Shown here: one piece after another, positions 1-64,000 of the stretch
How positions within the stretch are numbered: position 1 is the first letter of the stretch
Layout of the letters: the number at the start of each line of letters is the position of its first letter
Source of the DNA: Patescibacteria group bacterium
GTDB lineage: Bacteria; Patescibacteriota; Microgenomatia; 0-14-0-10-38-17
Assembly: GCA_050953885.1 (NCBI GenBank)
Contig: JBMNNJ010000001.1
Span: 335,437 to 399,436 of the forward strand
DNA length: 64,000 nt
Direction: 5' to 3'
Notes under the pieces: generated by a model
Databases searched by the model: none
What the model was told of the DNA's origin: nothing
What the model saw: only the letters and a program-made list of their open reading frames with translations
Position numbers and translations under genes: made by a program

Positions 1-1917
1 GTCGGTTTTTTTTCTTTAGAGATGAGCCAGGAAGAATTGGTTGACCGTCTTCTTGTTCGTCAGGCACAAATTGACAGCTGGAAGTTAAAAACCGGCCGTT
101 TGGACGAAGATGATTTTGCCCGCCTTTCCGAAGCGATGGGAACTTTAGCGGAAGCGCCTCTTTTCATTGACGACACTCCGGGAATTTCGGTGGCGGAAAT
201 GCGCACTAAGGCCCGACGCTTACAAACAGAAAAAAGTTTGGATCTTATTGTCGTTGACTACCTTCAACTCGTTCACGGCCGTAATTTGGAAAATCGCGTT
301 CAGGAAGTTTCGGAAATTTCCCAAGGATTAAAAAATTTGGCCCGGGAACTTAAAGTGCCCCTCGTGGCTGTTTCCCAGCTTTCCCGAGCAGTAGAAATTC
401 GCGGCGGCCAACGCCCCCGTCTGGCAGACTTGAGGGAAAGTGGCTGTATTAGTGGTGATGCTCTTATCCAAATGGCCGACGGAGAACGAATCGCCATTGA
501 AAAATTAGCTTTAAAAAATAAACCTTTTTTGGTAATGAGTCTAAATGAAAAAACCTGGCAGCTTGAACCGGCCTTGGCAAAAAAAGCCTGGTGCAGTGGA
601 AAAAAATTAGTTTTCTGCCTTAAAACCCAATTGGGGCAAGAAATTAAAGCCAGTGCTAATCATCGCTTTTTCACCTCTTCTGGCTGGAAAAGGCTTGACC
701 AGCTTAAAGTAGGGGATTATATTGCTCTTGTTCGCTCTTGGAAAAACTTACCCCAAACAAAGCCAACCATGACCGCCGCTGAACTAGCCCTTCTTGGTCA
801 TCTTATTGGTGATGGCTGTACTCTTCCCAAACATGCCGTCCAATACACCACCAACGAAAAAGAATTAGCCGAAACGGTTGTTAAGGCTAGCAAGGATGTT
901 TTTGGGGAAAAAATCAACCCGAGAATAAAACGAGAACGAAATTGGTGGCAAGTTTATCTGTCTGCCGGTTATCCCTTAAGCCGCCACCAAAGAAACCCTC
1001 TTGCCGCCTGGCTGGATAAACTAAAAATATGGGGTTATCGCGCCAAAGAAAAAAGAGTCCCAGAAAAAGTTTTTAAACAGCCCCCTCAGGAAATCAGCCG
1101 ATTTTTACATCACCTCTGGCTTACCGATGGCAGTATCACCTTAAGCGGGAAGAAAAAAGAGCGACCGATAATATATTATGCTACCAGCAGCGATGTTTTA
1201 GCCAAGGACGTCCAACATTTGCTACTTCGTTTAGGAATCATCGCCAAAGTTCGGCGGGTAAAACAAAGAAATAAAGGAAAGGATCAATGGCATGTTATTA
1301 TTACCGGTCAGCCTGATATAACCGCTTTCATCGCTATTGTCGGTACCAGTGGGAAAAAACTAAAAAATCTAAATCTTATTAAAAAATATTATCAGCAGCA
1401 CCAGCATAATCCCAATAAGGACATTATTCCTAAAACGATGTGGTATTCTTTAGTAGAACCAGCGCGGCAGGCCCTAAAAATGAGCCAAAGAGAAATGCAA
1501 AAGCAAATAGGAGTTCATTATTGCGGGTCAACCCTTTTTAAGGCCAACATGAGCCGCCAGCGGGCTTTAAAAGTTGCTCAAGTTGTTCAGAACAAAACTT
1601 TGGAAAAAATCGCCAAAAGCGATGTTTATTGGGATAAAGTCGTTTCCATTAAGCCCTTGGGGGTAGAAAAAGTTTATGATATAGAAGTTCCCAGTTACCA
1701 CAATTTTGTTGCCGAAAATATTGTTATCCATAACTCCATCGAGCAGGATGCGGACGTGGTGATGTTTCTTTATCATGAAGACGAGGACGATCGCGAAAAT
1801 GTGGTTTTGGAAATCGCCAAACATCGCAATGGCCCTTTGGGACAAATTAATCTTCGCTTTATTCCCAAGCAAGTAAGCTTCTACCCGGTCGAGAAAAGGT
1901 TGGGGGAAGGGAAATAA
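1..1917 (+). CDS. dnaB: Replicative DNA helicase DnaB, C-terminal part interrupted by an intein. The 5' end lies upstream of the window; the frame is open to position 1.
   Basis: The translation aligns to DnaB from the conserved 'FSLEM(P)SEQ' region onward ([14 protein letters not shown] motifs). The host sequence breaks at ...DLRESG | C(445)ISGDALI... and resumes at ...VIHN(1734) | [16 protein letters not shown], the conserved C-terminal DnaB motif. There is no in-frame stop between position 1 and the annotated ATG at 22. Confidence 0.85.
445..1734 (+). mobile_element. DnaB intein (~430 aa) carrying a LAGLIDADG homing-endonuclease domain
   Basis: It starts with Cys (CISGDALI, block A-like) and ends in ...VIHN followed by the extein Ser. 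Internal LAGLIDADG-like motifs are [11 protein letters not shown] and LWLTDGSIT. Removing 445..1734 restores a contiguous DnaB motif. Confidence 0.8.
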
Positions 1918-1984
1918 AATTACTAGCTAAAGGGTAAGAAAAAATTAATGCAAAAATCAAAAATCAGAATTCAAAACCAAGTTC

Positions 1985-2140
1985 AAAGACCAAAACCATA
2001 AATTAAAACTCAAAACGCAAATGGCAAATGTTAAAACTACATGTCAAATCTTAAATCTTTCTTAGAATTTAAAATTATTTTTTCAGATTTGAGTTTTGAG
2101 TTGTAGTTTTGAGTTTTGCGATTTAACATTTGCGTTTATT
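1985..2140. repeat. MITE-like imperfect-palindrome element, family A ('CAAAACTCAAAAC...GCAAATGTTAAA' words with inverted terminal repeats)
   Basis: It is the reverse complement of 4120..4262. Its ends AAACGCAAATG...CATTTGCGTTT are inverted repeats. Confidence 0.7.
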
Positions 2141-2183
2141 TTCGCGTTAACTCGCGTATTTTAGTAATTTAACAATTTACTCT

Positions 2184-2849
2184 ATGTTCCTAAACTTGCC
2201 TCTCATCAGCTTCCCCGTCTTTGGTTTGGTGTTATTTTTGGGCTTCCTCTTTTCCTCTTTTTGGTTTTTCAAAAACACCAAAGAAGAGTTTGTTGATGAA
2301 GAGCAGGCAATCAGCTTTATTTTTTGGATTTTCTTAAGCTGGCTTTTGGGTAGCCGCGTTATTTTTTTCTCAACTAACTTTAATTCTTTTCCTTCTTTTT
2401 GGACTCTTTTTCTGCCCTGGCAATATCCCGGCCTTTCTTTTGCCGGCGGAATATTGGGGATAGCTTTGGCCGCAAAAATCTGGGCGAAAAAAAACAAGTT
2501 TAATCTTTGGCGAGTTTCTGACCCGGCTCTTTTCCCTCTTCTTCTCTTTCAAGAATTCTTTTTTCTTGGCCAATTTTTGGCCACCCAAGAAAATTTTTAT
2601 TTTTTTGCCTTTCTTATCTTTCTTGCCGGCTTTCCTTTAGGGCTTTGGATTAAGAAGAAATATCGTTCTTTTTCCTGGTATCCTTCAGGAAAAATCGGTT
2701 TGACATTTTTAGCGGTTTTCGCTGTTACCTTACTCGCCTTTTGTCTACTTGCTTTTTGCCCTCCTTTTGGGTTATACTTTGAAGGTTTAGGAGCTCTTTT
2801 AATAGGAGGGCTAGCCGGTTGGCTAATTTACCAACGTCGCCAGCCATAA
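2184..2849 (+). CDS. Polytopic integral membrane protein, 221 aa, very Phe/Leu-rich; weak Lgt-like features only
   Basis: A long ORF with multiple hydrophobic segments. A 'GG..G...AAK......K...W.VSD.A..PL' stretch loosely recalls prolipoprotein diacylglyceryl transferase but lacks the GR.GN signature. It is preceded by the common upstream ATTCGCG/TTAACAATTTA module. Confidence 0.5.
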   Translation: MFLNLPLISFPVFGLVLFLGFLFSSFWFFKNTKEEFVDEEQAISFIFWIFLSWLLGSRVIFFSTNFNSFPSFWTLFLPWQYPGLSFAGGILGIALAAKIWAKKNKFNLWRVSDPALFPLLLFQEFFFLGQFLATQENFYFFAFLIFLAGFPLGLWIKKKYRSFSWYPSGKIGLTFLAVFAVTLLAFCLLAFCPPFGLYFEGLGALLIGGLAGWLIYQRRQP

Positions 2850-2864
2850 AAATTGAGAATAAAG

Positions 2865-3275
2865 ATGGCTAAGAAAAACAAAACCCAAACCAAAAATAAG
2901 CCAGAAAAAACAGCGATTCGTTTTCCGGCCAGCGTCTTAAAGCCCGTGGGCGACTTTTTGGTCAAAGAAGAAAAGGAAATTTTAAAAAAATTGCATCTTC
3001 TTTCCAAGGAGGATCCCTTTGCCAACCCGGCCCGCTTGGCAGATAATGCTGCCCCCGATAACGAGGCCTTGGAACAAATCGATCATCTTAAAAACCAAAG
3101 CCTGCAGGAACAGATGAAAAAAAACCTTATCCAAGTACGGCGAGCCCTGACACGTCTTAAAATCGGTAAATATGGCATCTGCGAGGAATGCGGCCAAATG
3201 ATTGATACCGACCGGCTGATGATTTATCCTCACGCCACCTTATGCGTTAAATGCGAGCAAAAGAAAAAGAAATAA
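2865..3275 (+). CDS. DksA/TraR-family C4 zinc-finger protein
   Basis: The C-terminal CEECGQMIDTDRL...CVKCE four-cysteine zinc finger is typical of the DksA/TraR family, with a coiled-coil-like N-terminal part. The ORF track starts at TTG 2853; ATG 2865 (MAKKNK) is the more likely start. Confidence 0.75.
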   Translation: MAKKNKTQTKNKPEKTAIRFPASVLKPVGDFLVKEEKEILKKLHLLSKEDPFANPARLADNAAPDNEALEQIDHLKNQSLQEQMKKNLIQVRRALTRLKIGKYGICEECGQMIDTDRLMIYPHATLCVKCEQKKKK

Positions 3276-4030
3276 AAGTGGGCGTTGACTATAATTTAAT
3301 TGACTACTCCTCTTACTGGCGAAACCGAGAGTATGAATGGGAAGCAGAAAAGATTGCTTTGGAAAAATTGTTTTCCCATATCCCCGGGAAAGAACAAAAA
3401 ATAATCTTAGAAATAGGGGGAGGGTTTGGCCGTCTGGCCGCGATTTACGCCCCTTTTTTCAAAGATGTTATTCTTCTTGAGCCGTCAGAAAAGCTTTTAA
3501 AAGAAGCGCAAGCAAATTTAGCCGCCCAAAAAAACCTCACCTTTCTTGCCGGAAGAGGGGAGGCGATTCCCCAAGAGGGCAAAAGCGTTGATGTGGCCTT
3601 AATGGTCCGTGTCAGCCACCATTTTCAGGATCTTAGCCCGGTGCTAAAAGAAATTAACCGTATCCTTAAACCCCAGGGGTTTTTAATTTTAGAATTTGCC
3701 AATAAAATTCATTTCAAAGCGCGCTTGCGGGCTTTGGGAAAAGGTGATTTTTCTTTTCGCAAAAACTTAACTCCGTTTGACCAGCGCCGGCAAAGCAGAA
3801 AAGACCCCGAAGTGGTTTTCTTAAATCATCATCCCCAAGCGGTTCTTAACGTTCTTTCTGAAAATAACTTTGAAGTTAAAAAAATCCTTTCCGTTTCCAA
3901 CTTTCGCTCCCCATTTTTAAAAAAAGTTCTTCCTCAAAAATGGCTTCTTTTTTGGGAAAAAAGCACCCAAAGTATTTTGGCCCCTTTTTGGTTTGGCCCC
4001 TCAATTTTTATCTTAGCCAAAAAAAATTGA
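3251..4030 (+). CDS. Class I SAM-dependent methyltransferase
   Basis: EIGGGFGR (motif I glycine-rich loop), DVILLEPS and VDVALMV spacing fit the methyltransferase fold. ATG 3251 overlaps the DksA-like gene by 25 nt; an in-frame GTG at 3278 is an alternative start. Confidence 0.7.
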   Translation: MRAKEKEIKVGVDYNLIDYSSYWRNREYEWEAEKIALEKLFSHIPGKEQKIILEIGGGFGRLAAIYAPFFKDVILLEPSEKLLKEAQANLAAQKNLTFLAGRGEAIPQEGKSVDVALMVRVSHHFQDLSPVLKEINRILKPQGFLILEFANKIHFKARLRALGKGDFSFRKNLTPFDQRRQSRKDPEVVFLNHHPQAVLNVLSENNFEVKKILSVSNFRSPFLKKVLPQKWLLFWEKSTQSILAPFWFGPSIFILAKKN

Positions 4031-4111
4031 TCCTCAATAAGCTGCTTCTCATTAATTCAATCCGCCAGCTGGCGAACAAAAGTCAAAAATTGTCTTCTGT
4101 ATCTGGTATTA

Positions 4112-4262
4112 AATATAAAAAACTCAAATGTTAAATCGCAAAACTCAAAACTACAACTCAAAACTCAAATCTAAAAAACATTTTTAAGTTCTAAGAAAGA
4201 TTTAAGATTTAACATGTAGTTTTGCCATTTGCCATTTGCGTTTTAAGTTTATTTTTCGCGCT
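4112..4262. repeat. Family A element, inverted copy; about 95% identical to 32960..33098
   Basis: AAACTCAAATGTTAAATCGCAAAACTCAAAACTACAACTCAAAACTCAAATCT...TTTGCCATTTGCCATTTGCGTTTTAAG. Confidence 0.7.
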
Positions 4263-4288
4263 AATTCGTGTCTTTTAACAATTTTAAC

Positions 4289-4909
4289 TTATTTCTTTGT
4301 CTTTCCTTCCTCAATTTCCGCCATAAATTGATTTACTCCCGCCGCCCAAGAGCCATTGGAAAGAGGAGTGTATTTGCTCATAATTTCCTCCGGCGTAGTT
4401 AATCCCTGATTAAGGTAATCCTCACGTAAACCACGGGCCACCGTTTCAATTGCTTCCTCCCAACCGGAAAAACCAAGCGTACCGCGGCTATGGATTCCCC
4501 AGCCCCAAGCGTTATAAGAACCCGGGGGAATTTTTTTGCCTAAATTCGATTCCTGTTGGGCAATGGCCACCAAAAGCCTATAGTCAAGATCATATTTTTG
4601 GGAAATAGCAAAAATATAATCGGCGTAAGGCTCAAGAGGCGAGTGGTAATAAGCTAAGTATTGTTTTAGCAAAACCGGCCGGGAATCAACGCCGCGAACT
4701 TCAAAAGAAAGATTACCACCGGTAGGGGGAAGAGCAGTGTAAAGCCGTAAAGAAGGCATAAAAGCCGCCGCTCCGACTACCGCTTTGCTACCCGCCTCTT
4801 TATTCTGGCCTAAAAGCCAAAAAGAGGAAAAAAGCGCCAACGGCGATAAAAACAAAAAAATCACCATCAAGAGCAGTTTGCCCAATAACGATTTTTTTAA
4901 TTTATCCAT
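4289..4909 (-). CDS. Membrane-anchored peptidoglycan-hydrolase-like protein (lysozyme-like; GH23 or GH73-type motif)
   Basis: An N-terminal signal-anchor (LLLMVIFLFLSPLALF) is followed by LVAIAQQESN...NAWGWG. This resembles the catalytic Glu region of lytic transglycosylases and FlgJ-type glucosaminidases (A.A..ES/ESGWG). Confidence 0.55.
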   Translation of the reverse strand: MDKLKKSLLGKLLLMVIFLFLSPLALFSSFWLLGQNKEAGSKAVVGAAAFMPSLRLYTALPPTGGNLSFEVRGVDSRPVLLKQYLAYYHSPLEPYADYIFAISQKYDLDYRLLVAIAQQESNLGKKIPPGSYNAWGWGIHSRGTLGFSGWEEAIETVARGLREDYLNQGLTTPEEIMSKYTPLSNGSWAAGVNQFMAEIEEGKTKK

Positions 4910-4965
4910 AAAAAACCCATCTCTCTAAACTTTAATAAAACAAAAAGTATTTGTCAAGTCAAGGT

Positions 4966-5692
4966 AATAAGTTAAGATACATATGCGACATTGATAGTTA
5001 GTGGATCACTACGCCAAGGCCTATCCCATCTTTAGTAGAATTAAAGGCTTAAAGGAGGTGAAAAACATGCTTTCAAGCCTAAGACAATTCTCTAAGAGTG
5101 AGGCAGCTCAACAAAGAATGAAGATTATTAAGTTCTACCAACAATACGGAGAAAAAGCAACTAAGAATTAAACACTCACCTAAACCAAGGGGCTTTGGCG
5201 ATATTGTTTCTGATACCGTAGAGAGAATCACCGATGGGATTAGGGACTATTTTATCTCTACTGTTGATGCCAAGATGAAATTTGCCCTGACTCTTAATTA
5301 CCAAAGACTAACCAGTAAGAAGATGAGAGATTTTTACTTTAGATTTAAAGATGTCTACCCGGGGAAAGTGGCTGTTTGACAATCAGATAATGGCGGTGAG
5401 AACTTAGGAGTCTTTGACCAACAATTAGCTAAGGATAAGATTCCCATTATTTCATCTCTCCCCGTTGTCCTAAGATTGATACCTTGGTGGAAAGATACCA
5501 CCGCACTTCTCAAGAGGAGTTTATTAATCCCCACCTTGACACTATTCATGACAAAGGGGTCTTTCAAAGAAAACTATCTGATTATTTAATCTGGGACAAC
5601 ACGGAAAGACCCAATCATTCTTTAAACCTTAAGAGCCCCTTGGAATATTTCATTGAAAAAGGAGGCATGTCGTAAAAGTACTTGGCTTAGAC
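4966..5692 (+). mobile_element. Decayed insertion-sequence remnant (DDE/rve-type transposase fragments), copy 1 of 2 identical direct repeats
   Basis: A 727-bp block is identical to 8300..9026 (offset 3334 bp). It carries an N-terminal HTH-like ORF fragment (MLSSLRQFSKSEAAQQRMKIIKFYQQYGEKATKN*) and rve-core fragments ...SDNGGENLGVFD... and ...PRCPKIDTLVERYHRTSQEEF... in different frames. The conserved DDE Glu (ERYHRT) is present but the gene is internally deleted and frameshifted. Confidence 0.8.
5063..5675 (+). pseudogene. Transposase pseudogene (IS481/IS3-like rve integrase core, truncated and frameshifted)
   Basis: The HTH fragment stops after 35 codons. The DNGGE(N) and ERYHRT motifs lie in frames +1 and 0 respectively, about 35 codons apart as in intact rve domains. 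Total coding capacity is about 200 aa against about 350 aa for an intact transposase. Confidence 0.7.
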
Positions 5693-5698
5693 AAAAAC

Positions 5699-5727
5699 TT
5701 GACTTTTACCCCGTTGTGTTATAAGAT
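5699..5727 (+). promoter_or_regulatory. Sigma70-like promoter directly outside IS copy 1, facing the radical-SAM gene
   Basis: TTGACT (5699-5704), a 17-nt spacer, then TAAGAT (5722-5727). A strong RBS AAAGGAGAG (5951-5959) sits 6 nt before ATG 5966. Confidence 0.5.
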
Positions 5728-5965
5728 TTACGTATCTCATAATAATCAATGGTAGGCAATTTTGCTGTCTATTTTTTGGTTATTATTAAAGATCATTTTT
5801 TTCAGGCAAAGTAAGCGGTTTTTGACAAAAGCGTCAAAAAAAACCAAAATACTTTGTTTTGGAAAATATTCAGTTTTGGTCCGCCTCAGGTGGAGCACCT
5901 TGACAAGTTGTAATTACCTCCATCAATGATTCCTTCTGGCCTTAATTTATAAAGGAGAGATTCTC

Positions 5966-7294
5966 ATGTTTCGCACTCTATCCGCCCCGGTCGTTTTACA
6001 GTGGGAAGTTACTCCGGATTGTAATCATGCCTGTCTACATTGTTATAACTATTGGAGAGGGTTTGGTGAGGAGCCAAGCGCATCAGAAGATGTCTGTGAG
6101 ATCTATCGGGCTGCAACCAAAGAAATTATCTGTAACAGGGTTTTTTCTGTGGTGATTACCGGTGGAGAACCGCTTTTGGTTTTTGACCAAGTAAAGCCAC
6201 ATATCCGACAGCTGGTGCAAGCAGGCGTTCATGTTTCACTCAACACTAATTTGTCTCTTTTTAACAGACAGATAGCTGTTGAGCTCAAGGAGCTTGGAGT
6301 TCGTTCCATTTTGACGTCTCTCCCTTCCTTTGATCCGGAGACCAATGATTACATCACCCAAACCCCGGGATCTCATCGTCGGATCACCCGCGGGATACGT
6401 ACTGCTCTCGAAAGTGGTTTCAAGGTAGCCGTCAATATGGTAGTAACCAAGGTAAACCTCTCGCAGGTTTACCAAACCGCCGAATATGTAGCCAATCTAG
6501 GAGTTAAATCCTTTGCGGCTACCAAAGCAGCTACCCCAAACAACTGCCCCGATTTCAGTGCATTTGCTCTAGGCCTTGATGAATTTCGTTGGATGTTGTA
6601 CGAACTTATCAAAGCTAAAGAGCGATTGGGTCTAGAAAGCATCGATTCACTTGAATTCTACCCTTATTGTGCCTTCGACGAGGTAACAAGAGCAGTTTTC
6701 AGTAGTCGAATGTGCAGTGCCGGCAAAACCAATTGCACAATCGGTTTTAACGGCCAAGTTAGGCCTTGCTCGCGAGCTGAACATACCTACGGTGATATTC
6801 GGGAAGGGCTAACTAACGCTTGGGGTCGAATGACTCCATGGAGAACAAATGAATGGTTGCCGGAACAATGCTCAACATGTCAGTTGAAAAACAAATGTGG
6901 AGGAGGTTGCAAGGTAGACGCGCAGAGAACAACGGGGGATATCAAACAACCAGATCCAATTTGTGATTTCTCACAGTTGCCCGTGCGTTTACCTTCTGTA
7001 CGGGAACCCAGCCCTGATGGAACAGAGTTTCTTGTCAATCCTAGCATGGTCTTTCGACCGGAAAGTTTTGGAGGGATACTCTACGTTTCTTCTGGGCACT
7101 GGGCGATAGTTGTTCAGGAGTTGTATCAGCTATTTGCATCTGGAAAGGAGGTGGTGAGTATCGAAGATATCGTATCCGCTTTGGGTTGTTCTCTAAATGA
7201 GGCAACCGCTACAGTGTCGTATCTTGTTCGCAAATTCATTCTGAAGGTAGCAAAAGGGGGTTCTTATGCCAGCGGGAATTGTTTCGTTGCTTGA
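5966..7294 (+). CDS. Radical SAM enzyme with C-terminal SPASM domain and a probable C-terminal winged-helix (RRE-like) extension; candidate peptide-modifying maturase
   Basis: CNHACLHC (CX3CX2C radical-SAM cluster motif) and GGEPLL (SAM-binding). The SPASM signature is CSTCQLKNKCGGGCK (C-x2-C-x5-C-x3-C) plus upstream Cys/Gly and a downstream PICDF Cys. The ~110-aa tail (IEDIVSALGCSLNEATATVSYLVRKFIL) looks like a winged-helix peptide-binding domain. Codon usage differs from neighbouring housekeeping genes. Confidence 0.85.
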   Translation: MFRTLSAPVVLQWEVTPDCNHACLHCYNYWRGFGEEPSASEDVCEIYRAATKEIICNRVFSVVITGGEPLLVFDQVKPHIRQLVQAGVHVSLNTNLSLFNRQIAVELKELGVRSILTSLPSFDPETNDYITQTPGSHRRITRGIRTALESGFKVAVNMVVTKVNLSQVYQTAEYVANLGVKSFAATKAATPNNCPDFSAFALGLDEFRWMLYELIKAKERLGLESIDSLEFYPYCAFDEVTRAVFSSRMCSAGKTNCTIGFNGQVRPCSRAEHTYGDIREGLTNAWGRMTPWRTNEWLPEQCSTCQLKNKCGGGCKVDAQRTTGDIKQPDPICDFSQLPVRLPSVREPSPDGTEFLVNPSMVFRPESFGGILYVSSGHWAIVVQELYQLFASGKEVVSIEDIVSALGCSLNEATATVSYLVRKFILKVAKGGSYASGNCFVA

Positions 7295-7412
7295 GGAGCA
7301 AGAGGTCAGTTGCGTCATCGGCTGTGATCAAGACGGCGGTTCTGACCCGTGCGACTCTTGCGACAACGGCGGTGATTGCGTTTGTGATGCTGGGGATGGT
7401 ACCTGGACCTAA
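7266..7412 (+). CDS. Small Cys/Asp/Gly-rich peptide (48 aa), candidate RiPP precursor (SCIFF/ranthipeptide- or sactipeptide-like)
   Basis: The peptide is MPAGIVSLLEEQEVSCVIGCDQDGGSDPCDSCDNGGDCVCDAGDGTWT, with 6 Cys and 9 Asp in the C-terminal 33 residues after a short acidic leader. Its ATG at 7266 overlaps the 3' end of the radical-SAM/SPASM gene in another frame and is preceded by a GGGGG RBS-like run. It is not in the supplied ORF track because it is under 60 aa. Confidence 0.55.
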   Translation: MPAGIVSLLEEQEVSCVIGCDQDGGSDPCDSCDNGGDCVCDAGDGTWT

Positions 7413-7620
7413 TCAAAGTGGCTTGATGACGGTCACAGTATCGCCTCAGTAGTTCTAAGAGCATCTATTGGTGAAAACCAAAATCACAACTTGTTTGTGG
7501 TTGCTTTTTAAGCTAGATGCTCTTTTTCTTTTTCAAATTTGCTATAATGCTCTAAGAGAATTATCGAGGCCGTAGCGCCGCTGTATAATAATCTGAGTCG
7601 TTCATTTTAAAATAAAAGGT

Positions 7621-8283
7621 GTGGTTTTTGTCGTTAAATATTCACTAGAAAAAGATATTTGGAATCATTTGAATTCGAACTGGAGATTTCGTTTTCGAAA
7701 ATATGGAAGAAAGAATATTCAGAAAAAACTGCTTCAAACTTATCCCGAAGAATATCGCCGCAATCTCGCTCAAGCCAAAACAGAAAAAGAAGCCACGGTT
7801 GTTATTAAAAGTTTTTTAGCCTCTTTACCTAAAAGTTTTCAAAATACTACCCCAATAATTGGCAAAGGAGTCGAGAAAGTTCTGAACGAAGAAAAAAAGC
7901 AGATAATTTCTTCTTTAGAAAAACTTTATGGTAAACCTTTTCCATTTAAAGAAATAACTGTTTATCTTACCACTGGCACTATTCACCCATATAATTATAA
8001 AGAAAGATGGTTTATGACTGGAAGAAATTCCAGCCTTGATAAGCATATTAAAACCGCTAAACACGAACTTAACCATTTTATGTTTTATTACTATTATCCT
8101 CATTTAAGGAAGAAGTTGGGTGTTGAGAAATATGAAAGACTAAAAGAGGCTTTAGCAATATTCACTAATCCTGAAGGTAATGATAAGCCCGATGTAAAAA
8201 AGTTGGAGAAATATCTAAAAACGCTTTCAGGTCAACCAATGGATGAGATTATAGAGAAAGCTTTGGGAAGTAAATATTTGTAA
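7621..8283 (+). CDS. Hypothetical protein with an HExxH zinc-metallopeptidase-like motif; AT-rich (~33% GC), compositionally foreign
   Basis: A 220-aa ORF with a GTG start and KTAKHELNHFMFYYY (HELNH = HExxH). Two extended -10 boxes (TGCTATAAT 7533-7541, TGTATAAT 7582-7589) lie upstream. GC is far below the flanking genes. Confidence 0.55.
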   Translation: MVFVVKYSLEKDIWNHLNSNWRFRFRKYGRKNIQKKLLQTYPEEYRRNLAQAKTEKEATVVIKSFLASLPKSFQNTTPIIGKGVEKVLNEEKKQIISSLEKLYGKPFPFKEITVYLTTGTIHPYNYKERWFMTGRNSSLDKHIKTAKHELNHFMFYYYYPHLRKKLGVEKYERLKEALAIFTNPEGNDKPDVKKLEKYLKTLSGQPMDEIIEKALGSKYL

Positions 8284-8299
8284 GTTCTCGAGAGTACTG

Positions 8300-9026
8300 A
8301 ATAAGTTAAGATACATATGCGACATTGATAGTTAGTGGATCACTACGCCAAGGCCTATCCCATCTTTAGTAGAATTAAAGGCTTAAAGGAGGTGAAAAAC
8401 ATGCTTTCAAGCCTAAGACAATTCTCTAAGAGTGAGGCAGCTCAACAAAGAATGAAGATTATTAAGTTCTACCAACAATACGGAGAAAAAGCAACTAAGA
8501 ATTAAACACTCACCTAAACCAAGGGGCTTTGGCGATATTGTTTCTGATACCGTAGAGAGAATCACCGATGGGATTAGGGACTATTTTATCTCTACTGTTG
8601 ATGCCAAGATGAAATTTGCCCTGACTCTTAATTACCAAAGACTAACCAGTAAGAAGATGAGAGATTTTTACTTTAGATTTAAAGATGTCTACCCGGGGAA
8701 AGTGGCTGTTTGACAATCAGATAATGGCGGTGAGAACTTAGGAGTCTTTGACCAACAATTAGCTAAGGATAAGATTCCCATTATTTCATCTCTCCCCGTT
8801 GTCCTAAGATTGATACCTTGGTGGAAAGATACCACCGCACTTCTCAAGAGGAGTTTATTAATCCCCACCTTGACACTATTCATGACAAAGGGGTCTTTCA
8901 AAGAAAACTATCTGATTATTTAATCTGGGACAACACGGAAAGACCCAATCATTCTTTAAACCTTAAGAGCCCCTTGGAATATTTCATTGAAAAAGGAGGC
9001 ATGTCGTAAAAGTACTTGGCTTAGAC
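8300..9026 (+). mobile_element. Decayed IS remnant, copy 2 (identical to 4966..5692, same orientation)
   Basis: Identity is exact over 727 bp. The identical predicted ORF pairs 5355..5567/8689..8901 and 5484..5675/8818..9009 confirm the 3334-bp offset. Confidence 0.8.
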
Positions 9027-9208
9027 ATAAGGTTGCCATTTTTAAAAAAATAAGTTAAAATAACTTTTATTATGAACAAAACTCATCAAAAAAACCAGCC
9101 GGTGCCGAAAAAAGATAAAAAAGAGGTCTTAGCAAAAGCGACTTTTTTCCGTCCCCAGCCGAAAAAAATTTTTCGGGTGGCCCAGCATCGCGTTTAACCA
9201 AACTTCCC

Positions 9209-10066
9209 ATGGCGCAAATAAATCTCAACAAACTTCCTGATAATAGTGCGGAAATCTTGGTCAAAGTCCCCTGGGAAGAAGTTGAAAAAGAATACCAAAA
9301 AGCCCTTGAGGAGCTTCAAAAAGAAGCCACTCTTCCCGGCTTTCGCAAGGGCAAGGCTCCCAAGGCTCAAGTGGAAAAATCAATTGGCAAAGAAAAAATT
9401 TATCAAGAAGTAATCGAGCAATTAATACCCCGCCTTTACCAAGAAGCGCTAACAAGCCAAAAAATTAACCCCATCATTAGCCCTAAGGTAGAGCTCATTG
9501 CGGCCCAAGAAGGAAAAGATTGGGAAATAAAATTTACCACGGCGGAAAAGCCAACGGTTAGCTTAGGAAATTACCAGGAGGAAATTAAAAAAATAAACAC
9601 CAAGGGAAAAATTTGGACACCAGAAAGCGAAGAGAAAAAAACCCCAGAAGAAAAAGAAAAGGAAGAAAGAGAAAAGCTTGACCAAATTATAGAAACAATT
9701 CTAAAAGCAAGCCAAGTAACCTTACCGGCTATTTTATTGGAAAACGATGTTAACCAGAAACTTGCCGGCTTAATCGAAAAAACCGAAAAGTTAGGCCTTA
9801 CTTTGGAGCAATACCTTGCTTCCCTTGGCAAAACCGCCGCCGAAATTCGCCGCGAATACGAGGAGGAAAGCCGTCGTAATTGGCAGTTAGAATTGGTTTT
9901 GGCAAAAATTGCCGACGAGGAAAAAATTACCGTTAGCGATGAGGAAATTAACCAATTTATCGCCAAAACGCCGCAAAGTGATCAAAAAGCCCTAGAACAA
10001 CAACGCTACTTAATCGCCGCCATGCTAAGACAACAAAAAACCCTCAATTTTTTAAAAAATCTTTAA
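9209..10066 (+). CDS. tig: Trigger factor (short form lacking the PPIase domain)
   Basis: The N-terminal ribosome-binding signature LPGFRKGKAP (GFRxGxxP) is followed by a C-terminal arm-domain-like region. At 285 aa there is no FKBP insert. Confidence 0.75.
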   Translation: MAQINLNKLPDNSAEILVKVPWEEVEKEYQKALEELQKEATLPGFRKGKAPKAQVEKSIGKEKIYQEVIEQLIPRLYQEALTSQKINPIISPKVELIAAQEGKDWEIKFTTAEKPTVSLGNYQEEIKKINTKGKIWTPESEEKKTPEEKEKEEREKLDQIIETILKASQVTLPAILLENDVNQKLAGLIEKTEKLGLTLEQYLASLGKTAAEIRREYEEESRRNWQLELVLAKIADEEKITVSDEEINQFIAKTPQSDQKALEQQRYLIAAMLRQQKTLNFLKNL

Positions 10067-10109
10067 AAAACTTGCAAAGCGCCAAAGCTTATAGTAGAAT
10101 AGCTATAAG

Positions 10110-10712
10110 ATGAAAAGCCAGGGCCAAAGCCAAAAAACAGCCAGCAGCGCTCTTGGTGAAGAGCTAAAAAGAACTCTAAGGGAAGAACTAACCCAAAATT
10201 TCCCCGCGGAAATTACCGCCCAAATTCAGGGAGAAAAACCTGCCTCCCAGGAAATTCTTCCCGGCCAAAGTGTTAATCTTACTGAAAAAGTTAACCAAGA
10301 ACAAAAACCTCCCTTTATCCCTTCTTTTTATCAGGAAAAATCGCCGTTTATTTTGAAAGAAAGCGCGACGGAAATAGAAACTAAAATTAGTATCCAAAGC
10401 TTGCGGCAAGAAATCCAAAAAGAAAGCCAGAGAGTAGAGGAGGCGGCGGTTAACTTAAGCCAAGAGCTGGCTTCAAGCGTGGCCGAGGAAAATCTTTTTC
10501 CTCACCAAGCTACCCAGGAACACCTTTCTTTTTTAGAAAACCTCTTAAAAACCTTGCGCGTTTTTCGGGAAAAAATCGAGGATAGCCAAGTTTGGCTAGC
10601 CGCCTCAAGTCAACGCCAAAGCCGACGCAATTTTTTCTGGGGACAGGTAAAAAAATCCGGCAGTAAATTTCTTCTTTCTTCCGATCGTACCCCCGCCACC
10701 CAGACAGGGTAA
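10110..10712 (+). CDS. Hypothetical protein (low-complexity, Gln/Glu/Ser-rich)
   Basis: A 200-aa ORF with no recognisable motif. Confidence 0.4.
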   Translation: MKSQGQSQKTASSALGEELKRTLREELTQNFPAEITAQIQGEKPASQEILPGQSVNLTEKVNQEQKPPFIPSFYQEKSPFILKESATEIETKISIQSLRQEIQKESQRVEEAAVNLSQELASSVAEENLFPHQATQEHLSFLENLLKTLRVFREKIEDSQVWLAASSQRQSRRNFFWGQVKKSGSKFLLSSDRTPATQTG

Positions 10713-10867
10713 ACTAAGACACACCGGATACAACAGGATTAAATACGGATTGAACAGGATTTTTATCCTGCTTTATCCTGTAAATATCATGTGTGATCCC
10801 GTGTGCTTCGCTGACAATTTAACAATATAGCAATGAAGTTTCTGTGTTAAAATAATAACTAAATCTT

Positions 10868-10941
10868 GGGCAGTTAGCTCAGTTGGCTAGAGCGCTCGCT
10901 TGACATGCGAAAGGTCACAGGTTCAAGTCCTGTACTGCCCA
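10868..10941 (+). tRNA. tRNA-Val (anticodon GAC)
   Basis: A hand-folded cloverleaf. The acceptor stem is GGGCAGT/ACTGCCC and the D arm is GCTC...GAGC. The anticodon stem CTCGC/GCGAA has one C-A mismatch around the loop TTGACAT. The T arm is ACAGG-TTCAAGT-CCTGT, the discriminator is A, and no CCA is encoded. Confidence 0.8.
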
Positions 10942-11459
10942 CAGCAGAAGAAGATATTAAAATATTAAGAGATATTAATGCATAATAAAAAAGTGCAAAG
11001 TGCAAATATCAGAGATTAAAACCTAAATCAAAGTGCAAAAACAAAAGAAAAACTTAAATGTTAAATCGCAAAACTCAAAACTACAACTCAAAACTCAAAG
11101 CTTAATCCGCCCACGGGCGGACAAAATCATGGGTGAAATATTTGGAATGCTTGAAACGTTTGAAGTGTAAGAACAGCAAACGATTCAAGCGTTTCAAGCA
11201 TCAAGTTTTAAAGCCGATCCTGTCCGCCAGCTGGCGGATTCATCAAGATGACGATTTTTTTATAACTGCCATTCTGACGAAAGTCAGAATCAAATAGCTA
11301 AAAGTTAAAAGTTAAAATTTAAAAGTCAAAAGTACAAGTTAAAATTAAAAAGTAAAGCAAAAAACTTTTAACTTTTGACTTGTAATTTTGACTTTTGACT
11401 TTTGAATTTTGAATTATTTTTTTCGTTTCCATTCGTGTTAATTCGTGTATTTTAATTCT

Positions 11460-13211
11460 ATGGTCAAATCTAAAAACGATCCTCTTTCAACAATGCGCCA
11501 TTCGGCGGCTCATGTTTTAGCGGCGGCGGTTTTAAAGCTATATCCCCAAACAAAACTTGGCATTGGTCCGGCCATTGAAAACGGCTTCTATTACGATTTC
11601 GAGTTTGAAAAACCTCTTTCAAAAGAAGATCTTCCCAAAATAGAGAAAGAAATGGCTAAAATCGTCAAAAGCAATTTTCCTTTTATTAAAAAAACCGCCT
11701 CTTTAGCCGAAGCCAAAAAATTATTTAAAAATCAACCCTATAAGCAAGAATTAATTAAAGATTTAGAGAGTAGGGGAAAGAAAGAAGTTTCTCTTTATCA
11801 AAGCGGTGATTTTATCGATCTTTGCGCCGGGCCTCATCTTCAGAGCACCGGCAAAATCGGTTCCTTTAAGCTTCTTTCTTTGGCAGGAGCCTATTGGCGA
11901 GGAAGCGAGAAAAACCCCATGCTCACTCGCATTTACGGAAGTGCTTTCCCAACTAAAAAAGAACTGGAAAACCATCTTGCCCAACTTGCCGCCGCCGAGG
12001 AAAGAGACCATCGCCTTTTGGGTAAAAAATTAGATCTTTTCTCCTTTCATCCCGACGCCGCCCCGGGCGATATTTTCTGGCATCCTAAGGGCTACTTTTT
12101 GATGAAAAAACTCATCGAGTTTTGGCGTCAAGAGCATGAAAAACAAGGCTATGGCGAGGTGCGCACCCCGGAAATTTTAAAAAACAAGGTGTGGCGGCAA
12201 AGCGGTCATCTAAAATCCTTTGCCGAAAAAATGTATCAGGTAAAAACTCCCGACATTAATTCCTGGGATGCCTGCGTTAAGCCGATGAATTGCGATGGGG
12301 GGATCATGATTTACCAAAGCAAGCTTCGCTCCTACCGCGACCTTCCCTTAAGATTAGGCGAAATTGGCGTTGTCCACCGTTTTGAAGCCTCGGGCGAACT
12401 TCACGGCATTATCCGCACCCGCGAATTCACCCAAGACGACGCTCATATTTTCTGCCGCCCCGATCAGGTAGAAGAAGAAATCGAAAAGGTGATTAATCTC
12501 TGCTTTTATTTTTATAAAACCTACGGGCTCAAGCTTGATCATTTGGAGCTTTCCACTCGACCAGAAAAGTCAATTGGTTCAGACGCTATTTGGGAAAAAG
12601 CAGAAAAAATTATGGGAAAAGTCTTGAAGGAAAGCGGGCGGCCCTACCAGATTAACCCCGGGGAAGGGGCTTTTTACGGACCTAAAATTGATTTTCATTT
12701 GCGCGATTCTTTGGGCCGCACTTGGCAATGTTCCACCATTCAGCTTGATTTTGCCCAGCCGGAAAACTTTAATCTTTCCTATATTGACGAAAAGGGGAAG
12801 AAAAAAAGGCCGGTGATGATCCACCGGGTTATTTATGGATCGCTGGAACGGTTTTTGGGGATCTTAATTGAAAGCTACGGCGGCGCTTTCCCGCTTTGGC
12901 TTTCCCCGGTTCAGGCTAAAATTATTCCCATCAGCAATAAAGAATTATCCTATAGTAGAAATGCCTTTGAAAAACTAAAAGAAAATAACCTCCGAGTGGA
13001 ATTAGACGACCGCTCCCAAACCGCCTCGGCCAAAATCCGCCAAGCCCAAGAAGAAAAAATTCCTTATATGATTATTATTGGTCAAAAAGAAGAAAAAAAC
13101 CAAACCATCAATATCAGAACCCGCGAGGGAAAAATTTTAGGAGAGAAAAAATTAGAGGATTTTATAAAAAAAGCAAAGAGAGAAGAAGCGGAGAAAAAAG
13201 ACAAGAATTAA
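11460..13211 (+). CDS. thrS: Threonyl-tRNA synthetase (short form without N-terminal TGS domain)
   Basis: MRHSAAHVLAAAV (editing/second domain), HRDHRLLGKKLDLF, FTQDDAHIFC and class II motifs, plus a C-terminal anticodon-binding domain. The ORF track starts at GTG 11445 inside the upstream repeat; ATG 11460 is more likely. Confidence 0.9.
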   Translation: MVKSKNDPLSTMRHSAAHVLAAAVLKLYPQTKLGIGPAIENGFYYDFEFEKPLSKEDLPKIEKEMAKIVKSNFPFIKKTASLAEAKKLFKNQPYKQELIKDLESRGKKEVSLYQSGDFIDLCAGPHLQSTGKIGSFKLLSLAGAYWRGSEKNPMLTRIYGSAFPTKKELENHLAQLAAAEERDHRLLGKKLDLFSFHPDAAPGDIFWHPKGYFLMKKLIEFWRQEHEKQGYGEVRTPEILKNKVWRQSGHLKSFAEKMYQVKTPDINSWDACVKPMNCDGGIMIYQSKLRSYRDLPLRLGEIGVVHRFEASGELHGIIRTREFTQDDAHIFCRPDQVEEEIEKVINLCFYFYKTYGLKLDHLELSTRPEKSIGSDAIWEKAEKIMGKVLKESGRPYQINPGEGAFYGPKIDFHLRDSLGRTWQCSTIQLDFAQPENFNLSYIDEKGKKKRPVMIHRVIYGSLERFLGILIESYGGAFPLWLSPVQAKIIPISNKELSYSRNAFEKLKENNLRVELDDRSQTASAKIRQAQEEKIPYMIIIGQKEEKNQTINIRTREGKILGEKKLEDFIKKAKREEAEKKDKN

Positions 13212-13409
13212 AGGGAATGAGAAACGAATAGATACGAAAAATAAACTCAAAATGCAAATGGCAAATGGCAAATGGCAAAACTACATGTCAAATGTTAAAA
13301 CTTTTTAAAGCTTAAAGTTATTTTTTAGATTTGATCCGCCAGTTGGCGGATTGAGTTGTCGTTTTAGTGCTGGTGCAGGGCCAGCTAGCGGAGAGGATCA
13401 TCCCCGTAG

Positions 13410-13467
13410 CCGTCATCCTGACGAAAGTCAGGATCTAACTGATTCTGAATCAAGTTCAGAATGACGC
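13410..13467. repeat. Paired hairpin modules GTCATCCTGAC-GAAA-GTCAGGATC and GATTCTGAA-TCAAG-TTCAGAATGAC
   Basis: The same two stem-loops, with minor variation, recur at 11262-11290, 14455-14530, 24097-24185, 29300-29370, 30129-30160, 32140-32235, 37940-38085 and 51585-51670. Confidence 0.7.
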
Positions 13468-13616
13468 TAATCGTGGCCGTTATTCTAACAATCCGTCAGC
13501 TGACGAATTCGTCAGAATAACAGTTACGGTCAGCCCGAAACAATGAAACAATAAACTTTCTCTTGCCAACTTTCCCTTCCTGTGCTAAACTTACTGCAGT
13601 TTGAACAAAAGCTAAC

Positions 13617-14126
13617 TTGAAACAGCCAAAATTTTATCGTCTTAATCAGTACATTAGCGCCCCAACATTGCGAGTTTTAAACGAACAGGGGAAACAAATC
13701 GGCATTTTAACCCGAGAAGAAGCCTTAAAAAAAGCCCAAGAGGAAAAACTTGACTTGGTGGAAATTGCTCCCCAAGCAAAGCCCCCGGTGGTAAAAATTA
13801 TCGACTTTAAAAAATTTAGATATTTAGAGGAGAAAAAAGAAAAAAAGGGCCAAAAGACGCAAAAAACAAAAGAGGTTAAAATGAGGCCTTTTATTGGCGA
13901 AAATGACTTTAATTTTCGCCTTAAACGCGCCCAGGAATGGCTCAAAGAGGGACAAAATGTGCGGGTAACGGTTAACTTTCGCGGTCGGGAGTTTACCCAA
14001 AAAGAGGCCGGTTTCGCCCTTTTGGAAAAATTTTCCCAAGGAGTTTCCTCATTTGGCCAGCCTAAAGATAAGCCCAAAATGATGGGACCAAACCTATTCA
14101 TTACGTTGGAACCATTAAAAAGATGA
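13617..14126 (+). CDS. infC: Translation initiation factor IF-3
   Basis: ISAPTLRVLNEQGKQIGILTREEALKKAQEEKLDLVEIAPQAKPPVVKIIDFKKFRY matches the IF-3 N- and C-domain consensus. The start is non-canonical (TTG), as is usual for infC. Confidence 0.88.
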   Translation: MKQPKFYRLNQYISAPTLRVLNEQGKQIGILTREEALKKAQEEKLDLVEIAPQAKPPVVKIIDFKKFRYLEEKKEKKGQKTQKTKEVKMRPFIGENDFNFRLKRAQEWLKEGQNVRVTVNFRGREFTQKEAGFALLEKFSQGVSSFGQPKDKPKMMGPNLFITLEPLKR

Positions 14127-14320
14127 AGCAAAAAAGAAAAACCAAAAAATCGTTGGCGAAAAGGTTTAAAGTTACCAAAAGCGGCAAGGTTTTGCATCGC
14201 TCTTCTTTTGGCCGCCATCTTAAAAGCGCGAAAAGCAAGGGTCAAAAAAGCCGTTACCGCAAACCAAAGGAGCTTACCGGTAAAATGGCCAAAAAAATTA
14301 AAAAAGTGGCGGGAAAATAA
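14123..14320 (+). CDS. rpmI: 50S ribosomal protein L35
   Basis: MKQKRKTKKSLAKRFKVTKSGKV... is a basic 65-aa protein, overlapping the infC stop as in the infC-rpmI-rplT operon. Confidence 0.85.
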   Translation: MKQKRKTKKSLAKRFKVTKSGKVLHRSSFGRHLKSAKSKGQKSRYRKPKELTGKMAKKIKKVAGK

Positions 14321-14578
14321 AAAAACTTGTATTAAGTAAAAATCAAAAGTCAAAAACAATAAATAAACTCAAATATTAAATCGCAATCCGCCAGCCCCGC
14401 ACCGTATGGTGCAGGACCAGCTGACGGATCAGGGCAAGCTCTAAACTTCACCAATGAAACGTCATCCTGAACTTGATTCAGGATCTGCTTTAAAATTAAA
14501 AAGCAGATCCTGACTTTCGTCAGGATGACAGTTTTAACAATTTAGCCATTTAACAGTTTAACAATTTAATCAACAACC
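14321..14578. repeat. Repeat-module insertion (palindrome plus two hairpin units) between rpmI and rplT
   Basis: It contains AATCCGCCAGC...GCTGACGGAT, GTCATCCTGAACTTGATTCAGGATC and GATCCTGACTTTCGTCAGGATGAC, the same modules seen in many other intergenic regions, followed by the TTAACAATTTA upstream word. Confidence 0.7.
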
Positions 14579-14954
14579 ATGCGCGTTAAAACCGGCACGG
14601 TTCGCCATGCCAAACACCAAAAAACCCTGAAAGCCACCCGCGGTTATCGGATGACCAAAAACCGCCTTTACAAAGCGGCCCATGAAGCCGAACTTCATGC
14701 TGGTCAATACGCTTACGTGGGTCGCAAAAATCGGAAAAGAGACTTTCGCCAGCTTTGGATCACCCGTCTTAACGCCGCCTCTAAAGCCGTATAACCTAAA
14801 ATATAATCAGTTCATCGCCCTCTTGGAAAAAAATAAAATTGACCTTAACCGCAAAATATTAGCCAATTTAGCCCTTGAGGATCCCCAAACCTTTGCGGTT
14901 ATTGTTAAAAAGATAACTTCAAAGCAACAAAATGTTAAGCAAGCTAAAAATTAA
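14579..14954 (+). CDS. rplT: 50S ribosomal protein L20, reading frame interrupted (+1 shift near 14789)
   Basis: Frame A (14579..14794) encodes MRVKTGTVRHAKHQK...AGQYAYVGRKNRKRDFRQLWITRLNAASKAV*. The conserved C-terminal half (...YNLKYNQFIALLEKNKIDLNRKILANLALEDPQTFAVIVKK) continues in the +1 frame (ORF 14682..14954). Skipping one nucleotide at ...AAA GCC (G) TAT AAC... restores a full L20. Confidence 0.75.
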
Positions 14955-15968
14955 AACTCTCAAAAGCAGGGCAGAAAAAGAAATCAAGCTTTGCCAAAAA
15001 AATGATGAGCTTGAAAAAATAAGAGTTAAATATTTAGGCAGAAAAGGGCTTTTAACCAGTTTGATTAAAGAACTGCCTTTGCTTCCTCCCCCTCAAAAAA
15101 AAGAGCTTGGTTCTCCTCTTAAACCAAAGCAAAAAAGAAATTGAAAACCTTCTTAAAAACCAGGAAAACAAAATTATTAAAGAAGGAAAGGAAGAGTGGC
15201 TTGATTTAACCCTGCCGGGGGAAATCCCTCCCCATGGCCATCTTCATCCCACCACCACTGCCATTTGGGAAATCAGCCAGCTTTTCTACCATCTGGGTTT
15301 TACTCTTGGTCTCTTACCCCGAAGTAGAATGGGAATATTTTGCCTTTGAAGCGCTTAATATGCCCAAAAATCACCCGGCCCGCGATGACTTTGAAACCTT
15401 TTTTATTGACGCTCCCGCCCATAAAAAATTTGGCAAAATAGTTTTAACCCCTCATACCTCTTCCGGACAAGTAAGAGAGATGAGGCGAGTAGGTCAACCA
15501 CCGGTAAGAATGATTAATATTGGTAAATGCTACCGGCCTAATTGGGACGCCACCCATTTACCAATGTTTCACCAATTTGAAGGGTTAGTGATTGATAAGG
15601 GTATCAACCTTTCCCACCTTAAGGGAATTTTCGATTATTTTGTTAAACATTTTTATGGCCCAAAGCGAGAAATCAGGCTGCGCCCTTTTCATTTCCAATT
15701 TACCGAACCCTCTTTCGAAGTTGATATCAACTGCGCTGTCTGCGGCGGCAAGGGCTGTCGCCTTTGCAAACAAGGCTGGCTGGAATTAGGCGGCTCGGGC
15801 ATGGTCCATCCCAGGGTGCTGGCCGCCGGGGGCATTGACCCCCAAATTTATTCCGGCTTTGCTTTTGGCTGGGGGATTGAACGCACCTTTATGATGAAAA
15901 GCGGCCTAAAACTTAACGACATCCGTCTTTTCTACCAAAATGACGGCCGATTCTTGGAACAATTTTGA
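14932..15968 (+). CDS. pheS: Phenylalanyl-tRNA synthetase alpha subunit, reading frame interrupted twice (+1 shifts near 15115 and 15296-15299)
   Basis: Three consecutive ORFs in frames 1, 2 and 0 (14932..15144, 15107..15349, 15234..15968) together align collinearly to PheS: IRVKYLGRKG...LPPP, then LDLTLPGEIPPHGHLHPTTTAIWEI...GFTL, then ...EALNMPKNHPARDDFETFFID...FHQFEGL...FAFGWGIERTFMM. Both junctions fall at CTT codons (CCT CTT|A AAC; ACT CTT|G GTC). Confidence 0.75.
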
Positions 15969-15975
15969 GACACAA

Positions 15976-18033
15976 ATGAATATTTTCATTCCCTCTTCCT
16001 GGCTCTCCGACTTTTTAAAAGCAAAAGCCTCGGTTGAGGAAATTGCCCGCTATCTTTCCTTATGCAGCCAATCGGTAGAAAAAATTCACCCTTCTCCTGA
16101 CGGTGATAAAATTTTGGAGATCGAAGTCACTTCTAACCGTCCCGACTGTCTTTCAGTGATCGGCATTGCCCGCGAGGCCAACGCTGCCCTCAAAAGCAAT
16201 GGTTTTTCTTCCTCTTTCCTGCCGCCCAAAAAAGAAAAAATTAACTTAACTTCCTTACCAAAGCTGCCTCTTAAAGTAACGATTACCCCTCCCTCGATTT
16301 GCCCACGCTTTTGCGCCCTGCTTATTGAGAATGTTAAAGTTGGTCCTTCTCCTAAGATTATTCAAGAAAGACTTAAAAAATCCGGCATCAGGGCAATCGA
16401 TAATGTCGTTGATATTTCCAATTATTTAATGATTGAAACCGGCCAGCCCATTCACACCTTTGATTATGACAAAATTTTGGACCAAAAAATGATCATGAGA
16501 CTGTCTAAGAAAGGCGAAGCGGTAACGACGCTGGACGGCGTCACAAGAGAATTGCCTGGTGGTGATATTGTGATTGAAGACGGGAAGGGGCGGCTAATTG
16601 ATCTTTGCGGCATTATGGGAGGAGAAAACAGCGCTATCGATAAAAACACCAAACGAGTCCTTTTTTTTGTCCAAGCTTATGACCCCGTTTTAATCCGCCG
16701 TACTTCAATGCTTTTGGGCCATCGTACCGAGGCGGCAATGCGTTTTGAACGAGGCATCGACCTTGAAGCCATTCCCGAAGTAGTTTTCCGAGGAGCAAAA
16801 CTTATTGCCCAAAACGCCAACGGGAAAATTGCTTCCCAACTGGTTGATATTTATCCCCGTAAAAAGTCCCCAAAAATTGTCTCCCTAAATTTTGCCAAGG
16901 CGGCAAAAATTATCAATGCTTCCCTCAAACCGGAAAAAATAATTGAAAGCTTAACTCTGTTAGAATTTAGGCTCCAAAAGAAAACAAAAGAGGAGGCCAT
17001 CTTTTTGGTTCCCAGCTTTAGAAGCGAGGACATTTCCTGCCAGGAAGACTTGGTTGAGGAAATCGCTCGCCTTTACGGCTATTTTAATTTAAAAAGTATT
17101 CTCCCGCCCTTGCCGGAAAACCTTACCCCGCCGCCGGAAAAACCAGACCCTAGCAAAAAAGGAAAATTCGAACCGCTTTTTTCTTGGGAAAAAAAGGCCA
17201 AAACCTACCTTTGCCACCAAGGCCTTTGGGAAAGCTTTTCTTATTCATTTTTAAGCCGGGAATTAATTAATAAAAGCCGCCTTGAAAAGCCCTGTTTGCG
17301 TCTTAAAAATCCTATTTCAGCGGAATTTGAATATTTGCGAAGCTCTCTTTTCACCTCGCTTTTGCAAACTTTTTCCCAAAATCAAGCTAACTTTCCCCAA
17401 ATTTCTTTCTTTGAACTGACCAACATTTACTTGCCTCAAAAGAATAACCTGCCCCACGAAAAAAGACAATTAGCAGCCTTAAGCCCGGAAAAGAATATTT
17501 TTAAAGTTAAGGGTATTATTGAAGGTCTTTTCTTGGAAATGGGCGTTAAAAACTATTCTTTTACCGCCCAAAAAAAAGAAGAATCCCCTTGGGCAGAAAA
17601 GAAAGAAGGCGTCCAAATTATCGCTCATCAAAAACCGGTGGGGTTCTTAGGATTTATTGACCCCCAAATTCTTAATAATTTTCAAATAAAAACTCCTTTG
17701 GTTGGCTTTGTTCTTGACTTCGAAGAACTAGCCCAAGAGGCAACTACGGCCAAAACTTATGCGCCTCTTCCTTCTTTTCCTCCCGTTATTGAAGACCTAA
17801 CTCTTTCCTTTCCTCCCAAAACTTATCTTGGTCCGGTTATCACCACCATTAAAACCACTTCTTCATTAATTAAAAAAGTAGAAATTGCCAGCGCTTTTGG
17901 CAACCGCCGCACTTTTCGCCTTACCTATCAACATCCCCGCCACAATCTTAACAGTAATGAGGTTAAAAAACTAAGGGAAAAAATTATTAAAACTTTGGAG
18001 GAAAAATTTAGCGCCAAGGCCGTGGTGGGATAA
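15976..18033 (+). CDS. pheT: Phenylalanyl-tRNA synthetase beta subunit
   Basis: MNIFIPSSWLSDFL at the N-terminus, B3/B4 and B5 regions (EIEVTSNRPDCLSVIGIAREA) and a C-terminal anticodon-binding-like domain. The ORF track starts at 15940 overlapping pheS; ATG 15976 is more likely. Confidence 0.88.
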   Translation: MNIFIPSSWLSDFLKAKASVEEIARYLSLCSQSVEKIHPSPDGDKILEIEVTSNRPDCLSVIGIAREANAALKSNGFSSSFLPPKKEKINLTSLPKLPLKVTITPPSICPRFCALLIENVKVGPSPKIIQERLKKSGIRAIDNVVDISNYLMIETGQPIHTFDYDKILDQKMIMRLSKKGEAVTTLDGVTRELPGGDIVIEDGKGRLIDLCGIMGGENSAIDKNTKRVLFFVQAYDPVLIRRTSMLLGHRTEAAMRFERGIDLEAIPEVVFRGAKLIAQNANGKIASQLVDIYPRKKSPKIVSLNFAKAAKIINASLKPEKIIESLTLLEFRLQKKTKEEAIFLVPSFRSEDISCQEDLVEEIARLYGYFNLKSILPPLPENLTPPPEKPDPSKKGKFEPLFSWEKKAKTYLCHQGLWESFSYSFLSRELINKSRLEKPCLRLKNPISAEFEYLRSSLFTSLLQTFSQNQANFPQISFFELTNIYLPQKNNLPHEKRQLAALSPEKNIFKVKGIIEGLFLEMGVKNYSFTAQKKEESPWAEKKEGVQIIAHQKPVGFLGFIDPQILNNFQIKTPLVGFVLDFEELAQEATTAKTYAPLPSFPPVIEDLTLSFPPKTYLGPVITTIKTTSSLIKKVEIASAFGNRRTFRLTYQHPRHNLNSNEVKKLREKIIKTLEEKFSAKAVVG

Positions 18034-18115
18034 CGTGAACCCGCAGGGGTGATTCATAAATCAAGGCATGCTCCAAAGAATGGAGTAGCGGCCTTCGGCC
18101 CGTGCGGGAATAAGC

Positions 18116-18146
18116 GCGCAATAAATTGCGCTATTTCAATTATTTC
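18116..18146 (+). terminator. Rho-independent terminator candidate downstream of pheT
   Basis: GCGCAA-TAAA-TTGCGC hairpin (6-bp stem, 4-nt loop) followed by the T-rich tract TATTTCAATTATTTC. A GGCCTTCGGCC UUCG-type hairpin lies at 18088-18100. Confidence 0.45.
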
Positions 18147-18213
18147 ATTCGCTCATTCGCATTAATTCGTGTTTCCATTCGCGTTGATTCGCGTATTTTA
18201 ACAATTTAACAAT
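18143..18213. repeat. Tandem array of degenerate 'CATTCGCGT' units followed by TTTAACAATTTAACAAT
   Basis: Equivalent arrays, in either orientation, lie at 2120-2183, 4250-4290, 11415-11459, 29395-29445, 30200-30290, 30961-31010, 33100-33142, 34720-34780, 35640-35690, 36550-36600, 39254-39320, 56150-56220, 58720-58760, 59340-59385 and 61440-61480. Confidence 0.65.
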
Positions 18214-18219
18214 ATCTTT

Positions 18220-18567
18220 TCAGTTATTCCTTCTCCCTCGATGCTGTCTTTTGGAAAAAGGAGTTTCTTCAATTTGAGCCATTTGCATCGCCCTTTCCTT
18301 AATCATTATTCCCCGTGGCCGGTTATATTGAGGATCATTTTCCTCCAGCCACCGGCAACTTTCTTCATCCAAACCTTCATAAAACTCATTTACCATTACT
18401 GTCGTTTTCTCCCGATCAAAATTAATTTTATTCTTAAAAATTTCTTCCCACAATCCTAACGCCCGCTCAACCACTTCCCGTGTCCCGTTATCCATATCCG
18501 AAGGCAGAGGCATTTCCCGCCCCGAAGGACGAGGAAAAGGCATTTCCCTTCTAATTTCTTTACTCAT
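18220..18567 (-). CDS. Hypothetical small protein (115 aa) downstream of PBP1A
   Basis: An ORF with an internal duplication REMPFPRPSGREMPLPSD and no recognisable family. Confidence 0.4.
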   Translation of the reverse strand: MSKEIRREMPFPRPSGREMPLPSDMDNGTREVVERALGLWEEIFKNKINFDREKTTVMVNEFYEGLDEESCRWLEENDPQYNRPRGIMIKERAMQMAQIEETPFSKRQHRGRRNN

Positions 18568-18790
18568 GTCTATTTTTGCTTAGTAAATTCTACTATAGAT
18601 ATAGTAAAATAAAAAACAGAACTTGTCAATTCCCGCCCTTAGGACAACACCGGGTGTGGCAAACTGCCAATTCCAAACCTGAAAAGCGATTACCACAAAA
18701 ACTCCATGTTCAGCTGATTTTCCGCCCAAAATACTCACCAAATTAAATTTATTCTTTATCACGTTCCCTTAGATTTTAATAACCTTTAGC

Positions 18791-21451
18791 TTACTCCTCT
18801 CCGGTTGGCAAAAGGGTAGGCGAGAGGTTGGGGGTTAACGAGGGAACAGGAGTAAGTGTCGGCGAGGGGGAGAGTAAGGGCGTGGGGGTGGGGGTGGGGG
18901 CTTGCCAATCCCAAGCGACATTCACTCCAATTTTAATCTCTTCTTCTTTTTCCCGACCCTTAACATCCCGAACTTTGGCCTTAAGTTTATGCGGGCCATC
19001 GGGTAAAACCAAAGTAAGCCGGTATGGCGGGGAGGTGAAGGTTTCTTTCTCCTGATCATCAGCCCAAATCTTTACCCACTCTGTTTTTTCCAAAGAATTA
19101 ACTTCCACCTCTACTTCAAATTTATTCTCCACCTTTTCTTCATTTTTAGGCTTCTTAAAACGAATGGCCAGTTCTCCTCCCTGACAATATTCTTTGGGAG
19201 GATGATAACGAGGGTCTTCCTGGGTCGCTACCCACTCGTCAATCCCCTTTTGCCAACGGTTTTCTCCTCCCCAATAGGCGGCAAAAGGATCTTCTTCGGC
19301 AAAGATAAAAAATTCTTTCTCTTCATAATTTCCGTTCGCAATATCTTCCGGCGTTGCCAGTTTCCCCTCGTCACGGCAAATCTTTAAAAAAACATGAGTC
19401 TTGTCTTCACCTTGAGGCTGGGTTCCCTTGAGAAAATATTCCTGACGGGAGGGAAAACCGTCGTGAGCCAATTGCCCGGAAACAACATCAATATCCGCCT
19501 TAACCACCTCGTCGGGAGGAGTAAAGTTAACGTTCGGCTTGTCCTTCAGGGCCACCATAATTACTCGGCGCCAAATGGGGCTGGCGCCGGAAATGCCCGA
19601 AGCCACTTGTTTCATCGAAGAATTATCATTATTACCCACCCAAACTCCTACCAAAACCTGCGGCGTCCAACCCACCGCCCAATTATCCTTCATATTGTTT
19701 GTCGTCCCCGTTTTCACCGCTACCTGACGGCCGGGAATGTTAAGAAGAGAATTGGCGCCAAAAGAAATTAAACGGGCATTATTATCCGAAAGAATATCGG
19801 AAATAATAAATGCTTCCCCCTCCGTTAAAACCTGTTTTCCTTTTGTCGGCTTAAACTCTTCTAAAACTTTTCCTTCTTGGTTTTCTACTTTTAAAATTGC
19901 CGTCGGTTCCACCTTCAGTCCGCCGTTGGCAAAAGCCGCATAAGCGCCGGCCATCTCTATTAGCCTTACTTCCCCTCCACCCAAGGTAACGGCCAAACCA
20001 AATTTAGACAAATTTTCCGCTGTCGGTTTAAGAGTGTTAAAACCCATCTGGTAGGCAGTTTCTAGCATATTTTCCAAACCCACCTGGGCCAACATCTTGA
20101 CCGCCGGCACATTCAAAGAATTGCCCAAAGCAGAACGCATCAAAACCGGCCCATGATACTTGCCGTCATAATTAACGGGAATATATGGTTTTTCTTTAGA
20201 AGCGCCGGGGAATTCTGTCCGTGTATCCAACAAAAGGTGGGCAGCAGTATAGCCCTTTTTCAGAGCGGTTACATAAGTAACCGGCTTAATGGCCGAACCG
20301 GGTTGGCGCAAGCCTTGAGTGACCACATTTACTTTGCCAAAATTAGGCTCGTTATAATCTCGCGATCCCACCATTGCCAAAATCTCCCCGCTTTCAGGTT
20401 CCAAAACAATCACCGCCCCGTTAGTGATATTAAGGTTAACCACTTTTTCTATCTCCTCCGCCACGATTTTCTCCGCTTCCTGTTGAAGATCTAGATCAAG
20501 AGTGGTGGTCACTTTCAGCCCGCCATTTTCCACCATTTCCTCGCCGTAACGATCCACCAAAAGTTGCTTAACAAACATCACAAAATGGGGAGCGGCAAAA
20601 TCGGAGGTACGAGCGGCAAACTGAACCTGATCCAGCTCTTCTTCTGCCTTTTGCCGCTGTTCAACGGTAATATAGCCATCTTCTTCCATCCGACGCAAAA
20701 CTTGTTTTGTTCGCTCTTTATAGGCTTCAGGATTAGCGCCAAAGGGAGAATAAGCGGTAGGCCCTTGCGGCAAACCAGCCAGGATCGCCGCTTCTGTTAA
20801 GGTTAACTGGGAAACAGGTTTACCAAAATAAAGTTCCGAGGCCGCTTCTACGCCTCGGGTATTGCCTCCATAAGGCACTTCATTGAGGTACATTTCTAAA
20901 ATTTGGTCTTTGGAAAAACGGGCTTCAATTTGTATCGCCAGAATAAACTCCTTAATTTTTCGCGGCAGCGTTCGTTCCGAGGTCAGCAAAACATTCTTTA
21001 CTAGTTGTTGGGTGAGAGTAGAGCCGCCCTGAAGCTGCTGATGGAAGATGATGTTATAAAAAGCCCGGGCAATTCCCCGAGGCGAGAAACCTTTATGTTG
21101 ATAAAATTCTTTATCCTCAATAGCAATGGTTGCTTGACGCAAAACTTGCGGCACCTGATCCAATATTACCGGCGTTCGCTTTTCTTCCTGATAAATATCA
21201 TAAAGCAATTTTTGGTTACGGTCGTAAATACGCGTCGCAAAACCTTCCCGACGCACTACTTTCCCCGGCTGGGGTAAATCTCGGGCATACCAGGCAAAAA
21301 GAGCCACCGTTCCCAAAATCGCCACCAAAACAAAAATCCCCAAACCTGTCAGCACTTTTTTCCAAGGGAAAGGCTTTTTATCCCTTTCTTTCTTAAAAGA
21401 CTGACGTTTTTTTCTCATCCTTTCCTGCCAATTTTTAAACCAATCATCCAT
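18791..21451 (-). CDS. Class A penicillin-binding protein (PBP1A-type transglycosylase/transpeptidase) with Pro/Thr-rich C-terminal tail
   Basis: An N-terminal TM anchor, GT51 motifs (IAIEDKEFYQHKGFSPRGIARA; GGSTLTQQLVKN), the transpeptidase SxxK (PGSAIKPV), SxN and KTG(T) motifs, and a C-terminal PTPTPTP...LTPVPSLTP linker. Confidence 0.88.
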   Translation of the reverse strand: MDDWFKNWQERMRKKRQSFKKERDKKPFPWKKVLTGLGIFVLVAILGTVALFAWYARDLPQPGKVVRREGFATRIYDRNQKLLYDIYQEEKRTPVILDQVPQVLRQATIAIEDKEFYQHKGFSPRGIARAFYNIIFHQQLQGGSTLTQQLVKNVLLTSERTLPRKIKEFILAIQIEARFSKDQILEMYLNEVPYGGNTRGVEAASELYFGKPVSQLTLTEAAILAGLPQGPTAYSPFGANPEAYKERTKQVLRRMEEDGYITVEQRQKAEEELDQVQFAARTSDFAAPHFVMFVKQLLVDRYGEEMVENGGLKVTTTLDLDLQQEAEKIVAEEIEKVVNLNITNGAVIVLEPESGEILAMVGSRDYNEPNFGKVNVVTQGLRQPGSAIKPVTYVTALKKGYTAAHLLLDTRTEFPGASKEKPYIPVNYDGKYHGPVLMRSALGNSLNVPAVKMLAQVGLENMLETAYQMGFNTLKPTAENLSKFGLAVTLGGGEVRLIEMAGAYAAFANGGLKVEPTAILKVENQEGKVLEEFKPTKGKQVLTEGEAFIISDILSDNNARLISFGANSLLNIPGRQVAVKTGTTNNMKDNWAVGWTPQVLVGVWVGNNDNSSMKQVASGISGASPIWRRVIMVALKDKPNVNFTPPDEVVKADIDVVSGQLAHDGFPSRQEYFLKGTQPQGEDKTHVFLKICRDEGKLATPEDIANGNYEEKEFFIFAEEDPFAAYWGGENRWQKGIDEWVATQEDPRYHPPKEYCQGGELAIRFKKPKNEEKVENKFEVEVEVNSLEKTEWVKIWADDQEKETFTSPPYRLTLVLPDGPHKLKAKVRDVKGREKEEEIKIGVNVAWDWQAPTPTPTPLLSPSPTLTPVPSLTPNLSPTLLPTGEE

Positions 21452-21504
21452 TTCGCTTTCTTGAATTTAAAATCATTTTAGACTAAAATGAGAAAATAGG
21501 CAAG

Positions 21505-21621
21505 ATGAAAGATAAAAAGATTAAAAAAATCATCAGTTTAGCAATTATCGTCGCCTTTGCGGCGGTTATTTTAACCTCCTTAATTCCTTTTGTGGGAACA
21601 ATTTTTCTTGGCAGCCGGTGA
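21505..21621 (+). CDS. Possible small membrane peptide (38 aa)
   Basis: MKDKKIKKIISLAIIVAFAAVILTSLIPFVGTIFLGSR, transcribed divergently from PBP1A. It has no clear RBS, so this is weak. Confidence 0.25.
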   Translation: MKDKKIKKIISLAIIVAFAAVILTSLIPFVGTIFLGSR

Positions 21622-21889
21622 GAAAACTAAAAGACGCGAATGAGAAACGAAAGAATAAAGCAAAGTGCAAATCTCAAAATGCAAAACCAAGCTCAAAAAC
21701 CAAAACCAGAAGCTGAAAATATTTTTGAACTTTGATTTAGGTTTTGCTCTTTGCTTTTTGCACTTTGCTTTTGCTCATTACACATGCTACGCATTACGGA
21801 CCTATTCGACCCACAACAATGAAACAATGTAACAATGAAATTCTGATACTTAATACATAATACTAAATACTTAATACAATATATAATAC

Positions 21890-23932
21890 ATGTCCCTAAA
21901 CCTCTCCGACTCGATTAGCAAGCTTCCTAAGGTTAACAAAAGTTATCTTCCCAAGCTTAAAAAATTAGGAATTAAAACCGTTGAGGATCTCCTTTACCAT
22001 TTTCCCTCGCGGCACATTGACTTTTCTTTAGTCTCCAAAATTAACCAAGCCCAAGTGGGGGAAATTTTGACTATTCGCGGGCAGGTGGTTAAAATTACCA
22101 GTGAGCCAAAAGGAAGAGGGAAAAGCATCCAACGAGCCACTATTATTGATGAAACAGGGCAAATTAACGCCATTTGGTTTAACCAACCATATTTAACCAA
22201 AATCTTTTTGGGGAAAACCATTAGCCTTTCCGGTGAGGTAAAACAATTTGCTGGCCGTTTAGTTCTCTCCTCGCCTGATTTTGAGATAAACTCTTTCTAT
22301 CGAAAAAATATCCATACCGGCCGGTTAGTGCCGGTTTATCCTCTCACCGCCGGCCTTTCTTCACGCTGGCTGCGCTGGCAAATAAGCAGCGCCTTAAAAC
22401 TCACCGCTGACCAAATTAAAGAATTTTTACCCCCCAAGCTGCTTCTTAGCGAAAGCCTGATTAATCAACAGGAAGCAATTAAGAAAATTCATTTCCCCGA
22501 GAACAGGATTGCTTTGGAAAAAGCGCGGGAAAGGCTTTCCTTTGATGAGCTATTTTGCTTTCAACTGGCCGGTTTTTGGCGCAAAGCCAAATGGCAAAAA
22601 GAAAGAAAGGCCTTTCCGCTCAAATCCGAACCGGAAAAAATTAAAGCTTTCCTAAAAACTCTTCCTTTTACCTTAACTGACGCTCAAAAAAGAGCCATTA
22701 GAGCTATTTTAAGCGATTTAAGCCAAAATAAGCCGGCTAATCGTCTTCTTCAGGGAGATGTGGGCAGCGGAAAAACAATTGTGGCCGCCACGGCCGCTTA
22801 CGCTACTTTCTTAAACGGCAAAAAAACCATCTTTATGGCCCCTACCGAAATCTTGGCCCAGCAGCACTACCAAACATTAAAAAAACTTCTTCCCAAATTA
22901 AAAATCGGCCTCTTAAGCTCGACCAGCAAAAAAAACACTCAAAAAGCAGATATTCTTGTTGGAACCCACGCGCTGCTTTTTAAAAAAGAACTGCCAGAAA
23001 ATGTCGCCCTATTGGTTATCGACGAGCAACACCGCTTCGGCGTTGCCCAACGGGCCGCCTTACTTGAAAAAAGCTCCCAAGAAAAATTTTTCCCTCATCT
23101 TCTCACTATCAGCGCCACCCCCATTCCCCGCACCATTGCCTTAACTTTCTTAGGCGATTTGAGTCTTACCTACTTAGACCAAATGCCGCCGGGCAGAAAA
23201 CCGGTTAAAACTTGGCTGGTGCCGGAAGAAAAACGGCGCGCCGCTTATACTTGGATAGAAAAAGAAATTAAAAAAAATCATCAACAGGCTTTTGTTATTT
23301 GCCCCTTAGTAGAGCAGTCGGAAAAAGAACTTTTAAAAAATATTAAAGCCGCCACTGCCGAATATGAAAAGCTGAAAAAAATTTTCCCCTCCCTTAAACT
23401 TGCTCTCCTTCACGGCCGTACTCCTGCCTTAGAAAAAGAAAAAATTATCAAACAGTTTGCCCGGGATAAAATTGATATCTTGGTTGCCACCCCCATTGTT
23501 GAGGTAGGCATTGATATTCCCGGCGCTAATTTAATCATCATCGAGGCCGCCGACCGTTTTGGCTTAGCTCAACTTCACCAGTTGCGCGGTCGGGTAGGCA
23601 GAAGAGAAAAGCAGGCCTATTGCCTGCTTTTTGCCTCGCCAAAAACAGGCCAAAAAAGCCTAAAACGCCTCCAGCTTTTTAGCCAAACCTATTCCGGCAT
23701 AAAATTGGCTCAAATAGATCTTGAAGAAAGGGGACCGGGAGAAATTTACGGGACAGCCCAGCATGGCTTTCCCCAAGCCAAAATTGCCTCTTTATCCGAC
23801 GCCCAATTAATTGAAAAAGTGCAAAAAGTTGTCAAAAATTTTGGCCCGGAGTTTTTAAAATCACCCGAAAAATTCCCTCTCTTGCAAAAAAGAGTGGAAA
23901 ATTATACAATAAAGCCCGTAGAAGCGAACTAA
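21890..23932 (+). CDS. recG: ATP-dependent DNA helicase RecG
   Basis: An N-terminal wedge domain, the Walker A motif DVGSGKTIVA, DEQHRFG (DExH) and helicase motif VI QLRGRVGR; 680 aa. Confidence 0.9.
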   Translation: MSLNLSDSISKLPKVNKSYLPKLKKLGIKTVEDLLYHFPSRHIDFSLVSKINQAQVGEILTIRGQVVKITSEPKGRGKSIQRATIIDETGQINAIWFNQPYLTKIFLGKTISLSGEVKQFAGRLVLSSPDFEINSFYRKNIHTGRLVPVYPLTAGLSSRWLRWQISSALKLTADQIKEFLPPKLLLSESLINQQEAIKKIHFPENRIALEKARERLSFDELFCFQLAGFWRKAKWQKERKAFPLKSEPEKIKAFLKTLPFTLTDAQKRAIRAILSDLSQNKPANRLLQGDVGSGKTIVAATAAYATFLNGKKTIFMAPTEILAQQHYQTLKKLLPKLKIGLLSSTSKKNTQKADILVGTHALLFKKELPENVALLVIDEQHRFGVAQRAALLEKSSQEKFFPHLLTISATPIPRTIALTFLGDLSLTYLDQMPPGRKPVKTWLVPEEKRRAAYTWIEKEIKKNHQQAFVICPLVEQSEKELLKNIKAATAEYEKLKKIFPSLKLALLHGRTPALEKEKIIKQFARDKIDILVATPIVEVGIDIPGANLIIIEAADRFGLAQLHQLRGRVGRREKQAYCLLFASPKTGQKSLKRLQLFSQTYSGIKLAQIDLEERGPGEIYGTAQHGFPQAKIASLSDAQLIEKVQKVVKNFGPEFLKSPEKFPLLQKRVENYTIKPVEAN

Positions 23933-24263
23933 AAAAGACGCGAATTAATACGAATGGAAAACAAATGAACGAATAGATGGTGTAAAAATAATTCAAAATT
24001 CAAAATTTAAAAGTCAAAATTGCAAGTTAAAAGTTAAAAGTTTTTTGCTCTACTTTTAAATTTTGGCTTGTACTTTTGACTTTTAGCTATTCGATTCTGA
24101 CTTTCGTCAGAACCTGTCCTGAACTTAATTCAGGAATGACGGCCACGATTAGCGTCATTCTGAACTTGATTCAGAATCAGTTAGATCCTGTCCGCCGGCT
24201 GGCGGATTGCATTTGTCTATTACCTGCAACAGTTTGATAATTTAATAATATTTATCTTTTCTT

Positions 24264-24470
24264 ATGACTGCCTTACCAAAACGAAAAATTTCTACCCAAA
24301 GAGGAGGGAAAAGAGAACGGGCGTGGCAAGACCAATTTCGCCGGCCGGGGCTAATTGTCTGTTCTTACTGCGGGAAAAAAATTCCTCCCCACAAAGCTTG
24401 TCCTTATTGCGGCTATTATAAAAACGCCCTTGTTTTGAAAATTAAAGAGAAATCCCAAAAGGCCTCATGA
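24264..24470 (+). CDS. rpmF: 50S ribosomal protein L32 (zinc-ribbon form)
   Basis: MTALPKRKISTQRGGKRER... with CSYCG...CPYCG (CxxC...CxxC). Confidence 0.8.
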   Translation: MTALPKRKISTQRGGKRERAWQDQFRRPGLIVCSYCGKKIPPHKACPYCGYYKNALVLKIKEKSQKAS

Positions 24471-24862
24471 AAAAGAGAAGCGATCCCCGACACAAAGAAA
24501 GACAAGCAGCCGTTAAAGAACTTTTCGCTCAATCCTTTTCCCCCCAAAACCAAAGAACTTTAAAAGAAAAAACTAGAGAAATTCTAAAGTTAGCACCAGA
24601 AATTGATAAGCTAATTGAAAAAGCGGCGCCAGAGTTTTCCCTGGGGGGGATTAATAAAATCGATTTGGCTATTCTGCGGCTGGCTGTTTTTGAGCTTCTT
24701 TGGGAAAAAAAACAACCCCCGGCAGTGATTATCGACGAAGCCGTCGAGCTGGCAAAAGAATTCGGTAGTCAAAGTTCACCCAAGTTTGTCAACGGCGCCT
24801 TGGGAACGATACTTGAAAAAGCGATACATGAAACAAGAATGCAAAGGAACAATGATAAATGA
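24467..24862 (+). CDS. nusB: Transcription antitermination factor NusB
   Basis: RHKERQAAVKELF...IDEAVELAKEFGSQSSPKFVNGALGTILEKA, the typical NusB C-terminal signature. Confidence 0.85.
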   Translation: MKKRSDPRHKERQAAVKELFAQSFSPQNQRTLKEKTREILKLAPEIDKLIEKAAPEFSLGGINKIDLAILRLAVFELLWEKKQPPAVIIDEAVELAKEFGSQSSPKFVNGALGTILEKAIHETRMQRNNDK

Positions 24863-25055
24863 CAAATAAAAGATAAAGGCAAAGCGCAAATATCAAAAAT
24901 CAAAAACTAGACCAAAGCGCAAAGACATTTCTAATTTATGGTTTTGGTTTTTGAGTTTGGTTTTGCATTTTGCCCTTTGCGCTTTAATCTTGTTTTCTTA
25001 CGAGTTACTAACTTTTTACATTTTACATTTTCATTTTTAATTTTGACTTTTAATT

Positions 25056-25766
25056 ATGTTTAATACAACCGAAATCGAAAAAACCATTGGCATCGCCTTT
25101 AAAGATAAGAAATGGTTAAAACAAGCTTTTACTCACCGTTCTTATCTTAACGAGGAGAGAGAGGGGGAGAGAGTTTCAAACGAGCGTTTGGAATTTTTGG
25201 GCGATGCTATTTTAGAATTCTGGATTTCCGAAAAGCTTTTTAAGCTTTTCCCTGATTACCCGGAAGGCAAGCTTACCAACCTGCGCTCCCGACTGGTCTG
25301 CACCTCTTCTTTGGCAAAAATAAGCCGGCGGCTAAATTTAGGAAATTTCCTTCTTTTGTCCCGAGGCGAAGAAAAAGAAAATGGCCGGGAAAACCCTTCT
25401 CTCTTGGCAAATACCTTTGAAGCTTTAACTGGGGCTATTTATCAAGATCAAGGTCTTAAAAAAACAGCTATTTTTTTAGAAAAGCAATTAGGAGAGGAAA
25501 TCAAAAAAACTGCCCGACAAAGTCTTCTTAAAGATTACAAAAGCTATCTTCAAGAGGTCATTCAGGAAAAAGAAAAAATTACCCCCACTTATAAGCTTTT
25601 AAAAAGCAGCGGCCCGGCCCATAAAAAGGAATTTGTTTTTGCCGCTATGGCGGGAAAGAAAAAAATCGGGGAGGGCAGGGGAGCTTCAAAGCAGGAAGCC
25701 CAGCAGCAAGCCGCTCAACAGGCTCTTGAAAAATTAGGAGTCATTGCCAAAGAGAGTAAAAAATGA
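25056..25766 (+). CDS. rnc: Ribonuclease III
   Basis: The catalytic signature ERLEFLGDAILEF and a C-terminal dsRBD (...GPAHKKEFVF...GEGRGASKQEAQQQAAQQALEKL). Confidence 0.9.
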   Translation: MFNTTEIEKTIGIAFKDKKWLKQAFTHRSYLNEEREGERVSNERLEFLGDAILEFWISEKLFKLFPDYPEGKLTNLRSRLVCTSSLAKISRRLNLGNFLLLSRGEEKENGRENPSLLANTFEALTGAIYQDQGLKKTAIFLEKQLGEEIKKTARQSLLKDYKSYLQEVIQEKEKITPTYKLLKSSGPAHKKEFVFAAMAGKKKIGEGRGASKQEAQQQAAQQALEKLGVIAKESKK

Positions 25767-25798
25767 TAAAATAAAAAATCAATTTGTAAAAATTTCCA

Positions 25799-26025
25799 TG
25801 CTCAAAATTCGTCTTGCCCAAGTGGGCAAAAAAAACCAACGGTCTTACCGGATTGTTGTTAGCGAGGAAAGAAGCAAACGAGACAGCAAAAATGTCGAAA
25901 TATTAGGGGCCTACAACCCTAATTTAAAACCCCCGCTTTTGAAAGTAAAAAAAGATCGTCTTGAATATTGGTTACAACAAGGAGCCCAAGCAACATTAAC
26001 GGTAAGAAAATTAATCAATAACTAA
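25799..26025 (+). CDS. rpsP: 30S ribosomal protein S16
   Basis: MLKIRLAQVGKKNQRSYRIVV... The ORF track starts at 25744, but the S16 consensus begins at ATG 25799. Confidence 0.85.
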
Positions 26026-26026
26026 A

Positions 26027-26257
26027 ATGGAAGAATTTTTGGATTATTTGATTAAACAAATTGTTACCAAGCCCGAAGAGGTTAAAATTGAAAAAGAGGA
26101 AAAAGACGGCCAGCTATTTTTTACGGTTGAGGTAGCCCAAGAAGACCGAGGTCGCCTTATCGGCCGTGGAGGCAACATTATCAACTCTCTGCGCCATCTT
26201 TTAAACATTAAAGCGCAAAAAGAAGGCAAACAGGTTTTTTTAAGACTTAACTTCTAA
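26027..26257 (+). CDS. KH-domain RNA-binding protein (YlqC/UPF0109 family)
   Basis: GRLIGRGGNIINSLRHL (KH GXXG loop), with the typical position immediately after rpsP. Confidence 0.75.
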   Translation: MEEFLDYLIKQIVTKPEEVKIEKEEKDGQLFFTVEVAQEDRGRLIGRGGNIINSLRHLLNIKAQKEGKQVFLRLNF

Positions 26258-26263
26258 ATCATA

Positions 26264-27097
26264 TCAAAAATTTTCCTCCGGAGTTTCTGTGGGGGAACTT
26301 TCTTCCCGTAAATTCTCCGACGAGCTTTCTGACGGAGCCAAAATTTCTTCTTCTTGGGTAACTTCTTCGGAAGAGGGGGCAAAAGGATCACGCCCCGGGT
26401 CAAAAGTTTCCAAAGCTGCTTCTTCAACCGCCAATTCCCCGCTTCCCAAAATTTCTAATTTAGCGATTTCTTCGTATGTTTTTTCCTCTGCCGTGGTGGG
26501 TAAAATTATTTTTTCACCTACTTTCCCGCTCTCAACCGACGAAAAATAGAAAGTTAAGGCGGCGTCAAGAGTAGTGCCTTTTTCGGCAGAAAAACTAAAG
26601 GAGACATTATTTAAGCCTATAATTGGCAAAACTTGATAAACTCGCTTTAAAAAAGCCTGCCCCTGATCAAAAGTGCCAGCGGCCTTGACCACCACCTTAA
26701 CTTCATCTACCTTGCTGCTTCCCTTTGTCTCCTCTTTGCTAATTTTCCCGGGCGAAAAACTAATTTCCTCTGCTATCAAACCGCTTTCCATCGTCAGCAA
26801 CTTCGCCGCGGAAAGAATAAAAACCGGATCTTTAGTGCGCGGTAATGCCTTCAGCGTTAACCCAATTTTTTCCTCCAACCCCTCGCCGACAAAAGATTTA
26901 AGCTGGGTCAATTTTCCCGTTAAATCCTTATTCTCTTGTTCTAAGCGAGCATTCGCTTCTTTTAAGCTGTTCACCTTATTTAAAGATGACGTTAACAAAG
27001 AAAGAGTTAACAAAATTATCGCCGCTACCCCCACATAGGGCAAAAACGGCTGGTAACGCTTGAGGCTGCCTAAATTTAAATCAAGTTTAAATTCCAT
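26264..27097 (-). CDS. pilO: Type IV pilus assembly protein PilO-like (with acidic Ser/Glu-rich C-terminal tail)
   Basis: A single N-terminal TM, a coiled-coil (LKEANARLEQENKDLTGKLTQLK) and a periplasmic domain. It is the third gene of a pilM-pilN-pilO arrangement. Confidence 0.6.
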   Translation of the reverse strand: MEFKLDLNLGSLKRYQPFLPYVGVAAIILLTLSLLTSSLNKVNSLKEANARLEQENKDLTGKLTQLKSFVGEGLEEKIGLTLKALPRTKDPVFILSAAKLLTMESGLIAEEISFSPGKISKEETKGSSKVDEVKVVVKAAGTFDQGQAFLKRVYQVLPIIGLNNVSFSFSAEKGTTLDAALTFYFSSVESGKVGEKIILPTTAEEKTYEEIAKLEILGSGELAVEEAALETFDPGRDPFAPSSEEVTQEEEILAPSESSSENLREESSPTETPEENF

Positions 27098-27105
27098 AAG
27101 GCAAT

Positions 27106-27642
27106 TTAAAATTCAATCGTTAAACTAAAATTAAAAGTAGGATTTTTTTCGTCTTTGGCAAGAGAATTAAGGGTCGCTTTTTTAAACCATTCGCCCTGCT
27201 TATTGGTATATTGATCTAAAAAATTAGAAATAGGCAAAATTTCTCCTTCGCCGCTTAATTGGATTTTCCCCGTTCCTACTTCTAAATTCTTCAAATTTAT
27301 TTCCGCCGGTAAGCTGGCCACTACTTTTTCTACCGGCGAGGACAGGTCAGGCCGCTTTTTCAAAAGAGGATCAATTTTCCCCACCCGATCCTTAAAAATC
27401 AAAATTTGACCCAAGTTTTCTTTTTGAGCTTCAATCTCGCTTTCTAAGCCCACTTTTTCTTTCTTCAGGCTTTCATTTTGACGACTTAAAACCAACGAAT
27501 AGCCAAAAATGCCTCCCAATACCAACACCCAAAGCAAAAGCACCCCCCCGCTAATTTTCAGCGCTTTTTGAAATTTCTCTTTTTCCTGCAGATCAAGCAC
27601 TTCCGCTTCTTTGAGAAAGCTAATTTCTTTTTGCTTTGCCAT
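27106..27642 (-). CDS. pilN: Type IV pilus assembly protein PilN-like
   Basis: A short cytoplasmic N-terminus, one TM (GGVLLLWVLVLGGIFGY) and a coiled-coil, immediately downstream of pilM. Confidence 0.6.
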   Translation of the reverse strand: MAKQKEISFLKEAEVLDLQEKEKFQKALKISGGVLLLWVLVLGGIFGYSLVLSRQNESLKKEKVGLESEIEAQKENLGQILIFKDRVGKIDPLLKKRPDLSSPVEKVVASLPAEINLKNLEVGTGKIQLSGEGEILPISNFLDQYTNKQGEWFKKATLNSLAKDEKNPTFNFSLTIEF

Positions 27643-27657
27643 TTTTTAAAAATTAAA

Positions 27658-28671
27658 CTAAACCTGTTCTCTTTTTGCCAAACCGATGGCCACCGCGTAA
27701 ACCGGCCCGTCATCTAAAAATTCGGCAAAAACCTGCTGGTTAACATCTAAAAGAGAGAAGGGGTTGGCAATTTCCGTTTCCACCCCTAAAGCGGCGGCAA
27801 TGTCTTGGGGAACATTAGGTAAGCCCGAAGAACCTCCCGATAAAATAATTCTTTTTACCGTCTCCTTTTTTTCCTGCTCAAAATATTGAATCGCCTTTTT
27901 CATTTCGTTGGTAACGCTTTTAACCAACGGTGATAAAACTTTTCTTATTTTCCCCTCCAAAATTTCTTCACTTAAGCCATAAGCTTTTTTATACTCTTCG
28001 GCTTGGGCAACCTCCATTCCCAATTCTTTTGCCAGAGTTTTGGTTAACGTTTCCCCAGCAACCGGGAAAGAACGAGTAAGATAAATTTTTCCGCCACGGC
28101 TGATGGCAAAATTACAGCTTTTAAAACCGAAATCAACCACCATCGCGTTAGGGCTGTCGGGAGGAACTAAAGCCCGATTTAAGGCTAAAAGCTCGGTTTC
28201 CAACGCCAAGGGCCGAAGCTGGGCCATTGCCAACAAAGCGGTATATTTTTCCACCAGCCTTTTTTGCGCCGCTACCAAAAAAACCTCGCAAACTTTGGCT
28301 TTTTCATCTTTTTCAATTATCTGGTGGCGCAAAACTGCCTCCTCTAAAGGAAAGGGGATAAAAGCATCCGCTTCGTACTGCAAAGAGGAAGCCAATTCTT
28401 CCTCACTCATCAAAGGCATTTTCACCACCCGCGTTACCAGCTTACTTTCTGGCAAAGCACTCACCACCATATTAGTTTTAATCCCCAAGTCCATCATTAA
28501 CTTTTTGACAGCTTCGGCCACTTTTTGCTGATCTTGCGGGTTTTCCGAAAGAAGACCGGGTTGGGGGGTTTCCGTTTTTCCCAAAGCCAAAAGGTGAAAA
28601 CGATCGCCTTCTTTTTTCACTTGGGCAATTTTAATGGTGGCCGAACCGATGTCTAAACCGAAAAAATCCAT
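27658..28671 (-). CDS. pilM: Type IV pilus assembly ATPase-like protein PilM (actin/FtsA fold)
   Basis: FGLDIGSATIKIAQV (actin-like phosphate-1 motif) and GGSSGLPNV. The ORF track starts at 28719, but that codon lies upstream of the predicted -10 box, so ATG 28671 (MDFFGLDIGS) is more likely. Confidence 0.8.
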   Translation of the reverse strand: MDFFGLDIGSATIKIAQVKKEGDRFHLLALGKTETPQPGLLSENPQDQQKVAEAVKKLMMDLGIKTNMVVSALPESKLVTRVVKMPLMSEEELASSLQYEADAFIPFPLEEAVLRHQIIEKDEKAKVCEVFLVAAQKRLVEKYTALLAMAQLRPLALETELLALNRALVPPDSPNAMVVDFGFKSCNFAISRGGKIYLTRSFPVAGETLTKTLAKELGMEVAQAEEYKKAYGLSEEILEGKIRKVLSPLVKSVTNEMKKAIQYFEQEKKETVKRIILSGGSSGLPNVPQDIAAALGVETEIANPFSLLDVNQQVFAEFLDDGPVYAVAIGLAKREQV

Positions 28672-28697
28672 AAATTTTTTTAATTCTTTCTTCCTTA

Positions 28698-28726
28698 AGA
28701 TTAGAAAAAAGCCAAACAAAAGTCAA
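28698..28726 (-). promoter_or_regulatory. Sigma70-like promoter for the pilMNO operon
   Basis: On the minus strand: TTGACT (complement of 28721-28726), a 17-nt spacer, then TAATCT (complement of 28698-28703), 27 nt upstream of ATG 28671. Confidence 0.45.
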
Positions 28727-28739
28727 GGGGGTATAAAAG

Positions 28740-29255
28740 CTATTTATTTCTTAAAAAAATTGTCTTGGTAAAAGTTTGCCGGGCGGTTTCCTCGGGTTTC
28801 GTCGAGCTACCACGTTGTCTTAAAGTAAAATTAATGGTCACTTTTTTATCAAAATCAATTTTCTCGCATCGAAAAACTTCAGAGCAATTTTCTACGGTTA
28901 CTGTTGGGCTGGTTAATTGAACGTTATTAGAGGCAATATAGGCAAGATCAGAACTATAATTGCACCTAAAAATAACCGTCTCCTCGCTAACAGGATTTTT
29001 AACCGTAAGAGAAGAGCTTTCCACACCCGTGCAGACAGCATCATCAATAACGCCACCACTAATGGTTTTATCCATCACATCCAAGGCATAGGCACCGTTT
29101 TGACGAATTTCTTTCATAATGTTGGCTTTCGTGTTACTTTTTAAAATTGAAAAAAGAGAGTTAGTCACCAAAACGGCTAAGATCATAAAAACGGCCACCA
29201 CGACGAGGAGTTCGATGAGGGTAAAACCATGGCGGCATTTAGTATTGGGTATCAT
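28740..29255 (-). CDS. Prepilin-type (type IV pilin/pseudopilin) protein
   Basis: MIPNTKCRHG|FTLIELLVVVAVFMILAV is a class III signal peptide with Gly-1, Phe+1 and Glu+5. Confidence 0.75.
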   Translation of the reverse strand: MIPNTKCRHGFTLIELLVVVAVFMILAVLVTNSLFSILKSNTKANIMKEIRQNGAYALDVMDKTISGGVIDDAVCTGVESSSLTVKNPVSEETVIFRCNYSSDLAYIASNNVQLTSPTVTVENCSEVFRCEKIDFDKKVTINFTLRQRGSSTKPEETARQTFTKTIFLRNK

Positions 29256-29481
29256 GTATCAAATAAAATTCAAAAGTTAATCCGCCAGCTGGCGGACAGA
29301 ATTATCCCCGTAGCTGTCATCCTGACGAAAGTCAGGATCTAACTGATTCTGAATCAAGTTCAGAATGACGTTTACGCAAGAATAATGTTATTCGCTCATT
29401 CGTGTCCATTCGTTTTCATCCGTGTCAATTCGCGTATTTTATTATACTTAATACTAAGTACTGAATACAAAATGCTAATTT

Positions 29482-29919
29482 TCACCATCTAGTGAGATAA
29501 GTCACCACTTCCTCCCGATGCTCGCCTTGACTGTCGGTCCAAGAAGTGGTCAGCGTAAACTTAATCTTATCTTGGCTTTCTTTAACAACATTAACCTGTC
29601 GCTTAAAAGTACTGTCAATCAACTCATTGGAATTACACCCTCGGTGGCGACCAAGATCAAGATTGTTAAGGCAATAAACACCGTCTGCAAGTTTATTCCA
29701 AAATTCTGACCAGCCCTTAGCCCGTTCCGAACGCAGCCATTCGGTGGCTTGGCGATTTAATTCCATCGCCCGCGCCCGGGTGCGGGAATACTGAATATTA
29801 CGCACCGCCACGGTAGCCCCCGCCACCAAAGCCACCAAAATAAGCATGGCAATGGCGGTGGTTACCACCACCTCTACCAACGACTGGCCGGAGGAAGAAG
29901 AGTTAGTATTAAGTATCAT
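29482..29919 (-). CDS. Prepilin-type minor pilin-like protein
   Basis: MILNTNSSSSG|QSLVEVVVTTAIAMLILVALV, with Glu+5 and a hydrophobic helix. Confidence 0.6.
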   Translation of the reverse strand: MILNTNSSSSGQSLVEVVVTTAIAMLILVALVAGATVAVRNIQYSRTRARAMELNRQATEWLRSERAKGWSEFWNKLADGVYCLNNLDLGRHRGCNSNELIDSTFKRQVNVVKESQDKIKFTLTTSWTDSQGEHREEVVTYLTRW

Positions 29920-29996
29920 GTATTAAATAAAATTCAAAATTCAAAAGTTAAAAGTCAAAAGTACAAGTTAAAATTCAAAAATAATAAATAAACTCA

Positions 29997-30140
29997 AATC
30001 TTAAATGTCAAAACTCAAAACTACAACTCAATCCGCCAGCTGGCGGATCAAATCTAAAAAAACAACTTTAAACTTTAAAAAAGTTTTAACATTTGCCATG
30101 TAGATTTAACATTTGACATTTGCGTTTTGAGATTTTTTGA
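29997..30140. repeat. Family A element carrying an embedded 16-bp perfect palindrome TCCGCCAGCTGGCGGA (30032-30047)
   Basis: The module-within-module arrangement recurs. Other perfect copies of the palindrome are at 11223-11238, 29281-29296, 32302-32317, 37994-38009, 39346-39361 and 41360-41375, with about 10 degenerate copies more. Confidence 0.7.
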
Positions 30141-30298
30141 TTCTGACTTTCGTCAGAATGACGAACCGCCTCATCCATTACACATTACTAGTTACGGCGC
30201 CAGTCATTCGCTCATTCGCATCCATTCGTTTCTCATTCGCGTTAATTCACGTCTCCCAGCAATAACAATTTAACAGTTTAGCAAGCAATATATTCTTC

Positions 30299-30769
30299 TC
30301 ACTCTATCTCCCCATTTTTCCTAATAGTTACCGTTTTGGGAGGACGACTGCCTAAATTTAGACTAATAGTAACTTCTTCAACCGATAAGTTTGTTGCCCC
30401 TGTCAAGGGAGCAAAAATAAAGCTGCTTGGATTTGGCACAGAACCGCTCACTCCTGAAGGGTAAGAATAGGTTTGGGGTGAGCCTACCAAAGAACCGCCG
30501 CATTTTTCTTGAATAAAATACCTATCACTCGCAAAACTAACTTGATAACCACCAGCGGGACCGTCACAGCTTTTTTTTACCGCCATCGCCCAACTGCGGG
30601 CCAAACGAAGATTGTTTTTTAAATCCTGGGCGGCCGCGTCCAAGGTTTGCTGTTGGTTAAAAGTTTGCCAGGAGGCCAGGCCAAAACCAGCCAAAAGCAG
30701 GATAATACTGGTGGTTACCAAAAGCTCGATGAGGGTAAAAGCAGGTTTATATTTCGTATTTAGTATCAT
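30299..30769 (-). CDS. Prepilin-type minor pilin/pseudopilin (GspH-like)
   Basis: MILNTKYKPA|FTLIELLVTTSIILLLAG followed by NLRLARSWAM. Confidence 0.65.
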   Translation of the reverse strand: MILNTKYKPAFTLIELLVTTSIILLLAGFGLASWQTFNQQQTLDAAAQDLKNNLRLARSWAMAVKKSCDGPAGGYQVSFASDRYFIQEKCGGSLVGSPQTYSYPSGVSGSVPNPSSFIFAPLTGATNLSVEEVTISLNLGSRPPKTVTIRKNGEIE

Positions 30770-31073
30770 GTATCAAATAAAATTCAAAATTTAAAATTCA
30801 AAAGTTAAAAGTCAAAGATAATAAGTAAACTCAAATGTTAAATCGCAAAACTCAAAACGACAACTCAAAACTAAAATCTAAAAAGCAACCTTAAGCTTTA
30901 AAAAGTTTTAACATTTGCCATGTAGATTTGACATTTGCCATTTGCGTTTTGAGTTTACTTTTCGCGTCCATTCGTTTTCCATTCGCGTCCATTCGCGTAT
31001 TTCATTTCATGGTAGCGAAATTAAGAAGAATTTGCAAGCAAGACAACAACAATCAAGATAAAGTAGGGGAGGA

Positions 31074-31511
31074 TTATGGTGATTTTAAGCCGTACTCATG
31101 ACCCGAGTAAGGAGTACAAGAATCAGTTGGATTACTGGCTTCCATATCTGACGATAGACAATACCCATAATAATGCCCCCCCGAGAGATTGGTGGCTTTA
31201 TAATAATAAACTTCCCCTGTTTTGGGAGGGGAAGGAATCGGAGAAATATAGTTAGCTAAAGGTGTCCCTAAGTTAGAAGTATTAGTCCAATTACCATTAC
31301 CGGTGTTGGGATACCAGTTATTATCCGCTTTATACATCTCCAGCGCCGCCCGAATTTGTTCCAAATCCGCTTTTCTTTTAGCATCCCGGGCCTGACGATT
31401 GGCCGCCTGATAGGAAACCACACCAATGGAGGTTAAAAGAGCAATAATCGTTGCCGCCACCAAAACTTCGATGAGGGTAAAACCGGGTTTGTGTTTAGTA
31501 TTTGGTACCAT
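31074..31511 (-). CDS. Type IV pilin with GspG/PulG-like N-domain
   Basis: MVPNTKHKPG|FTLIEVLVAATIIALL...ANRQARDAKRKADLEQIRAALEMYKADNNWYP, a GspG signature. Confidence 0.75.
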   Translation of the reverse strand: MVPNTKHKPGFTLIEVLVAATIIALLTSIGVVSYQAANRQARDAKRKADLEQIRAALEMYKADNNWYPNTGNGNWTNTSNLGTPLANYISPIPSPPKTGEVYYYKATNLSGGHYYGYCLSSDMEASNPTDSCTPYSGHEYGLKSP

Positions 31512-31641
31512 AAAAGACGCGAATGAGCGAATGATTGGTAAAGCACACCGGATTAAACAGGATGTTTACGGATGAAACAGGATAAAAAATCCTCTTATTA
31601 AATCCCGCCCTAAATCCTATTATATCCCGTGTGCTTTTTTC

Positions 31642-32067
31642 CTACTGTAAATTCTTAACACAAAAATAATCTTTTGGCGAACCGGCAAAATTACAATTTG
31701 CCGCTGAATTACCACCCCCCGACTCTAAGCGAGCACAAAAACAGTAACTAGTGGAGCTGCAAGAAGAACTATAAACGTAAGGGCTAACATTTTTAGGATC
31801 AGTGGGAATAGAAAAACTATTATCGGATTGAATTGGCAAAGGATTAGGACACGGAGAACCAGGATAAGAACCGCTATGTGCCGCATAATATTGCTCAAAA
31901 GCGTTTTGGATTGCCTTCATGTCGCCCTGCCTCTTGGAATCCCGGGCCCTTTTTTGGGCGGTGGAGTAGGAAACCGTGCCCATCGCCACTAAAATGCCAA
32001 TAATGGCAATAACAATCAAAAGCTCTAAAAGGGTGAAGCCACGACGGTCTTTAGTATTTGGGATCAT
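31642..32067 (-). CDS. Type IV pilin with GspG/PulG-like N-domain
   Basis: MIPNTKDRRG|FTLLELLIVIAIIGILVA...AQKRARDSKRQGDMKAIQNAFEQYY. Confidence 0.75.
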   Translation of the reverse strand: MIPNTKDRRGFTLLELLIVIAIIGILVAMGTVSYSTAQKRARDSKRQGDMKAIQNAFEQYYAAHSGSYPGSPCPNPLPIQSDNSFSIPTDPKNVSPYVYSSSCSSTSYCFCARLESGGGNSAANCNFAGSPKDYFCVKNLQ

Positions 32068-32418
32068 GTGTTAATAAAATTCAAAATTCAAAAGGCAAAA
32101 GTCAAAATTGCAAGTTAAAATTCACTTCGCCAGCTCGCGGATTCGTCAGGATGACAACCACAATTAGCGTCATTCTGAACTTGATTCAGAATCAGTTAGA
32201 TCCTGACTTTCGTCAGGATGACAGCTACAGGGATGATTCTGCCCGCCAACCGGCGGATAAAATTCAAAAATAAAGCAAAAAAACTTTTAACTTTTTACTT
32301 GTCCGCCAGCTGGCGGATTGAATTTTAACTTTTAACTTTTGAATTTTTCTATACTTAATATTATTTTTAATCCCTTTCCCTTTTTTAACTATACCTCATC
32401 CTTTCTCCAAAAAGCAAG

Positions 32419-32907
32419 TCATGGTTCCGTGCGCATAATACCCACATCATTAGGGCAATCCACCCCTAAATTTGCCTCCACTACCGCATCAGGATCGGAT
32501 TTGTTTTCCAAACAAGCAACCAGTTTATAAGTCAAGTTATCACCGGCAACTCGGGGTTTAACTAAAACATAACGCCAACCGACACTTCCTGTTTGAGGAT
32601 CACAAGGAAATTTAGGCATATAAATTGTTCCCTTCGCTGACTGCCAAGAAGCATTACAATCTACCGGTTTACAAAAAGAATCACAAGTTACTGGTCGAAA
32701 AGGGTCGCCGCCAGTCGGATAAGCCGGCGGTGATTGGTCCATTTTGTAAAGTTCTAAAGCTTTCTGGATTTGCTCCAAATCCGATTTTCTTTGCGCGTCG
32801 CGCGCCCGCTCCCGGGCGCTCATATAATTGGGCAAAATCAAGCCCGCCAAAAGGCCGATGATCACCATCACCACCAAAAGCTCAATAAGAGTAAAACCAA
32901 ATTTCAT
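32419..32907 (-). CDS. Type IV pilin with GspG/PulG-like N-domain
   Basis: MKFG|FTLIELLVVMVIIGLLAG...ARERARDAQRKSDLEQIQKALELYK. The likely start is the internal Met (MKFGF), 8 codons into the track ORF. Confidence 0.75.
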   Translation of the reverse strand: MKFGFTLIELLVVMVIIGLLAGLILPNYMSARERARDAQRKSDLEQIQKALELYKMDQSPPAYPTGGDPFRPVTCDSFCKPVDCNASWQSAKGTIYMPKFPCDPQTGSVGWRYVLVKPRVAGDNLTYKLVACLENKSDPDAVVEANLGVDCPNDVGIMRTEP

Positions 32908-32959
32908 TGTTTCATTGTTATATTGTTTCATTATTGGGAGATAAATAATGCGTAATAAA

Positions 32960-33098
32960 CAAACTCAAAACTCAAATGTTAAATCGCAAAACTCAAAACT
33001 ACAACTCAAAACTCAAATCTGAAAAACACTTTTAAGCTCTAAGAAAGATTTAAGATTTGACATGTAGTTTTGCCATTTACCATTTGCGTTTTGAGTTT
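32960..33098. repeat. Family A element (near-identical to 4120..4262)
   Basis: Direct sequence comparison. Confidence 0.7.
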
Positions 33099-33144
33099 AT
33101 TTTTCGTGTCCATTCGTTTTCCCTTCGCGTTAATTCGCGTCTTT

Positions 33145-33636
33145 TTAATCGCAACTCGTGTTCGCGCTGGCCAGACAATAATTACATTTTGTCGGCCCGC
33201 AATTAGTGCCAAAATAGCCTCCCTCTTTGCAAGCTCCCCCGGGCAAAAAACAACTATCATTCTCATGCTCAATCCAAGCATAAAGCTTAAAGTTGGTGCC
33301 GTCTGACATATAAAAATAGTGGGCATTATCCGCCGGATCCTTGGGGAGTTGTTTCATATAAGTAGTTTTCCCGTCAGTAAATTCTCCTCCCCAATAAATA
33401 GTCGCCACCCCGGGAATCATAATATTGCCCTCATTTCCACCGGTGCTTAAAGGATATTGCTTGTGATCATTATAATACATTTCTAACGCCCGCGCTATTG
33501 ACGCTAAACTCTCTTTTCTTTGCGTATCTCGACCTCGTTTTTGGGCGGTAAAAAATTGCCCCAAGCCCACACTTGCCAAAATTCCCAAAATCGCCACCAC
33601 CACGAGGAGCTCGATCAGGGTAAAACCAAATTTCAT
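33145..33636 (-). CDS. Type IV pilin with GspG/PulG-like N-domain (paralog of 32419..32907)
   Basis: MKFG|FTLIELLVVVAILGILAS...AQKRGRDTQRKESLASIARALEMYYNDHKQYP. The 5' leader is nearly identical to the neighbouring paralog. Confidence 0.75.
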   Translation of the reverse strand: MKFGFTLIELLVVVAILGILASVGLGQFFTAQKRGRDTQRKESLASIARALEMYYNDHKQYPLSTGGNEGNIMIPGVATIYWGGEFTDGKTTYMKQLPKDPADNAHYFYMSDGTNFKLYAWIEHENDSCFLPGGACKEGGYFGTNCGPTKCNYCLASANTSCD

Positions 33637-33762
33637 TGTTTTATTGCTATATTGTTTCATTATTAAAAATTGCAATAAATTTGTCTACCTCTCCTTTGTA
33701 GGGGGCACACCTTCCTGGCCGAAACCAAACGGGTTAGAAAATCAAAACCCCCTGCTAACCAA

Positions 33763-34470
33763 TTACTTACACTGCGAGCACCTGTCTTTGCATTGCGGAT
33801 GGCCACAATCAGGACACTCGCAACCGCAACAGGGATCATTGCAATAACAGCGACTACTCTCATAGTTTCCCTCGCATTGCTTATTAGGTTCAGGGCAACA
33901 CTCTTCTGCTCTTTCCCCCACAACATTACAACCGCTAGCCTGACAAGCTGTCCACGAAGTACAAAAAGTCTTCGCGCTTTCTAAAGGCTTATTGGGGCTG
34001 GAAACACCATAGTTAAAGGGAAAATTATAGGGAAAACCCGTTTGCCCTTCTTTTACCGGCCCGCACCCCCACAAGCAACCCACGACGGCAATGGCAGGGT
34101 CTTTTTCCCACTTAAGAGTAGTGTAAATCCGGTAATATTTAGGACAGTTCGAATCCTCCGGGTCATAAAAATAGCTTTGGCCAGTAGCCGGATCGCAGGG
34201 AATCGTTCCCAAATACGGCCTTAAGTCGCCGGCTTTACTTGCCTCACAAGAAACCTCCGTCGGATAGCATCCTTTATCATTATAATAATCTTCCAAAGCA
34301 ATTGCCAGCCGGTCAAGGTCCGACTTTTGTCGGGAATTAGTCGCCTGATCTCTTTTTTCTAAAGGATTAAAAAAATTTAAAAGAATCACCGCCAAAAGGC
34401 CGATAATTGTGATCACAATCAACACTTCAATCCAGGTTAAGCCCTGTTGGTATTTAGTATCATGTATCAT
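33763..34470 (-). CDS. Type IV pilin-like protein with a long cysteine-rich C-terminal extension
   Basis: MIHDTKYQQG|LTWIEVLIVITIIGLLAV...SDLDRLAIALEDYYNDKGCYP (GspG-like). The tail ...CTSWTACQASGCNVVGERAEECCPEPNKQCEGNYESSRCYCNDPCCGCECPDCGHPQCKDRCSQCK has at least 20 Cys in its last 70 residues. Confidence 0.7.
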   Translation of the reverse strand: MIHDTKYQQGLTWIEVLIVITIIGLLAVILLNFFNPLEKRDQATNSRQKSDLDRLAIALEDYYNDKGCYPTEVSCEASKAGDLRPYLGTIPCDPATGQSYFYDPEDSNCPKYYRIYTTLKWEKDPAIAVVGCLWGCGPVKEGQTGFPYNFPFNYGVSSPNKPLESAKTFCTSWTACQASGCNVVGERAEECCPEPNKQCEGNYESSRCYCNDPCCGCECPDCGHPQCKDRCSQCK

Positions 34471-34772
34471 GTATCAAATAAAATTCAAAAGGCAAAAGTA
34501 AAATGTAAAAAGTTAGTAACTCGTGAGAAAACAAGATTAAAGCGCAAAGAGTAAAGTGCAAAACCAAGCTCAAAAACCAAAACCAAAAGTTAAAAATATT
34601 TTTGAGCTTTGATTTAGGTTCTAATCTTTGCGCTTTGCTTTTTGCGCTTTTTTATTACATATTACGGATTACTGATTTTGAATTTTACATTTTTTTGCCT
34701 TTTGAATTATTTTTGCGCCAGTCATTCGCTCATTCGCGTCCATTCGCTTTTATTCGTGTTAATTCGCGTTTT

Positions 34773-35621
34773 TTAATAAAATAATGTCCTTGCCGCCTCC
34801 CAAATCCCTTCTCCAAAAAACCATACCACAAAAGTTGCCCCCACCAAAAACGGCCCAAAGGCAATTTGGCTCCTCCTCTCGGCTTTCTTTACTAAAATCA
34901 GTATGACACCAACTAAAGCCCCTGTCAAGAAAGCCAAGTATAAGGCGATAATTATCTTCGGATATCCTAATAAAAGCCCCATTAAGAAAGCTAGTTTCAC
35001 ATCCCCAAGACCCATAGTATCCTGATGGAAAATCTTGGGGCCCAAAGCGTAAAGCAGATAAAAAAAGGCGGCAGAAAGGAAAGCGGAGAAAAAGTAATTC
35101 GTAATAGGTAATGCGTAATGCGTAATAGGCAAGACGTTAGGCATAAAAAAGCAAAAAAGATGGTAGAGAAGGGTAGCGCCAATGGCCAAATAGACAATAG
35201 AATCGTAAATTAAATGATATTTAAGATCGGAAAAAAAGATAACAATAAGAAGCGATATCGTCATATAGCCATATAGCCATATAGCCATATTTATCATTGA
35301 TAAATTATTGCTGGTTAATCCAAAAATATAAGTAGCTAAAACAAACAATAAGCCTGTTGTTACCTCCACCACCGGTAGCCAAAAGGGGATAGGGGAGCGG
35401 CAATAACGGCAGCGGCCACCTAACCTAATATAAGACCAAAGGGGAATTAAGTCATTCCAAACCAGTTTATGATTGCACTTTTCACAATGAGAACTCCCCC
35501 AAAAAACCGTTTCCCCCCGCGCCGGCCGGTCAATTAAAACATTCAAAAACGAGCCGATAAAAGTGCCGAAAAAAAAGATGAGAAGGTAGAAAAGAAGCAT
35601 TGCTAAATTGCTAAAATGCAC
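34773..35621 (-). CDS. pilD: Prepilin peptidase PilD (A24 family)
   Basis: The N-terminal tetracysteine C..C...C..C (HCEKCNHKL...GRCRYCRSPI), multiple TMs and the catalytic-region motif DTMGLGDVKLAFLMGLLLG. It contains in-frame tandem repeats: an 8-bp x3 repeat and a CGTAAT-word module. Confidence 0.85.
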   Translation of the reverse strand: MHFSNLAMLLFYLLIFFFGTFIGSFLNVLIDRPARGETVFWGSSHCEKCNHKLVWNDLIPLWSYIRLGGRCRYCRSPIPFWLPVVEVTTGLLFVLATYIFGLTSNNLSMINMAIWLYGYMTISLLIVIFFSDLKYHLIYDSIVYLAIGATLLYHLFCFFMPNVLPITHYALPITNYFFSAFLSAAFFYLLYALGPKIFHQDTMGLGDVKLAFLMGLLLGYPKIIIALYLAFLTGALVGVILILVKKAERRSQIAFGPFLVGATFVVWFFGEGIWEAARTLFY

Positions 35622-35897
35622 AAATTAACACTAATGAAAACGAATGGACGCGAATGAGCGAATAAGAATGAAATGTGGGGGCAAAACTATGTTTTCGTCC
35701 CCGCGGACAAGATAATATATTTTTTGGCCTAATTTTGTAGGGGCGTATTGCAATACGCCCCCCTCGGGCGCCTACAAGAAACACCCCTACAACACGCGCT
35801 TTTCTTGGCGCAAACTAAAGTTCGCTCCTCCACTTTTAGAAAATCACCCACTTTCGGCACAAAAACTCCCTTCACTAAATCCCAACCCAAAATATCC

Positions 35898-36488
35898 TTA
35901 TGGCAAACAAGAATAACAACCGTCGGGAGTTGCACCCAAGTCATCATTAGTGCAGTCACCCGGACAAGCCTCGGTGACAGGAAAATCAGCCGGTAATTCG
36001 CCAAAATCTCCCTGGCCAGAACAACGGTACCAAGCATCATCTTTAAATGATGAAGATTTAGGAATAAAACAAGCGTAAGTGCTACTCCCCTGTTTGCCAT
36101 CATTATAAATCCAAAGATGGTTATAACCTTCCGCATCAATCCTGCTCACAAACGACTCTTTAATTTCCGCTGCTCCCCCTGACGATAATTTACCCAAAAC
36201 AGAATCATCTCCGCCGTTTTCAATCCAGTCGGCACGTACTTCTGTAAAAGGCAATGTCGGATCTGATATGGTAGGATCTGCCGATGTTTGCCAAGGATAA
36301 AATCCTTTTGTCGCATAATAACGATCAACGGCATTAATTAATTGCTCGGCATCGGAACGAGTTGAGGTGTCACGTGAGCGATTCATTTGTTCCACTGGGT
36401 TAATCGCCGATAAAACCGCCACTGCTAAGATTCCCAAGAGGGTAATAACGATTAAAAGCTCAATTAAGGTAAAACCTTTATTTTTCAT
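35898..36488 (-). CDS. pilA: Type IVa pilin, candidate major pilin
   Basis: MKNKG|FTLIELLIVITLLGILAVAVLSAI with C-terminal Cys pairs. The strongest RBS in the locus (AAGGAGGTGAGG) is immediately upstream. Confidence 0.7.
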   Translation of the reverse strand: MKNKGFTLIELLIVITLLGILAVAVLSAINPVEQMNRSRDTSTRSDAEQLINAVDRYYATKGFYPWQTSADPTISDPTLPFTEVRADWIENGGDDSVLGKLSSGGAAEIKESFVSRIDAEGYNHLWIYNDGKQGSSTYACFIPKSSSFKDDAWYRCSGQGDFGELPADFPVTEACPGDCTNDDLGATPDGCYSCLP

Positions 36489-36609
36489 TTTTCCTCACCT
36501 CCTTTTCTTAGTAAAATTCCAAATTGCAAATAACAAATTACAAAAAAATAATTCGCTCATTCGCGTCTATTCGTTTCTCATTCGTGTCAATTCGCGTCTT
36601 TCAGTAATT

Positions 36610-37821
36610 TTAAAATTGAGAAGTAAGGTTATATATCGGCATAATCACTGCGATTACCAAAAACCCCACTCCCAACCCTAATATAATCATAATAATCGGC
36701 TCGATGGCCGCTGTCAAGCCCTTAATCGCCGCCTCAGTTTCACTTTTAAAATAGGTGGCCACTTTTGCCAGCGCCTCGTCTAAATTACCGGTGCCTTCTC
36801 CCACCGCCACCATCTGATAAAAAATAGGGGGAATTATTTCTCCCGAAAGTGAAAGCATTTCGGAAAGAGAACGGCCTTTTTCCACCCCTCGCGCCGCCGC
36901 TTTAATTGTCTCCCGAAAAAGGCTGTTGTTCGCCACGCCGGCGACAATATCCAAGGCTTCAACCAAGGGAAGACCGGTTTCCACCAATAAACTTAAGGTA
37001 CGAGCGATATTGGTTAAATTGGTTTTCTCCTGCAAAGGGCCAACTATTGGCAGTTTTAAAATCAAGCGATCTATTTGCTTGGCCCCTTCCGGCGTGCGTC
37101 GAAAGGCAATAAAACCATATACTGCCACTGCCAAAATTATCAAAACTATCCACCAAAAACGCACCATCGCCCCGGAAATAGCCATTAAAATCTTCGTTGG
37201 CGTGGGCAAATCCGCCCCCAGCTCACTGTAAAGCGAGGTCATCTGGGGAATAACCGCCACCATCATAATAATCGCCACCACCACCATCGCCACAATAACA
37301 ATCACCGGATAAATCATCGCCCCCTTAATATTGCCACGAAAGTTCTTCTCCTCCTCCATATCCTCAGCCAAACGAAGTAAAACTTTATCCAAAACCCCGG
37401 CCGCCTCTCCTGATTTAACCGAGGCAATATAGGCTTGGTTAAAAATGTGCGGGTAACCGGCCAAGGCTTCACCCAAACTCATCCCCCCCTCAACTTTTCG
37501 CAAAATTTCCTCCACCGTGGGTGCAAATTTCGGACTCACTTGCTCTTTAAGGGAAAAAAGAGCGTCGTTTATCGGCAGGCCAGCATTAACCATGGTGGAA
37601 AGCTGGCGGGTAAAAACCACCACCTCATCGGCAGAAACCTTGCCTTTTTTACCAAAAGATAAATTCTGCAGGTCAATCTTCATCCCTCCCCCCTCCCGCA
37701 GATCAATCACAAAAAACCCTCTTTCCTTAAGTAGAGAAAGGGCTTTTTCTTTGGTAGCCGCCTCCACTGTTCCCTCCACCGTTCGGCCGCCAGCGTCTTT
37801 GGCTTTATAAGAAAACTCCAT
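36610..37821 (-). CDS. pilC: Type IV pilus inner-membrane platform protein PilC (GspF family)
   Basis: Two GspF repeats (GMSLGEALAGYPHIFNQAYIASVKSGEAAGVLDKVL... and SLSEMLSLSGEIIPPIFYQMVAVGEGTGNLDEAL) and three TM segments. Confidence 0.85.
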   Translation of the reverse strand: MEFSYKAKDAGGRTVEGTVEAATKEKALSLLKERGFFVIDLREGGGMKIDLQNLSFGKKGKVSADEVVVFTRQLSTMVNAGLPINDALFSLKEQVSPKFAPTVEEILRKVEGGMSLGEALAGYPHIFNQAYIASVKSGEAAGVLDKVLLRLAEDMEEEKNFRGNIKGAMIYPVIVIVAMVVVAIIMMVAVIPQMTSLYSELGADLPTPTKILMAISGAMVRFWWIVLIILAVAVYGFIAFRRTPEGAKQIDRLILKLPIVGPLQEKTNLTNIARTLSLLVETGLPLVEALDIVAGVANNSLFRETIKAAARGVEKGRSLSEMLSLSGEIIPPIFYQMVAVGEGTGNLDEALAKVATYFKSETEAAIKGLTAAIEPIIMIILGLGVGFLVIAVIMPIYNLTSQF

Positions 37822-38182
37822 AATTAATATAGAAAGATTATCGTCGCAACAAAAGTCAAAATCAAAATCGTTAAAAGTCTAAATTTAAGAGCTAAAATTC
37901 AAAATGTAATCCACCAGCTGGCGGACAAAATTATTCCTGTAACCGTCCCGTAACCGTCATTCCTGAATTAAATTCAGGACAGGCTCTGACGAATCCGCCA
38001 GCTGGCGGACAGAATCTGCGTTCTTTAAACATTAATAACGATTCTGAATCAAGTTCAGAATGACGCTAATCATGGCCGTCATTCTGACAAATCCACCAGC
38101 TAACGGACAAAAGTTAAAAGTTTTTTACTCTACTTTTGAATTTTGACTTGTACTTTTGACTTTTGCATTTTGACTTTTAACT

Positions 38183-39253
38183 TTATCGCCCTACCTGCCT
38201 CATTAATTCCCGGGGTCGTAAAGCATAAGCCTGGGCTGTTTCCAAACTCACTTTCCCCTCGTTAACCAATTTCGCCAACGAGGTTTCTAAATTAACCATT
38301 CCCGCTTCCTGCGAGGTTTGAATAACATTATCAATCAAATGGCTTTTGCCTTCCCGAATAGCCGTTTTAATCGCCACGCTCCCCGTCATTACCTCGCAAA
38401 CCGGCAAGCGCCCTCCTCCCAAGGCCGGCACCAAACGCTGGGAAATCACTCCCTCCAACACCTGGCTAAACTGGGTTCTCACCTGTTCCTTCGCCCCCTC
38501 TGGAAAAATATCCACAATCCGGTCCACCGTTTGCGCCGCCGAGTTGGTATGAAGAGTTGAGAAAACCAAATGGCCGGTTTCGGCAATGGTGAGGGCGGCG
38601 GCAATCGTTTCCAAATCCCGCATTTCCCCCACAAAAACCACATTCGGATCTTCCCGCAAACAGGAACGCAGGGCCAAATCCCAAGAATGGGTATCGCGGT
38701 TAATTTCGCGTTGGGAGATAATTGCCTCTTTGGGCTCAAAGGTAAACTCCACCGGATCCTCCACCGTTACAATGTGGCATTTCTTCTTTTGATTAATCTC
38801 CTCAAGCATCGCCGCAATCGTGGTTGATTTACCATGACCGGTAGGGCCGGTAACTAAAACAAAGCCTTGTTTAATTTTAATAAAATCGTGACAAATAGAA
38901 GGCAAGGAAAGTTCGTCTATCTTCTTAATTGCCTTGGGAATAACCCTTAAAGAAGCCGCCAAAGTGCCTTTTTGATGATAAGCATTAATCCGGAACCTTG
39001 CCTCACCGGGTAAATCAAAGGAAAAATCCAGCTCTAAATTGGTATTGATTATTTCTTTTTGCTCCTCGGTACAAATTGAAAAAACCATTTCCTCAATTTC
39101 CTGCGGCAGGAGATTTTTCTCGTCCGGGAGTAAAAAAAGTTCACCATCAATACGCACCGTTGGCGGCAAATTAGCCAAAAGATGCAAATCGGAGGCCTCC
39201 CTTTTTAAGGCCTGATCTAAAAATCGTTTAAGTTTGGGAGTGGGTTGGATCAT
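38183..39253 (-). CDS. pilT: Type IV pilus retraction ATPase PilT
   Basis: Walker A GPTGHGKSTT, Asp box, Walker B VFVGEMRD, His box HLVFSTLHTNSAAQTVDRI, and the PilT-specific C-terminal region. Confidence 0.85.
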   Translation of the reverse strand: MIQPTPKLKRFLDQALKREASDLHLLANLPPTVRIDGELFLLPDEKNLLPQEIEEMVFSICTEEQKEIINTNLELDFSFDLPGEARFRINAYHQKGTLAASLRVIPKAIKKIDELSLPSICHDFIKIKQGFVLVTGPTGHGKSTTIAAMLEEINQKKKCHIVTVEDPVEFTFEPKEAIISQREINRDTHSWDLALRSCLREDPNVVFVGEMRDLETIAAALTIAETGHLVFSTLHTNSAAQTVDRIVDIFPEGAKEQVRTQFSQVLEGVISQRLVPALGGGRLPVCEVMTGSVAIKTAIREGKSHLIDNVIQTSQEAGMVNLETSLAKLVNEGKVSLETAQAYALRPRELMRQVGR

Positions 39254-39470
39254 TTTGTTAATATACGCGAATTAACACGAATAAAAGCGAATGGACGCGA
39301 ATGAACGAATAGATGGTGCAAAAATAATTTAAAAGCAAAAGTCAATCCGCCAGCTGGCGGATCAAAATTGCAAGTCAAAAGTTAATCCGCCAACTGGCGG
39401 ATTGAATTTTGACTTGTACTTTTGACTTTTAAATTTTAACTTTTGAATTTCATTTATACTTGATGCTTTT

Positions 39471-41177
39471 TTAGTCTCTTACCACCCTCACCACTTCTTC
39501 CATTGTACTTACTCCCTCCACCACTCGCAAGTAGCCATCCTGCAACATCGTAATCATCCCTTCCTCAACCGCTTGTTTTTCAATTTCTCCGGCCGGCGCC
39601 CTTTCCAAAATCAGTTTAACAATTTTTTCACTTACCGACAAGACCTCAAAAATACCTACCCGACCATAATAGCCGGTATTGTTGCACTGCTCACACCCCT
39701 TCCCCCGGAAAAACTTAATTTCTTCTTTTTTCTTCGGCAAGATCTTCCCTAAAACGGCTGACAATTCGTCTAAATTTGTCTTGTCGGGTTGATATTCCTC
39801 CCGGCAATTAGGGCAAATTCGCCGGGCAATCCGCTGGCCTACCACTAAAGAAAGAGAAGAGGCTAGTAAAAAGGGTTCCGCTCCCAAATCCAAAAGCCGC
39901 GGAATCGTTCCCGCCGCCTGATTAGTATGAAGAGTAGAAAAGACCAAATGGCCGGTAAGCGAAGCCTGAATAGCCAGTTCGGTCGTTTCCTGATCACGGA
40001 TCTCCCCCACCATGATAATATCCGGGTCTTGGCGTAAAAAAGAACGCATCGCGGAAGCAAAAGTCAGGCCCGCCTCGCGGTTCACCTGCACTTGGGTAAT
40101 TCCCTTAATTTCATATTCCACCGGATCCTCAATCGTCATAATGTTTAGCCCGGGATTATTAATACGGGTAATAGCCGAATAAAGGGTGGTTGTTTTTCCC
40201 GAACCGGTGGGGCCACAAACAATAATAATCCCGTTAGGCTTTAAAATCGCTTCCTCAACTCGTTTTAACCCCAGTCCTCGCAAGCCTAATTCCGGCAAAT
40301 CGGGCACACCGCCGCTGGAACGCAAAAGCCGCATCACAATTTTCTCTCCCCAAATTGTTGGGGCAGAAGAAACCCGTAAATCTACTTCCTCCTCTCCCGC
40401 TTTAAATTTAAAACGTCCATCTTGGGGAATTCTTTTTTCGTCAATTTTCATCCCCGACAAAATTTTGATCCGGGAAATCAACGCCTCATGAATAGTTTTA
40501 GGAAGTAAAAGCTTTTCGTGCAAAACCCCGTCAATGCGGTAGCGCACCCGCGTATTCTCCGGTTGCGGCTCAATATGAACATCCGACGCCCGTGAGGAAA
40601 CGGCAAATTCCAAAATCGTCGAGACCACCTTAGCAATCGGCGCTTCCCGAATCACCGTTCCCAGTTGACGAATATCAATTGCCTGGCTTTTGGGAACCGC
40701 CAATTCTTCCTCCATTGCCTGAGAAACTTCCGCCACCAGTGTTCCACCATAGCGCTCTTTAATCGCCTCCTCAATTTCTCCCTCCTCTGCCAAATAGGGG
40801 ACAACCTTACTCCCCGTCTTTTTCTCCAAAAATTCAATCGCCTCCAAGTCCAAGGGGTTAACCATCGCCACCGCCAGTTCATTTTTCTGACGATCAAATC
40901 GGAGGGGAATAAGCCGATAAGTCCGCGCCACCGCCTCGGAAACTAAAGCTACCGCTTCGGGAGAAACCGGTGTTTCCGCTAAAGAAACAAAAGGAAACCC
41001 CAGCACTTTAGCCCGCGCCCGCGTTAGTTCCTTTTTCTCTACCCAACCCTTTTCTTCAACCACCCTTTCCTCACTTAAACCTTTCTGGCTAGCCTCAACC
41101 GCTACCGTCTCCGCTTGTTCTTGGGTAAGCAACCCCTCCTCAACTAAAACCTTCAGCAAACCATTCTTAATTGCCAT
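39471..41177 (-). CDS. pilB: Type IV pilus assembly ATPase PilB (GspE family)
   Basis: An N-terminal GspII domain, Walker A CGPTGSGKTTT, HLVFSTLHTN, and the tetracysteine zinc motif CPNC...CEQC. Confidence 0.88.
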   Translation of the reverse strand: MAIKNGLLKVLVEEGLLTQEQAETVAVEASQKGLSEERVVEEKGWVEKKELTRARAKVLGFPFVSLAETPVSPEAVALVSEAVARTYRLIPLRFDRQKNELAVAMVNPLDLEAIEFLEKKTGSKVVPYLAEEGEIEEAIKERYGGTLVAEVSQAMEEELAVPKSQAIDIRQLGTVIREAPIAKVVSTILEFAVSSRASDVHIEPQPENTRVRYRIDGVLHEKLLLPKTIHEALISRIKILSGMKIDEKRIPQDGRFKFKAGEEEVDLRVSSAPTIWGEKIVMRLLRSSGGVPDLPELGLRGLGLKRVEEAILKPNGIIIVCGPTGSGKTTTLYSAITRINNPGLNIMTIEDPVEYEIKGITQVQVNREAGLTFASAMRSFLRQDPDIIMVGEIRDQETTELAIQASLTGHLVFSTLHTNQAAGTIPRLLDLGAEPFLLASSLSLVVGQRIARRICPNCREEYQPDKTNLDELSAVLGKILPKKKEEIKFFRGKGCEQCNNTGYYGRVGIFEVLSVSEKIVKLILERAPAGEIEKQAVEEGMITMLQDGYLRVVEGVSTMEEVVRVVRD

Positions 41178-41405
41178 CTTGCTTTTATAGTAAAGAAATT
41201 ATGCTAAAATGTCAATTGAAATAATAATAGCTCTATTGTGTAATTAGTTAGTTACTTTAAAAACTCAAAACGCAAATGTCAAACCTGCCTGCCGGCAAGG
41301 CAGGTCTACATGGCAAATGTTAAAACTTTTTAAAGCTTAAAATTGTTTTTCAGATTTGATCCGCCAGCTGGCGGATTGCGATTTACCATTTGAGTTTTTT
41401 TTATC

Positions 41406-42050
41406 GTGTTTCATTCTCTCATTATCACCGGCGCCAATAAGAAGAGAAGGGCAGGGGAAGCCGAAAAAATCCGCTCCCGATATAATTCCTGCCCCCTCGA
41501 GGTTGACCCCGATTGCCTTCTTCTTAATCAGGGCACAATCGAGGCTATCCGCCAGGCCAAAATCTGGCTTGCCAAAAAACCATTTTCCGGCCAAAAAAAA
41601 ATCGTGATCATTACGGAAGCGCAAAATTTAACCCTGCCAGCGCAAAACGCTCTTTTAAAAACCCTTGAAGAACCGCCCGCCCATTCTTTAATTATCCTCA
41701 CCACTCCCAATCCCGCTCTTCTTTTACCAACAGTAGTTTCCCGTTGCCAAGTAATTCATCTTCAACCCAAAGAAAATGCCCTTTTAAAAAAAATTTCCCC
41801 TTATCAAGAAATTTATCAAAAAACGATAGCAGAAAAAGTTATCCTCGCCCAAGAAAAAGGCGCCACCTTTGAAAGCGCTAAGAGCTGGTTACGAGAGCAA
41901 AGAAAATTTTGGCAAGAAAAAGCTTCGGAAAATTTGCCGGAAGCTTCTTTCTGGCTTGAAAAAACTCTTGTTGGCGAGCAAATGCTCAAACAAAATGTTT
42001 CTCCCCGACTGGCGTTAACCTACTTCCTTCTTTGGCTCCAAAAAGAATAA
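41406..42050 (+). CDS. holB: DNA polymerase III delta-prime subunit-like protein (short, 214 aa, no intact Walker A)
   Basis: The clamp-loader sensor region NALLKTLEEPP...ILTTPNPALLLPTVVSRCQVIHL (SRC motif) is present; the N-terminal ATP-binding region is absent or degenerate. Confidence 0.65.
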   Translation: MFHSLIITGANKKRRAGEAEKIRSRYNSCPLEVDPDCLLLNQGTIEAIRQAKIWLAKKPFSGQKKIVIITEAQNLTLPAQNALLKTLEEPPAHSLIILTTPNPALLLPTVVSRCQVIHLQPKENALLKKISPYQEIYQKTIAEKVILAQEKGATFESAKSWLREQRKFWQEKASENLPEASFWLEKTLVGEQMLKQNVSPRLALTYFLLWLQKE

Positions 42051-42333
42051 ATTCCCTCTGGAAGAGGACGTTTAAAGCTGATATAATAGAAGTTGCCCTT
42101 AAATTAACACGAATAGAAAACGAAAATTGTATTTTGTATTTGGTATTAATTATAATTCAAAATTCAAAAGTCAAAAGTCAAAATTGTAAGTCAAAAGTTA
42201 AAAGTTTTTTGTTCTACTTTTGAATTTTAACTTGTAATTTTGACTTTTAACTTTTGACTTTTAACTTTTAGTTATTCTCTGTCCGCCAGCCGGTGGATTA
42301 ATTTTTGACTTTTGCATTAATTTATATTTTTCT

Positions 42334-44250
42334 ATGTCTTCTTCTAGCGATTATACCGCCGATAAAATCCAGGTTTTGGAAGGAATTGAGCCGGTGCGCC
42401 GTCGGCCGGGAATGTTTATTGGCTCCACCGACGCCAAGGGTTTGCATCATCTTTTAACAGAAATTATCGATAATTCGATTGATGAGGCCCTTTCCGGCAA
42501 CGCCCAAAACATCTGGGTTTATTTGCAAAAAGACGGCCAGGCGCGGGTGATTGATGACGGCCGGGGCATTCCCGTAGAAAAGCATCCCACCTTGGGCGTT
42601 TCCGCCTTGGAGGTGGCGATGACCCGCTTGCATGCTGGGGCCAAATTCCAAAAAGGCACCTATAAAGTCTCCGGCGGCTTGCATGGGGTAGGGGCCAGCG
42701 CCGTCAACGCTCTTTCGCAAAAAATGCGCGTCGAGGTGCGCCGCAATGGCAAATTGTATTATCAAGAATACCGCCGCGGCAAACCGCTGGCGCCAGTTAA
42801 AGAAATACCTCTTCCCAAAGGCGATCTTCCCCAAACCGGCACCCAAACAATTTTCTTGCCTGATCCGCAAATTTTTGAAGACACCAATTTTTCCCGCGCT
42901 AAAGTTGAGCAATCGCTAAGACTACGAGCCTATCTTATCCCGAAAATTTTTATTCATTTTTTCGATGAACGAGAGGGTTACCAAAAGCACTTCTATTTTG
43001 AAGGAGGAATTCGTTCTCTTTTAAAAAGAGCCAACCGCGATCATAAAAAAATTAGCCCAATCGTCTATATTTCTAAAAAAGACGAGAAGCTTAATTTAGA
43101 GGCGGAAGTTGCTTTCCAATATATTGACGACATTGAGGAAAATATTCAGTCCTTTGTTAATGTTATCCCCACCCCCGATGAGGGCACTCATGTTGCCGGC
43201 TTTCGCTCCGGCCTCACCCGCGTTATTAACGACTATGCCCTCGGGAAGAACCTCATTAAAGAAGGAGAAAAATTTAGCGGCGAAGACACCAAAGAAGGGC
43301 TAACGGCCATTATCTATATCAAGATGCCTTCGGAGAAAATCCAATTTGAATCGCAAACAAAAACAAAATTAAACAATAAAGAAGTGGGGCTTTTTGTCAA
43401 CCAAATCGTTCGGGAAGAACTGGCGACTTTCTTGGAAGAACATCCTTCAGAGGGTCGCAAAATTGTCGAGAAAATTAAAATCGGCCTGCAAGCCCGCTTA
43501 GCGGCTAAGGCGGCCCGGCAGGCAGTCTTGCGAAAAAGCGCCTTAGGCAGCGGCTCCCTGCCAGGAAAGTTAGCCGACTGTCAGGTCAAAAACCCCGAGC
43601 TGGCCGAACTTTTTATTGTCGAAGGCGATTCTGCCGGGGGCTCGGCCAAACAAGGTCGCGACCGGCGTTTTCAGGCCATTTTCCCCCTTAGAGGCAAGCT
43701 TTTAAACACCGAACAGGCGCGACTTGACAAAATTATTAAATTTGAAGAACTTAAAAACTTGGTGACTGTTTTGGGAATGGGTATTGGTGAAAGCCAAAGC
43801 CCGGAAAAACTCCGCTATCAAAAGGTGATTATTATGACAGACGCGGATGTTGATGGCGAACATATTGCTACCCTTCTTTTAACCTTTTTTTATCGCCATC
43901 TTCCCCACATTGTTGAAAACGGCTATCTTTATTTAGCCCAACCCCCTCTTTATAAAATTAGCGCCGGCGGGAAAGACCACTATGTTTATTCTGACAGCGA
44001 GAAAGAAGCCCTTTTAAAAAGCCTTAACAGCCAAAAAGTAAGAATCCAACGCTATAAGGGTTTGGGAGAAATGAATCCGGAACAGCTTTGGCAAACCACG
44101 ATGGATCCCAAAACAAGAATTTTAAAAAAGATTACCATTGAAGACATTCAGGAGGCGGACCACACTTTTGATATGCTTTTGGGCAAAGAAGTTTTGCCCC
44201 GCCGCCGCTTTATCCAAGCCAACGCCAAGTTAGCCGAATTAGATATTTAA
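42334..44250 (+). CDS. gyrB: DNA gyrase subunit B
   Basis: GHKL ATPase (LHHLLTEIIDNSIDEAL, GLHGVGASAVNALS), Toprim (EGDSAGGSAK, MTDADVDGEHI), C-terminal PLYKIS. Confidence 0.9.
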   Translation: MSSSSDYTADKIQVLEGIEPVRRRPGMFIGSTDAKGLHHLLTEIIDNSIDEALSGNAQNIWVYLQKDGQARVIDDGRGIPVEKHPTLGVSALEVAMTRLHAGAKFQKGTYKVSGGLHGVGASAVNALSQKMRVEVRRNGKLYYQEYRRGKPLAPVKEIPLPKGDLPQTGTQTIFLPDPQIFEDTNFSRAKVEQSLRLRAYLIPKIFIHFFDEREGYQKHFYFEGGIRSLLKRANRDHKKISPIVYISKKDEKLNLEAEVAFQYIDDIEENIQSFVNVIPTPDEGTHVAGFRSGLTRVINDYALGKNLIKEGEKFSGEDTKEGLTAIIYIKMPSEKIQFESQTKTKLNNKEVGLFVNQIVREELATFLEEHPSEGRKIVEKIKIGLQARLAAKAARQAVLRKSALGSGSLPGKLADCQVKNPELAELFIVEGDSAGGSAKQGRDRRFQAIFPLRGKLLNTEQARLDKIIKFEELKNLVTVLGMGIGESQSPEKLRYQKVIIMTDADVDGEHIATLLLTFFYRHLPHIVENGYLYLAQPPLYKISAGGKDHYVYSDSEKEALLKSLNSQKVRIQRYKGLGEMNPEQLWQTTMDPKTRILKKITIEDIQEADHTFDMLLGKEVLPRRRFIQANAKLAELDI

Positions 44251-44298
44251 TAATTTTTCTCTTGTTTAAGCTCTTTATTCATGTTAAACTAACTTTCT

Positions 44299-46932
44299 AT
44301 GGCCAAAAAACAATGGGTTTTTTCTTTTGATCGCGTTCCTGAAATTAATAAAAATCTTCTTGGCGGCAAGGGCGCGGGTTTGGCGGAAATGACCAAAATC
44401 GGCCTGCCCGTACCTCCCGGCTTTATTATCACCACCGCCGCCTGCAAGGTTTACCAAAAGGAAAGGGAATTGCCGCCTGCTATTTGGCAAGAAGTTTTAA
44501 AAGAGCTGGGGGAATTAGAAAAAAAGACCGGTAAAAAGTTTAATGATCCTAAAAATCCTCTTTTGGTTTCCGTCCGTTCCGGCGCTCCCGTCTCAATGCC
44601 GGGGATGATGGACACGGTTTTAAATCTTGGTCTAAACAAAAAAACCGCCGCCGCGCTTTCTAAAAAAACTAATAATCTCCGCTTTGCCGCCGACGCCTAC
44701 CGCCGTTTTATCCAAATGTTTGCCAATATCGTTAAAGGCGTTCCTTTGAAAAAATTTGAGGATGTTTTAGAACAAGAAAGAGAACGTCATGGCTTCAAAA
44801 GTGACACCGAGTTTAGTGCTGAAGATTTGGAAAAAATTATCAAACGTTACCAACAAATTTATCAGCAAGAAACCGGGGAGACCTTTCCCGAAGATCCCTT
44901 AATTCAACTTCAGGAAGCAATTAAAGCCGTTTTTAGCTCTTGGGGGAATAAAAGAGCTATCGATTACCGCAATTTTAATAAAATCCCTCATGATTTGGGC
45001 ACCGCCGTTAACGTTCAGGCGATGGTTTTTGGCAATATGGGAGAAAAATCGGCCACCGGAGTGGCCTTTACCCGCAATCCCGCCACCGGCAAAAAAGAAC
45101 TTTACGGTGAATTCTTAATCAATGCCCAAGGGGAAGACGTGGTGGCCGGCATCCGCACCCCTCGGCCCATTAAACAACTGGCCAAAGCAATGCCAAAGGC
45201 TTACCAAACCTTGCAAAAAATTGCCCAAATTTTAGAAAAGCACTTCCGCGACACCCAAGATTTAGAATTCACCGTTGAGGAAGGAAAGTTTTATATCCTC
45301 CAAACCCGCACCGGCAAAAGAACTCCCGAGGCGGCGGTTAAAATTGCCCACGACATGGTTTTGGAAAAACTTATCAGTAAAGAAGAGGCTATTATGCGCC
45401 TTGACCCTGAACAAATTAATCAATTACTTCACCGCCGCCTTGACCCCAACGCCCGCCTTCAAGTGATTGCCAAAGGGCTGGCGGCCTCCCCGGGCGGTGC
45501 CAGCGGCGAGGTGGTTTTTGACGCCGACAAGGCCGAAAGCGAGGGACAGCTGGGTAATCAGGTAATTTTAGTCCGGCCGGAAACTTCTCCTGATGATGTT
45601 CATGGCGTTATCTGGGCCCAAGGAGTCTTGACCAGCCGGGGAGGAATGACATCTCATGCCGCCGTGGTGGCCCGAGGTTTGGGTCGGCCCTGTGTTTGTG
45701 GCGCCGAAGAGGTAAAAATTGATCTAGAAAAACGTCAGTTTACCAGCCGCGGCCAAACCATTAAAGAAGGGGAGATTATCACCATTAATGGCTCAACCGG
45801 CGAGGTAATCTTGGGCGCCGTCCCCATGGTGGAACCAAAGCTAAGCCGGGAATTAAAAACCGTCCTTTCCTGGGCTGACAGCTTGGCAAAACTAAAGGTT
45901 TATACCAATGCCGATTATCCTCGCGATGCCAAAACTGCCCGCGACTTTGGCGCCAAGGGCATCGGCCTTTGCCGGACAGAGCATATGTTTATGGAACAGG
46001 AACGCCTGCCATATGTTCAGGAAATGATTTTAGCTCCAAACGCCCAAGAGCGGGAAAAACCGCTTGAAAAAATCGGTCATTTCCAAAAAGAAGATTTTAT
46101 GGGCTTATTCCGCATTATGGACGGCTTGCCGGTGATCATCCGCCTTATCGACCCTCCCTTACATGAATTTCTCCCCAAAGAAGAGGAAATAGAAGAGCAT
46201 TTAAGCAAGGCAAAAAGCAAAAAAGAAAAGGAGCACTGGGAAGCAATGCGGGCCGCGCGTAATAGTCTTCACGAGGATAATCCCATGTTGGGTTTGCGCG
46301 GTTGCCGCTTGGGCATTTTGATGCCCGAAATCATCAGAATGCAAACCCGCGCTATTTTGGAGGCGGCTCTTGATGTCAAAAAAGAAGGCAAAAAAGTAAA
46401 ACCCCAAATTATGGTCCCCTTGGTTGCTTTTAAAGAAGAACTTGCTTTTGTTAAAAAAGAAATCCAAAATGAGGCGAAAAAAGTTTTCGCCAAACATGGG
46501 GAAAAAATCGCCTTTAAAATTGGCACCATGATTGAACTGCCCCGCGCCGCCTTAAGGGCAGGGGAGATTGCCCAAGAAGCAGAATTTTTTTCTTTTGGCA
46601 CTAACGATTTAACCCAAACCGCCATCGGCATTTCCCGCGATGACGCCGAGGGAAAATTTTTAGCTTCTTATCAGGAATTAGGCATCATTAAAACCAATCC
46701 TTTTCAAACTTTAGACCAAGATGGGGTAGGGGAGCTGGTCCAAATAGGAGCAGAAAGAGGCAGAAAAACAAACCCCAGCCTTTCTGTGGGCATTTGCGGC
46801 GAGCATGGCGGCGAGCCGGAAAGCATTAAGTTTTGCCACCAGGTCGGCTTAAACTATGTTTCCTGCTCCCCCTATCGCGTCCCCGTTGCCCGCCTCGCCG
46901 CCGCCCAAGCAGCAGTCCAAGTCAAAGACTAA
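44299..46932 (+). CDS. ppdK: Pyruvate, phosphate dikinase
   Basis: The N-terminal ATP-grasp (LLGGKGAGLAEMTKIGLPVPPGF), the phospho-His domain (GGMTSHAAVVARGLGRPCVCG) and the C-terminal PEP-utilising TIM barrel (CGEHGGEP); 877 aa. Confidence 0.9.
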   Translation: MAKKQWVFSFDRVPEINKNLLGGKGAGLAEMTKIGLPVPPGFIITTAACKVYQKERELPPAIWQEVLKELGELEKKTGKKFNDPKNPLLVSVRSGAPVSMPGMMDTVLNLGLNKKTAAALSKKTNNLRFAADAYRRFIQMFANIVKGVPLKKFEDVLEQERERHGFKSDTEFSAEDLEKIIKRYQQIYQQETGETFPEDPLIQLQEAIKAVFSSWGNKRAIDYRNFNKIPHDLGTAVNVQAMVFGNMGEKSATGVAFTRNPATGKKELYGEFLINAQGEDVVAGIRTPRPIKQLAKAMPKAYQTLQKIAQILEKHFRDTQDLEFTVEEGKFYILQTRTGKRTPEAAVKIAHDMVLEKLISKEEAIMRLDPEQINQLLHRRLDPNARLQVIAKGLAASPGGASGEVVFDADKAESEGQLGNQVILVRPETSPDDVHGVIWAQGVLTSRGGMTSHAAVVARGLGRPCVCGAEEVKIDLEKRQFTSRGQTIKEGEIITINGSTGEVILGAVPMVEPKLSRELKTVLSWADSLAKLKVYTNADYPRDAKTARDFGAKGIGLCRTEHMFMEQERLPYVQEMILAPNAQEREKPLEKIGHFQKEDFMGLFRIMDGLPVIIRLIDPPLHEFLPKEEEIEEHLSKAKSKKEKEHWEAMRAARNSLHEDNPMLGLRGCRLGILMPEIIRMQTRAILEAALDVKKEGKKVKPQIMVPLVAFKEELAFVKKEIQNEAKKVFAKHGEKIAFKIGTMIELPRAALRAGEIAQEAEFFSFGTNDLTQTAIGISRDDAEGKFLASYQELGIIKTNPFQTLDQDGVGELVQIGAERGRKTNPSLSVGICGEHGGEPESIKFCHQVGLNYVSCSPYRVPVARLAAAQAAVQVKD

Positions 46933-47125
46933 ACACACGGGGTTAAACAGGATGCCTACTGGATAAAACAGAATAAAAAATCTCGTTTAATTCCTCTCTG
47001 GACGTTTTGGAGTAAAACGAAAATTTTTTTTAAGGAAAAATATAATTTTTGCATTTTATATTACATTTTGAATTTTGAATTTTGATTTTTGAATAATTTT
47101 GACTTTTGAATTTTGACTTATTATT

Positions 47126-49735
47126 ATGTCTTCTCCCGATAACAACGATAACCAAATTAAAATCGCCCCCATTGCCGGCGAGGTAAAAAAGGCCTATCTT
47201 GACTACGCCATGTCGGTAATTGTTTCCCGAGCTCTTCCGGATGTTCGCGATGGCCTAAAACCGGTCCATCGTCGCATTCTTTATGCCGCCTATCAGATCA
47301 ATCTCTCCCACACCTCTGCCTTTACCAAAAGCGCAAAATTAGTCGGCGAAGTTTTAGGTAAATACCATCCTCACGGCGATGCTTCTGTTTATGATGCTCT
47401 CGTCCGTCTGGCTCAAGATTTTTCAATGCGCTATCCCTTAATCCAAGGGCAGGGAAATTTTGGTTCTATTGACGGCGATCCTCCCGCCGCTATGCGTTAT
47501 ACCGAAATAAGGCTTTCAAAAATCGCCCAGGAAATGCTAAAAGATTTAGAAAAAGAAACTGTCCCCACTTTGCCTAATTTTGACGGCACTCTTGCCGAAC
47601 CCCAATATTTACCCGCTCTTTTACCTAATCTTCTCTTAATGGGTTCCGAGGGGATTGCCGTCGGCATGGCCACCAAAATTCCCCCCCATAACTTGGGCGA
47701 GGTGGTCAGGGCCTTAATCTTAATCATTGAAAAAGGAAAAGCCACTTTTCCCCAAACCCATCCCTTGGGCCAAAAAGAGATTAACAAGCAAGAAAAAGAA
47801 AGTTTTTACCAAAAACTTTTAGAAATGCCTTTTGAGGAAGTGGCTAATTTTCTGCCCAACTTTGAAACCGAAGCCAGTCTTGACGACATCTTAACCATTA
47901 TCAAGGGGCCAGATTTCCCCACCTATGGGGCTATTTTTGGTAAAAAACAAATCCAGGAAGCATACCAGAAGGGGAGGGGAAGCATCTTAGTCCGCGGCAA
48001 AGCCGACATTGAGGAAGTGCGCAAAAATCGTTTGGCGATTATTATCAGCCAACTGCCATATCAGGTTAATAAATCCCTTTTGGTCCAAAAAATTGCCGAT
48101 CTTATCCGCGAGCAAAAAATAAAAGGAGTAGGGGATCTGCGCGATGAATCCAGCCGCGAGGGGATTCGGATTGTTTTAGAATTGCAGCGCCAAGCCAAAC
48201 CCCAAGCCATTCTCAATAATCTTTACAAAAAAACCGACTTAGAAACCACTTTTCCGGCTAATTTCGTCGCCCTTTTAAACGGCGTTCCTCAAACGCTGGG
48301 CCTACGGGAAATTCTCCTTCATTATGTTACCCACCGTCAGGAAATTGTTTTCCGCCGCACCATTTTTGATTTGCGCGCCGCCCAAGGACGGGCGCACATT
48401 CTTGAAGGCCTGAAAATTGCCCTTGATTATTTAGATGAAGTTATTAAAACCATCAGAACCTCGGCTAACACCAGCGAAGCCCAAAAAAACTTGATGGAAA
48501 AATTTTCCCTCAGCGCCCTGCAGAGCGAAGCGATTCTTAATATGCCCTTAAAAAGACTCTCGCGGCTTGAGCGGGAAAAAATTGAAGAAGAATACCAGCT
48601 TATCCAAAAACAAATTAAGGAGTATAAAACCACTTTAGAAAAACCGGAGAAAATTCTTAAAATTATTAAAGAGGAGCTTGGTTATCTTTTGGAAAACTAC
48701 GAAGACGGCCGCCGGACCCAAGTTTTTGCCTCCTTGCCGGGAGAGTTGGCGGAAGAAGATTTAGTTGCCAATGAACCGGTTATTATCACCATTACCAAAC
48801 AAGGTTATATTAAACGCTTGGCCAAAAACGTTTACCGCCCCCAAAGACGAGGCGGCAAAGGCATTACCGGCATGACCACCAAAGAAGAAGACGAAGTAAA
48901 ACAGGTTTTAAGCGCGCAAACCCATGACCAAATTATCTTTTTTACCAATCAAGGGAAAGCTTTCCGCTTGCCGGTTTGGGAAATTCCCGAAGGCAACCGC
49001 CAAAGCCGCGGCAAGGCGGTGGTTAACCTGATTAATCTTGAGAGCGAGGAGAAAGTAGAAGCCACCCTCATTATTCCCAAAGAAAAAAGCGAAGAAAAAA
49101 AATATCTTATTCTCACCACCAAAAAAGGAATGGTTAAAAAAAGTTTGCTTGAAGAATTTAGCAACATCCGCGCCAACGGCTTGGTGGCAATTAAACTTCG
49201 TCCCGGCGATCAGCTTTGTTGGGCCAAAACCTCCAAAGAGCACGACCATCTTCTTTTAGTCACCGCTTTCGGCCAATCAATCAGATTTTCCCAAGAAGAA
49301 ATCCGCCCCACCGCCCGCGACACCATTGGGGTGGGGGGAATCCGTCTGAAAAAAGACGATTATCTTGTCGGAGCAGAAGTAATCCCTCCTAAAGTGGTAA
49401 TAAAAGACCGCCGCCGCAAGCCTTACCAACGGCTTCTTTTGGTCACCCAGAAAGGTTTGGGTAAACAAACTGATCTTGACGCTTTTCCTTGTCAGCATCG
49501 TTACGGTAAAGGAGTAAAAGCAGCCAAGATTAACAAAAAAACCGGTCTTGTTTGCGAAGTAAAAATTATTACCGAAAAAGACCAAGACCTAATTATTACT
49601 TCTCAAAAAGGGCATTTAATTAAACTCCCCTTGAAAAACATTCCTGTTTTGGGACGAAATACCCAAGGGGTAATTCTGATGCGCTTTAAAGACGAGAACG
49701 ATCAGGTAGCCAGCGTCGCCACTACCCGGGGGTAA
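47126..49735 (+). CDS. gyrA: DNA gyrase subunit A
   Basis: [48 protein letters not shown] (active-site Tyr region / QRDR) and C-terminal beta-pinwheel repeats. Confidence 0.9.
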
Positions 49736-49810
49736 AATAAATGAAAATGCCACGCCATAGGGGTCTCGCCCATTGACGGGCGGGCACATGGACCCACCCC
49801 TACATTATTT

Positions 49811-50761
49811 CTATTCTTTCTCAATCTCTTTCAGGGGGTGGTATTTCCGGTGAGTTTCTTCGGCAAAACGATCCCCCGGATGGACATAACGCGTCGTTGT
49901 TTCCAGTGACTCATGCCCCAAAAGAATCTGAATCGCCGCCGGAGAAGCACCGCTTTCCGCTAAATAAGTAGCAAAACCATGACGCAGGGAATGAGGAGAA
50001 ACAGGGACGTTAACTTTTAATTTCTCGCGATACTCTTTAAGCTTGCTTTCAATATAATTGGGAGAAATTCTTTTCTCCCGCTTGGCCACATTAGGCCCGG
50101 AGTAAGGGATGAAAAGCGCCGGCGCACTGTCTTGGCGGGTTAAAAGATAGCGTTCCAAAATTGCCTTCGCCCGGGGCGTTAAATAAACAAAACGCTCTTT
50201 CTTTCCTTTGCCTAAAATAAAAATTCGCCCCGAGTCATCAATATCGGCGCGATTAAGATGACAAAGCTCAGAAATTCTCAAGCCGGTGGCAAAAAGAGTT
50301 TCCAAAATCGCCCGGTTCCTTAAACCCACCAGAGGATTTTTCTCCAGCGTTGTTGGCGCCTCAATTAACCGTACCAATTCTTTAAACTCGGCCACGCGGG
50401 GATGGCGCTTTTCGGTTTTTACCAGCTTAATAGCGTCCGGCACCACCGGCACCGGCACATCACGATCCACTAAATACTTAAGATAGCTTCTTAAGGCCGA
50501 AAGCATCCGGTTAACGCTTTGTGCCGATAATTGGGCCTCTTTCTTCTCTTTCTTAATCGGCGTCTGCCGGTCACGGGAAACCAAATACGCCTTATATTCA
50601 TCAATTGTCCTTTTAGTAATTTTCTCAAAGGAAGGAGTAGGGGAGGAAGCAAGGTAGGCGTCAAAAACTTTCAAGTCGCGTTCGTAATTATAAACCGTTT
50701 CGAGAGAGTAGTTGTTGGTTTTAAGTGACAATAAAAAATCGTCAAAAAAAGGAAGAATCAT
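49811..50761 (-). CDS. xerC: Tyrosine site-specific recombinase (XerC/XerD family)
   Basis: An N-terminal core-binding domain, then the catalytic R...HSLRHGFAT...LGHESLETTTRYVH with the nucleophilic Tyr. Confidence 0.8.
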   Translation of the reverse strand: MILPFFDDFLLSLKTNNYSLETVYNYERDLKVFDAYLASSPTPSFEKITKRTIDEYKAYLVSRDRQTPIKKEKKEAQLSAQSVNRMLSALRSYLKYLVDRDVPVPVVPDAIKLVKTEKRHPRVAEFKELVRLIEAPTTLEKNPLVGLRNRAILETLFATGLRISELCHLNRADIDDSGRIFILGKGKKERFVYLTPRAKAILERYLLTRQDSAPALFIPYSGPNVAKREKRISPNYIESKLKEYREKLKVNVPVSPHSLRHGFATYLAESGASPAAIQILLGHESLETTTRYVHPGDRFAEETHRKYHPLKEIEKE

Positions 50762-51687
50762 AAAAAAAATTTTAAAAAATTATTTTTAATTTTTTATTCT
50801 TTTGGTCGGGTAGGGGAAGAAGAAAAAAAATTTTCTTTCCTCAACTGAGTGTAAGAGTAATTATACTCAGTTAGAGACCATTATAACCAAAGCCGCTATT
50901 TTTGTCAAGTTTTTAAGAAAACCAGCCAAAGCCGCCTCTTCACCAAATAGGCCTAAAACGGTTAAAAAAGAAAAAGACGATAACTTGATCACCCTCTTCT
51001 GAGGCTTAAAGAGGAAAACCACTAAAAAAAAGCAAAATAAAATCTTCATCTTAAACAAAGAATCTTACCTTAGGAAAAATTTAATTTAGGCAGAAGAAAG
51101 AAGGGGAAATAATTTTAAATCAATAATTTAATTTTAAATAAAATAATTATTATCTAAATTAATTATTTATTAATAAAAATGCCGGCAATAAAGGTTATGA
51201 TCATCTTGTTTTATAGTTTTCCACAAAACTATATCAAAGAATATCATTATCAATTACGCGCTTTCTTTGCTAAAAGCGTGAAAAAATGCTTTTTAATTTC
51301 GTGAAAACTATGGGATACAAACTATAGGGCTTATTATTATAGGATAATGGCCCACTCTGTCTGCCGCCTGTCTTACTCCCCTACCCTGGCAGGACAAAAT
51401 CCAAAATTTAAAATAAATTTAAAATTCAAAATGTAAAATTTAACGGCTCGTAATGTGTAACACGTAATTCGTAATGCGTAATAAAAAGTGCAAAGCGCAA
51501 ATATCAAAAATCAAAGCCTAAATCAAAATTCAAAGATAATAAATAAACTTAAATGTTAAATCGCCATCCGCCAGCCGGCAGATTCGTCAGAATGACGTCC
51601 ACGATTAGCGTCATTCTGAACTTGATTCAGAATCAGTTAGATCCTGACTTTCGTCAGGATGACAACAGCATACGAAATACCATTTAT

Positions 51688-52497
51688 TTATCCTCTCCAT
51701 GAAGTAGTCAGAAGAAGCCCTAAAAACATTAAGCCGCCCACCAAGAGATACTCTTGAACTGTTTTTTTGAAAAGCCGATCGGCCCGCTGGGCGCTTCCCA
51801 ACCCTAAAAGCACATAAGAAACCGTGGTTAAAAAAAGAGAACCGGTTAAAATTTCTACCGGGAAGAAAGAAATAATTAAAGCAAATTCCCCTACCACCAA
51901 AGAAAAAATTAAGGCAAAAAGCAAATCCTCCCGTGATAGCTTTTCTTCTAAATTAACCGCCCAAAGCGAATGAAGAGTTAAGGGAAAGGTAAGAAGGGCA
52001 GCCAAAATGGCGTTTTGCCAAAACGAAAGTCGAAAAGAAAAAACCGCGTCATAAAGGAAAAAAAGAGAAAGCAGGGTTAACAAAAAACCAACCGCCTGGG
52101 CCGCCCGCGCTAAAGCAATCGTCCGCAATGAAGCCACCGTAAAAATATTTTCGGTTAAAAAAACCACATACATTCCGAAAGAAAAAAGAGCAAAAATTAA
52201 AAGCTGATAGGGCCACGAGGAGGGTAGCAAAAAATAAAAAAGGGAAACACCTAGAGAAAAAAACCCAGGCAAAACAGGCGTCAGCAAACGCTCTACTTTA
52301 AAATTAAGACCTTCATAAAGGGAAAAAAAATGCAAAGCGACACTTAAAAGAGTCAAACCGCCAATTCCCCAATAACGTTGGGGAAAAGGCAATTGTTGAG
52401 TTAGCAAGAAAACCAATCCCGAAAGCAAGGAAGAAAAAACAAAACGAACCCTTTTGCTAACACGCAGGCGGGAAAAAAAACGGGTTAAAAAAGCCAT
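51688..52497 (-). CDS. Hypothetical polytopic membrane protein
   Basis: A 269-aa ORF with about 8 hydrophobic segments and no recognisable motif. Confidence 0.45.
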   Translation of the reverse strand: MAFLTRFFSRLRVSKRVRFVFSSLLSGLVFLLTQQLPFPQRYWGIGGLTLLSVALHFFSLYEGLNFKVERLLTPVLPGFFSLGVSLFYFLLPSSWPYQLLIFALFSFGMYVVFLTENIFTVASLRTIALARAAQAVGFLLTLLSLFFLYDAVFSFRLSFWQNAILAALLTFPLTLHSLWAVNLEEKLSREDLLFALIFSLVVGEFALIISFFPVEILTGSLFLTTVSYVLLGLGSAQRADRLFKKTVQEYLLVGGLMFLGLLLTTSWRG

Positions 52498-52504
52498 TTA
52501 CCAT

Positions 52505-53230
52505 TTAAAAGTTGCTAAAAACAGTTTGCACATCATCATGCTCTTCAAGGCGAGAAAGAAACTCGGCTACTTTTTCTTTCTTTTGAGGATCGTTAAGCGC
52601 TAATGGCAGTTGCGGGCGAAAAACCAACGAAGAGGAAAGAACGGTAAATCCATTTTCTTCAAGACTACCAACTACCGCCGCTAAAGCTTCCTTACCCACG
52701 GTTAACTTAATCTTCCCCTCTTTTTCCTCTACATCTTCTACCCCGGCAAAATCCATTAACGATAAAACCTGCTCTTCAACCCCCTCCTCTTTTTTGGGCG
52801 CCAAAAAAATTTCCCCCGTCTGGCGAAAATTATAAGCAACAGCGCCGGGAGAAGCCAACGACCCGCCGCTTTTCTCAAAAATATTTTTAAGTTCTTGAGT
52901 GGTACGTTGCCGGTTATCGGTAATTGCCTTGATAATCACCGCCACCCCCTCCGGCCCATAACCCTCAAACTGTAAAGAAGCCAATTCTCCTTCTTTTTTG
53001 CCTTTAGCCCGACTAATCGCCCGTTCAATATTGCTTTTCGGCATATTTGCCTCTCGCGCCTGCTCAATCGCCAAACGCAAGCGGAAGTTAGCGTTAGGGT
53101 CGGTTTCTCCTCCTCCTTCGATTACCGCCACACTAATCGCCCGCGAGAGCTTCGAAAAGGCCTGCCCCCGCTCCTTATCCTTAGCCTCTTTTTGGTGCTT
53201 TATGGTTGCCCATTTTGAATGACCGGACAT
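52505..53230 (-). CDS. yebC: YebC/PmpR-family probable transcriptional regulatory protein
   Basis: MSGHSKWATIKHQKEAKDKERGQ...NFRLRLAIEQAREANMPKSNIERAI is the canonical YebC N-terminus. Confidence 0.88.
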   Translation of the reverse strand: MSGHSKWATIKHQKEAKDKERGQAFSKLSRAISVAVIEGGGETDPNANFRLRLAIEQAREANMPKSNIERAISRAKGKKEGELASLQFEGYGPEGVAVIIKAITDNRQRTTQELKNIFEKSGGSLASPGAVAYNFRQTGEIFLAPKKEEGVEEQVLSLMDFAGVEDVEEKEGKIKLTVGKEALAAVVGSLEENGFTVLSSSLVFRPQLPLALNDPQKKEKVAEFLSRLEEHDDVQTVFSNF

Positions 53231-53330
53231 AGTTTAAAAAATCAAAATTCAAAAATCAAAATGCAAAATGACAATTAAAAATTAAAAAATCAGGAACTCC
53301 GTTGCGGCGAAACAATATAACTATCCTATT

Positions 53331-53347
53331 TTACCACTAACCAGCCA
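53331..53347 (-). promoter_or_regulatory. Conserved extended -10 promoter motif (TGGTAAAAT) upstream of yebC; an identical 19-nt block is upstream of rseP
   Basis: AACTATCCTATTTTACCAC occurs at 53329-53347 and 61489-61507. On the minus strand it reads GTGGTAAAATAGGATAGTT, i.e. TGnTAAAAT. Confidence 0.4.
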
Positions 53348-53423
53348 TTAGTGCATCTGTAGAGGCGCATCATGATGCGCCCGCATAATGGCTTCGGTAT
53401 CTTTGAGGGTTGCCGACCAACAA

Positions 53424-54137
53424 TTAATCCTTCTTCTTAAGACTTTTTAGGGCTTTCTTGAGATCGGCGGGGAGCTTGGACACAAATTCTACCCATTCAT
53501 TGCTTTTAGGGTGATAAAATCCAATTTTTTTGGCATGAAGAAAAAGCCGTGGGCACCAAAGAAGATCTGACTTCAGGCGTTTTTCCCCTGCATAAAAGGG
53601 GTCACCCACCAGCGGATAACCAAGATGAGAAAAATGAACCCTAATTTGGTGGGTGCGACCGGTTTTTGGGAAAACCGCCACGAGACTGAAATACTCCCCC
53701 TTCGAATCTTGATACAATTCTTTTCTTTCAAAATAAGTTAGGGCCGGTTTAGCACCTGCTATCACGCCAAACCTTTCCCTTCTCCAAGGCAAACGTCCTA
53801 CCGGCATATTAATTGTCCCTTCGTTTGGTACTTTTCCATGAAGAAGCGCCCAATATTCTTTCTTCACCAAATGGTTCTTAAACTGACGCTGCAGGACTTT
53901 TAAGCTCTCCTCGTCTTTGGCCACCAAAAGCACGCCGCTGGTATCCTTATCCAACCGATGAGCAATTCCAGCTCGTAAATTTGGCCAATGAATAAGGGGA
54001 TAAGAAAAATTTTCTTTTAACCATTCCTCTACTGTTTTCTGTCCCCGTGTCGTTTTGGCCTGATTTACTATCCAGCCGGCCGGTTTATCTAAAACCAAAA
54101 GATAATCGTCTTGATAAAGAGTTTGGGGCGTTATCAT
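53424..54137 (-). CDS. RluA-family pseudouridine synthase (RluD/RluC-like)
   Basis: The catalytic motif HRLDKDTSGVLLVAK and a C-terminal conserved region. Confidence 0.85.
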   Translation of the reverse strand: MITPQTLYQDDYLLVLDKPAGWIVNQAKTTRGQKTVEEWLKENFSYPLIHWPNLRAGIAHRLDKDTSGVLLVAKDEESLKVLQRQFKNHLVKKEYWALLHGKVPNEGTINMPVGRLPWRRERFGVIAGAKPALTYFERKELYQDSKGEYFSLVAVFPKTGRTHQIRVHFSHLGYPLVGDPFYAGEKRLKSDLLWCPRLFLHAKKIGFYHPKSNEWVEFVSKLPADLKKALKSLKKKD

Positions 54138-55594
54138 TCCCTTGTCTTAATTTTTGTCCCCTCCGGAGTATCTTCCAAAAAGTAGCCCTTTTTCTCAATT
54201 TCCTGACGAATTTTATCCGCCTCTTCCCAACGGCTTTCTTCTCTTAATTTTTCCCTTTTTTCCACTAATTCTTTAATTTTTGAGTAATTTTTGTTGCGTG
54301 ATTTTAATAACTTTTCAGCTTCATTTTTTATTTTTAAACCAAAAATGTGGTCAAAGTCAAAAATCAAAAATTGCTTTTCGCCCGTTTTTAGTTTTTGATC
54401 TTTAAATGCCTGCCAAAGTAAAGCCAAGGCTTGGGGGGTATTTAAATCATTGGCCAAAATACGCCTAAAATTTCGTTGATATTCTTTTACTCCTCCACCC
54501 TGCCCTAATTTTCCTTTCTTTTCCAGCAGATCGGCGGTTTTTTCTATTAATTGCTGATAGGCGCTTTTTGCCCCTGCCAAAGCTTCCCAAGTAAAATTCA
54601 TTTTCCGCCGATAATGAGCCGTCAAGAAAAAATAACGAAGCGGCATCAAGCTTTCATAGCCTCTTTCTTCTAAATCTCCAAGCGCATAAAAATTACCTAT
54701 GCTTTTGCTCATTTTTTTGCCTTCAATTTCTAAAAAGGCAAAATGTATCCAATAGTTAACAAACCTTTTACCGGTGGCCGCCTCTACTTGGGCAATTTCA
54801 TTAGTATGGTGAACAGGGATATGGTCAATGCCGCCAGTATGAATATCAATGGTCGTAAATTTTTCCGGAAAGAAGCGGTTATCAGTAAAACATGAAGAAA
54901 GGTATTTCATCGCCATGGCGGAACACTCAATATGCCAGCCCGGAAAGCCTTTTTTGCCCCAAGGGCTTTCCCACTCCATTTGCCGTTTCACGCCTTCGGG
55001 GCTAAACTTCCATAAGGCAAAATCCGTGGGGTTTTTCTTATAAGGATTAGGTTCTACCCGTGCTCCTTCGCGAAGCTCCTCTTTGGAAAGATGGGCTAAT
55101 CTACCATAATCAACCAATTTGCTGGTGTCAAAATAAATTCCGTCCGGCGTCTGGTAAGTAAAGCCTTTTTCCTCCAATGCTTTAACCAAAAGAATCATTT
55201 CCTTAATGTTATCTGTCGCTCGGGGCGCTACCGACGGGAGGGTAATATTCAACTTTTTCAAAACTTGGAAAAATTCTTTCTCGTAGCGTCTAGCTATTTC
55301 CCAAGCTGTTTCTTTCTTTTCTCGGGCTCTTTTCTCCAACTTATCCTCGCCTAAATCGCGATCGCCGGTAAGATGGCCCACATCGGTAATGTTCATCACC
55401 TGAAAAGGTTTAAAACCCCAATATTTTAGAGCCCTTAAAAGGATGTCAGTGTTTACATAAGTACGCATGTGGCCAAGATGAGGGTGATCGTAAACAGTGG
55501 GGCCGCAACTATAAATCCGCACCCGCGGCGGAAAAAGCGGCGTAAATTTTTCCCTTCTCCTGCTTAGGGTGTTAAAAAAACGAAGGCTTTCCAT
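54134..55594 (-). CDS. cysS: Cysteinyl-tRNA synthetase
   Basis: HIGH motif (CGPTVYDHPHLGHMRTY) and KMSKS motif. The ORF track starts at 55723, but the family consensus begins at the internal Met (MESLRFFNTLSRRREKF) at 55594. Confidence 0.88.
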   Translation of the reverse strand: MESLRFFNTLSRRREKFTPLFPPRVRIYSCGPTVYDHPHLGHMRTYVNTDILLRALKYWGFKPFQVMNITDVGHLTGDRDLGEDKLEKRAREKKETAWEIARRYEKEFFQVLKKLNITLPSVAPRATDNIKEMILLVKALEEKGFTYQTPDGIYFDTSKLVDYGRLAHLSKEELREGARVEPNPYKKNPTDFALWKFSPEGVKRQMEWESPWGKKGFPGWHIECSAMAMKYLSSCFTDNRFFPEKFTTIDIHTGGIDHIPVHHTNEIAQVEAATGKRFVNYWIHFAFLEIEGKKMSKSIGNFYALGDLEERGYESLMPLRYFFLTAHYRRKMNFTWEALAGAKSAYQQLIEKTADLLEKKGKLGQGGGVKEYQRNFRRILANDLNTPQALALLWQAFKDQKLKTGEKQFLIFDFDHIFGLKIKNEAEKLLKSRNKNYSKIKELVEKREKLREESRWEEADKIRQEIEKKGYFLEDTPEGTKIKTRE

Positions 55595-55613
55595 TTTTTT
55601 TAATAAAACTCTC

Positions 55614-56081
55614 TTATTCTTTCTTTTTAAATTTTTCTGCTCCTTGGGGGAAAAATCCTCGCCGCGGTTTTGAAGGCGGCAATGGCGTCTCGTTAGGACT
55701 GGGAAGCGGTTCCTCCACCCCACCCGGGTCGGGAAGGCCTTGAACCACCGGCCCTTTTTCTAGCTTGCTCTCCCACAACTGATTAGCGCGGGTTTCCTCT
55801 ATTTTCTTTCTTTCTTCCTCAATCTGCTGCCGAGCAACGGCCAATTCCTCCTCAACCCTCTTGATATTTTGTCTTTCTTTTGCCTTAATTTTTTTCTCGT
55901 TTAAAACCTCCTCTTCTAAATTCCCTTTATCCTGATCCTCCTTGGTGTTAATTTGAGGAGAAATCCCTAATTGGTCTTCTGCCTCCTCGCCTACCTTTTT
56001 CACCTCTTCTTCCACCGCCTCGAGAGTAGTTTTGCCAAAATCACCAACAGCGCTGGTAATTTTTCCTTTTATTGGTGCCAT
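55614..56081 (-). CDS. Hypothetical highly charged (Glu/Lys-rich) protein
   Basis: A 155-aa ORF with a coiled-coil-like composition and no motif. It may overlap the true cysS start by about 20 nt. Confidence 0.4.
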   Translation of the reverse strand: MAPIKGKITSAVGDFGKTTLEAVEEEVKKVGEEAEDQLGISPQINTKEDQDKGNLEEEVLNEKKIKAKERQNIKRVEEELAVARQQIEEERKKIEETRANQLWESKLEKGPVVQGLPDPGGVEEPLPSPNETPLPPSKPRRGFFPQGAEKFKKKE

Positions 56082-56220
56082 CTTATCTATAAAGATTTTT
56101 TATTTAACAAAGGCCTTATACGGGTGTATACAATACGCCCCTACATTTCGTTCGCTCATTCGTGTCTATTCGTTTCCCATTCGTGTCAATCCGTGTCTTT
56201 AGCAATTTAACAATTTATTT

Positions 56221-56844
56221 CTAGTATTCCCTCCTTCCCTCCAAAGCTCGTTCTAAGGTCAGCTCATCAGCATATTCTAAATCTGCTCCCACCGGCAATC
56301 CCTGCCCCATCCGGCTCACCCTCACCTTGCCTTCTCTTTCGGCATTAACTTTCTCCAACTCTTTCTTAATGTACATCGCCGTTGCCTCCCCCTCCAGGGA
56401 AGAACCAACCGCTAAAATAACCTCCCGAATACCTTCGTTTTCCCTGACCCTTTTAATTAATTCACCAATTTTAATTTCCTCGGCGCTGATGTTTTGCAAA
56501 GGGTTAATCACCCCTCCCAAAACATGATAAACCCCACGGTAATGGTTTGTCCGTTCCAGCGAAAGAATATCCAAAGGCTGCTCCACCACGCAAACAATGC
56601 TTTGGTCGCGGGCCGGGTCAGCACAAATTTCGCAAGGATCCGTTTCGCCAATGCTGTGACATAAAGAACATTCTTTTGTCTCCCTTTTCAAATTAACCAC
56701 CGCTTTCCCAAAATTTTCTAAAAATTCCTGGGGAGTATGCAAAAGATAAAAGGTAAGCCGCGCCGCTGTTTTTGGTCCAATGCCTGGCAATTGCTCAAAG
56801 GCATCAATCAAATTATTAATTGCCTTGGGAATTTTCATTTCCAA
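56221..56844 (-). CDS. recR: Recombination protein RecR
   Basis: An N-terminal HhH, the C4 zinc finger CSLCHSIGETDPCEIC, a Toprim domain and a Walker B-like region. Confidence 0.9.
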   Translation of the reverse strand: MEMKIPKAINNLIDAFEQLPGIGPKTAARLTFYLLHTPQEFLENFGKAVVNLKRETKECSLCHSIGETDPCEICADPARDQSIVCVVEQPLDILSLERTNHYRGVYHVLGGVINPLQNISAEEIKIGELIKRVRENEGIREVILAVGSSLEGEATAMYIKKELEKVNAEREGKVRVSRMGQGLPVGADLEYADELTLERALEGRREY

Positions 56845-56846
56845 AA

Positions 56847-57122
56847 TTAAAAATTTATCTTTCCCATCAATTTTTGCGCCATCAGACGCTGTACCTCGTC
56901 CAAAGCTTTATTAACAACTTTCGTTATCTGCTCACCGCTTACTCCCTCTTCAAAGCTTAGCGATTTGAGCCGCGGCTGCCCGGAAACTGTTACCTTAACG
57001 CCATTTTCTTCTATTGTCAACTCTTCTTTGGCCAATTGCTTCTGCAAGTCTCTTGCTTGCTTTTGCATCTTAGCCAAATCGCCTAATTGTTTAAACTGGT
57101 CAAACATTTTCCTCACCTCCAA
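56847..57122 (-). CDS. ybaB: Nucleoid-associated protein YbaB/EbfC
   Basis: MFDQFKQLGDLAKMQKQARDLQKQL...VKVTVSG, in the conserved position between dnaX and recR. Confidence 0.8.
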   Translation of the reverse strand: MEVRKMFDQFKQLGDLAKMQKQARDLQKQLAKEELTIEENGVKVTVSGQPRLKSLSFEEGVSGEQITKVVNKALDEVQRLMAQKLMGKINF

Positions 57123-58626
57123 AAATTTTTTCTGCCAAACCCACCAGATCCTCTTTGTTATCTTGAGTTTTTTCCTTATTCACCCTCTGCTGTCTCGGTG
57201 GCGATTTTGGCGAAAGTTTAAAAAAAACTCTTGCTTTTTCTCCTAAAACCTCTCCTACCGCTTTCTCGACAATCCTTCGGTTTAACTCCTTCTCCAAGCA
57301 TTCTTTGTGAAAGGAATAGTAAACACCAATCGTTAAAGACTGGTCCTCAAAAGAAAGCGGCTGGGCCGATTTTAAAAAAGCTTCCACCGAGTGATTTTGC
57401 GGCCGCACTTTGGTTAAAATTTCCTGCCAAACCTCATCATTAATTTTTATCTTCTTTTCTTCCCCTAACTTTTCTTTCTCTTTTTTAACACTATCGCTTG
57501 TTTTTCTTCCTTCGTTTGCTTTGAAATCTTTAAAAGAAGCATCGGCATTATTGCCGCCTTCTTTTTTTGCCCCCAAAAGCGCCGCGGCTTTTCCCACCGC
57601 CACCTCAAGAGCCAAAATCGGCACACTTGTTTGCTTTGCCTGCCTGGCCGCTTGGGAAAAAATATCAACCAGTGAAAAAAGCTGGTCAGAAGAAAAAGCA
57701 CTTTCCTTACCATCAGACAACCCCCAAAGTCCATGGAGCAAAAAACGCAATTCTTTCAAAAGCTGCTCTAAATAGGCCTGAATATCCAAGCCCCTTTGGC
57801 TAATTTTCTCAACCATCGCCACCGCCTCCCGAAGTTTTCCTGCCGCCAAAAAATCAAGAAGCGAGGCCGGCGCCAAAGAATCATCCAGACCGGTCATTTT
57901 CTTAACCATCCGCGCTTCAATCTTCGGACCTAAAAAAGAAAGCTCTTCCAAAATTTTTTGCGCGTCGCGGAAACTGCCATCGGCAAGTCTGACAATTTCT
58001 TCCAAAACTCCTTCTTCAACCGCTAATTTTTCTCCCTCCGCCGCTTTTTTCAAAGCACTCATTATTTCCTCGTCCGTGGCTTTATTAAAGTTAATGCGCA
58101 CGCAACGGGAAAGAATTGTTTCCGGCAGTTTTTCAGGATTAGTGGTACAAAGAATAAAAACCACTTTTTCCGGCGGCTCTTCCAGTGTTTTTAAAAGGGC
58201 GTTAAAAGCTTCGGGGGTAAGCATGTGCACTTCGTCAATAATATAAACTTTATACTTACCCCGACTGGGGGCTAAATTAACTTTTTCCTTAAGATCACGA
58301 ATATCGTCAATTCCCCGGTTGGAAGCGGCATCAATTTCCAAAACATCCAAAAAATTCCCCTTAGCAATTGCCCGACAAACCTCACATTGCCCACAAGGTT
58401 CATAACTGTTTCCTCTCGACAAACCTGCTTCCTCTCTACCAACACAATTTAATGCTTTGGCTAAAATTCTTGCCGTTGAAGTTTTTCCTATCCCCTTTGG
58501 CCCAGCAAAAAGAAAAGCATGAGGGATTCTTCCTTGTTCTAATGAACCAATAATTACCTTCTTAACATTTTCTAAACCTACCAATTCCGAAAATTTCTGA
58601 GGACGGTATTTAAGATAAAAGGCCAT
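57100..58626 (-). CDS. dnaX: DNA polymerase III subunit gamma/tau
   Basis: Walker A GPKGIGKTSTARILAK, the zinc module CGQCEVC, DEVHML (Walker B) and SRC in sensor 1; 508 aa. Confidence 0.9.
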   Translation of the reverse strand: MAFYLKYRPQKFSELVGLENVKKVIIGSLEQGRIPHAFLFAGPKGIGKTSTARILAKALNCVGREEAGLSRGNSYEPCGQCEVCRAIAKGNFLDVLEIDAASNRGIDDIRDLKEKVNLAPSRGKYKVYIIDEVHMLTPEAFNALLKTLEEPPEKVVFILCTTNPEKLPETILSRCVRINFNKATDEEIMSALKKAAEGEKLAVEEGVLEEIVRLADGSFRDAQKILEELSFLGPKIEARMVKKMTGLDDSLAPASLLDFLAAGKLREAVAMVEKISQRGLDIQAYLEQLLKELRFLLHGLWGLSDGKESAFSSDQLFSLVDIFSQAARQAKQTSVPILALEVAVGKAAALLGAKKEGGNNADASFKDFKANEGRKTSDSVKKEKEKLGEEKKIKINDEVWQEILTKVRPQNHSVEAFLKSAQPLSFEDQSLTIGVYYSFHKECLEKELNRRIVEKAVGEVLGEKARVFFKLSPKSPPRQQRVNKEKTQDNKEDLVGLAEKIFGGEENV

Positions 58627-58751
58627 AAAAAAGTATCAAGTATTATGTATTAAGTATAAAATTAAACTGTTTCATTGTTTCATTGCTCCATTGCTTCATT
58701 GTTGGAGCACGCGAATTACCACGAATGAGAAACGAATAAACACGAATGAGC

Positions 58752-58885
58752 GAATAACCGGCAAAGCACACGGGATTGAACAGGATGTTTACGGGATGAA
58801 ACAGGATAAAATCCCGTTTAATCCTGTCCTAAATCCTGTTGTATCCGGTGTGCTTCTCTATCAATTTAGCAATATAGCAATTCAT
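58752..58885. repeat. Family D structured repeat (GCACACGGG-ATTGAACAGGAT-...-ATCCTGTT-...-CCGGTGTGC with ACAGGAT/ATCCTGT internal words)
   Basis: Other copies are at 10716-10850, 31535-31650 and 46933-47010 (the last degenerate). Two copies end with CAATTTARCAATATAGCAAT. Confidence 0.65.
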
Positions 58886-59247
58886 TTCTCATCCCCCACC
58901 AACCTCCCCAACCCGTGCTCTACAAAATCCCAAACCGCTTCGTCAACACTTTCCTGAAGCGCGATCGCTTCTTTTTGAGCCCGGGGATAGCAAACCACAA
59001 TATCACCAAGCAAGAGTGGTCCTCCTTCAACTGGTCTTTCATTTTGGGGAAAAGCCAAAACATCGCTCACGATATTTTTATCCCGAAAGTCCTGATTTAA
59101 CTGGCGCATTTTTCGCTCTCCCACCATGGCAATACTTAATTCTACCTCCCCTACTCCTTTCCCCTGAAGAAATTTCTTAACTCTTCCTCTTAATAATTTT
59201 TTATCAAAAGGATAAGAGGAACGGGAAGAGATACCAATTTCGATCAT
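58882..59247 (-). CDS. ybeY: YbeY-like protein (rRNA maturation endoribonuclease family) with degenerate His triad
   Basis: The N-terminal and central regions match YbeY (DVLAFPQ..., LGDIVVC...). The C-terminal H..LH..GYDH zinc motif is replaced by VEHGLGRLVGDEK, with a single His retained. Confidence 0.6.
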   Translation of the reverse strand: MIEIGISSRSSYPFDKKLLRGRVKKFLQGKGVGEVELSIAMVGERKMRQLNQDFRDKNIVSDVLAFPQNERPVEGGPLLLGDIVVCYPRAQKEAIALQESVDEAVWDFVEHGLGRLVGDEK

Positions 59248-59382
59248 AAAATATCATAAAATTAACCTTTCCGCCTTGCCTTCAGAATAGTAACCCTTAG
59301 CCCATGCGGGCGCATGCAATACGCCCCTACAATTCATGTTTATTTGTTTTTCCATTCGTGTCAATTCGTGTTTTTTAACAGT

Positions 59383-59823
59383 TTATTTTTCACCCATCAT
59401 TTCCCTCACCTTCACCGCTACCATTTCTCCGCTTACCTTTCCCCGCAATTTTCCCATCACCGCTCCCATTATCTGACCAAAACTCTTATCTTTTCCCTCT
59501 TTTTCCAATACCTCCTTAATTACCGCCTCTATTTCTTCTGCCTTTATAGGCGGCGGCAAAAGACTTTTAAGGAAATAAATTTCTCCTTCGGCTTTTTTAA
59601 CAAGATCTTCTCTCTTCCCTTTCTTAAAAAAGCCAATTGCTTCTTCCCGCTGCTTAATTTCCTTTTGAATAAGAGAAAAAATTTCTTCCTCCTCAAGCTC
59701 TTTTTGCTTTTCAATTTCCTGCTTTTCTATGGCCGCTAAAAGAAGGCGCAACACCGCCACTTTTTCTCCCTCCCTCTTTTTTAACGCCTCCCTTAAAAAT
59801 TGTTGAATCGTTTCTTTTTTCAT
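59383..59823 (-). CDS. yqeY: GatB/YqeY-domain protein
   Basis: A 146-aa, Glu/Lys-rich protein with the C-terminal GatB/YqeY-like signature (...FGQIMGAVMGKLRGKVSGEMV). It sits downstream of rpsU, the classic rpsU-yqeY pairing. Confidence 0.75.
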   Translation of the reverse strand: MKKETIQQFLREALKKREGEKVAVLRLLLAAIEKQEIEKQKELEEEEIFSLIQKEIKQREEAIGFFKKGKREDLVKKAEGEIYFLKSLLPPPIKAEEIEAVIKEVLEKEGKDKSFGQIMGAVMGKLRGKVSGEMVAVKVREMMGEK

Positions 59824-59999
59824 CTCCTTTTACCTCGCCGCATTTCTTGATTATGCCGATGTCTTCTTGCCGAAGGCTTTTCGTAGCGCTGTTTTTCTTT
59901 TAGGTTGATCACCAAATTCTCCGCCATAATTTGGCGGCGAAAAGAGGAAATGAGCTGGTCATCGCTTTCGCCTGGTTTTTTCTTAACAATAATTGCCAT
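59820..59999 (-). CDS. rpsU: 30S ribosomal protein S21
   Basis: MAIIVKKKPGESDDQLISSFRRQI...EKPSARRHRHNQEMRRGKRR. The ORF track starts 5 codons upstream. Confidence 0.75.
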   Translation of the reverse strand: MAIIVKKKPGESDDQLISSFRRQIMAENLVINLKEKQRYEKPSARRHRHNQEMRRGKRR

Positions 60000-60280
60000 G
60001 GGGCCATAAAACACCTCCTTTAAAAAAGAAAAAAATAATACTTTTTGCTGTTTTAATTATAACCGATAAAAAAATTATTGACAACCGCCCTAAATTATAA
60101 AACCGATACACGATATAAGGACACAAAGAAACACGAGAAAACAATTCAAAAATCAAATATCAAAAATCAAAATGAAAATGTAAAATGTAAAGATGTTTAT
60201 TTTCTTTCAAAAATTTTTGCATTTTAATCTTTCATTTTGCATTTTGAGATTTGCATTTTGAATTATACTTAATACCCCTC

Positions 60281-61414
60281 TCACTCCCCCCTTAGCCTCT
60301 GAATATCGTTAATGGTTACCAAAATCATCAATAGCAATAAAATTAAAAAACCAATCTGATTAGCCCACATCTCAATTTGCTGACGTCTTTTTGGACCTAA
60401 AAATTTTTCTGACAGAACAAAAAAAACCCGCCCTCCATCTAAAGCTGGAAAAGGGAAAACATTCAAAATTGCCAAATTTACCGAAAGAATGCCGGCAAAT
60501 TGAGCCAGCGGCCAAAAGCCATTGGCGGCAATTTCCCCGGTGACCTGATAAATCCCTACCGGCCCGGCCACGTCAAACGCTACCTTCTCTCCTTTTAAAG
60601 CCCCCCTGACTAAATTAACTAAACCCATCACAATTTCCTTTCCCCAAAAAATCGCTTCCGAAAAACCATTATAAATTGCTTTGGGAACCATTTGGTAAAA
60701 AGGATAAAACTGAATTTTCGTATCCGAGATAACTACCCCCAACGGCCCTTCGCCTTTGGGGGGCGTTTCCCGAGGAACGACTACGGCTAAAAATTTTCCC
60801 TCCTGACAATAAGAGTAATTCTTCTCCTCTACCTCTTGCCCTCCTAAAGTCTCTTTTTGGCAAGGATTGTTTTCTTGCCGACCGATTTCTAATTTAATCG
60901 GCCGACCAAGCGCGCCATTAACTCGCTCTAAAAATTCTTCATTATTGGTTATCTTTTCTCCTTCAAAGGATAAAATCAGATCGCCGGCGACTAAACCTGC
61001 CTCCCCAGCTGGAGAATTAGGTAAAACTTCCACCACCCTTACCGTATTGGCCTTTTCCGGAATGCCTAAAAAAGAATAAACCAAGGTAAAAATAACCACC
61101 GCCAAAACAAGGTTCATTAAAACGCCCGCCAAAAGAATTTTAATCCGTGTTTTTTTATCCTTATGGCTAAAGGCGCGCTCTTTATTCTTAACTACGCCGG
61201 TTTCCTCCCCATAAAGACGGACAAAACCGCCAAAAGGCAAAAGATTGAGAGAGTAAATTGTTTCTCCCTTCTTTATTCCGACAAGACGCGGCGGCAAGCC
61301 AAAGCCAAATTCTTCCACTAAAATTCCCGCTCTCTTGGCCGCCAAAAAATGCCCCCCTTCGTGAACCAAAACCAAAACCGAAAGCAGAAGAAAAAAAATA
61401 ATAATCGTTGGCAT
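60281..61414 (-). CDS. rseP: RIP metalloprotease RseP (site-2 protease, M50 family)
   Basis: HEGGH (HExxH) within TM1, a PDZ domain, and a C-terminal LDGG motif (NVFPFPALDGGRVF). Confidence 0.9.
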   Translation of the reverse strand: MPTIIIFFLLLSVLVLVHEGGHFLAAKRAGILVEEFGFGLPPRLVGIKKGETIYSLNLLPFGGFVRLYGEETGVVKNKERAFSHKDKKTRIKILLAGVLMNLVLAVVIFTLVYSFLGIPEKANTVRVVEVLPNSPAGEAGLVAGDLILSFEGEKITNNEEFLERVNGALGRPIKLEIGRQENNPCQKETLGGQEVEEKNYSYCQEGKFLAVVVPRETPPKGEGPLGVVISDTKIQFYPFYQMVPKAIYNGFSEAIFWGKEIVMGLVNLVRGALKGEKVAFDVAGPVGIYQVTGEIAANGFWPLAQFAGILSVNLAILNVFPFPALDGGRVFFVLSEKFLGPKRRQQIEMWANQIGFLILLLLMILVTINDIQRLRGE

Positions 61415-61490
61415 GGAGATAAATGATTAAAAGACGCAAATTGACACGAATAGGAAACGAATAGACACGAAAAATAATGAAAAAATCCAA

Positions 61491-61506
61491 CTATCCTATT
61501 TTACCA
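61491..61506 (-). promoter_or_regulatory. Extended -10 promoter motif (TGGTAAAAT) about 83 nt upstream of rseP; same 19-nt block as upstream of yebC
   Basis: The complement of 61497-61505 reads TGGTAAAAT. The flanking AACTATCCTATTTTACCAC is identical to 53329-53347. Confidence 0.4.
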
Positions 61507-61571
61507 CCAACCGGGCCGCCAAGGAAAAATGGAATCTTAAAAAAGAAAACAATTTGTTTAAAAAGAGGCTT

Positions 61572-62123
61572 TTAAACCTGACGGAGTTCTTTCTCCTTGT
61601 TTTCCCCCAGAAGATCAATTTGGCCAATAAACTCGTCGGTGAGTTTTTGCAGCTCTTCTTCTTGAGAAAAGGCCTCGTTTTCGCTCATTTCCCCCTTTTC
61701 CTTTGCTTCCCTGATTTCGGCTCTTTTTTCTGCCCGCAAGCGCCTGATCATTACCCGTGAGGCTTCCAGTTTATTCTTTAATAGGCGGATATATTCTTCT
61801 CGTCTTTCGGTAGAAAGAGGAGGAATTTGTATCCGCACTAAATTACCACTGGCTATCGGCGTTAACCCCATTTCCGCTTCGTTTATCGCCTTAACAATTT
61901 TTTTAATCACCCCCGTGTCCCAGGGTTGAATCAAAAGCGTTCCTCCCCCTTCAGTGGTTATTGTTGCTAACTCTTTAAGCTTTAGAGGGGCACTACCTTC
62001 ATAAGCTTCAACGGTAATATTTTCCACCAAAGAAGGATTTGCCTGTGAAGTGCGCATCAGCGCCAAATCTTCTTTCAGCATCGCCAAAACGGCGGCCATT
62101 TTCTCTCTTGTCTCCTCATGCAT
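61572..62123 (-). CDS. frr: Ribosome recycling factor
   Basis: ...LVRIQIPPLSTERREEYIRLLKNKLEASRVMIRRLRAEK..., the RRF consensus; 183 aa. Confidence 0.9.
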   Translation of the reverse strand: MHEETREKMAAVLAMLKEDLALMRTSQANPSLVENITVEAYEGSAPLKLKELATITTEGGGTLLIQPWDTGVIKKIVKAINEAEMGLTPIASGNLVRIQIPPLSTERREEYIRLLKNKLEASRVMIRRLRAEKRAEIREAKEKGEMSENEAFSQEEELQKLTDEFIGQIDLLGENKEKELRQV

Positions 62124-62168
62124 TTTCTTTTTTTATTCAACCATCTTTTCCTGCCCTTTGTCAAGCTC

Positions 62169-62624
62169 TTAAACTTCAAGCCTTACAAATTCCTTTACTT
62201 TAATATTTTCCCCTATCTTTCCAACCGTCTGGGCAATTAATTCTCCCACCTTAATTTGCGGATCACGAATATATTCTTGGGCAAGCAATTCTTCAATCGA
62301 AGTTGGCGCCATCGCCGCTACTTGCATCGCCAGTTCATAAGCCAAATTTTTAAATTCTCCGGTTCTGGCCACAAAATCAGTTTCACAAGAAAGAGCCACC
62401 ATGGCCCCAATCTTTTGATTAGCATGCACATAAGCCGCCACCACTCCTTCTCTTGCCTCCCGTTCTGCCTTCTTGGCGGCTATTTCCTGCCCTTGTTTTC
62501 GCAAAATTGTTAGCGCCTTCTTAACATCCCCATTCGCCTCCCGCAACGCTTTTTGGCAATCACTTACCCCGGCTCCGCATAAAGAACGCAACTCTTTGAC
62601 TAAGGCTAAATTATTTTTTTGCAT
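62169..62624 (-). CDS. tsf: Elongation factor Ts (short form)
   Basis: An N-terminal UBA-like domain (LVKELRSLCGAGVSDCQKALREANGDVKKALTILRKQG) and dimerisation core (GAMVALSCETDFVART); 151 aa. Confidence 0.85.
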   Translation of the reverse strand: MQKNNLALVKELRSLCGAGVSDCQKALREANGDVKKALTILRKQGQEIAAKKAEREAREGVVAAYVHANQKIGAMVALSCETDFVARTGEFKNLAYELAMQVAAMAPTSIEELLAQEYIRDPQIKVGELIAQTVGKIGENIKVKEFVRLEV

Positions 62625-62634
62625 AAAATTAAAT

Positions 62635-63351
62635 TCACTTTTTCTCTAACGATTCAGTAACTTTTTCCAAAATGTAGGCAACGCTCTTTTGGGCATCATC
62701 ATTGGCGGGAATGACATAATCAATTGGTCGCGGGTCGGTATTAGTATCCACAATCGCCACTACCGGCACTCCCATTCTTCTTGCCTCCGCCACCGCTGTT
62801 TTCTCCTTCTTCGGGTCCACAATAAAAAGAGCCGCCGGAATCCCCTTAAGATCGGCAACCCCTTCATAGTCTTTCTTTAAGCGCAAATATTCCCGCTTCA
62901 GCATTTCCTGCTCATACTTAGTTCTCTCCCCATCTCTTTTTTCCACTTGCTTTGCCAGTTTCTTAAGCTTTTTTAAATTATTCTTTTTAATTTCCTCAAA
63001 GTTAGTTAAAAGCCCCCCAATCCAACGGGTGGTAATATACGGCATCCCTAACTTCTGGGCTGCTTCCTGAACAAAAGGAGCCGCCTGCCTTTTTGTCCCC
63101 ACAAAAATAACCTGATTTTCAGGGTCAGTAAAAACTTTTTGCAAAAAAGAAATTGCCTCCTGAAGTTTTTCCCGCGTTTTCACTAAATCAAAAATATGCA
63201 CCCCCTCACGCGCCATATAAATATATTCTTTCATCCGCGGGTGAACTTTAGCTACAATATGACCAAAGTGACAACCCGCTTCTAAAAGTTCCTCTAAGGG
63301 AATTTCCAAAGCCGTTTTTTCTTTTGAAGTTTTTTTTGCTGTTTTCGCCAC
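62635..63351 (-). CDS. rpsB: 30S ribosomal protein S2
   Basis: LLEAGCHFGHIVAKVHPRMKEYIY...TRWIGGLLTNF, the S2 signature. Confidence 0.9.
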   Translation of the reverse strand: MAKTAKKTSKEKTALEIPLEELLEAGCHFGHIVAKVHPRMKEYIYMAREGVHIFDLVKTREKLQEAISFLQKVFTDPENQVIFVGTKRQAAPFVQEAAQKLGMPYITTRWIGGLLTNFEEIKKNNLKKLKKLAKQVEKRDGERTKYEQEMLKREYLRLKKDYEGVADLKGIPAALFIVDPKKEKTAVAEARRMGVPVVAIVDTNTDPRPIDYVIPANDDAQKSVAYILEKVTESLEKK

Positions 63352-63458
63352 TTTCTTACCTCCTTTTCTCCTTCACCTATTTTAATTATGTAAATCAGGA
63401 GGAATAAAATAGGTGTCAGTGATAATAAATGTTATTTTAACGGCTTTCCCTTAAAAAA

Positions 63459-64000
63459 TCAATGGGAAACTAAATCATAAAAATTAAAAAGCAGGGAAAT
63501 AACCGTCATTGGCCCTACCCCACCCGGAACGGGAGTAATAAAAGAAGCCAAAGGCGCCACTTGGGGAAAATCAACATCCCCTTGCGGCGCGCCGGCATCA
63601 ATAACCACCGCTCCTTTTTTAACCATTGTTTTTTTGATCAAACCCTTTTTGCCCGTAGCGCTTATCAAAAGATCAGCCTTTTTAGTAAAAGAGACAACAT
63701 CTTTTGTCCAATGATTTAAAACGGTAACCGTTACCCCGCAGTTTATTAGCAAATTAGCTAATGGCTTGCCAACAATATTTGATTTTCCCAATATACAGGC
63801 ATTTTTACCAACAACGCCCTTTTTGCCCAAACCGGCAAAAGATAAAATTTCCGCTATTCCTCTAACGGTCGCTGGTAAAAGACGCGACCTGCCCATCATC
63901 AAAAAACCTAAATTAGTTGCTGTCAGACAATCGACATCTTTTTCGGGCGAAATAGCGTTAACAATTTCCGTTTCCGCTAACTTTAAAGGATTGGGCAAGG
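63459..64000 (-). CDS. folD: Bifunctional methylenetetrahydrofolate dehydrogenase/cyclohydrolase FolD, C-terminal two-thirds; the 5' end lies beyond the window edge
   Basis: The NAD(P)-binding region GKNACILGKSNIVGKPLANLL and C-terminal PVPGGVGPMTV. The frame is open to the window end. Confidence 0.8.
   Translation of the reverse strand, partial: LPNPLKLAETEIVNAISPEKDVDCLTATNLGFLMMGRSRLLPATVRGIAEILSFAGLGKKGVVGKNACILGKSNIVGKPLANLLINCGVTVTVLNHWTKDVVSFTKKADLLISATGKKGLIKKTMVKKGAVVIDAGAPQGDVDFPQVAPLASFITPVPGGVGPMTVISLLFNFYDLVSH

Follow-up and report, generated by a model that had tools for sequence, protein, structure and literature searches.

Strain-variable mosaic of nested hairpin repeats in the intergenic DNA of a Shapirobacteria-like CPR bacterium

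The intergenic DNA of this Shapirobacteria-like CPR bacterium is probably a mosaic of non-autonomous hairpin repeats that insert into, replace and recombine with each other. About one fifth of the window, the whole 64-kb stretch analysed here, is non-coding, and its repeats fall into about 12 kinds: three palindrome families (A, B and C) and nine smaller modules. A module map of the window assigned 36% of non-coding but only 0.3% of coding bases to modules. Since related strains bear different repeats at the same spot, the repeats appear to have been mobile recently.

An earlier note on this DNA had described the spacers as mosaics of a small set of palindromic modules. The observation is real: modules occurred far above chance and spacers were built of nested repeats. 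As to its extension to essentially every intergenic region over 100 bp, modules were scored in 28 of the 37 gaps of at least 80 nt, and one further gap (61415-61571) carries an F array missed by the map; the exceptions include two IS remnants, the module-free rpsB leader and at least one unannotated small gene (KhpA, 26026-26263). TRF returned more than 25 period-7 arrays in the window, together with period-8 and period-10 arrays, and all ten period-7 arrays found in a lag-7 scan were intergenic. Short-period direct arrays (F, G, I and J) lay at gene boundaries. The short GC-rich hairpins comprised a 16-bp perfect palindrome, CGTC-tagged REPs in head-to-head dimers and a GTAG-tagged REP. Nesting was seen as D within A, A within C and REP dimers within B.

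Family A is an AT-rich imperfect palindrome of about 135-150 bp. The window held seven full or interrupted copies, in both orientations, and three left-arm fragments; two more copies lay in adjacent parts of the contig.

2000-2140, plus strand: family A, period-7 arms around the cores AAAACTACATGTC / GAGTTGTAGTTTT; fold -44.9 kcal/mol, z = -7.5
4117-4262, minus strand: family A, inverted relative to the copy at 2000-2140; minus-strand fold -42.9, z = -5.4
13240-13360, plus strand: family A with a truncated arm and one GCCATTT unit more; its 16-bp-palindrome junction matches that of 29988-30140
29988-30140, minus strand: family A, 77% identity (29990-30140), 16-bp palindrome inserted at 30032-30047 between CAACTCAA and TCAAATCT
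30826-30962, minus strand: family A by alignment and BLAST; 30826-30960 is 88% identical to 32968-33144
32960-33105, minus strand: family A, 93% identity to 4119-4269; fold z = -8.3
41258-41400, plus strand: family A with two insertions, the 16-bp palindrome and a second palindrome CCTGCCTTGCCGGCAGGCAGG
11049-11105, plus strand: left-arm half copy of family A, C-type array before and 16-bp-palindrome variant after
14362-14386 and 51542-51564: further left-arm fragments of family A

The arms of family A are arrays of AAAACTC-like 7-nt units, and the termini read (AT)AAAC[T/G]CAAA...TTTG[A/C]GTTT(AT). The terminal inverted repeat AAAC[G/T]CAAATG[T/G][T/C]AAA, present on the plus strand at the left end and on the minus strand at the right end of each copy, gave 16 matches at up to two mismatches against 0.16 expected, in agreement with the inverted termini claimed earlier; the A/B core CAAAACTACAWSTC gave 13 against 0.08. 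Family A is therefore a small, non-coding, dispersed multi-copy element with terminal inverted repeats, as a MITE is defined. Its flanks are A/T-rich (AATAA before, TTTTT after), with no consistent direct duplication visible. There was no informative covariation among the seven copies, and the orientation relative to transcription (5 of 6) was not significant. The copy at 2000-2140 occupies the dnaB-lgt spacer, with a short F+G array (2141-2179) after it; together with the copy at 4117-4262 it flanks the lgt-dksA-methyltransferase operon on both sides.

Most of the copies listed in the earlier note were recovered. The recurrence of 4120-4262 at 32960-33098, put at about 95% identity, aligned without gaps at 93% (4119-4269 against 32967-33117), and alignment and BLAST bore out the diverged copies at 13243 (extending to 13357), 29997, 30826 and 41260. 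The reverse-complement copy given as 1985-2140 was confirmed in its two halves (2006-2083, 91%; 2079-2140, 95%), but the start had been set some 15-20 nt too far to the left, and a C-type array occupies 1951-1998. The copy given as 10990-11110 shrank to the half copy at 11049-11105, with a C-type array in front.

Families A, B and C are all 120-150-bp AT-rich palindromes of degenerate 7-nt units, with AAAANNN units in one arm, NNNTTTT units in the other and a conserved phase-shifting core, AAAACTACAACTC / ACATGTAGTTTT.

11293-11420, plus strand: family B palindrome, heptamers AAAAGTC/AAAAGTT/AAAATTC, core AAAAGTACAAGT
23983-24104, 42147-42276, 39329-39452, 38100-38184 and 29924-29985: other copies or parts of family B
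32071-32347: family B, split by nested inserts
21655-21790, plus strand: family C palindrome, heptamers CAAAGTG/CAAAGCG/CAAAAAT
24867-25044, 34480-34662 and 51484-51540 (half): other copies of family C
47010-47125 and 60136-60262: C2 variants of family C

The smaller modules were placed as follows.

39346-39361, no strand: module D, 16-bp GC palindrome TCCGCCAGCTGGCGGA; further examples at 4061, 11223, 13335, 24191, 29281, 30032, 32302, 37910, 37994, 39386, 41360 and 42282
13405-13475, plus strand: module E, head-to-head dimer of CGTC/TGTC-tagged REP hairpins, E1 CGTCATCCTGACGAAAGTCAGGATC and E2 CGTCATTCTGAACTTGATTCAGAATC; other copies at 29309-29370, 32163-32228, 51600-51663, 24097-24190, 14460-14529, 38040-38071 and 30139-30163
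35737-35761, plus strand: module K, GTAG-tagged REP-like hairpin GTAGGGGCGTATTGCAATACGCCCC, fold -15.9 kcal/mol; other copies at about 53355-53385, 56124-56146 (reverse complement) and 59300-59335 (reverse complement)
18145-18213, plus strand: F array (ATTCGCG/ATTCGTG, period about 10), then G array (TTTAACAA, period 8)
58757-58856, plus strand: H palindrome of AACAGGAT units; other copies at 10716-10815, 31540-31641 and 46933-47012
35094-35127, minus strand: J array (CGTAAT units), in frame in the prepilin peptidase gene (pilD), encoding ITHYALPITNY; an intergenic J array at 51449-51482

Module D gave 20 matches against 0.2 expected, with 19 intergenic copies at up to three mismatches. It was frequent between A-rich and T-rich heptamer arms, an arrangement that yields a terminator-like hairpin plus T-run. 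Of the nesting reported earlier, D lay within A at several copies and REP dimers lay within B. Module E behaved as a REP, a short palindromic hairpin (20-40 bp) in multiple copies: E1, a 25-mer with a 7-8-bp stem and a GAAA loop, was present in seven copies at up to two mismatches (0 expected), and all 12 matches of the module were extragenic. The E1 tag was CGTC in two of the seven copies, TGTC in four and TGCC in one, and the E2 copies examined had CGTC. E1 and E2 were paired with tags outward at 13405-13475, 29309-29370, 32163-32228 and 51600-51663, a layout shared by strains L151, L156 and L136. E1 was identical at 25 of 25 positions in contigs of 67-73% GC, there too as head-to-head dimers. 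Module K combines the GTAG tag with a GC-rich hairpin in several extragenic copies, only 4-5 of them in the window; variants were present in L116, L147 and L001. F arrays numbered about 18, and ATTCG arrays gave 10 matches against 0.5 expected.

All elements folded as long imperfect hairpins (z = -3.6 to -9 relative to shuffles), which agrees with the imperfect internal palindrome noted earlier. The strongest terminator-like matches were 16-bp palindromes with a T-rich arm directly after them, and the top match was family A at 29988-30140. Terminator-like sites in total were not above shuffles in the window (24 versus 30.5; 35 versus 29.4). Judged from sequence and folding, the elements may have a terminator or RNA-hairpin role.

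The earlier note had held that a mobile-repeat reading would fail if the repeats were assembly artefacts or confined to this window. Neither proved to be the case. In short-read assemblies, contigs of at least five independent samples ended at window positions 2113 and 4149, inside A arms, and independent assemblies of other samples carried the same elements. Copies of A, B, C, D, E, F and K were also present outside the window in the same genome and in sister species. Sister Shapirobacteria species (RpsB identity 85-89%) had the same module vocabulary at different positions, while the rpsB leader was conserved and without modules.

Eight orthologous spacers differed by presence, absence or replacement of modules between close relatives with identical flanking proteins. 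The frr-rseP spacer carried F in the window, K+F+G in a second allele and H in a third (L114). The recG-rpmF spacer, a 291-nt mosaic here, was 42 nt long and free of the mosaic in L119, a relative at 95-98% identity. Alleles of the pilB-pilT spacer had an intact B, B with two 16-bp palindromes, or B-like arms with nested C and J; in the pilT-pilC spacer the outer arms were shared and the interior differed. The flanks of tRNA-Val differed between strains, with recombinant allele combinations present. At two pilin spacers A alternated with a REP dimer: at the site of the A copy at 32960-33105, L151 and L152 had a CGTC-REP dimer and a J array instead; at that of 30826-30962, L156 and L160 had a REP dimer and the 16-bp palindrome. 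In L157 family A lay at a rearrangement junction (pilin-A-rpsR). At L107 6731-7078, D was nested in A and A in C. Module turnover is recent, given that one spacer can hold different modules in strains that do not differ in the flanking proteins. These results support the earlier proposal of several active or recently active MITE/REP/BOX-like families dominating the non-coding DNA.

Most allelic differences were replacements, with clean filled-versus-empty sites in the minority, and this pattern fits recombination as well as transposition. Transposition is the putative route; for much of the allelic data, ectopic recombination that exchanges cassettes is just as good an account. An enzyme acting in trans and recognising hairpins, for instance a RAYT or an IS200/IS605-type HUH transposase, would insert new copies into the loops or centres of palindromes already present. 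Whole cassettes could also be swapped between spacers by ectopic recombination, with shared flanking modules providing the homology. Transcripts of adjacent genes would include the elements, which would form long hairpins in the RNA; a GC palindrome with a T-rich heptamer arm might terminate transcription intrinsically, often in both directions, or stabilise 3' ends. Each element would be individually dispensable. Pfam scans of 40 window ORFs and the precomputed Pfam labels of flanking contigs, about 80 kb in all, showed neither a Y1/HUH transposase nor an intact IS. The only IS-like sequence in the window was a 728-bp rve-type remnant (4966-5693 and 8300-9027) whose ends are unrelated to family A. 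No convincing target-site duplications were seen: 4-nt TCAA/TTGA flanks accompanied the 16-bp palindrome in only 4-5 of 16 copies, and heptamer arrays would yield such flanks by chance.

The regular layout of the spacers could also reflect immobile, selected punctuation of transcription units, that is terminator, 3'-UTR and promoter or leader cassettes shuffled between spacers and strains solely through homologous or ectopic recombination and gene conversion, a reading that we consider unlikely. Module order in the sense direction was stereotyped (stop, G', F', (J), palindrome, B-arm or F-G, start). Each F array lay at a gene boundary with its fixed TATTTTA end toward the gene, and five of the seven transcription units with a 5' F array also had an inverted 3' F array. 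The resemblance of the 16-bp palindrome plus T-run to an intrinsic terminator, the cassette replacements between shared flanking modules and the recombinant alleles around tRNA-Val all suit this reading as well. However, the relative with the 42-nt recG-rpmF spacer does without the mosaic, unrelated modules occupy the one frr-rseP spacer, and rpsB, the one clearly conserved leader, has no modules. Palindromes nested exactly in palindromes and in-frame copies in genes are hard to explain functionally, and the identity of E1 in high-GC genomes points to horizontal spread of a selfish element.

The exact A-core 26-mer, including its irregular core, occurred in other CPR lineages, and an array with the irregular core AAAACTCAAAACTACAACTCAAAAC was exactly conserved between this genome and MAGs labelled Gottesman-, Parcu- and Saccharibacteria; the 26-mer search of the GTDB representative set did not find the window's species. 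In other CPR MAGs, A-core heptamer arrays lay in frame in genes for IleRS (a 15-residue insertion relative to PDB 8c9d), PolX, a PduO-type adenosyltransferase and a membrane protein. Only one A-rich arm was present inside genes, never the whole palindrome, and the reverse strand of an in-gene A array had TGA in every frame. These in-gene arrays may have arisen by slippage in situ instead of insertion. A bolder conjecture, to which we give little credence, is that the heptamer-array palindromes form a distinct, CPR-wide self-propagating class: a dedicated enzyme would lay down or copy the arrays, which would colonise spacers and, in the stop-free orientation, essential genes. REPs would land in them and recombination would use them as portable homology; in this way they would drive rearrangement of otherwise streamlined genomes and the exchange of terminator and leader cassettes.

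It is very improbable that the arrays are VNTR-like slippage products, symmetric by local inverted duplication and alike between loci by convergence. Unit number does vary, with one extra GCCATTT unit at 13250-13279, two versus five F units in pilB-pilT alleles and strain-variable F arrays upstream of lgt, and unrelated CPR loci contain heptamer arrays with a wide range of unit sequences. Against this, A copies at unlinked loci share both a non-repetitive loop (about 40 nt) and the sequence in which their non-identical units follow one another. Identity between copies is as high as 88-95% over 130-150 nt. Composite junctions, ...ATAATAAATAAACTCAAATGTTAAATCGC for one, return unchanged at no fewer than six unlinked loci, and the 26-mer with its irregular core is shared with other CPR lineages. 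The copies found here already hint at clusters of near-identical members at unlinked sites. We rejected guide-RNA arrays, CRISPR-like or TIGR-Tas-like, as having practically no chance of being correct. In their favour, CPR bacteria, to which the host belongs, commonly carry TIGR arrays, which escape standard annotation, and the arrays here are hairpin-forming and short in period, with conserved positions enclosing variable ones. A TIGR unit, however, spans about 36 nt and alternates an edge and a loop repeat, of 8-12 nt, with 9-nt spacers A and B in that order, and such units cluster beside a Nop-domain Tas gene (PMC12045711). Periods here are 7, 8 and 10, the arrays are dispersed unclustered over about 28 spacers, Rfam matched one tRNA and nothing else in the window, and Pfam found no Nop/Tas or Cas domain in the 40 window ORFs.

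The nested hairpin repeats make up much of the non-coding DNA as a fast-evolving mosaic that differs between strains with identical proteins, and they could serve as strain-typing markers. They also offer an explanation for fragmented CPR assemblies. CPR/Patescibacteria genomes are regarded as small and streamlined; since short-read CPR MAGs break exactly at such repeats, this repeat layer is systematically missing from databases. The repeated insertion into palindrome centres offers a tractable natural system for REP-like movement. One may also ask if the terminators of these reduced genomes come from such elements. In-frame heptamer arrays in essential genes may explain some unexplained insertions of CPR proteins.

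In that respect they recall the Rickettsia palindromic elements (RPE), palindromic repeats in frame within essential protein-coding genes. The in-frame A-core arrays of CPR MAGs and the J array in pilD are alike in this, although only one A-rich arm enters genes here and not a whole palindrome. BIMEs of E. coli and other enterobacteria combine a GC-rich palindromic unit with several other short motifs into variable intergenic mosaics; transcripts of adjacent genes include them, and roles as terminators or mRNA stabilisers have been proposed. A small module vocabulary in variable intergenic combinations is found here too, but AT-rich 120-150-bp heptamer palindromes, absent from BIMEs, dominate, nesting is deeper (D inside A inside C) and the host is a reduced-genome CPR bacterium.

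Module K can be placed in the GTAG-tagged REP super-family and module E probably in the CGTC-tagged one. The sections of PMC3733652 consulted here summarise REP roles, define the GTAG tag (Di Nocera et al. 2013) and describe CGTC-REPs as extragenic hairpins, mostly head-to-head dimers, with a conserved unpaired CGTC at one end and without a known dedicated transposase. They also note REP dimers inserted within longer palindromes, class RPE-4 and RPE-6 as CGTC REPs, and describe the super-families mainly in Proteobacteria, CPR not being among the phyla named in those sections. REPINs are treated by Bertels and Rainey 2011 (PMC3116915). Like these, E1 and E2 are 25-26-nt hairpins, tagged CGTC or TGTC, in inverted head-to-head heterodimers foldable as one hairpin, extragenic and multi-copy, with E1 identical to copies in high-GC genomes; K shares the GTAG tag and GC-rich stem of its super-family. 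Unlike CGTC-REPs, four of seven E1 copies have TGTC. A REPIN/RAYT system has a single-copy RAYT gene (Y1 HUH transposase) flanked by its cognate REPs in the same genome; no RAYT was found in the 40 window ORFs or the flanking-contig Pfam labels (about 80 kb). Full-text literature searches found no paper describing REPs in Patescibacteria, and the host range of both super-families appears to be extended here.

Families A, B and C were rejected as REPs because of their length (120-150 bp), AT-richness, heptamer units and lack of a GTAG/CGTC tag. Cyanobacterial small dispersed repeats (SDRs) are tiny palindromic elements inserted in arrays, hairpins and each other, with lineage-wide vocabularies. 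Mazel et al. 1990 reportedly described the cyanobacterial STRR heptanucleotide tandem repeats, and Elhai et al. 2008 are said to have found SDRs nested in STRRs. Intergenic tandem 7-nt arrays with palindromes inserted within them, in a lineage-wide vocabulary, are what we observed; the units differ (AAAACTC-type here versus CCCCAGT-type), the phylum is unrelated, and the heptamers here make up the paired inverted arms of a separate element of 120-150 bp that can be copied as a unit and whose loop and termini are conserved.

Neisseria Correia elements (NEMIS), RUP, BOX and ERIC are bacterial MITEs of about 100-150 bp with terminal inverted repeats. NEMIS-type MITEs occur in tens to hundreds of intergenic copies, are co-transcribed, form hairpins that are plausible RNase III substrates, show presence/absence polymorphism between strains and take part in rearrangements. 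Unlike in these, no TA or other target-site duplication is demonstrable here, no cognate IS with matching ends was found in the window, and the interior is a heptamer array instead of unique sequence. Size, terminal inverted repeats, intergenic position, long hairpins, strain polymorphism and the A copy at a rearrangement junction are shared. The repeats are selfish-DNA-like and of a known general kind, in a group without earlier description. The nearest counterparts of A, B and C, MITE-like palindromes built of heptamer arrays, are the STRR arrays of cyanobacteria and the BIMEs of E. coli.

The element of about 150 bp that the earlier note had seen recurring in both orientations was recovered by repeat finder, TRF and pattern searches alike, in agreement with its description there. 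Copies of this family, A, were examined at the following positions of the window:

4119-4269, A element
32967-33117, A element, 93% identical to 4119-4269 (repeat finder)
2006-2140, reverse-complement copy, 91-95% identical to 4119-4269; a left boundary at 1985 was slightly off
10990-11110, proposed as a further copy; related sequence, but a half copy only

The claimed inverted terminal repeats gave 16 matches against 0.16 expected, and every A copy folds into a long imperfect hairpin (z = -3.6 to -8.3), in line with the palindromic structure proposed. A MAFFT alignment of seven copies showed homology spanning both arms and the ~40-nt loop, so the copies share more than alike simple sequence. 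The arms are arrays of 7-nt units (TRF), in the left arm AAACTC, AAATGTT, AAATCGC, AAAACTC, AAAACTA, CAACTC and AAAACTC in order, and an irregular 13-nt core, AAAACTACAACTC, shifts the phase of the array. Palindromes B (AAAAGTC-type) and C (CAAAGTG-type) are built in the same way. Covariation was uninformative, as only three pairs with double changes occur among seven A copies. Four window A copies lie between co-directional genes, and in each of them the sense strand folds better; a general folding rule was rejected, since family C was inconsistent, an extra copy in contig L107 broke the rule and the tally of 5/6 was not significant.

Three smaller modules named in the earlier note proved real, and five were added:

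D, 16-bp GC palindrome TCCGCCAGCTGGCGGA, 20 matches, 0.2 expected
E, hairpin pair (E1 and E2), 7 matches, 0 expected
F, ATTCGCG-type arrays, 10 matches, 0.5 expected
G, array of TTTAACAA, period 8, added
H, palindrome AACAGGAT, added
I, TAATAC array, added
J, CGTAAT array, added
K, GTAG-tagged hairpin GTAGGGGCGTATTGCAATACGCCCC, added

A BLAST map built from twelve module consensus sequences covered 36% of non-coding and 0.3% of coding bases. The earlier note had described essentially every intergenic region over 100 bp as made of modules; on the map, 28 of the 37 gaps of at least 80 nt scored.

Confinement to the window and assembly artefact are both contradicted. Just beyond the window, the same genome carries an extra A copy upstream of dnaB, a nest of D inside A inside C between thyX and glyA, and B+D, K+F+G and other combinations. 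At least five unrelated runs gave short-read contigs that break off at window 2113 and 4149; both points fall within the inverted A arms, as a genome-wide repeat would cause. Numerous independent assemblies from ENA, Logan and NCBI contain window DNA at 100% identity, as do JGI metagenome contigs (3300060679 and others); samples with this population include JGI 3300060679, 3300062814 and 3300065560, ENA ERZ272574xx and Logan SRR311xxxxx.

Housekeeping genes lie close together in the window (41% GC), among them those for DnaB, Lgt, ThrRS, PheST, PBP1, RecG, NusB, RNase III, GyrBA, PPDK, DnaX-RecR, CysRS, RpsB-Tsf-Frr and a type-IV pilus cluster that includes about eight pilin paralogues. RpsB is 85% identical to a protein named 'Candidatus Shapirobacteria bacterium' at NCBI and its remoter matches are Microgenomates and Patescibacteria; the host is therefore a CPR bacterium. 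At Rfam gathering thresholds, tRNA-Val was the sole match in the window. Neighbouring features were:

22-1917, DnaB helicase gene, split by an intein that carries a LAGLIDADG homing-endonuclease domain
4966-5693 and 8300-9027, two 100%-identical 728-bp direct repeats within 4910-9208, a degenerate rve-type IS remnant with frameshifts
5966-7294 and 7621-8283, radical-SAM/SPASM gene and 220-aa ORF between these repeats
29256-34470, pilin paralogues with a common leader ending TTTTGAATTTTATTTGATAC-ATG, without Shine-Dalgarno; in many genes here the start codon directly follows a U-rich or array-derived leader
50762-51687, 926-nt non-coding stretch adjoining a tyrosine recombinase gene (49811-50761); 51107-51172 is very AT-rich with 16-20-nt tandem repeats
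61498-61512 and 53328-53342 (- strand), GGTTGGTGGTAAAAT, with an extended -10-like TGGTAAAAT; also in spacers of L114-L116, L146 and L147
63352-63458, rpsB upstream leader, conserved in two sister species (L146 9892-10000, L147 2646-2755)

The 4910-9208 block looks like a composite-transposon-like insertion: in L136, L139, L144 and L145 the whole 4.3 kb is absent and the 206-aa gene lies ~230 nt from trigger factor. The rpsB leader, with a clear AAGGAGG Shine-Dalgarno, an internal inverted repeat and no Rfam match, is possibly an S2 autoregulatory leader.

Turnover of spacers between strains was the most informative result. On contigs that encode a protein identical to one from the window, genes were 95-100% identical and spacers differed:

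Spacer alleles in the window and in compared strains
frr-rseP: window, 4-unit F array; L115 and L116, K with 5-unit F and G; L114, H palindrome
recG-rpmF: L119, 42 nt; window, 333 nt, the extra 291 nt being F units, B palindrome, REP dimer and 16-bp palindrome
pilB-pilT, allele 1: intact B palindrome, 187 nt
pilB-pilT, allele 2 (window): B with two 16-bp palindromes and longer F array, 217 nt
pilB-pilT, allele 3: B-like outer arms around C+J, 349 nt
pilT-pilC: identical outer heptamer arms, wholly different interiors, 361 versus 195 nt
tRNA-Val flanks: upstream, H or REP dimer; downstream, 500 or 190 nt
two pilin spacers: window, A; other strains at the exact same place, CGTC-REP dimer with J or 16-bp palindrome
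lgt upstream: L007, long F array

Recombinant combinations of the tRNA-Val flanking alleles occur. In one strain contig (L138 ~1640-1700, orthologous to window 10868-10942), unrelated sequence of equal length takes the place of the 3' half of tRNA-Val. Pilin number and order vary among strains. Sister species (RpsB 85-89% identity) share the vocabulary and arrange it differently in orthologous spacers. In a metagenome scan with PilB, the nearest relatives were at most 52% identical and without the vocabulary, and gave no orthologous comparison. Upstream of rseP, strains and sister species alike keep GGTTGGTGGTAAAAT where the modules downstream of it change; it is a likely genuine promoter, and the F array would then lie within the 5' leader.

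The elements are dispersed, nested, hairpin-forming and dispensable, and close strains exchange them. They also lie at rearrangement junctions: in L157 an A element joins a pilin gene to another gene, rpsR (1470-1761), and the junction falls exactly at the element's end. Other rearrangement or inversion junctions, in L124 880-960 (window 29948/28678), L110 (window 59699/58504) and L002 and L010 (window 2797), fall within genes and may be either genuine variants or chimeric assemblies.

The reading of modules as purely functional punctuation is weakened by their dispensability and by the rpsB leader, which is conserved in sister species and, unlike the mosaic spacers, has no modules. An origin of the arrays from slippage alone is refuted by the conservation of non-repetitive loops and junctions. 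TIGR-Tas or CRISPR-like arrays are excluded, as the period is wrong, the arrays are dispersed and the 40 window ORFs scanned with Pfam gave no Nop or Cas domain.

For a mobile mosaic, two routes may be proposed. Because interiors vary under constant outer arms, and D sits in A in C, a trans-acting hairpin-specific enzyme may insert copies into palindrome centres. Because replacement accounts for most alleles and some alleles are recombinant, ectopic recombination may swap cassettes through homology between shared F, G and B modules. Transposition and recombination are not separable here: no transposase was found among the 40 window ORFs scanned with Pfam or in the Pfam labels of the flanking contigs, and no target-site duplication was found. 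A TCAA/TTGA duplication at the 16-bp palindrome was rejected, being present at only 4-5 of 16 copies and expected by chance from the heptamer arrays.

The elements may also have roles at the RNA level, as terminator or stabiliser hairpins. The 16-bp palindrome is mostly placed between A-rich and T-rich heptamer arms; such sites rank highest among the intrinsic-terminator-like hits of the window, and several have a bidirectional shape. Promoter and terminator consensus scans showed no overall enrichment; these individual hits alone were notable.

The A core also occurs in other lineages. An exact 26-mer across it was found at nine loci in eight other MAGs (35-48% GC), labelled Gottesmanbacteria, Parcubacteria (two loci, one MAG), Saccharibacteria, Patescibacteria, 'uncultured bacterium' and, in three cases, 'Gammaproteobacteria' (bin label as given), where the heptamer-arm context resembles the CPR loci. 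Viral contigs gave no match to the A-core pattern. At two of the nine loci, located after pth, the array makes up a complete hairpin in which GC hairpins are nested. At four, the A-rich arm is in frame within long ORFs, namely IleRS, PolX, a PduO-type adenosyltransferase and a membrane protein; in IleRS it adds 15 residues compared with a homologue of solved structure. Where the array overlaps an ORF call, at six loci, the A-rich strand was always sense, because only this strand is stop-free; GAGTTTT arrays have TGA in every frame. At two of the six, the array is found at the very 5' end, and the true start probably lies downstream of it. Further in-frame arrays were seen in two genes:

L017 659-4369 (Parcubacteria SURF_57), one 1236-aa IleRS, three in-frame heptamer arrays KLKSQISKLKTTTQN, KTQNSELKTQNHNEK and IKNQESRIKNQE
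34773-35621, prepilin peptidase gene pilD, two in-frame short tandem arrays
35094-35127, pilD array 1, J, CGTAAT-type, encoding ITHYALPITNY
35251-35293, pilD array 2, CATATAGCC x3, encoding MAIWLYGYM

The L017 IleRS has a large extra segment starting past residue 299 of the aligned 356-residue excerpt, beyond the end of the alignment to solved IleRS structures.

Among known systems, the hairpin pair appears to fit the CGTC-tagged REP super-family of Di Nocera et al. (PMC3733652). It has a 7-8-bp stem, forms head-to-head heterodimers and is extragenic; its terminal tag reads CGTC in some copies and TGTC in many. The E1 25-mer recurs without a mismatch in seven IMG/VR contigs (67-73% GC), likewise in head-to-head dimers; that it stays the same despite a GC difference of 30 points speaks for horizontal spread, or for a recognition site under very tight constraint. 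BLAST of the hairpin against plasmids gave chance-level matches only. Module K has a GTAG tag, as in the RAYT-associated REP class. A, B and C were rejected as REPs because they fall outside the REP definition; they resemble MITEs in terminal inverted repeats, size, copy number and polymorphism, with no demonstrable target-site duplications and no cognate IS seen in the window. A literature search found no description of REP-like or intergenic repeats in CPR/Patescibacteria. Independent assemblies, copies outside the window and turnover between strains support the initial reading of MITE/REP/BOX-like families. The window spacers are a REP/BIME/MITE-like mosaic of a general kind already known, and its notable features are the heptamer-array palindromes that form the main scaffold, the depth of nesting, the CPR host, the cross-phylum identity of the CGTC REP and in-frame arrays in CPR genes.

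Follow-up and report, generated by a model that had tools for sequence, protein, structure and literature searches.

An IS-bracketed radical SAM peptide operon at a polymorphic locus of a Patescibacteria genome

Locus organization

The window, the whole 64,000-nucleotide stretch analyzed here, is part of a 597,657-bp contig (~598 kb) from a ~0.6-Mb-class genome of the Patescibacteria (CPR). The locus comprises, in order, an SLT-like gene, an IS copy, a cargo operon of 2.6 kb, a second IS copy and tig (Table 1). The preliminary description placed the cassette between a peptidoglycan-hydrolase gene and tig; the assignment of tig is solid, and that of the 'hydrolase' corresponds to a sub-threshold SLT match (Pfam SLT, E 0.002, below the curated cut-off). 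The hydrolase and tig promoters have back-to-back -35 boxes, and the whole IS-cargo-IS unit lies precisely between the two. The unit as a whole is enclosed by a duplication of ~5 bp, of which the empty sites of related contigs have a single copy; they read ...GTCAAGTCAGGGTTGCC... at this position. The sequences adjoining the left IS copy are CAAGG and AAAAC, those adjoining the right copy AGTAC and TAAGG, and neither has a matching duplication of its own.

Table 1. Coordinates of the features at the locus, numbered from the first nucleotide of the window
Feature	Position	Strand	Remarks
SLT-like (lytic transglycosylase-like) protein, 206 aa	4289..4909	-	Left flank; NCBI locus tag ACOX5S_01725
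Promoter-like TTGACA-17-TAAAGT	4957-4929	-	Left flank; -35/-10-like
Left target-site duplication CAAGG	4960..4964	.	Alternative register AAGGT, 4961-4965
Left IS copy	4965..5693	+	IS481-family, non-autonomous; deletion D1, one in-frame stop, frameshifts
Cargo leader 'A'	5694..5965	+	Promoter and ~240-nt untranslated leader
Cargo promoter TTGACT-17-TAAGAT	5699-5727	+	Outside the IS, in the cargo
Radical SAM/SPASM enzyme, 442 aa	5966..7294	+	Pfam Radical_SAM 2.2e-21, SPASM 1.6e-4
Precursor peptide, 48 aa, 6 Cys	7266..7412	+	Leader ...GIVSLLEEQ..., then Cys/Asp-rich core
Terminator-like branched hairpin and T-run	7457..7534	+	After precursor gene; fold -27.1 kcal/mol, z -4.4
HExxH protein, 220 aa	7621..8283	+	ORF; probable zincin
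Right IS copy, 730 bp	8298..9027	+	Both TG...CA termini intact; 8300-9027 identical to left copy
Right target-site duplication TAAGG	9028..9032	.	Alternative register AAGGT
Promoter-like TTGCCA-17-TAAAAT	9033-9061	+	Right flank
ORF, 41 aa	9072-9197	+	Between right-flank promoter and tig
Recombination tract, 1,571 bp	9114..10684	.	100% identical to empty-site lineage (mismatch maps vs. L006 and L024)
tig	9209-10066	+	Trigger_N, E 1.4e-31

The IS copies

By sequence comparison, positions 4966-5693 and 8300-9027 form an exact direct repeat. Its 3334-bp spacing agreed with the preliminary description, and its length was corrected from 727 to 728 bp. The claim of identical IS copies in direct orientation around a cargo was borne out, the copies being whole, internally deleted elements and the cargo discrete. 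Identity just outside the repeat falls to 30-45%, and no third copy was found within the 64-kb window. The repeat was aligned with a ~1.1-kb IS copy in another contig (L014), which is 89-94% identical and has TG...CA ends within a perfect target duplication (TAACT/TG...CA/TAACT); the ends of the repeat are those of the IS, at the same nucleotides, and ~368 internal bp are missing (deletion D1). At the left outer terminus T-AATAAG stands in place of TGAATAAG, and all contigs that share this junction lack the G of the terminal TG; the right outer end (...GACA) is intact.

Broken pieces of an rve/DDE transposase were present in different frames, as had been reported: the MLSSLRQFSKSEAAQQRMKIIKFYQQYGEKATKN N-terminal fragment, QSDNGGEN in frame 1 and VERYHRT in frame 3. 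The joined conceptual transposase had its best match in the NCBIfam IS481-family model NF033577 (E 2.9e-15, profile positions 139-284 of 284), with a score of 56.6 bits against a cut-off of 224, because only the C-terminal half of the transposase survives. It also matched Pfam rve_3, and related proteins carry HTH_32 and rve_3. The internal deletion, the stop and the frameshifts leave the transposase genes of both copies dead. No intact cognate transposase or IS was found among close relatives or in the 64 kb of the ~598-kb contig that was searched, and the L014 copy is itself split into two ORFs.

IS481-family elements have TG...CA ends and target duplications of 2-15 bp (PMC10045372). The termini and the short duplication (5 bp in L014) agree with this family, to which the DDE (rve) remnant probably belongs; the window copies differ in being 730-bp deletion derivatives. 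D1 is common to both window copies and to copies in L015, L024 and L033, and the D1 derivative is joined to two different left and two different right junctions. The copies belong to a non-autonomous (MITE-like) derivative with ends kept and interior deleted, present at several sites, which may have spread by transposition or recombination. A second IS among the related contigs (IS2) is only 31% identical to the window IS and has different ends.

The cargo operon

The cargo is a self-contained operon with its own promoter, and the operon type recurs in many Patescibacteria. An outward sigma70-like promoter had been described at its left edge; sequence and location were confirmed, and the reading as an outward promoter of the IS was not, since the promoter persists in contigs whose cargo lacks an IS on that side and therefore belongs to the cassette. 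The radical SAM/SPASM enzyme is a putative peptide maturase. Against the NCBIfam equivalogs no model reached its cut-off, the best being GeoRSP, NirJ2, mycofactocin and PapB (77 bits for PapB vs. a cut-off of 340). Membership of a characterized maturase family (PapB, SCIFF maturase, AlbA and others) was rejected, all equivalogs scoring far below their cut-offs. Of about 950 homologues, those with a named source are Patescibacteria.

The leader motif of the precursor and its core of CD repeats are conserved in L019, L029 and seven GTDB loci. The terminator stretch is almost invariant relative to L029, although the coding DNA of that contig is 81-88% identical, and a TATAAT (7543-7548) lies downstream of the hairpin and upstream of the HExxH gene. 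With a radical SAM/SPASM gene and an adjoining 6-Cys precursor conserved across loci, the cargo is a three-gene RiPP-type operon, whose thioether product is putative.

The HExxH protein has 111 homologues and no Pfam domain; H148-E149-x-x-H152 and E176 are invariant. Its AlphaFold model had a pLDDT of 95.7, and the Foldseek matches, weak throughout (E > 0.2), were nearly all to M1/M4/M61 zincins, EryP and selecase. It is probably a zincin-type metallopeptidase and a candidate leader peptidase.

The cargo had been called compositionally foreign. This holds for the HExxH gene, described as AT-rich (~33% GC) and measured at 32.1% GC with a GC3 of 25.8%, the lowest of the 51 window genes and ~3.8 SD below the mean. 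It does not hold for the GC of the radical SAM gene (46.6%, 84th percentile; GC3 at the 55th percentile), whose codon-usage distance was the highest among window genes of at least 350 aa. The cassette family is native to Patescibacteria. The cargo resembles a peptide-toxin operon, a small peptide-modifying gene set between twin dead transposons.

Locus states in related metagenome contigs

The IS-cargo-IS structure is real and polymorphic among close relatives, in which the locus is empty, carries a solo IS, carries the IS with a second, intact IS inserted beside it, or carries IS-cargo-IS. The preliminary description had proposed looking for hydrolase and tig side by side in related genomes, and this arrangement was found in L006, L008 and L010-L013, with 4965 joined to 9031, in a lineage diverged by ~8% at the locus. 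L024, of the same lineage as the window, has a solo IS copy; its left flank and IS are 100% identical to the window and its right flank is identical up to 9125. The full structure is found in three independent assemblies: the window, L001 (a 99.6-kb contig) and L002. L002 has the native allele at 9114-10684, and the tract listed in Table 1 is not part of the cassette; it shows active homologous exchange at the locus. As L002 and L024 share the same native right flank, solo and full alleles differ only by the 3,334-bp unit. The full structure was not found at any second site among the metagenome contigs, only at the hydrolase/tig site.

Cargo and right-hand IS together make up a discrete module, which keeps its boundaries in other genomic contexts. 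On the left the boundary lies at position 5694 in three contexts: after the repeat in the window, after a different neighbor (X/A') in L005, and after an IS2 remnant (IS2-remnant-ACA/A) in L030, L031 and L034. The cargo/IS junction AGTACTG/AATAAG is identical in L020, L030-L033 and L005. This one junction is joined to three IS alleles, namely the window-type D1, a ~95% identical D1 allele (L033) and a different deletion, D2 (L030 and L031), and in L005 identity breaks sharply at about 5772. A junction running cargo-IS-A, as expected of a circle or tandem, was seen in L005 only, with a different left neighbor; neither a donor with the IS on both sides of the cargo nor a free circle was directly observed among the metagenome contigs.

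Origin of the cassette

The locus is a fairly ordinary case of gene gain and loss mediated by mobile-element repeats. Its best explanation, which is held with somewhat more confidence than doubt, is that the cassette is gained and lost via homologous recombination between IS copies and not by autonomous composite transposition. In this scenario a solo deleted IS copy would first have been resident upstream of tig; the cassette, with a copy of the same IS already attached, would then have entered by homologous recombination between IS copies, which amounts to the Campbell-type integration of an 'IS + cargo' segment or circle of 3,334 bp, and its loss by the same route would leave a solo copy behind. 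With both transposase genes dead, the element cannot be moved by an enzyme of its own. The split junction pairs are predicted by recombination between two independently inserted copies. Their 100% identity, previously ascribed to duplication or gene conversion, would be due to recombination or gene conversion, and the mosaic IS alleles do show one or the other. A D1 copy stands at the same tig junction in a relative diverged by ~5-8% (L015, possibly a chimeric contig), therefore the IS would be older at the site than the identical pair. The proposal that the unit could move or be lost by homologous recombination was upheld in part: the solo allele of L024 is the predicted loss product, and is equally a substrate for gain.

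A true composite transposon is a less likely explanation, though one to be taken seriously. The whole unit would have entered the empty hydrolase/tig site via its outer ends with a transposase acting in trans, and the solo copy would have arisen later by recombination between the repeats. Non-autonomous IS derivatives can be mobilized in trans, which counts for this explanation. Both flanking copies are complete end-to-end derivatives in direct orientation, the ~5-bp duplication surrounds the entire unit and is single in the empty sites, and 5-bp duplications are made by this IS family (L014), in keeping with the ends and duplication lengths of IS481 elements (PMC10045372). Against it, no intact cognate transposase was found in the sequences searched (even the L014 gene is in two ORFs) and IS2 has only 31% identity and different ends; in all contigs with the junction the left outer terminus is missing the G of TG, the full unit is at one site only, and the diverged relative already has the IS alone at that tig junction. 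Of the earlier 'composite-transposon-like' label, the two-IS-flanked cargo stood, whereas nothing shows classical composite movement. The ~5-bp duplication around the whole unit fits recombination and trans-driven composite transposition equally.

It is improbable that the structure is an assembly artefact, in which the chromosome has the solo IS only and a cargo located elsewhere, or on a small IS-sharing circle, was threaded in by assemblers because the two arrangements give one and the same assembly graph. An integrated copy and a circle sharing the 728-bp repeat do look alike in short-read graphs, several contigs break off where the repeat ends (L001, L027) or a short way into it (L025, L028), and both the L005 cargo-IS-A junction and the solo allele would fit. 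However, the order is shared by three independent assemblies, the contig that holds the window is 597,657 bp long and derives from a ~0.6-Mb-class genome, a 3.3-kb unit without a replication gene could not persist as a free circle, and L003, L004, L007 and L009 run unbroken from cargo through IS to tig. An artefact at the repeats, named in the preliminary description as an alternative, is likewise unlikely, as all four junctions recur in many samples. A cargo native to the site with two independent IS insertions on either side is very improbable: the IS group does lie repeatedly 5-6 nt upstream of -35 boxes, and the cargo and tig promoters are such sites, but empty sites join the outer flanks precisely with the duplicated motif once, the flanks of the solo allele are identical, no matching duplication surrounds either copy by itself, and the cargo is found in other contexts.

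Comparison with known systems

Tn6330 (ISApl1-mcr-1-ISApl1) likewise has a ~2.6-kb cargo with a direct copy of the same IS on each side, and its 'birth and demise' (PMC5821093) includes two-IS and one-IS forms in populations and a cargo captured with its own upstream region. ISApl1, of the IS30 family, is functional, and Tn6330 does transpose. The window copies are dead IS481-family deletion derivatives, their whole unit is not known from a second insertion site, and in place of a resistance gene it carries a RiPP-type operon of a CPR bacterium. Pseudo-compound transposons and translocatable units of the IS26 type (PMC6807381, PMC6952201) are similar in that direct IS copies bracket the cargo, the presumed mover is 'one IS + cargo' joining a resident IS copy, and no new duplication arises at the inner junctions. 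IS26 relies on its own IS6-family transposase and a targeted conservative reaction, whereas the window unit lacks a working transposase and is proposed to depend on homologous recombination by the host. Assignment as an IS26-type translocatable unit was ruled out, the remnant being of IS481 and not IS6/IS26 type.

The operon was also compared with ranthipeptide and sactipeptide clusters, with which SCIFF peptides belong. Those with PapB-type Cys-Asp thioether maturases (PMC9413430) share a radical SAM/SPASM gene next to a short 6-Cys, Asp-rich precursor and a downstream peptidase-like gene. In the window the enzyme falls below every curated equivalog cut-off (PapB 77 vs. 340 bits), the precursor motif is mostly adjacent C-D and not C-X3-D, the HExxH partner family is uncharacterized, and the chemistry is putative.

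A broader reading, tentative and doubtful at this stage, is that an IS481-like subgroup in Patescibacteria inserts specifically at the upstream edge of sigma-70-type promoters, delimiting 'promoter + operon + IS' modules that recombination across IS copies would move from one promoter site, or one genome, to another. If true, this would be a cassette-exchange system for accessory operons (e.g., a RiPP cluster) in minimal-genome organisms. No description of insertion 5-6 nt upstream of -35-like hexamers was found for the IS481 family in the literature. At six of the seven junctions a -35 hexamer (TTGxxx-type) lies 5-6 nt from the IS end, as it does for IS2, and the module boundaries are fixed, with 5694 on the left in three contexts and always the IS on the right.

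Structure of the flanking repeats

The unit between the SLT-like peptidoglycan hydrolase gene and tig is a well-delimited, polymorphic and real IS-bracketed accessory operon, for which gain and loss by homologous recombination between the IS copies is the best-supported mechanism. The two identical direct repeats of the preliminary description were recovered as an exact match (4966-5693 = 8300-9027, 728 bp), outside which similarity dropped at once to background; no further copy was found in the 64-kb window. Translation in two reading frames bore out the broken DDE transposase pieces reported for each repeat: frame 3 holds an N-terminal fragment and VERYHRT, and frame 1 holds ...SDTVE... and QSDNGGEN with an in-frame TGA. 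The conceptual protein obtained by joining these fragments aligned to positions 139-284 alone of the NCBIfam IS481-family transposase profile (E = 2.9e-15); Pfam rve_3 was matched as well.

Searching for homologues of this protein turned up relatives, whose contigs were then fetched (L numbers denote fetched contigs). An IS copy of ~1.1 kb in L014, 89-94% identical to the repeat and in an unrelated context, has the ends 5'-TG...CA-3' and a perfect 5-bp duplication (TAACT) on both sides, and so fits the IS481 family, described as ending in TG..CA and duplicating 2-15 bp of its target (PMC10045372). The window repeat shares its start and end nucleotides with this IS but has lost ~368 bp of the interior (deletion D1), which makes each repeat a complete, non-autonomous IS derivative and not an arbitrary duplicated segment. 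Both termini are present in the right copy (8298 TG ... CA 9027), and at the outer end of the left copy T-AATAAG stands in place of TGAATAAG, with one G missing. A 47-mer shared by all IS copies, scanned for exact matches, was absent from genome_contigs and viral_contigs, and in metagenome_contigs matched L017 only (identical with contig L015).

States of the hydrolase-tig locus

Related contigs were checked for hydrolase-tig adjacency without the insert, as the preliminary description had proposed, and empty sites were found, with a left flank ~91-93% identical to the window. Empty sites have the CA(A/G)GG(T) motif once, and the IS-cargo-IS unit has it at each of its outer borders; at the inner junctions (ACA/AAAAC and AGTAC/TG) no such correspondence with the partner exists. 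The unit is inserted between back-to-back promoter-like elements of hydrolase and tig, neither of which is disrupted.

The second IS found at the locus, IS2, is a 1,224-bp IS481-like element (L023, 752-1975 of the reverse complement; also L026). Its transposase is intact (372 aa) and 31% identical to the remnant in the repeat; IS2 was ruled out as the autonomous partner of the repeat on this identity and its different ends.

The IS-cargo-IS order of the window, whose proteins are listed in NCBI under locus tags ACOX5S_01725 and ACOX5S_01740 (accessions MGI6775990.1 to MGI6775996.1; 597,657-bp MAG contig), was also given by two independent JGI assemblies, L001 (99.6 kb, terminating exactly at 9027) and L002 (covering 3103-9151). 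In mismatch maps, L002 (full) and L024 (solo IS) share the native right flank, with variants at 9126, 9128, 9132 and 9140, so that full and solo alleles differ solely by a 3,334-bp unit within one lineage. Window 9114-10684 (tig and a DUF5660 gene) agrees with the empty-site lineage at 100% identity, and the DNA on either side is 8-10% diverged; the native allele of this stretch is present in L024 and L002. The stretch is an imported tract and shows directly that homologous exchange has taken place here recently.

Coordinates of features and contigs representing each state of the locus (window coordinates unless a contig is named)
Feature	Contig	Position	Detail
Hydrolase gene	window	4289..4909	minus strand
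Hydrolase promoter-like element	window	4957-4929	minus strand; TTGACA-17-TAAAGT
Target duplication, left copy	window	4960-4964	CAAGG (alternative register AAGGT/AAGGT)
Target duplication, right copy	window	9028-9032	TAAGG (alternative register AAGGT/AAGGT)
Radical SAM/SPASM protein	window	5966-7294	
Peptide	window	7266-7412	48 aa, six Cys
HExxH ORF	window	7621-8283	
tig promoter-like element	window	9033-9061	TTGCCA-17-TAAAAT
tig	window	9209-10066	plus strand
Empty state	L006, L008, L010-L013	window 4965 joined directly to 9031	reads ...GTCAAGTCAGGGTTGCCATTT...
Solo-IS state	L024		hydrolase flank 100% and one IS copy 100% identical to window, then tig flank
Second-IS state	L023, L026		IS2 exactly between left flank and IS copy; AGGT duplicated
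IS-cargo-IS state	window, L001, L002		
-35-like junction, tig	window	9028-9061	
-35-like junction, cargo leader (A)	window	5694-5727	
-35-like junction	L016	~993-1030	
-35-like junction	L031	4014-4050	
-35-like junction	L065	3068-3105	
-35-like junction	L014		weaker
Palindromic repeat copies	window	2006-2140, 4117-4274, 13235-13334, 29979-30138, 30827-30975, 32967-33117	

Proposed route of gain and loss of the cassette

On the best-supported reading, a solo D1 copy would first have occupied the site upstream of tig. A cassette already joined to another copy of this IS would then have come in through homologous recombination of the IS copies, an event that equals integration of the 3,334-bp IS+cargo segment, and could leave by the same route. 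Recombination of this kind would explain the outer duplication, the split between inner and outer junction pairs and the 100% identity of the copies, together with the solo allele, the mosaic IS alleles and the dead transposase genes. Cargo bracketed by IS copies and recombination between such copies are both textbook behaviour, and the reading, if true, is useful and unsurprising.

The outer duplication is fitted equally well by transposition of the whole composite by a trans-acting enzyme, a less likely course, with the search of the genome having covered 64 kb. That the IS-cargo-IS structure is purely an assembly artefact is unlikely, because L001 and L002 give the order of the window and all four IS junctions were seen repeatedly, in many samples, although an integrated copy and a solo copy plus a circle are inseparable by short-read graphs alone. 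A native cargo flanked by two independent IS insertions was rejected in view of the way in which the flanks join in empty sites and of the lack of matching duplications at the inner ends.

One and the same cargo/IS junction carries three IS alleles: the D1 type of the window, a ~95% D1 allele (L033) and a copy with a different internal deletion, D2 (L030/L031, 82-93% identical). D1 copies at the tig junction are also present in L024 and in the more diverged relative L015 (IS 93.8% and flank 91.8% identical to the window; flank 95% identical to L024). Two different deletions and several alleles at one insertion site require replacement by recombination or gene conversion, and the IS at the tig site is older than the perfectly identical pair. 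In L015 (= L017; 5-997, 2062-3149), identity to the window is 92-94% in the IS-tig part, which on its left adjoins a thrS whose protein is only 40-44% identical to the ThrRS of the window; the contig may be a chimera at the IS or may carry a different cargo at the same IS.

CPR (Patescibacteria) have tiny, streamlined genomes in which gene flux via mobile elements is scantly documented, and a literature search found no paper on CPR composite transposons. In the natural series at this one locus (empty, solo IS, IS with second IS, IS-cargo-IS), an accessory peptide-modification operon has been acquired or shed in a single lineage, and clear traces of homologous recombination accompany the change.

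The cargo in other contexts

Cargo variants of ~98-99% identity with an identical cargo/IS junction (AGTACTG/AATAAG) were found in L020 and L030-L034. In L030/L031/L034 the module follows rpsT and a DDAH-like gene. It starts there at 5694 too, directly after ACA and ~28 nt left over from an IS2 end in inverted orientation (L030 ~1355-1386). The left edge is likewise 5694 in L005 (1-140), where it is preceded by the 3' end of a gene (...RKVWKEDKIKAQENSELKDKI) and no IS. Nine mismatches in 5698-5771 (~88% identity) give way there to 100% identity to the window from ~5772, a jump that probably marks a recombination breakpoint. The IS copy of L005 runs into the opening 35 nt of the cargo (3392-3426), as would be expected of a circle or tandem junction. 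In L029 the cassette is 81-88% identical, has no IS and adjoins ddl.

In L003 (1-407 joined to 399-4878), cargo from 5758 is fused to an inverted piece of a methyltransferase gene (3511-3917) through a TTTGCT microhomology; seen in one Logan contig, the fusion may be an inversion variant or a chimeric artefact. In the 411-kb contig L019 (1180-2880 and 5001-7288), a 51-58% identical three-gene cassette has a gene for a large serine recombinase 2 kb away, a hint that the cassette also travels on other kinds of mobile element.

Cargo genes and predicted function

The genes between the repeats (radical SAM/SPASM enzyme, peptide, HExxH ORF) were as initially described. The radical SAM enzyme has ~950 homologues, all named ones from Patescibacteria groups, and an origin of the cargo outside the phylum was rejected because the homologues of its genes are from Patescibacteria. 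No curated NCBIfam equivalog matched the enzyme, and its best sub-threshold matches were maturases of peptides and cofactors. PapB was among them, a type of enzyme that forms Cys-Asp thioethers (PMC9413430). The GIVSL-type leader and Cys/Asp-repeat core of the putative precursor, the 48-aa peptide, were found again beside homologues of the enzyme in L019, in L029 and at seven GTDB loci.

After the precursor gene, a branched terminator-like hairpin with a T-run (7457-7548, z -4.4) is almost invariant between cassettes with 81-88% identical coding DNA, and is followed by a TATAAT ahead of the HExxH gene. Rfam gave no credible match across 4000-9500. The HExxH family comprises 111 proteins with no Pfam domain and an invariant HExxH + Glu; the predicted fold (pLDDT 95.7) weakly resembles zincin peptidases. 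Across 30 GTDB species genomes carrying the gene, nearly all labelled Patescibacteria, a radical SAM gene is directly upstream in 11, and one locus only has a transposase-like neighbour. As a working hypothesis, the cargo product would be ranthipeptide-like and the HExxH protein a candidate leader peptidase. The locus draws attention to an uncharacterised RiPP-type cassette that occurs across the phylum and has a Cys/Asp-repeat precursor, to a new HExxH protein family and to the possibility that the IS prefers promoter edges as targets.

The characterization of the cargo as compositionally foreign is only partly justified: the HExxH gene has the lowest GC of the 51 window genes and the codon usage of the radical SAM gene is the most atypical among long genes of the window, but the GC and GC3 of the latter are unremarkable and the cassette family is native to the phylum.

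Promoters at the IS junctions

A TTGxxx -35-like hexamer starts 5-6 nt past the right end of the IS in 6/7 independent junctions, a pattern noticed post hoc in a small sample, and the -10 box usually lies 17 nt beyond it. Downstream genes at the L065 junction are again radical SAM/SPASM, and the left end of IS2 has the same -35 relation in two contexts; the P0023 contig look-up for IS junctions gave ten copies in one context. The pattern suggests that this IS group may insert at the upstream edge of promoters, which, if true, would explain how promoter-led operons turn into IS-bounded modules. The 5699-5727 promoter was ruled out as IS-borne, being outside the IS and present without it.

Other features of the window

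A palindromic intergenic repeat family of ~135-150 bp (at least 6 copies, 76-93% identical) folds as a long hairpin and may be a MITE- or REP-like element; one copy lies just beyond the 3' end of the hydrolase gene. The first ORF of the window (22-1917) encodes the C-terminal portion of a DnaB helicase, and the DnaB gene of the matching contig L001 contains an intein with a LAGLIDADG endonuclease domain.

Follow-up and report, generated by a model that had tools for sequence, protein, structure and literature searches.

[quoted passage not shown] The cassette consists of genes for a radical SAM/SPASM maturase, a short Cys-rich peptide and a HExxH protein (Table 1). The original prediction of an unannotated two-gene RiPP module held for the maturase and the adjacent Cys/Asp-rich precursor, but the number of genes had to be raised to three to include the conserved HExxH protein. 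Apart from the domain models matched by the maturase, no curated NCBIfam or Pfam family claimed any of the three products.

Table 1. Features of the cassette and its flanks (positions in the window).
Feature	Coordinates	Strand	Basis or remark
728-bp perfect direct repeat, left copy; carries the remains of a DDE (rve-type) transposase gene, spread over three frames	4966..5693	+	100% identical to 8300-9027
AAGGAG, Shine-Dalgarno-like, 8 nt 5' of the maturase ATG	5952..5957	+	Direct sequence reading
Radical SAM/SPASM peptide maturase gene with C-terminal RRE-like domain	5966..7294	+	442 aa
CX3CX2C motif (C19, C23, C26; CNHACLHC), binds the SAM-cleaving [4Fe-4S] cluster	6020..6043	+	
SPASM domain, residues 250-333	6713..6964	+	TIGR04085 match spans residues 250-333
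Putative MftB/PqqD-like peptide-recognition (RRE-like) domain, residues 354-428	7025..7249	+	AF2 model, family alignment, sub-threshold MftB matches
AAAGGGGG, Shine-Dalgarno-like, 5 nt 5' of the peptide ATG, within the maturase 3' end	7253..7260	+	Direct reading; GGGGG run at 7256-7260
Precursor peptide gene, 48 aa, six Cys	7266..7412	+	Translation MPAGIVSLLEEQEVSCVIGCDQDGGSDPCDSCDNGGDCVCDAGDGTWT
Terminator-like element past the peptide gene (tentative): long-range stem (AAGAGCATCTA / TAGATGCTCTT), then TTTTTCTTTTTC	7457..7534	+	Folding, direct reading
TGcTATAAT, extended -10-like sequence (tentative)	7540-7548	+	3' of the terminator-like element
Third gene of the cassette (220 aa, starting with GTG), encoding a zincin-like protein with HExxH...E; probable leader peptidase	7621..8283	+	
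HELNH (HExxH) metal-binding motif of the third gene	8062..8076	+	Invariant alignment columns
E176, candidate third ligand of the third gene	8146-8148	+	Invariant alignment column
728-bp perfect direct repeat, right copy	8300..9027	+	100% identical to 4966-5693

Maturase and its domains

The maturase matched the Pfam model PF04055 (Radical_SAM) with 77.2 bits (gathering score 29.5), which places it in the radical SAM superfamily, and the three Cys of its CX3CX2C motif were invariant in an alignment of 30 family members. Assignment to the SPASM subfamily was based on the pattern CX9-15GX4C ... CX2CX5CX3C ... C together with TIGR04085/PF13186 scores above the respective cutoffs. The corresponding residues are C250-x12-G263-x4-C268 ... 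C302-x2-C305-x5-C311-x3-C315 (CSTCQLKNKCGGGC) ... C333, in addition to C257, giving a complete set of conserved Cys (8/8), of which C250, C257, C268, C302, C305 and C311 were invariant and C315 nearly so among the 30 members. The scores were 45.8 bits for TIGR04085 (cutoff 27) and 22.3 bits for PF13186 (cutoff 21.5). The predicted 442-residue enzyme with a CX3CX2C motif and a full SPASM signature was thus confirmed by sequence, Pfam and NCBIfam, whereas the different codon usage claimed at the same time did not hold for the maturase, whose GC content (0.466) and GC3 (0.42) lie inside the host range (0.439±0.025 and 0.437±0.039). The sole compositionally odd gene of the cassette is the third.

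The solved structures nearest to the maturase by sequence were PqqE (best) and SkfB. Its predicted fold gave as top matches SuiB, ChlB, SkfB, PqqE, TigE and CteB, all of them peptide maturases, plus anSME. No curated equivalog cutoff was reached by the maturase of the window or by ten relatives from across the family.

The C-terminal extension comprises about 106 residues, with family-wide conservation up to about residue 428, and appears to be an MftB/PqqD-like, peptide-recognition-type (RRE-like) domain, as judged from sub-threshold model matches and predicted topology. An RRE was defined as a three-stranded β-sheet followed by a three-helix winged-helix bundle, with a sequence relation to PqqD/MftB-type proteins. 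The AF2 model of the domain contains four β-strands followed by three helices (block pLDDT 90-97); in the family alignment, R364, E366, G369 and L420 were invariant and F368 and W379 nearly invariant. The MftB model TIGR03967 was matched by 21 of the 28 family C-terminal domains, every one below the cutoff (best E 1.6e-5), with the C-terminal domain of the maturase reaching 15.6 bits (cutoff 33). The Pfam model PqqD was not matched by the domain, and a profile search of PDB sequences returned weak generic winged-helix matches and nothing stronger. Together, the AF2 topology and the MftB matches lend support to the peptide-recognition-type extension proposed initially.

Precursor peptide gene

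The predicted small ORF was confirmed at its coordinates, including the 29 nt (7266-7294) that it shares, in another frame, with the 3' end of the maturase gene. In its product, a leader strand (MPAGIVSLL) at the N-terminus is joined by an acidic linker to a core rich in Cys, Asp and Gly. The peptide sequence is unchanged in the related contig L001, and variants (P0232-P0234) were annotated as genes by other pipelines, with the three-gene order the same. Between the window and the homologous locus L083, the last 31 codons of the peptide differ by 17 synonymous and 2 non-synonymous changes, while the alternative frames, unlike the peptide frame, diverge; this pattern of substitutions shows the peptide frame to be under purifying selection. 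A 57-aa ORF at 7279-7452, considered as an alternative frame, was rejected because its translation diverges between the window and L083. The last 22 residues of the peptide are identical in L086, whose maturase is 55% identical.

A same-strand Cys-rich ORF (30-100 aa, at least four Cys, start within -60 to +500 nt of the maturase stop) was present 3' of the maturase in 58 of 77 homologous loci, as compared to 208 of 3331 random anchors (6.2%), which corresponds to conservation about 12-fold over background. After manual inspection, equivalent peptide ORFs were recognized in about 66 of 80 homologous loci; none was seen in L002 (55%) and L003 (49%), the closest genome/metagenome loci after L085 and L086. 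The original finding therefore survived the check for a lack of conserved small ORFs in homologous loci. On these comparative grounds, the ORF is a real gene and not a chance reading frame.

The opposite reading, in which the small ORF is a chance frame next to a non-RiPP SPASM protein such as an AhbD/NirJ-like haem enzyme or an anSME-like maturase, was tested and not supported. It could appeal to AhbD and NirJ2, which are among the best NCBIfam matches of the maturase and its relatives, and to anSME, the second-best fold match. However, the AhbD/NirJ2 scores (92-134 bits) fell short of cutoffs of 500, no conserved haem or sulfatase genes occur in the vicinity, and both the conservation of the ORF and the selection on its frame speak for a peptide gene, making this reading extremely improbable.

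Folding of positions 7405-7625 gave -60.1 kcal/mol (z = -3.45 relative to shuffles); the terminator-like element in this interval was not called by a consensus scan.

Peptide cores and proposed chemistry

In a set of 64 family peptides, the cores contained 3-12 Cys, with CxC accounting for 143 of 322 Cys-Cys spacings. The residue following Cys was Asp in 147 cases, Asn in 48, Tyr in 41 and Glu in 38, so that Asp, Asn and Glu together made up 233 cases. A shared leader strand motif recurs among the precursors (GIVSL, GYVSLL, GFVSM, FFVNVYS), and aromatic residues are frequent near the C-terminus (e.g. GTWT, CDWG, CYGG). The cores differ strongly in length, Cys number and sequence from lineage to lineage.

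For the RiPP reading, the following scheme is proposed. The 48-aa product would serve as the precursor, whose N-terminal strand (PAGIVSL) may be bound by the MftB/PqqD-like domain of the maturase. By family knowledge, the radical SAM core would then cleave SAM to generate a 5'-deoxyadenosyl radical, leading to the abstraction of H atoms in the Cys/Asp-rich core with the assistance of two SPASM auxiliary clusters. Several intramolecular cross-links could arise from the Cys sulfurs, as thioethers to the side-chain carbons of Asp/Asn/Glu or to α-carbons, and would yield a compact, acidic, polycyclic peptide. Finally, the 220-aa HExxH...E protein may remove the leader, a role suggested by its motif, fold and synteny.

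The thioether of ranthipeptides joins the Cys sulfur to a non-α carbon of the acceptor, and that of sactipeptides joins it to an α-carbon. Composition and analogy suggest thioether cross-linking as the likeliest chemistry of the cassette. Against this reading stand the nearest sequence relatives of the maturase (PqqE, MftC, GeoRSP, AhbD and NirJ2), which make C-C bonds or act on tetrapyrroles. A precedent is PapB, which forms thioethers between Cys and Asp/Glu and tolerates Cys-Xn-Asp spacings of n = 0-6 (PMC9413430). Asp, Asn and Glu are almost lacking from the cores of some subfamilies, such as CYCNCGCACVVTG, and a link from Cys to an acidic side chain therefore cannot be the universal reaction.

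Relationship to known peptide maturation systems

The pair had been assigned to a SCIFF/ranthipeptide pattern on account of six Cys in 45-48 residues. Membership in the SCIFF or PapB-type ranthipeptide family proper, with the six Cys linked to Thr/Asp by a CteB/PapB orthologue, would agree with the six Cys and interleaved Asp of the 48-residue peptide, with its CX3D spacings (C29-D33, C40-D44) and with the presence of PapB among the NCBIfam matches of the maturase, but it is ruled out by the model scores and must be considered very improbable. The PapB model NF047865 scored 77.2 bits (cutoff 340), and the SCIFF maturase model TIGR03974 was not among the best 25 matches listed, which puts it below about 46 bits. 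For 11 precursors including that of the window, no credible match to an NCBIfam precursor family, including TIGR03973 (SCIFF), was obtained even at E≤1, apart from two chance matches of a single precursor (E 0.13 and 0.76). With no peptide model matched and all equivalogs far under their cutoffs, the family assignment had to be dropped. The Cys count itself is a coincidence, with Cys16 replaced by Phe in a variant that is 98% identical and the number of Cys ranging from 4 to 10 among close relatives.

CteB, which ranked only eighth among the fold matches, has an N-terminal recognition domain. In contrast to PapB/PapA (freyrasin) and CteB/CteA (SCIFF, thermocellin), the recognition domain of the cassette enzyme is C-terminal and MftB-like; in the core, which is built on C-[D/N/E/Y] units, CxC and not CX3D dominates the spacing; the conserved partner is a small protein with HExxH; and the hosts are mainly Patescibacteria.

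Mycofactocin (MftC + MftB + MftA) and PQQ (PqqE + PqqD + PqqA) resemble the cassette in that a short precursor is encoded beside the enzyme, and the C-terminal domain recalls the stand-alone RRE chaperone MftB. A related alternative is that the peptide gives rise to a cell-internal cofactor or metal-binding peptide, according to the logic of PqqE/PqqA, MftC/MftA or metallothionein-like CxC, and carries a C-C or other non-thioether modification instead of becoming a secreted product. This would be in line with PqqE as the closest solved sequence relative, the MftB-like recognition domain, a neighbourhood without a conserved transporter or immunity gene, the strongly acidic, CxC/CxxC-rich cores, which are similar to metal-binding peptides, the common C-terminal aromatics and the retention of the family in numerous genomes of very small size. 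The reactive motif of cofactor precursors such as PqqA and MftA is fixed, whereas the cores of the cassette family are Cys-rich and hypervariable. The maturase scored 88.2 bits with the MftC model TIGR03962 (cutoff 265) and 75.2 bits with the PqqE model TIGR02109 (cutoff 381), and its C-terminal domain likewise stayed below the MftB cutoff. The peptide ends in GTWT, with neither the GVY end of MftA nor the E-x3-Y of PqqA. The RRE-like domain is, moreover, fused to the C-terminus of the enzyme, and downstream cofactor-processing genes are absent from the cassette. A cofactor or metal-binding precursor is thus decidedly unlikely.

Among the sactipeptide maturases (SkfB, AlbA), SkfB is a close neighbour of the maturase in both fold and sequence. 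SkfB, however, carries a Twitch domain in place of a full SPASM domain, and its RRE is N-terminal; sactipeptide precursors, unlike the cassette peptide, contain few Cys and are not enriched in Asp. The best-scoring NCBIfam equivalog for the maturase was the GeoRSP radical SAM/SPASM protein (TIGR04303), with 111.7 bits over nearly the full length (cutoff 400). The GeoRSP system also employs a PqqD-family partner; it is uncharacterised and therefore permits no transfer of function.

Third gene

The HExxH...E residues of the third gene were invariant throughout its relatives (family A). In searches of Pfam, NCBIfam and PDB sequences, the 220-aa protein returned noise only, and its predicted fold alone was informative. 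The model has a gluzincin-like fold, closer to M1, thermolysin and other gluzincin peptidases, and the protein accordingly combines a HExxH motif and a candidate Glu ligand further downstream with a predicted zincin fold, as is typical of gluzincins. A member of family A or of a second HExxH family (B) adjoins the maturase in 58 of 80 loci, and maturase, peptide and HExxH gene are all present in 51 of 80. Family B, which occupies the third-gene position in 25 loci, carries a classical M1-type HExxH-x17-WLxEG motif and gave weak matches to Peptidase_MA_2 and BSP. Motif, predicted fold and synteny suggest that the 220-aa protein is probably a leader peptidase.

ChlH, BpmH and PflC, which likewise partner with radical SAM enzymes, offer a different model, in which the 220-aa protein would be an iron/α-ketoglutarate-dependent oxygenase that β-hydroxylates Asp/Asn in the core. 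The partner radical SAM enzyme is oxygen-sensitive and the host lineages are mostly anaerobic, which argues against an oxygenase. Enzymes of the α-KG HExxH type share a zincin-like fold; they often occur as fusions with radical SAM domains, and their targets in RiPPs are Asp and His, which they hydroxylate (PMC12636437). The richness of the cores in Asp/Asn would suit such an activity. However, the α-KG HExxH model (TIGR04267/IPR026337) was not matched by the 220-aa protein at E≤0.01, and the position is filled by the M1-type family B in other loci, so a hydroxylase is an unlikely assignment. Unlike in the ChlB-ChlH and FxsB-type radical SAM + HExxH pairs, the HExxH component of the cassette is a separate protein, which can be replaced by a Peptidase_MA-like one.

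Distribution and significance of the family

At 50% identity, the maturase family falls into as many as 1,537 clusters. Its hosts are mainly ultra-small, uncultured bacteria, above all Patescibacteria, with a copy also in a DPANN archaeon, and it is retained in numerous genomes of very small size. When neighbouring genes within 3.5 kb were clustered, only the two HExxH families recurred, and no conserved transporter/exporter, immunity gene or regulator was detected. A methyltransferase gene, located upstream of the maturase in L002 and also present in the window, was considered as a cassette partner and rejected for want of conservation. The open-licence literature on radical SAM/SPASM/ranthipeptide systems in Patescibacteria/CPR lineages, a subset that does not prove absence, contained no description of this family. 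The family lies outside the curated models tested, and annotation based on these models will therefore not name it.

Patescibacteria (CPR), whose genomes are tiny, are thought to be poor in secondary metabolism, yet very many of them keep the cassette. The ability of the peptide core to remain constant while the maturase diverges to 55% identity points to a specific and important target. It is conceivable, if doubtful, that the family represents an extensive RiPP class, so far undescribed and characteristic of ultra-small episymbiotic lineages, in which a PqqE/MftC-like SPASM enzyme with a fused C-terminal MftB-like domain installs an unseen type or topology of cross-links (e.g. closely packed links between vicinal or i/i+2 residues in C-[D/N/Y]-C repeats) and a mini-zincin matures the product, with a role in symbiont-host interaction or metal handling and not as a classical bacteriocin. 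Should the chemistry consist of ordinary Cys-Asp thioethers, the cassette would still usefully widen the ranthipeptide class to lineages of the tree of life that are new to it. The cassette offers a defined and readily synthesised three-gene system to learn PqqE/MftC-like chemistry on CxC/C-D repeat peptides, a possible handle on episymbiont-host interaction or metal handling and, given the predicted roles of RRE and peptidase, two tools for peptide engineering, namely a new leader-RRE pair and a leader peptidase of very small size.

Flanking repeats and location of the cassette

The flanking elements had been taken for IS copies. Two identical copies of 728 bp are indeed present, but they are decayed transposase remnants and not functional IS elements. 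Translation in three frames yielded HTH, core and C-terminal pieces split by stops and frameshifts; the stitched translation matched PF13683 (rve_3) with E=1.1e-4 and 22.3 bits, under the cutoff of 26.5, and no terminal inverted repeats were found in 4000-10000. An insertion sequence or composite transposon was rejected on the basis of the broken transposase, the low rve_3 score, the lack of inverted repeats and the direct orientation and identity of the copies. The position of the cassette between identical decayed-transposase repeats, in an otherwise ordinary chromosome, is consistent with a recent gain by recombination.

The arrangement could instead be an assembly artefact, in which a 3,334-bp element (repeat + cassette), circular or located elsewhere, was threaded into the chromosome. 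The complete identity of the repeats would allow this, the two layouts being indistinguishable in an assembly graph, and the independent, related short-read contig L001 ends 24 nt into the right repeat. By contrast, other genomes (L004, L010, L016) carry the cassette within large chromosomal contigs (275-485 kb), and an artefact appears improbable; it would in any case affect only the location of the cassette and not its identity. An Rfam scan of the window identified one tRNA-Val and nothing else, and the gene content of the window fits Patescibacteria.

Composition of the cassette

The segment 5966-8283, which encodes a radical SAM/SPASM enzyme, a Cys-rich peptide and a third protein, probably represents a RiPP-type maturation cassette. 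Radical SAM/SPASM maturases acting with Cys-rich precursors are a well-known kind of system. None of the three products belonged to a curated family in the models tested, and a literature search covering part of the literature returned no description of the cassette family. Compared with known systems, the family fails every curated family test, carries the putative recognition domain at the opposite end of the enzyme, has precursors with a distinct core grammar and includes a predicted dedicated mini-zincin; it is also concentrated in lineages from which, to our knowledge, almost no natural products are known.

Features of the cassette and its surroundings
Feature	Position	Strand	Description
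DnaB replicative helicase ORF	22-1917	+	truncated by the window start
Direct repeat, first copy	4966-5693		728 bp, perfectly identical to second copy
Enzyme ORF	5966-7294	+	442 aa
Peptide ORF	7266-7412	+	48 aa, MPAGIVSLLEEQEVSCVIGCDQDGGSDPCDSCDNGGDCVCDAGDGTWT
Intergenic stem, T-run and TGcTATAAT	7457-7548	+	
Third gene	7621-8283	+	220 aa
Direct repeat, second copy	8300-9027		728 bp
Trigger factor	9209-10066	+	285 aa
DUF5660 protein	10110-10712	+	
Pilin-like gene array	28740-34470	-	at least seven consecutive genes, 141-235 aa
PilB-type ATPase	39471-41177	-	

Conservation of the small ORF

The peptide ORF overlaps the enzyme gene by 29 nt in a different frame and is preceded, 5 nt 5' of its ATG, by the ribosome-binding-like sequence AAAGGGGG. 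A homology search with the enzyme yielded 1100 proteins (E<=1e-10), whose alignments mostly cover 94-99% of the query, and 80 loci from species-representative genomes were scanned by script. Of the 77 loci with enough downstream DNA, 58 have a Cys-rich ORF (30-100 aa, four or more Cys) on the enzyme's strand that starts -60 to +500 nt from the enzyme stop, as against 6.2% (208/3331) at random anchors. Manual inspection raised the count to 66/80 by adding ORFs missed by the filter and peptide genes located upstream of the enzyme. The Cys-rich ORF postulated from the window is thus real and recurs in homologous loci.

Close variants of the peptide had already been predicted by the gene callers of three other sources, one of them (L083, a relative) in the same order, enzyme-peptide-219-aa protein. 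Over the last 31 peptide codons, the window and L083 differ at 19, with 17 synonymous and 2 non-synonymous changes, and both other frames diverge over the peptide region. The L086 enzyme shares only 55% identity with that of the window, yet the final 22 peptide residues (GPCDSCDNGGDCVCDAGDGTWT) are the same; in L085 and L087 (enzymes 61% and 53% identical), the MP(A/T)GIVSL / PGIVAL leader is kept and the cores are different. Locus conservation, codon changes and the shared core and leader argue that the small ORF is a conserved, selected coding gene travelling with the enzyme. In two close relatives, L002 (enzyme 55% identical) and L003 (49%), the flanks that were fetched contain no small Cys-rich ORF, L003 retaining a homologue of the third gene 62 nt past the enzyme; their precursor may be encoded elsewhere or lost.

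Anatomy of the precursors

Comparison of 64 peptides revealed an N-terminal short hydrophobic strand (GIVSL, GILRL, GYVSLL, GFVSM, FETIL or FFVNVYS), a variable, often acidic linker and a core with 3-12 Cys, most commonly 5 or 6. The main classes among 322 Cys-Cys spacings were CxC (143) and CxxC (77). Cys was followed by Asp (147), Asn (48), Tyr (41) or Glu (38), and the last Cys usually lay 2-4 residues from the peptide end. The net charge was negative in most cores (as low as -13), and subfamilies nearly devoid of acidic residues exist (CYCNCGCACVVTG, CYCHCACACHVTG). Six Cys in 48 residues, regarded in the original prediction as the SCIFF/ranthipeptide pattern, is no family constant: Cys16 gives way to Phe in one variant of 98% identity, and the number of Cys among close relatives ranges from 4 to 10.

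Three Levybacteria/Patescibacteria loci (L025, L028 and L032) carry a family B HExxH gene (see below) overlapping the enzyme stop and a precursor at about +724 nt from that stop, with a Pro/Cys-rich (PPLPPPCFGKPPPPCVGRPPPPCYGGCYGG) rather than Cys/Asp-rich core. In locus L010 (2335-4810, minus strand; Daviesbacteria contig LCBT01000003.1), another small Cys-rich ORF, which ends GSCDCDAGCFNCNCNCVIVCT, adjoins a family B protein and an opposite-strand 487-aa ORF upstream of the main cassette, and may mark a second, divergent cassette at that locus.

The enzyme and its C-terminal domain

The enzyme contains the cluster motif C19-x3-C23-x2-C26 and a complete SPASM signature (C250-x12-G263-x4-C268, C302-x2-C305-x5-C311-x3-C315, C333). 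It exceeded the cutoffs of Pfam Radical_SAM, Pfam SPASM and NCBIfam TIGR04085 and reached no curated NCBIfam equivalog cutoff (bits/cutoff: GeoRSP 111.7/400, AhbD 103.7/500, MftC 88.2/265, PapB 77.2/340, PqqE 75.2/381); ten relatives spread across the family likewise remained below all of them.

In the model, residues 354-428 form four beta-strands and then three helices (pLDDT 90-97), with conserved positions including R364, E366, F368, G369, W379 and L420. This domain did not match Pfam PqqD, and its matches among PDB sequences were weak and exclusively winged-helix. In NCBIfam, 21 of 28 family C-terminal domains matched the model of MftB (the mycofactocin recognition chaperone of PqqD type), all below cutoff (best E 1.6e-5). 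We interpret this region as a recognition element resembling MftB/PqqD and fused to the C-terminus of the enzyme. The final ~14 residues of the window enzyme, which arise because the reading frame continues into the peptide gene, are unconserved and of low model confidence; unlike in the window, the L083 enzyme stops 3 nt ahead of the peptide ATG.

The third gene

Homologues of the third gene (family A), detected by BLAST and then iterated HMM searches, lie beside the enzyme in ~36/80 loci; its database homologues are all labelled hypothetical and lack a Pfam domain, and several lie on contigs whose lengths equal those of contigs with enzyme homologues. A different ~220-aa protein (family B; HExxH-x17-WLxEG) fills this slot in 25 other loci and gives weak matches to Peptidase_MA_2 and BSP. 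Either HExxH family is present in 58/80 loci and all three genes in 51/80. The proposed enzyme-peptide pair holds; its limitation to two genes does not. No transporter, immunity gene or regulator recurred in the neighbour survey of the loci.

The region between peptide and third gene (a long-range stem, a T-run and then TGcTATAAT) folds more stably than shuffled sequence (z = -3.45). It may act as a terminator or attenuator plus internal promoter, setting the peptide-to-peptidase ratio.

Proposed maturation

The C-terminal domain of the enzyme would hold the leader strand while its radical SAM core abstracts hydrogen in the peptide core; Cys sulfurs would form intramolecular thioethers, and the predicted zincin would cleave off the leader. 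For a thioether as the modification, we consider the chances about even. PapB makes Cys-to-Asp/Glu thioethers and tolerates Cys-Xn-Asp at n = 0-6 (PMC9413430); cores of the window subfamily are composed of C-D units. Given the Asp-poor subfamilies and PqqE/MftC-like affinities, the family-wide reaction may be a different one, such as thioether formation at alpha-carbons, C-C linkage or a new type of chemistry.

Distribution

Searching 1.84 billion representatives with a profile identified 1,537 clusters (E<=1e-30). Scores exceeded 327 bits in at least 150 clusters, the majority of which match almost the full profile. Named hosts of the fetched loci are mainly Patescibacteria (Microgenomates, Daviesbacteria, Shapirobacteria, WWE3 and Parcubacteria groups), besides Clostridia including the cultured Lachnospiraceae bacterium 10-1, Anaerolineae, Caldisericia, Bacteroidota and one Woesearchaeota archaeon. 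The latter, a DPANN archaeal MAG (locus L080, 2269-4381; contig JAWABG010000013.1), encodes the enzyme together with a family B HExxH protein and a peptide that ends YDCDCGDSCDGDGCDGGSCDGGDS; this full cassette suggests either bacterial-archaeal episymbiont transfer or mis-binning.

Flanking repeats and chromosomal setting

The cassette lies between two direct repeats, the only copies within the window. Both contain DDE integrase-type transposase fragments in three frames with internal stops, whose stitched translation matches rve_3 below cutoff; no inverted repeats were found around the cassette. The flanking IS copies of the original prediction are therefore identical repeats rather than intact elements. 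Identity between copies of a dead gene implies a recent event, one possibility being that a unit of repeat plus cassette recombined into a copy already resident. Alternatively, the layout may be an assembly artefact. A separate short-read contig, whose cassette is 98% identical, stops 24 nt into the same repeat. The different codon usage of the original prediction was not borne out for the enzyme, its GC and GC3 being ordinary for the window. The outlier is the third gene (GC 0.321, GC3 0.258, ~4.6 SD under the window's genes), giving the cassette a mosaic composition.

Elsewhere the window consists of housekeeping chromosome (DnaB, ThrRS, PheT, PBP1A, RecG, PilB, GyrB, GyrA, PPDK, CysS, DnaX). 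The helicase match of DnaB is split around residues ~142-589, which match models of GyrA, RecA and RtcB proteins that contain inteins and appear to be an intein-like insertion. The trigger factor consists of Trigger_N and Trigger_C without a PPIase domain and is followed by the DUF5660 protein; both features are common in Patescibacteria and fit a reduced genome of that type. Pilin gene arrays are frequent in episymbiotic Patescibacteria, and the array here, near the PilB-type ATPase, encodes small proteins with the type IV pilin N-terminal methylation motif, two of which also match T2SSG.

Follow-up and report, generated by a model that had tools for sequence, protein, structure and literature searches.

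Do rplT, for ribosomal protein L20, and pheS in a Patescibacteria genome need three +1 ribosomal frameshifts to be expressed, or is the deposited sequence at fault? The question is raised by the window, the whole stretch of 64,000 nucleotides analyzed here, which is part of a 597,657-bp NCBI contig of a Patescibacteria (Microgenomates-like) metagenome-assembled genome (MAG). An operon in the window has the gene order thrS, infC, rpmI, rplT, pheS, pheT, all on the + strand. It begins with thrS (11445-13211); infC (13617-14126) and rpmI (14123-14320) are intact and together occupy 13617..14320 upstream of the breaks, and pheT (15976..18033) is intact downstream. The start of pheT differs by annotator, the ATG at 15940 being taken by JGI (697 aa, overlapping the end of pheS) and the ATG at 15976 by NCBI (685 aa).

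A reading made from the letters of this DNA (the sequence-only reading) held that a +1 shift interrupts rplT at one place and pheS at two, and this is borne out by translation and by the pieces found with tblastn. With intact queries from a near-identical contig, L20 falls in frames 2 then 3, and PheS in frames 1, 2 and 3. The 5' piece of rplT (14579..14794, + strand) encodes 71 aa from the ATG at 14579 to a premature TAA at 14792-14794, and was deposited as MGI6776001.1, "50S ribosomal protein L20". Its 3' piece lies in the +1 frame at 14782..14954 (+), the homologous part of an ORF at 14682..14954, and is collinear with residues ~68-124 of the intact 124-aa L20 of contig L003. For pheS, piece 1 (14932..15144, +) encodes 70 aa up to a TGA at 15142-15144 and was deposited as MGI6776003.1 (hypothetical protein ACOX5S_01795), whose protein cluster has no other member. 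Piece 2 is an 80-aa ORF in the +1 frame (15107..15349, +; homologous part ~15115-15304). Piece 3, after a second +1 shift (15306..15968, +), holds the catalytic core; its protein is 100% identical to residues 125-344 of the L003 PheS, and it was deposited from the Met at 15360 (15360-15968) as MGI6776005.1, hypothetical protein ACOX5S_01805, 202 aa. The neighbors deposited around these fragments are MGI6775999.1 (IF-3), MGI6776000.1 (bL35) and MGI6776006.1 (PheT).

As the sequence-only reading had said, there is no second copy of either gene: tblastn with intact L20 and PheS found none in the window. No further split genes were found among the window's overlapping ORF pairs. The truncated products occur on the one NCBI contig only. 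In the cluster search, the 71-aa piece was the sole truncated L20 among the members listed, and the intact clusters had 56 (L20) and 70 (PheS) members, all single-frame where inspected. Exact gene look-ups with two of the truncated fragments found no occurrence beyond that contig, an exact-pattern scan of GTDB representatives gave no match, and a metagenome pattern scan returned only one contig, already known.

rplT and pheS on contigs of the same strain and of relatives

An identical RpmI protein was found on ten contigs from different samples. All seven of these that reach rplT encode a 124-aa L20, and six of the seven encode a 344-aa PheS; in the other, L010, the contig ends within pheS. 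An identical PheT was found on only two contigs, both with intact rplT and pheS. The independent contigs of the same strain are all single-frame, nine of them with rplT and eight with complete pheS. Contigs L003 and L040 (JGI 3300060679) and L005 (JGI 3300065561) belong to the same strain as the window. L003 and L040 differ from it at just 12 positions over 6.8-7.0 kb, and so does L005 over 5.1 kb; all 12 differences lie inside a 656-bp patch (14734..15389, + strand). This clustering, of 12/12 differences from L003 into 656 of 6,840 aligned bases, has P ~6e-12.

Elsewhere the window agrees with the public record. Near-identical public contigs cover 54,746 of its bases (~54.7 kb), with 100.000% identity at 1-9027, 5799-10329, 21725-24043, 28183-40585 and 42505-63230; the longest such stretches are 9,027, 12,403 and 20,726 bases. 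For near-identical contigs with listed differences, we found no window-private difference beyond the patch in the ~54 kb compared; the remaining differences belong to other contigs and not to the window, since another public contig matches the window exactly at each of them.

More distant relatives also have rplT and pheS in single frames without indels: L006 at 98.3% identity, L036-L039 at ~95%, L031-33 at 87%, and L034/35 at 82.5% (DNA identity over rplT and pheS). L012 and L014, with 41-51% PheT identity, are single-frame too, and the 120 PheS homologs listed are all 329-371 aa long. Among GTDB species representatives, the nearest is Microgenomates bacterium ADurb.Bin219 (51% PheT identity), and the nearest named PheS is from a Candidatus Shapirobacteria MAG (~88% protein identity). 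Record names such as "biogas fermenter metagenome" suggest that the related contigs derive from metagenomes of anaerobic digesters or biogas plants.

Extra bases and substitutions in the patch

The three extra bases were placed by alignment to the seven independent contigs. At site 1 the extra base is a C at 14781 (+ strand): the window reads GCCGCCT[C]TAAAG where close relatives have GCC TTA AAG, and the T of this site is a C in the 82% identical L034, L034/35 carrying CTC where close strains carry TTA. At site 2 (15113/15114, +) the window reads GGTT[CT]CC and relatives read GGTTTCC or GGTTCCC. The natural alleles here are GGTT[T]CC, giving Phe61, and GGTT[C]CC, giving Ser61 (L006, L036-39); the window has both letters in tandem, and is one insertion away from either allele. 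At site 3 the extra base is again a C (15305, +; window ACT[C]TTGG), next to a T at 15306 that is C in six relatives, L036-L039, L031 and L034 (Leu TTG versus CTN). Each insertion thus adjoins a T that natural relatives have as C, with the two alleles side by side as C+T or T+C. Without the three bases, both proteins equal those found elsewhere in the strain, except for F90L and possibly F61S, both common natural variants of PheS.

The other nine private differences are substitutions, one T>G (14734, +) and eight T>C (15148, 15160, 15200, 15226, 15238, 15262, 15286 and 15389, +). All 12 changes involve a T of the + strand. For nine substitutions on random bases all to hit T, P is ~5e-6; T>C affects 8/170 T, and A>G 0/235 A (Fisher P = 9e-4). 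Eight of the nine are at third codon positions and synonymous (P = 0.005 and 0.015), for which reason we rejected relaxed selection on the two genes. The ninth, TTT>CTT at 15200, is F90L, and Leu90 is found in most other strains of the protein cluster. Natural polymorphism was scored in contigs from samples other than the one that supplied this assembly's reads. Only 15 of the 170 T sites are C in a close relative, and four of the eight T>C fall on them (P = 0.003); with insertion sites 2 and 3 included, 6/11 T-to-C-type changes do so (P = 1.5e-4). The T>C at 15148, 15226 and 15389 are absent from every sampled relative, and the G at 14734 is present only in the distant relatives L034/L035; these four states count against an artifact of mixed alleles.

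On the sequences compared, then, the changes are private to one record and clustered locally, the sequence elsewhere is concordant, and the insertions coincide with natural T/C polymorphisms. No other assembly of this strain has the one-base insertions, and the three frame breaks are therefore almost certainly due to a local error of assembly rather than to programmed frameshifting. We are highly confident that the frameshifts are not biological, and somewhat less so, though still confident, of the combined statement that they are an artifact tied to strain polymorphism. Localized sequencing or assembly indels had been one of the two possibilities left by the sequence-only reading, and the intact same-strain contigs support it; the true genes are ordinary single-frame rplT and pheS.

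We hold less firmly to a specific mechanism, in which consensus building or polishing of mixed reads would be the cause. The organism, a Microgenomates-like CPR bacterium, would live in anaerobic digesters as several co-occurring strains that differ at many T/C sites, and the consensus step would have mishandled such sites within one ~650-bp stretch. At eight of them the consensus would have taken C against the T of the backbone strain; at three, both alleles would have been written next to each other (T+C or C+T), each adding one base and breaking the frame. A long-read consensus model would probably write both alleles if it scored a missing read base as cheaper than a mismatch. Published work backs this explanation in general terms only: consensus errors are dominated by indels and are more frequent in non-haploid samples (PMC7483855), and indel-truncated proteins are a recognized error class in long-read MAGs from anaerobic digesters. 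Such truncations can be measured, for instance with the IDEEL full-length-protein score (PMC9262707), and proovframe is one of the tools that correct them (bioRxiv 10.1101/2021.08.23.457338).

The present case resembles these indel-truncated MAG genes in that single-base indels divide conserved genes into neighboring ORFs named as short "hypothetical proteins", in that no second assembly shows the breaks, and in the shared setting of anaerobic digesters and strain microdiversity. It differs in that such indels typically lie in homopolymers and occur genome-wide, whereas here they are at T/C polymorphic sites in a window otherwise free of error, accompanied by a cluster of strictly T>C substitutions. 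The genome-wide indel noise of an unpolished long-read assembly was accordingly rejected, in view of the lack of other split genes and of the long 100% matches to short-read contigs.

Some of the data count against the artifact in its simplest form. Between 15113 and 15306 the window has 5/10 of the T>C differences that mark L036-type strains and 0/14 of their other differences (Fisher P = 0.006), and sites taken and not taken are interleaved at 2-5 bp, with C at 15200 and T at 15202 and 15205. This interleaving and the adoption of T>C alone led us to reject both majority-rule mixing of sampled strains and a recombination tract from any one of them. Nor is the patch the operon's most polymorphic segment, polymorphism among strains being equally dense in pheT, so polymorphism alone fails to explain the restriction to 650 bp. 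The origin of all nine substitutions in + strand T, which mixing alone does not account for either, points to a one-strand or chemistry-specific cause. Together with the restriction to 650 bp it suggests that one read, a one-strand family of reads, or strand-specific chemistry seeded the patch. Residual marks of a mutagenesis-based synthetic long-read method, as a source of one-strand T>C changes, would be no more than a guess; a paper describing such an assay gives no error spectrum (PMC12363240). Two other sources were considered and rejected: base-calling error at a methylation motif (by eye, the surroundings of the nine sites share no motif on either strand, and errors do not occur throughout the window), and a template/variable repeat pair of the DGR type (tblastn found no second copy of the tract in the window).

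As biology, the breaks in rplT and pheS are not a real feature and have no consequence. For the record, they mean that a public MAG has two essential genes wrongly annotated, in the form of one truncated L20 plus two or three "hypothetical proteins", which lowers completeness estimates and could pass for recoding in CPR bacteria; its L20 and PheS annotation should be treated as erroneous. The signature, T/C alleles in tandem together with a one-strand T>C bias, is unusual, and may identify a systematic fault in the consensus or polishing step for strain-mixed samples.

Alternative readings of the breaks and the patch

The other possibility of the sequence-only reading was programmed or tolerated +1 slippage, with the geometry of Ty1 or prfB at the pheS sites. 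By this account, shifts in rplT (at AAA-G or GCC-G) and in pheS (at CUU-A and CUU-G) would restore L20 and PheS. All three breaks are indeed +1, the slips CUU>UUA and CUU>UUG keep leucine (that at site 3 giving exactly the natural protein), and both genes are essential and without a second copy in the window. The shift places that had been named, ~14789, ~15115 and 15296-15299, hold as points where a ribosome would have to shift, except that the third is a few bases off. There are CTT codons at 15118 and 15305 as reported, and in rplT the TAA does directly follow GTA, a codon unable to re-pair in the +1 frame. The resemblance of the CTT sites to known slippage sites does not survive, however. 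The CTT at 15305 is made by the inserted C, which stands before TTG and gives CTT-G, and that at 15118 is the native sequence CTCTTAAAC, exposed by the change of frame at site 2; the pairing of CUU with a leucine +1 codon is therefore a by-product. Neither CTT adjoins a stop or a rare codon. In the codon usage of 17 window genes, the A-site codon after 15118 (AAA) is the commonest, at 66.9 per 1000, and that after 15305 (GGT) is mid-rank, at 13.2 per 1000; the 0-frame stops come 8 and 14 codons downstream. By eye, no Shine-Dalgarno-like stimulator (no GGAGG- or AGGGG-like run) is present in the 20 nt upstream of each site.

The prfB (release factor 2) frameshift is +1 at CUU UGA C with an upstream Shine-Dalgarno-like element. 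The pheS and rplT breaks share with it the +1 direction, the P-site CUU at two of three sites and a tRNA-Leu that could re-pair in the +1 frame; unlike prfB, they have no adjacent stop and no stimulator, are not conserved within the strain, and number three in two genes. The Ty1-type shift at CUU AGG C depends on a slow A-site read by a rare tRNA. Its CUU-A geometry is matched at 15118-15121, but there the A-site AAA is the region's most frequent codon, and the site is not conserved. A conserved frameshift site was absent from the same-strain contigs and from relatives with DNA identities of 95%, 87% and 82% or, in the PheT protein, 51%. The sequence-only reading had allowed that slippage would fail if related genomes had intact genes differing by one base, and the seven independent contigs are single-frame without the three bases, two of them being otherwise identical to the window over 5-7 kb. 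Slippage would moreover need three recoding sites and nine substitutions to have arisen together in 656 bp, with no further private change seen across the ~54 kb compared. We rejected programmed frameshifting for its lack of conservation and for a site anatomy with no adjacent stop, rare codon or stimulator, and consider slippage of either kind, programmed or tolerated, extremely improbable. We give next to no credence to the related proposal that the deposited sequence is right and represents a living CPR sub-lineage whose rplT and pheS carry a ~650-bp strand-specific T>C hypermutated tract with three C insertions, both essential proteins still being made through efficient +1 slippage at CUU-A, CUU-G and AAA-G without classical stimulators.

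The main rival to a consensus artifact, itself improbable, is a real but non-functional allele, in which strand-specific T>C hypermutation or damage over ~650 bp and three C insertions affected one molecule or a minor sub-population. The assembler would have chosen that branch, and the carrier cells would be dead ends, or library preparation itself would have caused the damage in vitro. Adenosine deamination is known to produce biased U>C hypermutation in RNA viruses, and clustered damage on single-stranded DNA yields strand-coordinated transitions; we know of no such mechanism for bacterial chromosomal genes. Like the products of these processes, the patch has many same-type transitions confined to a single strand over a few hundred bases; unlike them, its changes prefer synonymous, naturally polymorphic sites and include insertions. 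Its changes are strictly T-specific, so tight a cluster is about the size of one sequencing-library fragment or of a short read-derived branch, and the remainder of the window is free of error. Random damage, however, should not favor third codon positions (8/9, P = 0.005), synonymous changes or sites with natural T/C polymorphism (P = 1.5e-4), nor should it reproduce F61S and F90L, which are natural alleles; the loss of two essential single-copy genes at once also argues against it. That true pseudogenization was unlikely had been rightly judged before: the fragments occur on one contig only, and the same-strain contigs of other samples are intact, for which reasons we rejected it.

A partial rival leaves the verdict on the frameshifts as it is, and takes the nine substitutions to be a recombinant allele from an unsampled strain, only the three insertions being errors. 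The synonymous third-position character of 8/9 substitutions would fit such an origin, as would the presence of five of the nine states in relatives, a tract length typical of bacterial recombination, and the strain mosaicism of the operon. But a natural tract should have a balanced spectrum, as at 39477-39708, and not nine changes from T with eight of them to C, and the haplotype is absent from every sampled strain. We regard this rival as quite improbable, and prefer a local consensus artifact for insertions and substitutions alike.

Other features of the window

Strain mosaicism is seen across 9031-20569 in comparison with contigs L001, L002, L004 and L008, which match the window at 99-100% over the trigger factor gene and rplT-pheS-pheT but at only ~92% over thrS and a penicillin-binding protein gene. 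This pattern of identity implies frequent recombination among co-occurring strains. The natural tract that served as a control for the patch is at 39458-39708 in comparison with L016, at the 3' end of the gene for a 568-aa T2SSE-family ATPase. It has a 7-bp intergenic indel and 15 substitutions and no coding indel; its spectrum, over 39477-39708, is balanced (C>T 5, T>C 4, A>G 3, G>A 2, T>G 1).

A 24-nt palindromic hairpin, GTCATCCTGACGAAAGTCAGGATC, is present in seven copies on both strands where none is expected by chance (11268-11291, 13412-13435, 14506-14529, 29316-29339, 30139-30162, 32199-32222 and 51640-51663). The copies are apparently all intergenic. The rpmI-rplT spacer (14330-14578) is unusually long and folds at -73.4 kcal/mol (z = -9.4), and the thrS-infC spacer has a related hairpin copy in partly inverted orientation. 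The element has no match in Rfam, and looks like a dispersed REP/MITE-like element of the lineage. In the operon, Rfam found nothing except one tRNA gene (10868-10941; RF00005, 68.7 bits), in the spacer upstream of thrS.

Pfam matches on the identical public contig indicate that the DnaB helicase gene at 1-1917 of the window (3340-5952 of L026) contains an intein bearing a LAGLIDADG homing endonuclease domain. A large type IV pilus cluster at 28183-41177 has about ten pilin-like genes with the N-terminal methylation motif. The pilin set is strain-dependent: L019 has a different one, and over 29659-30805 it matches the window at only ~92%.
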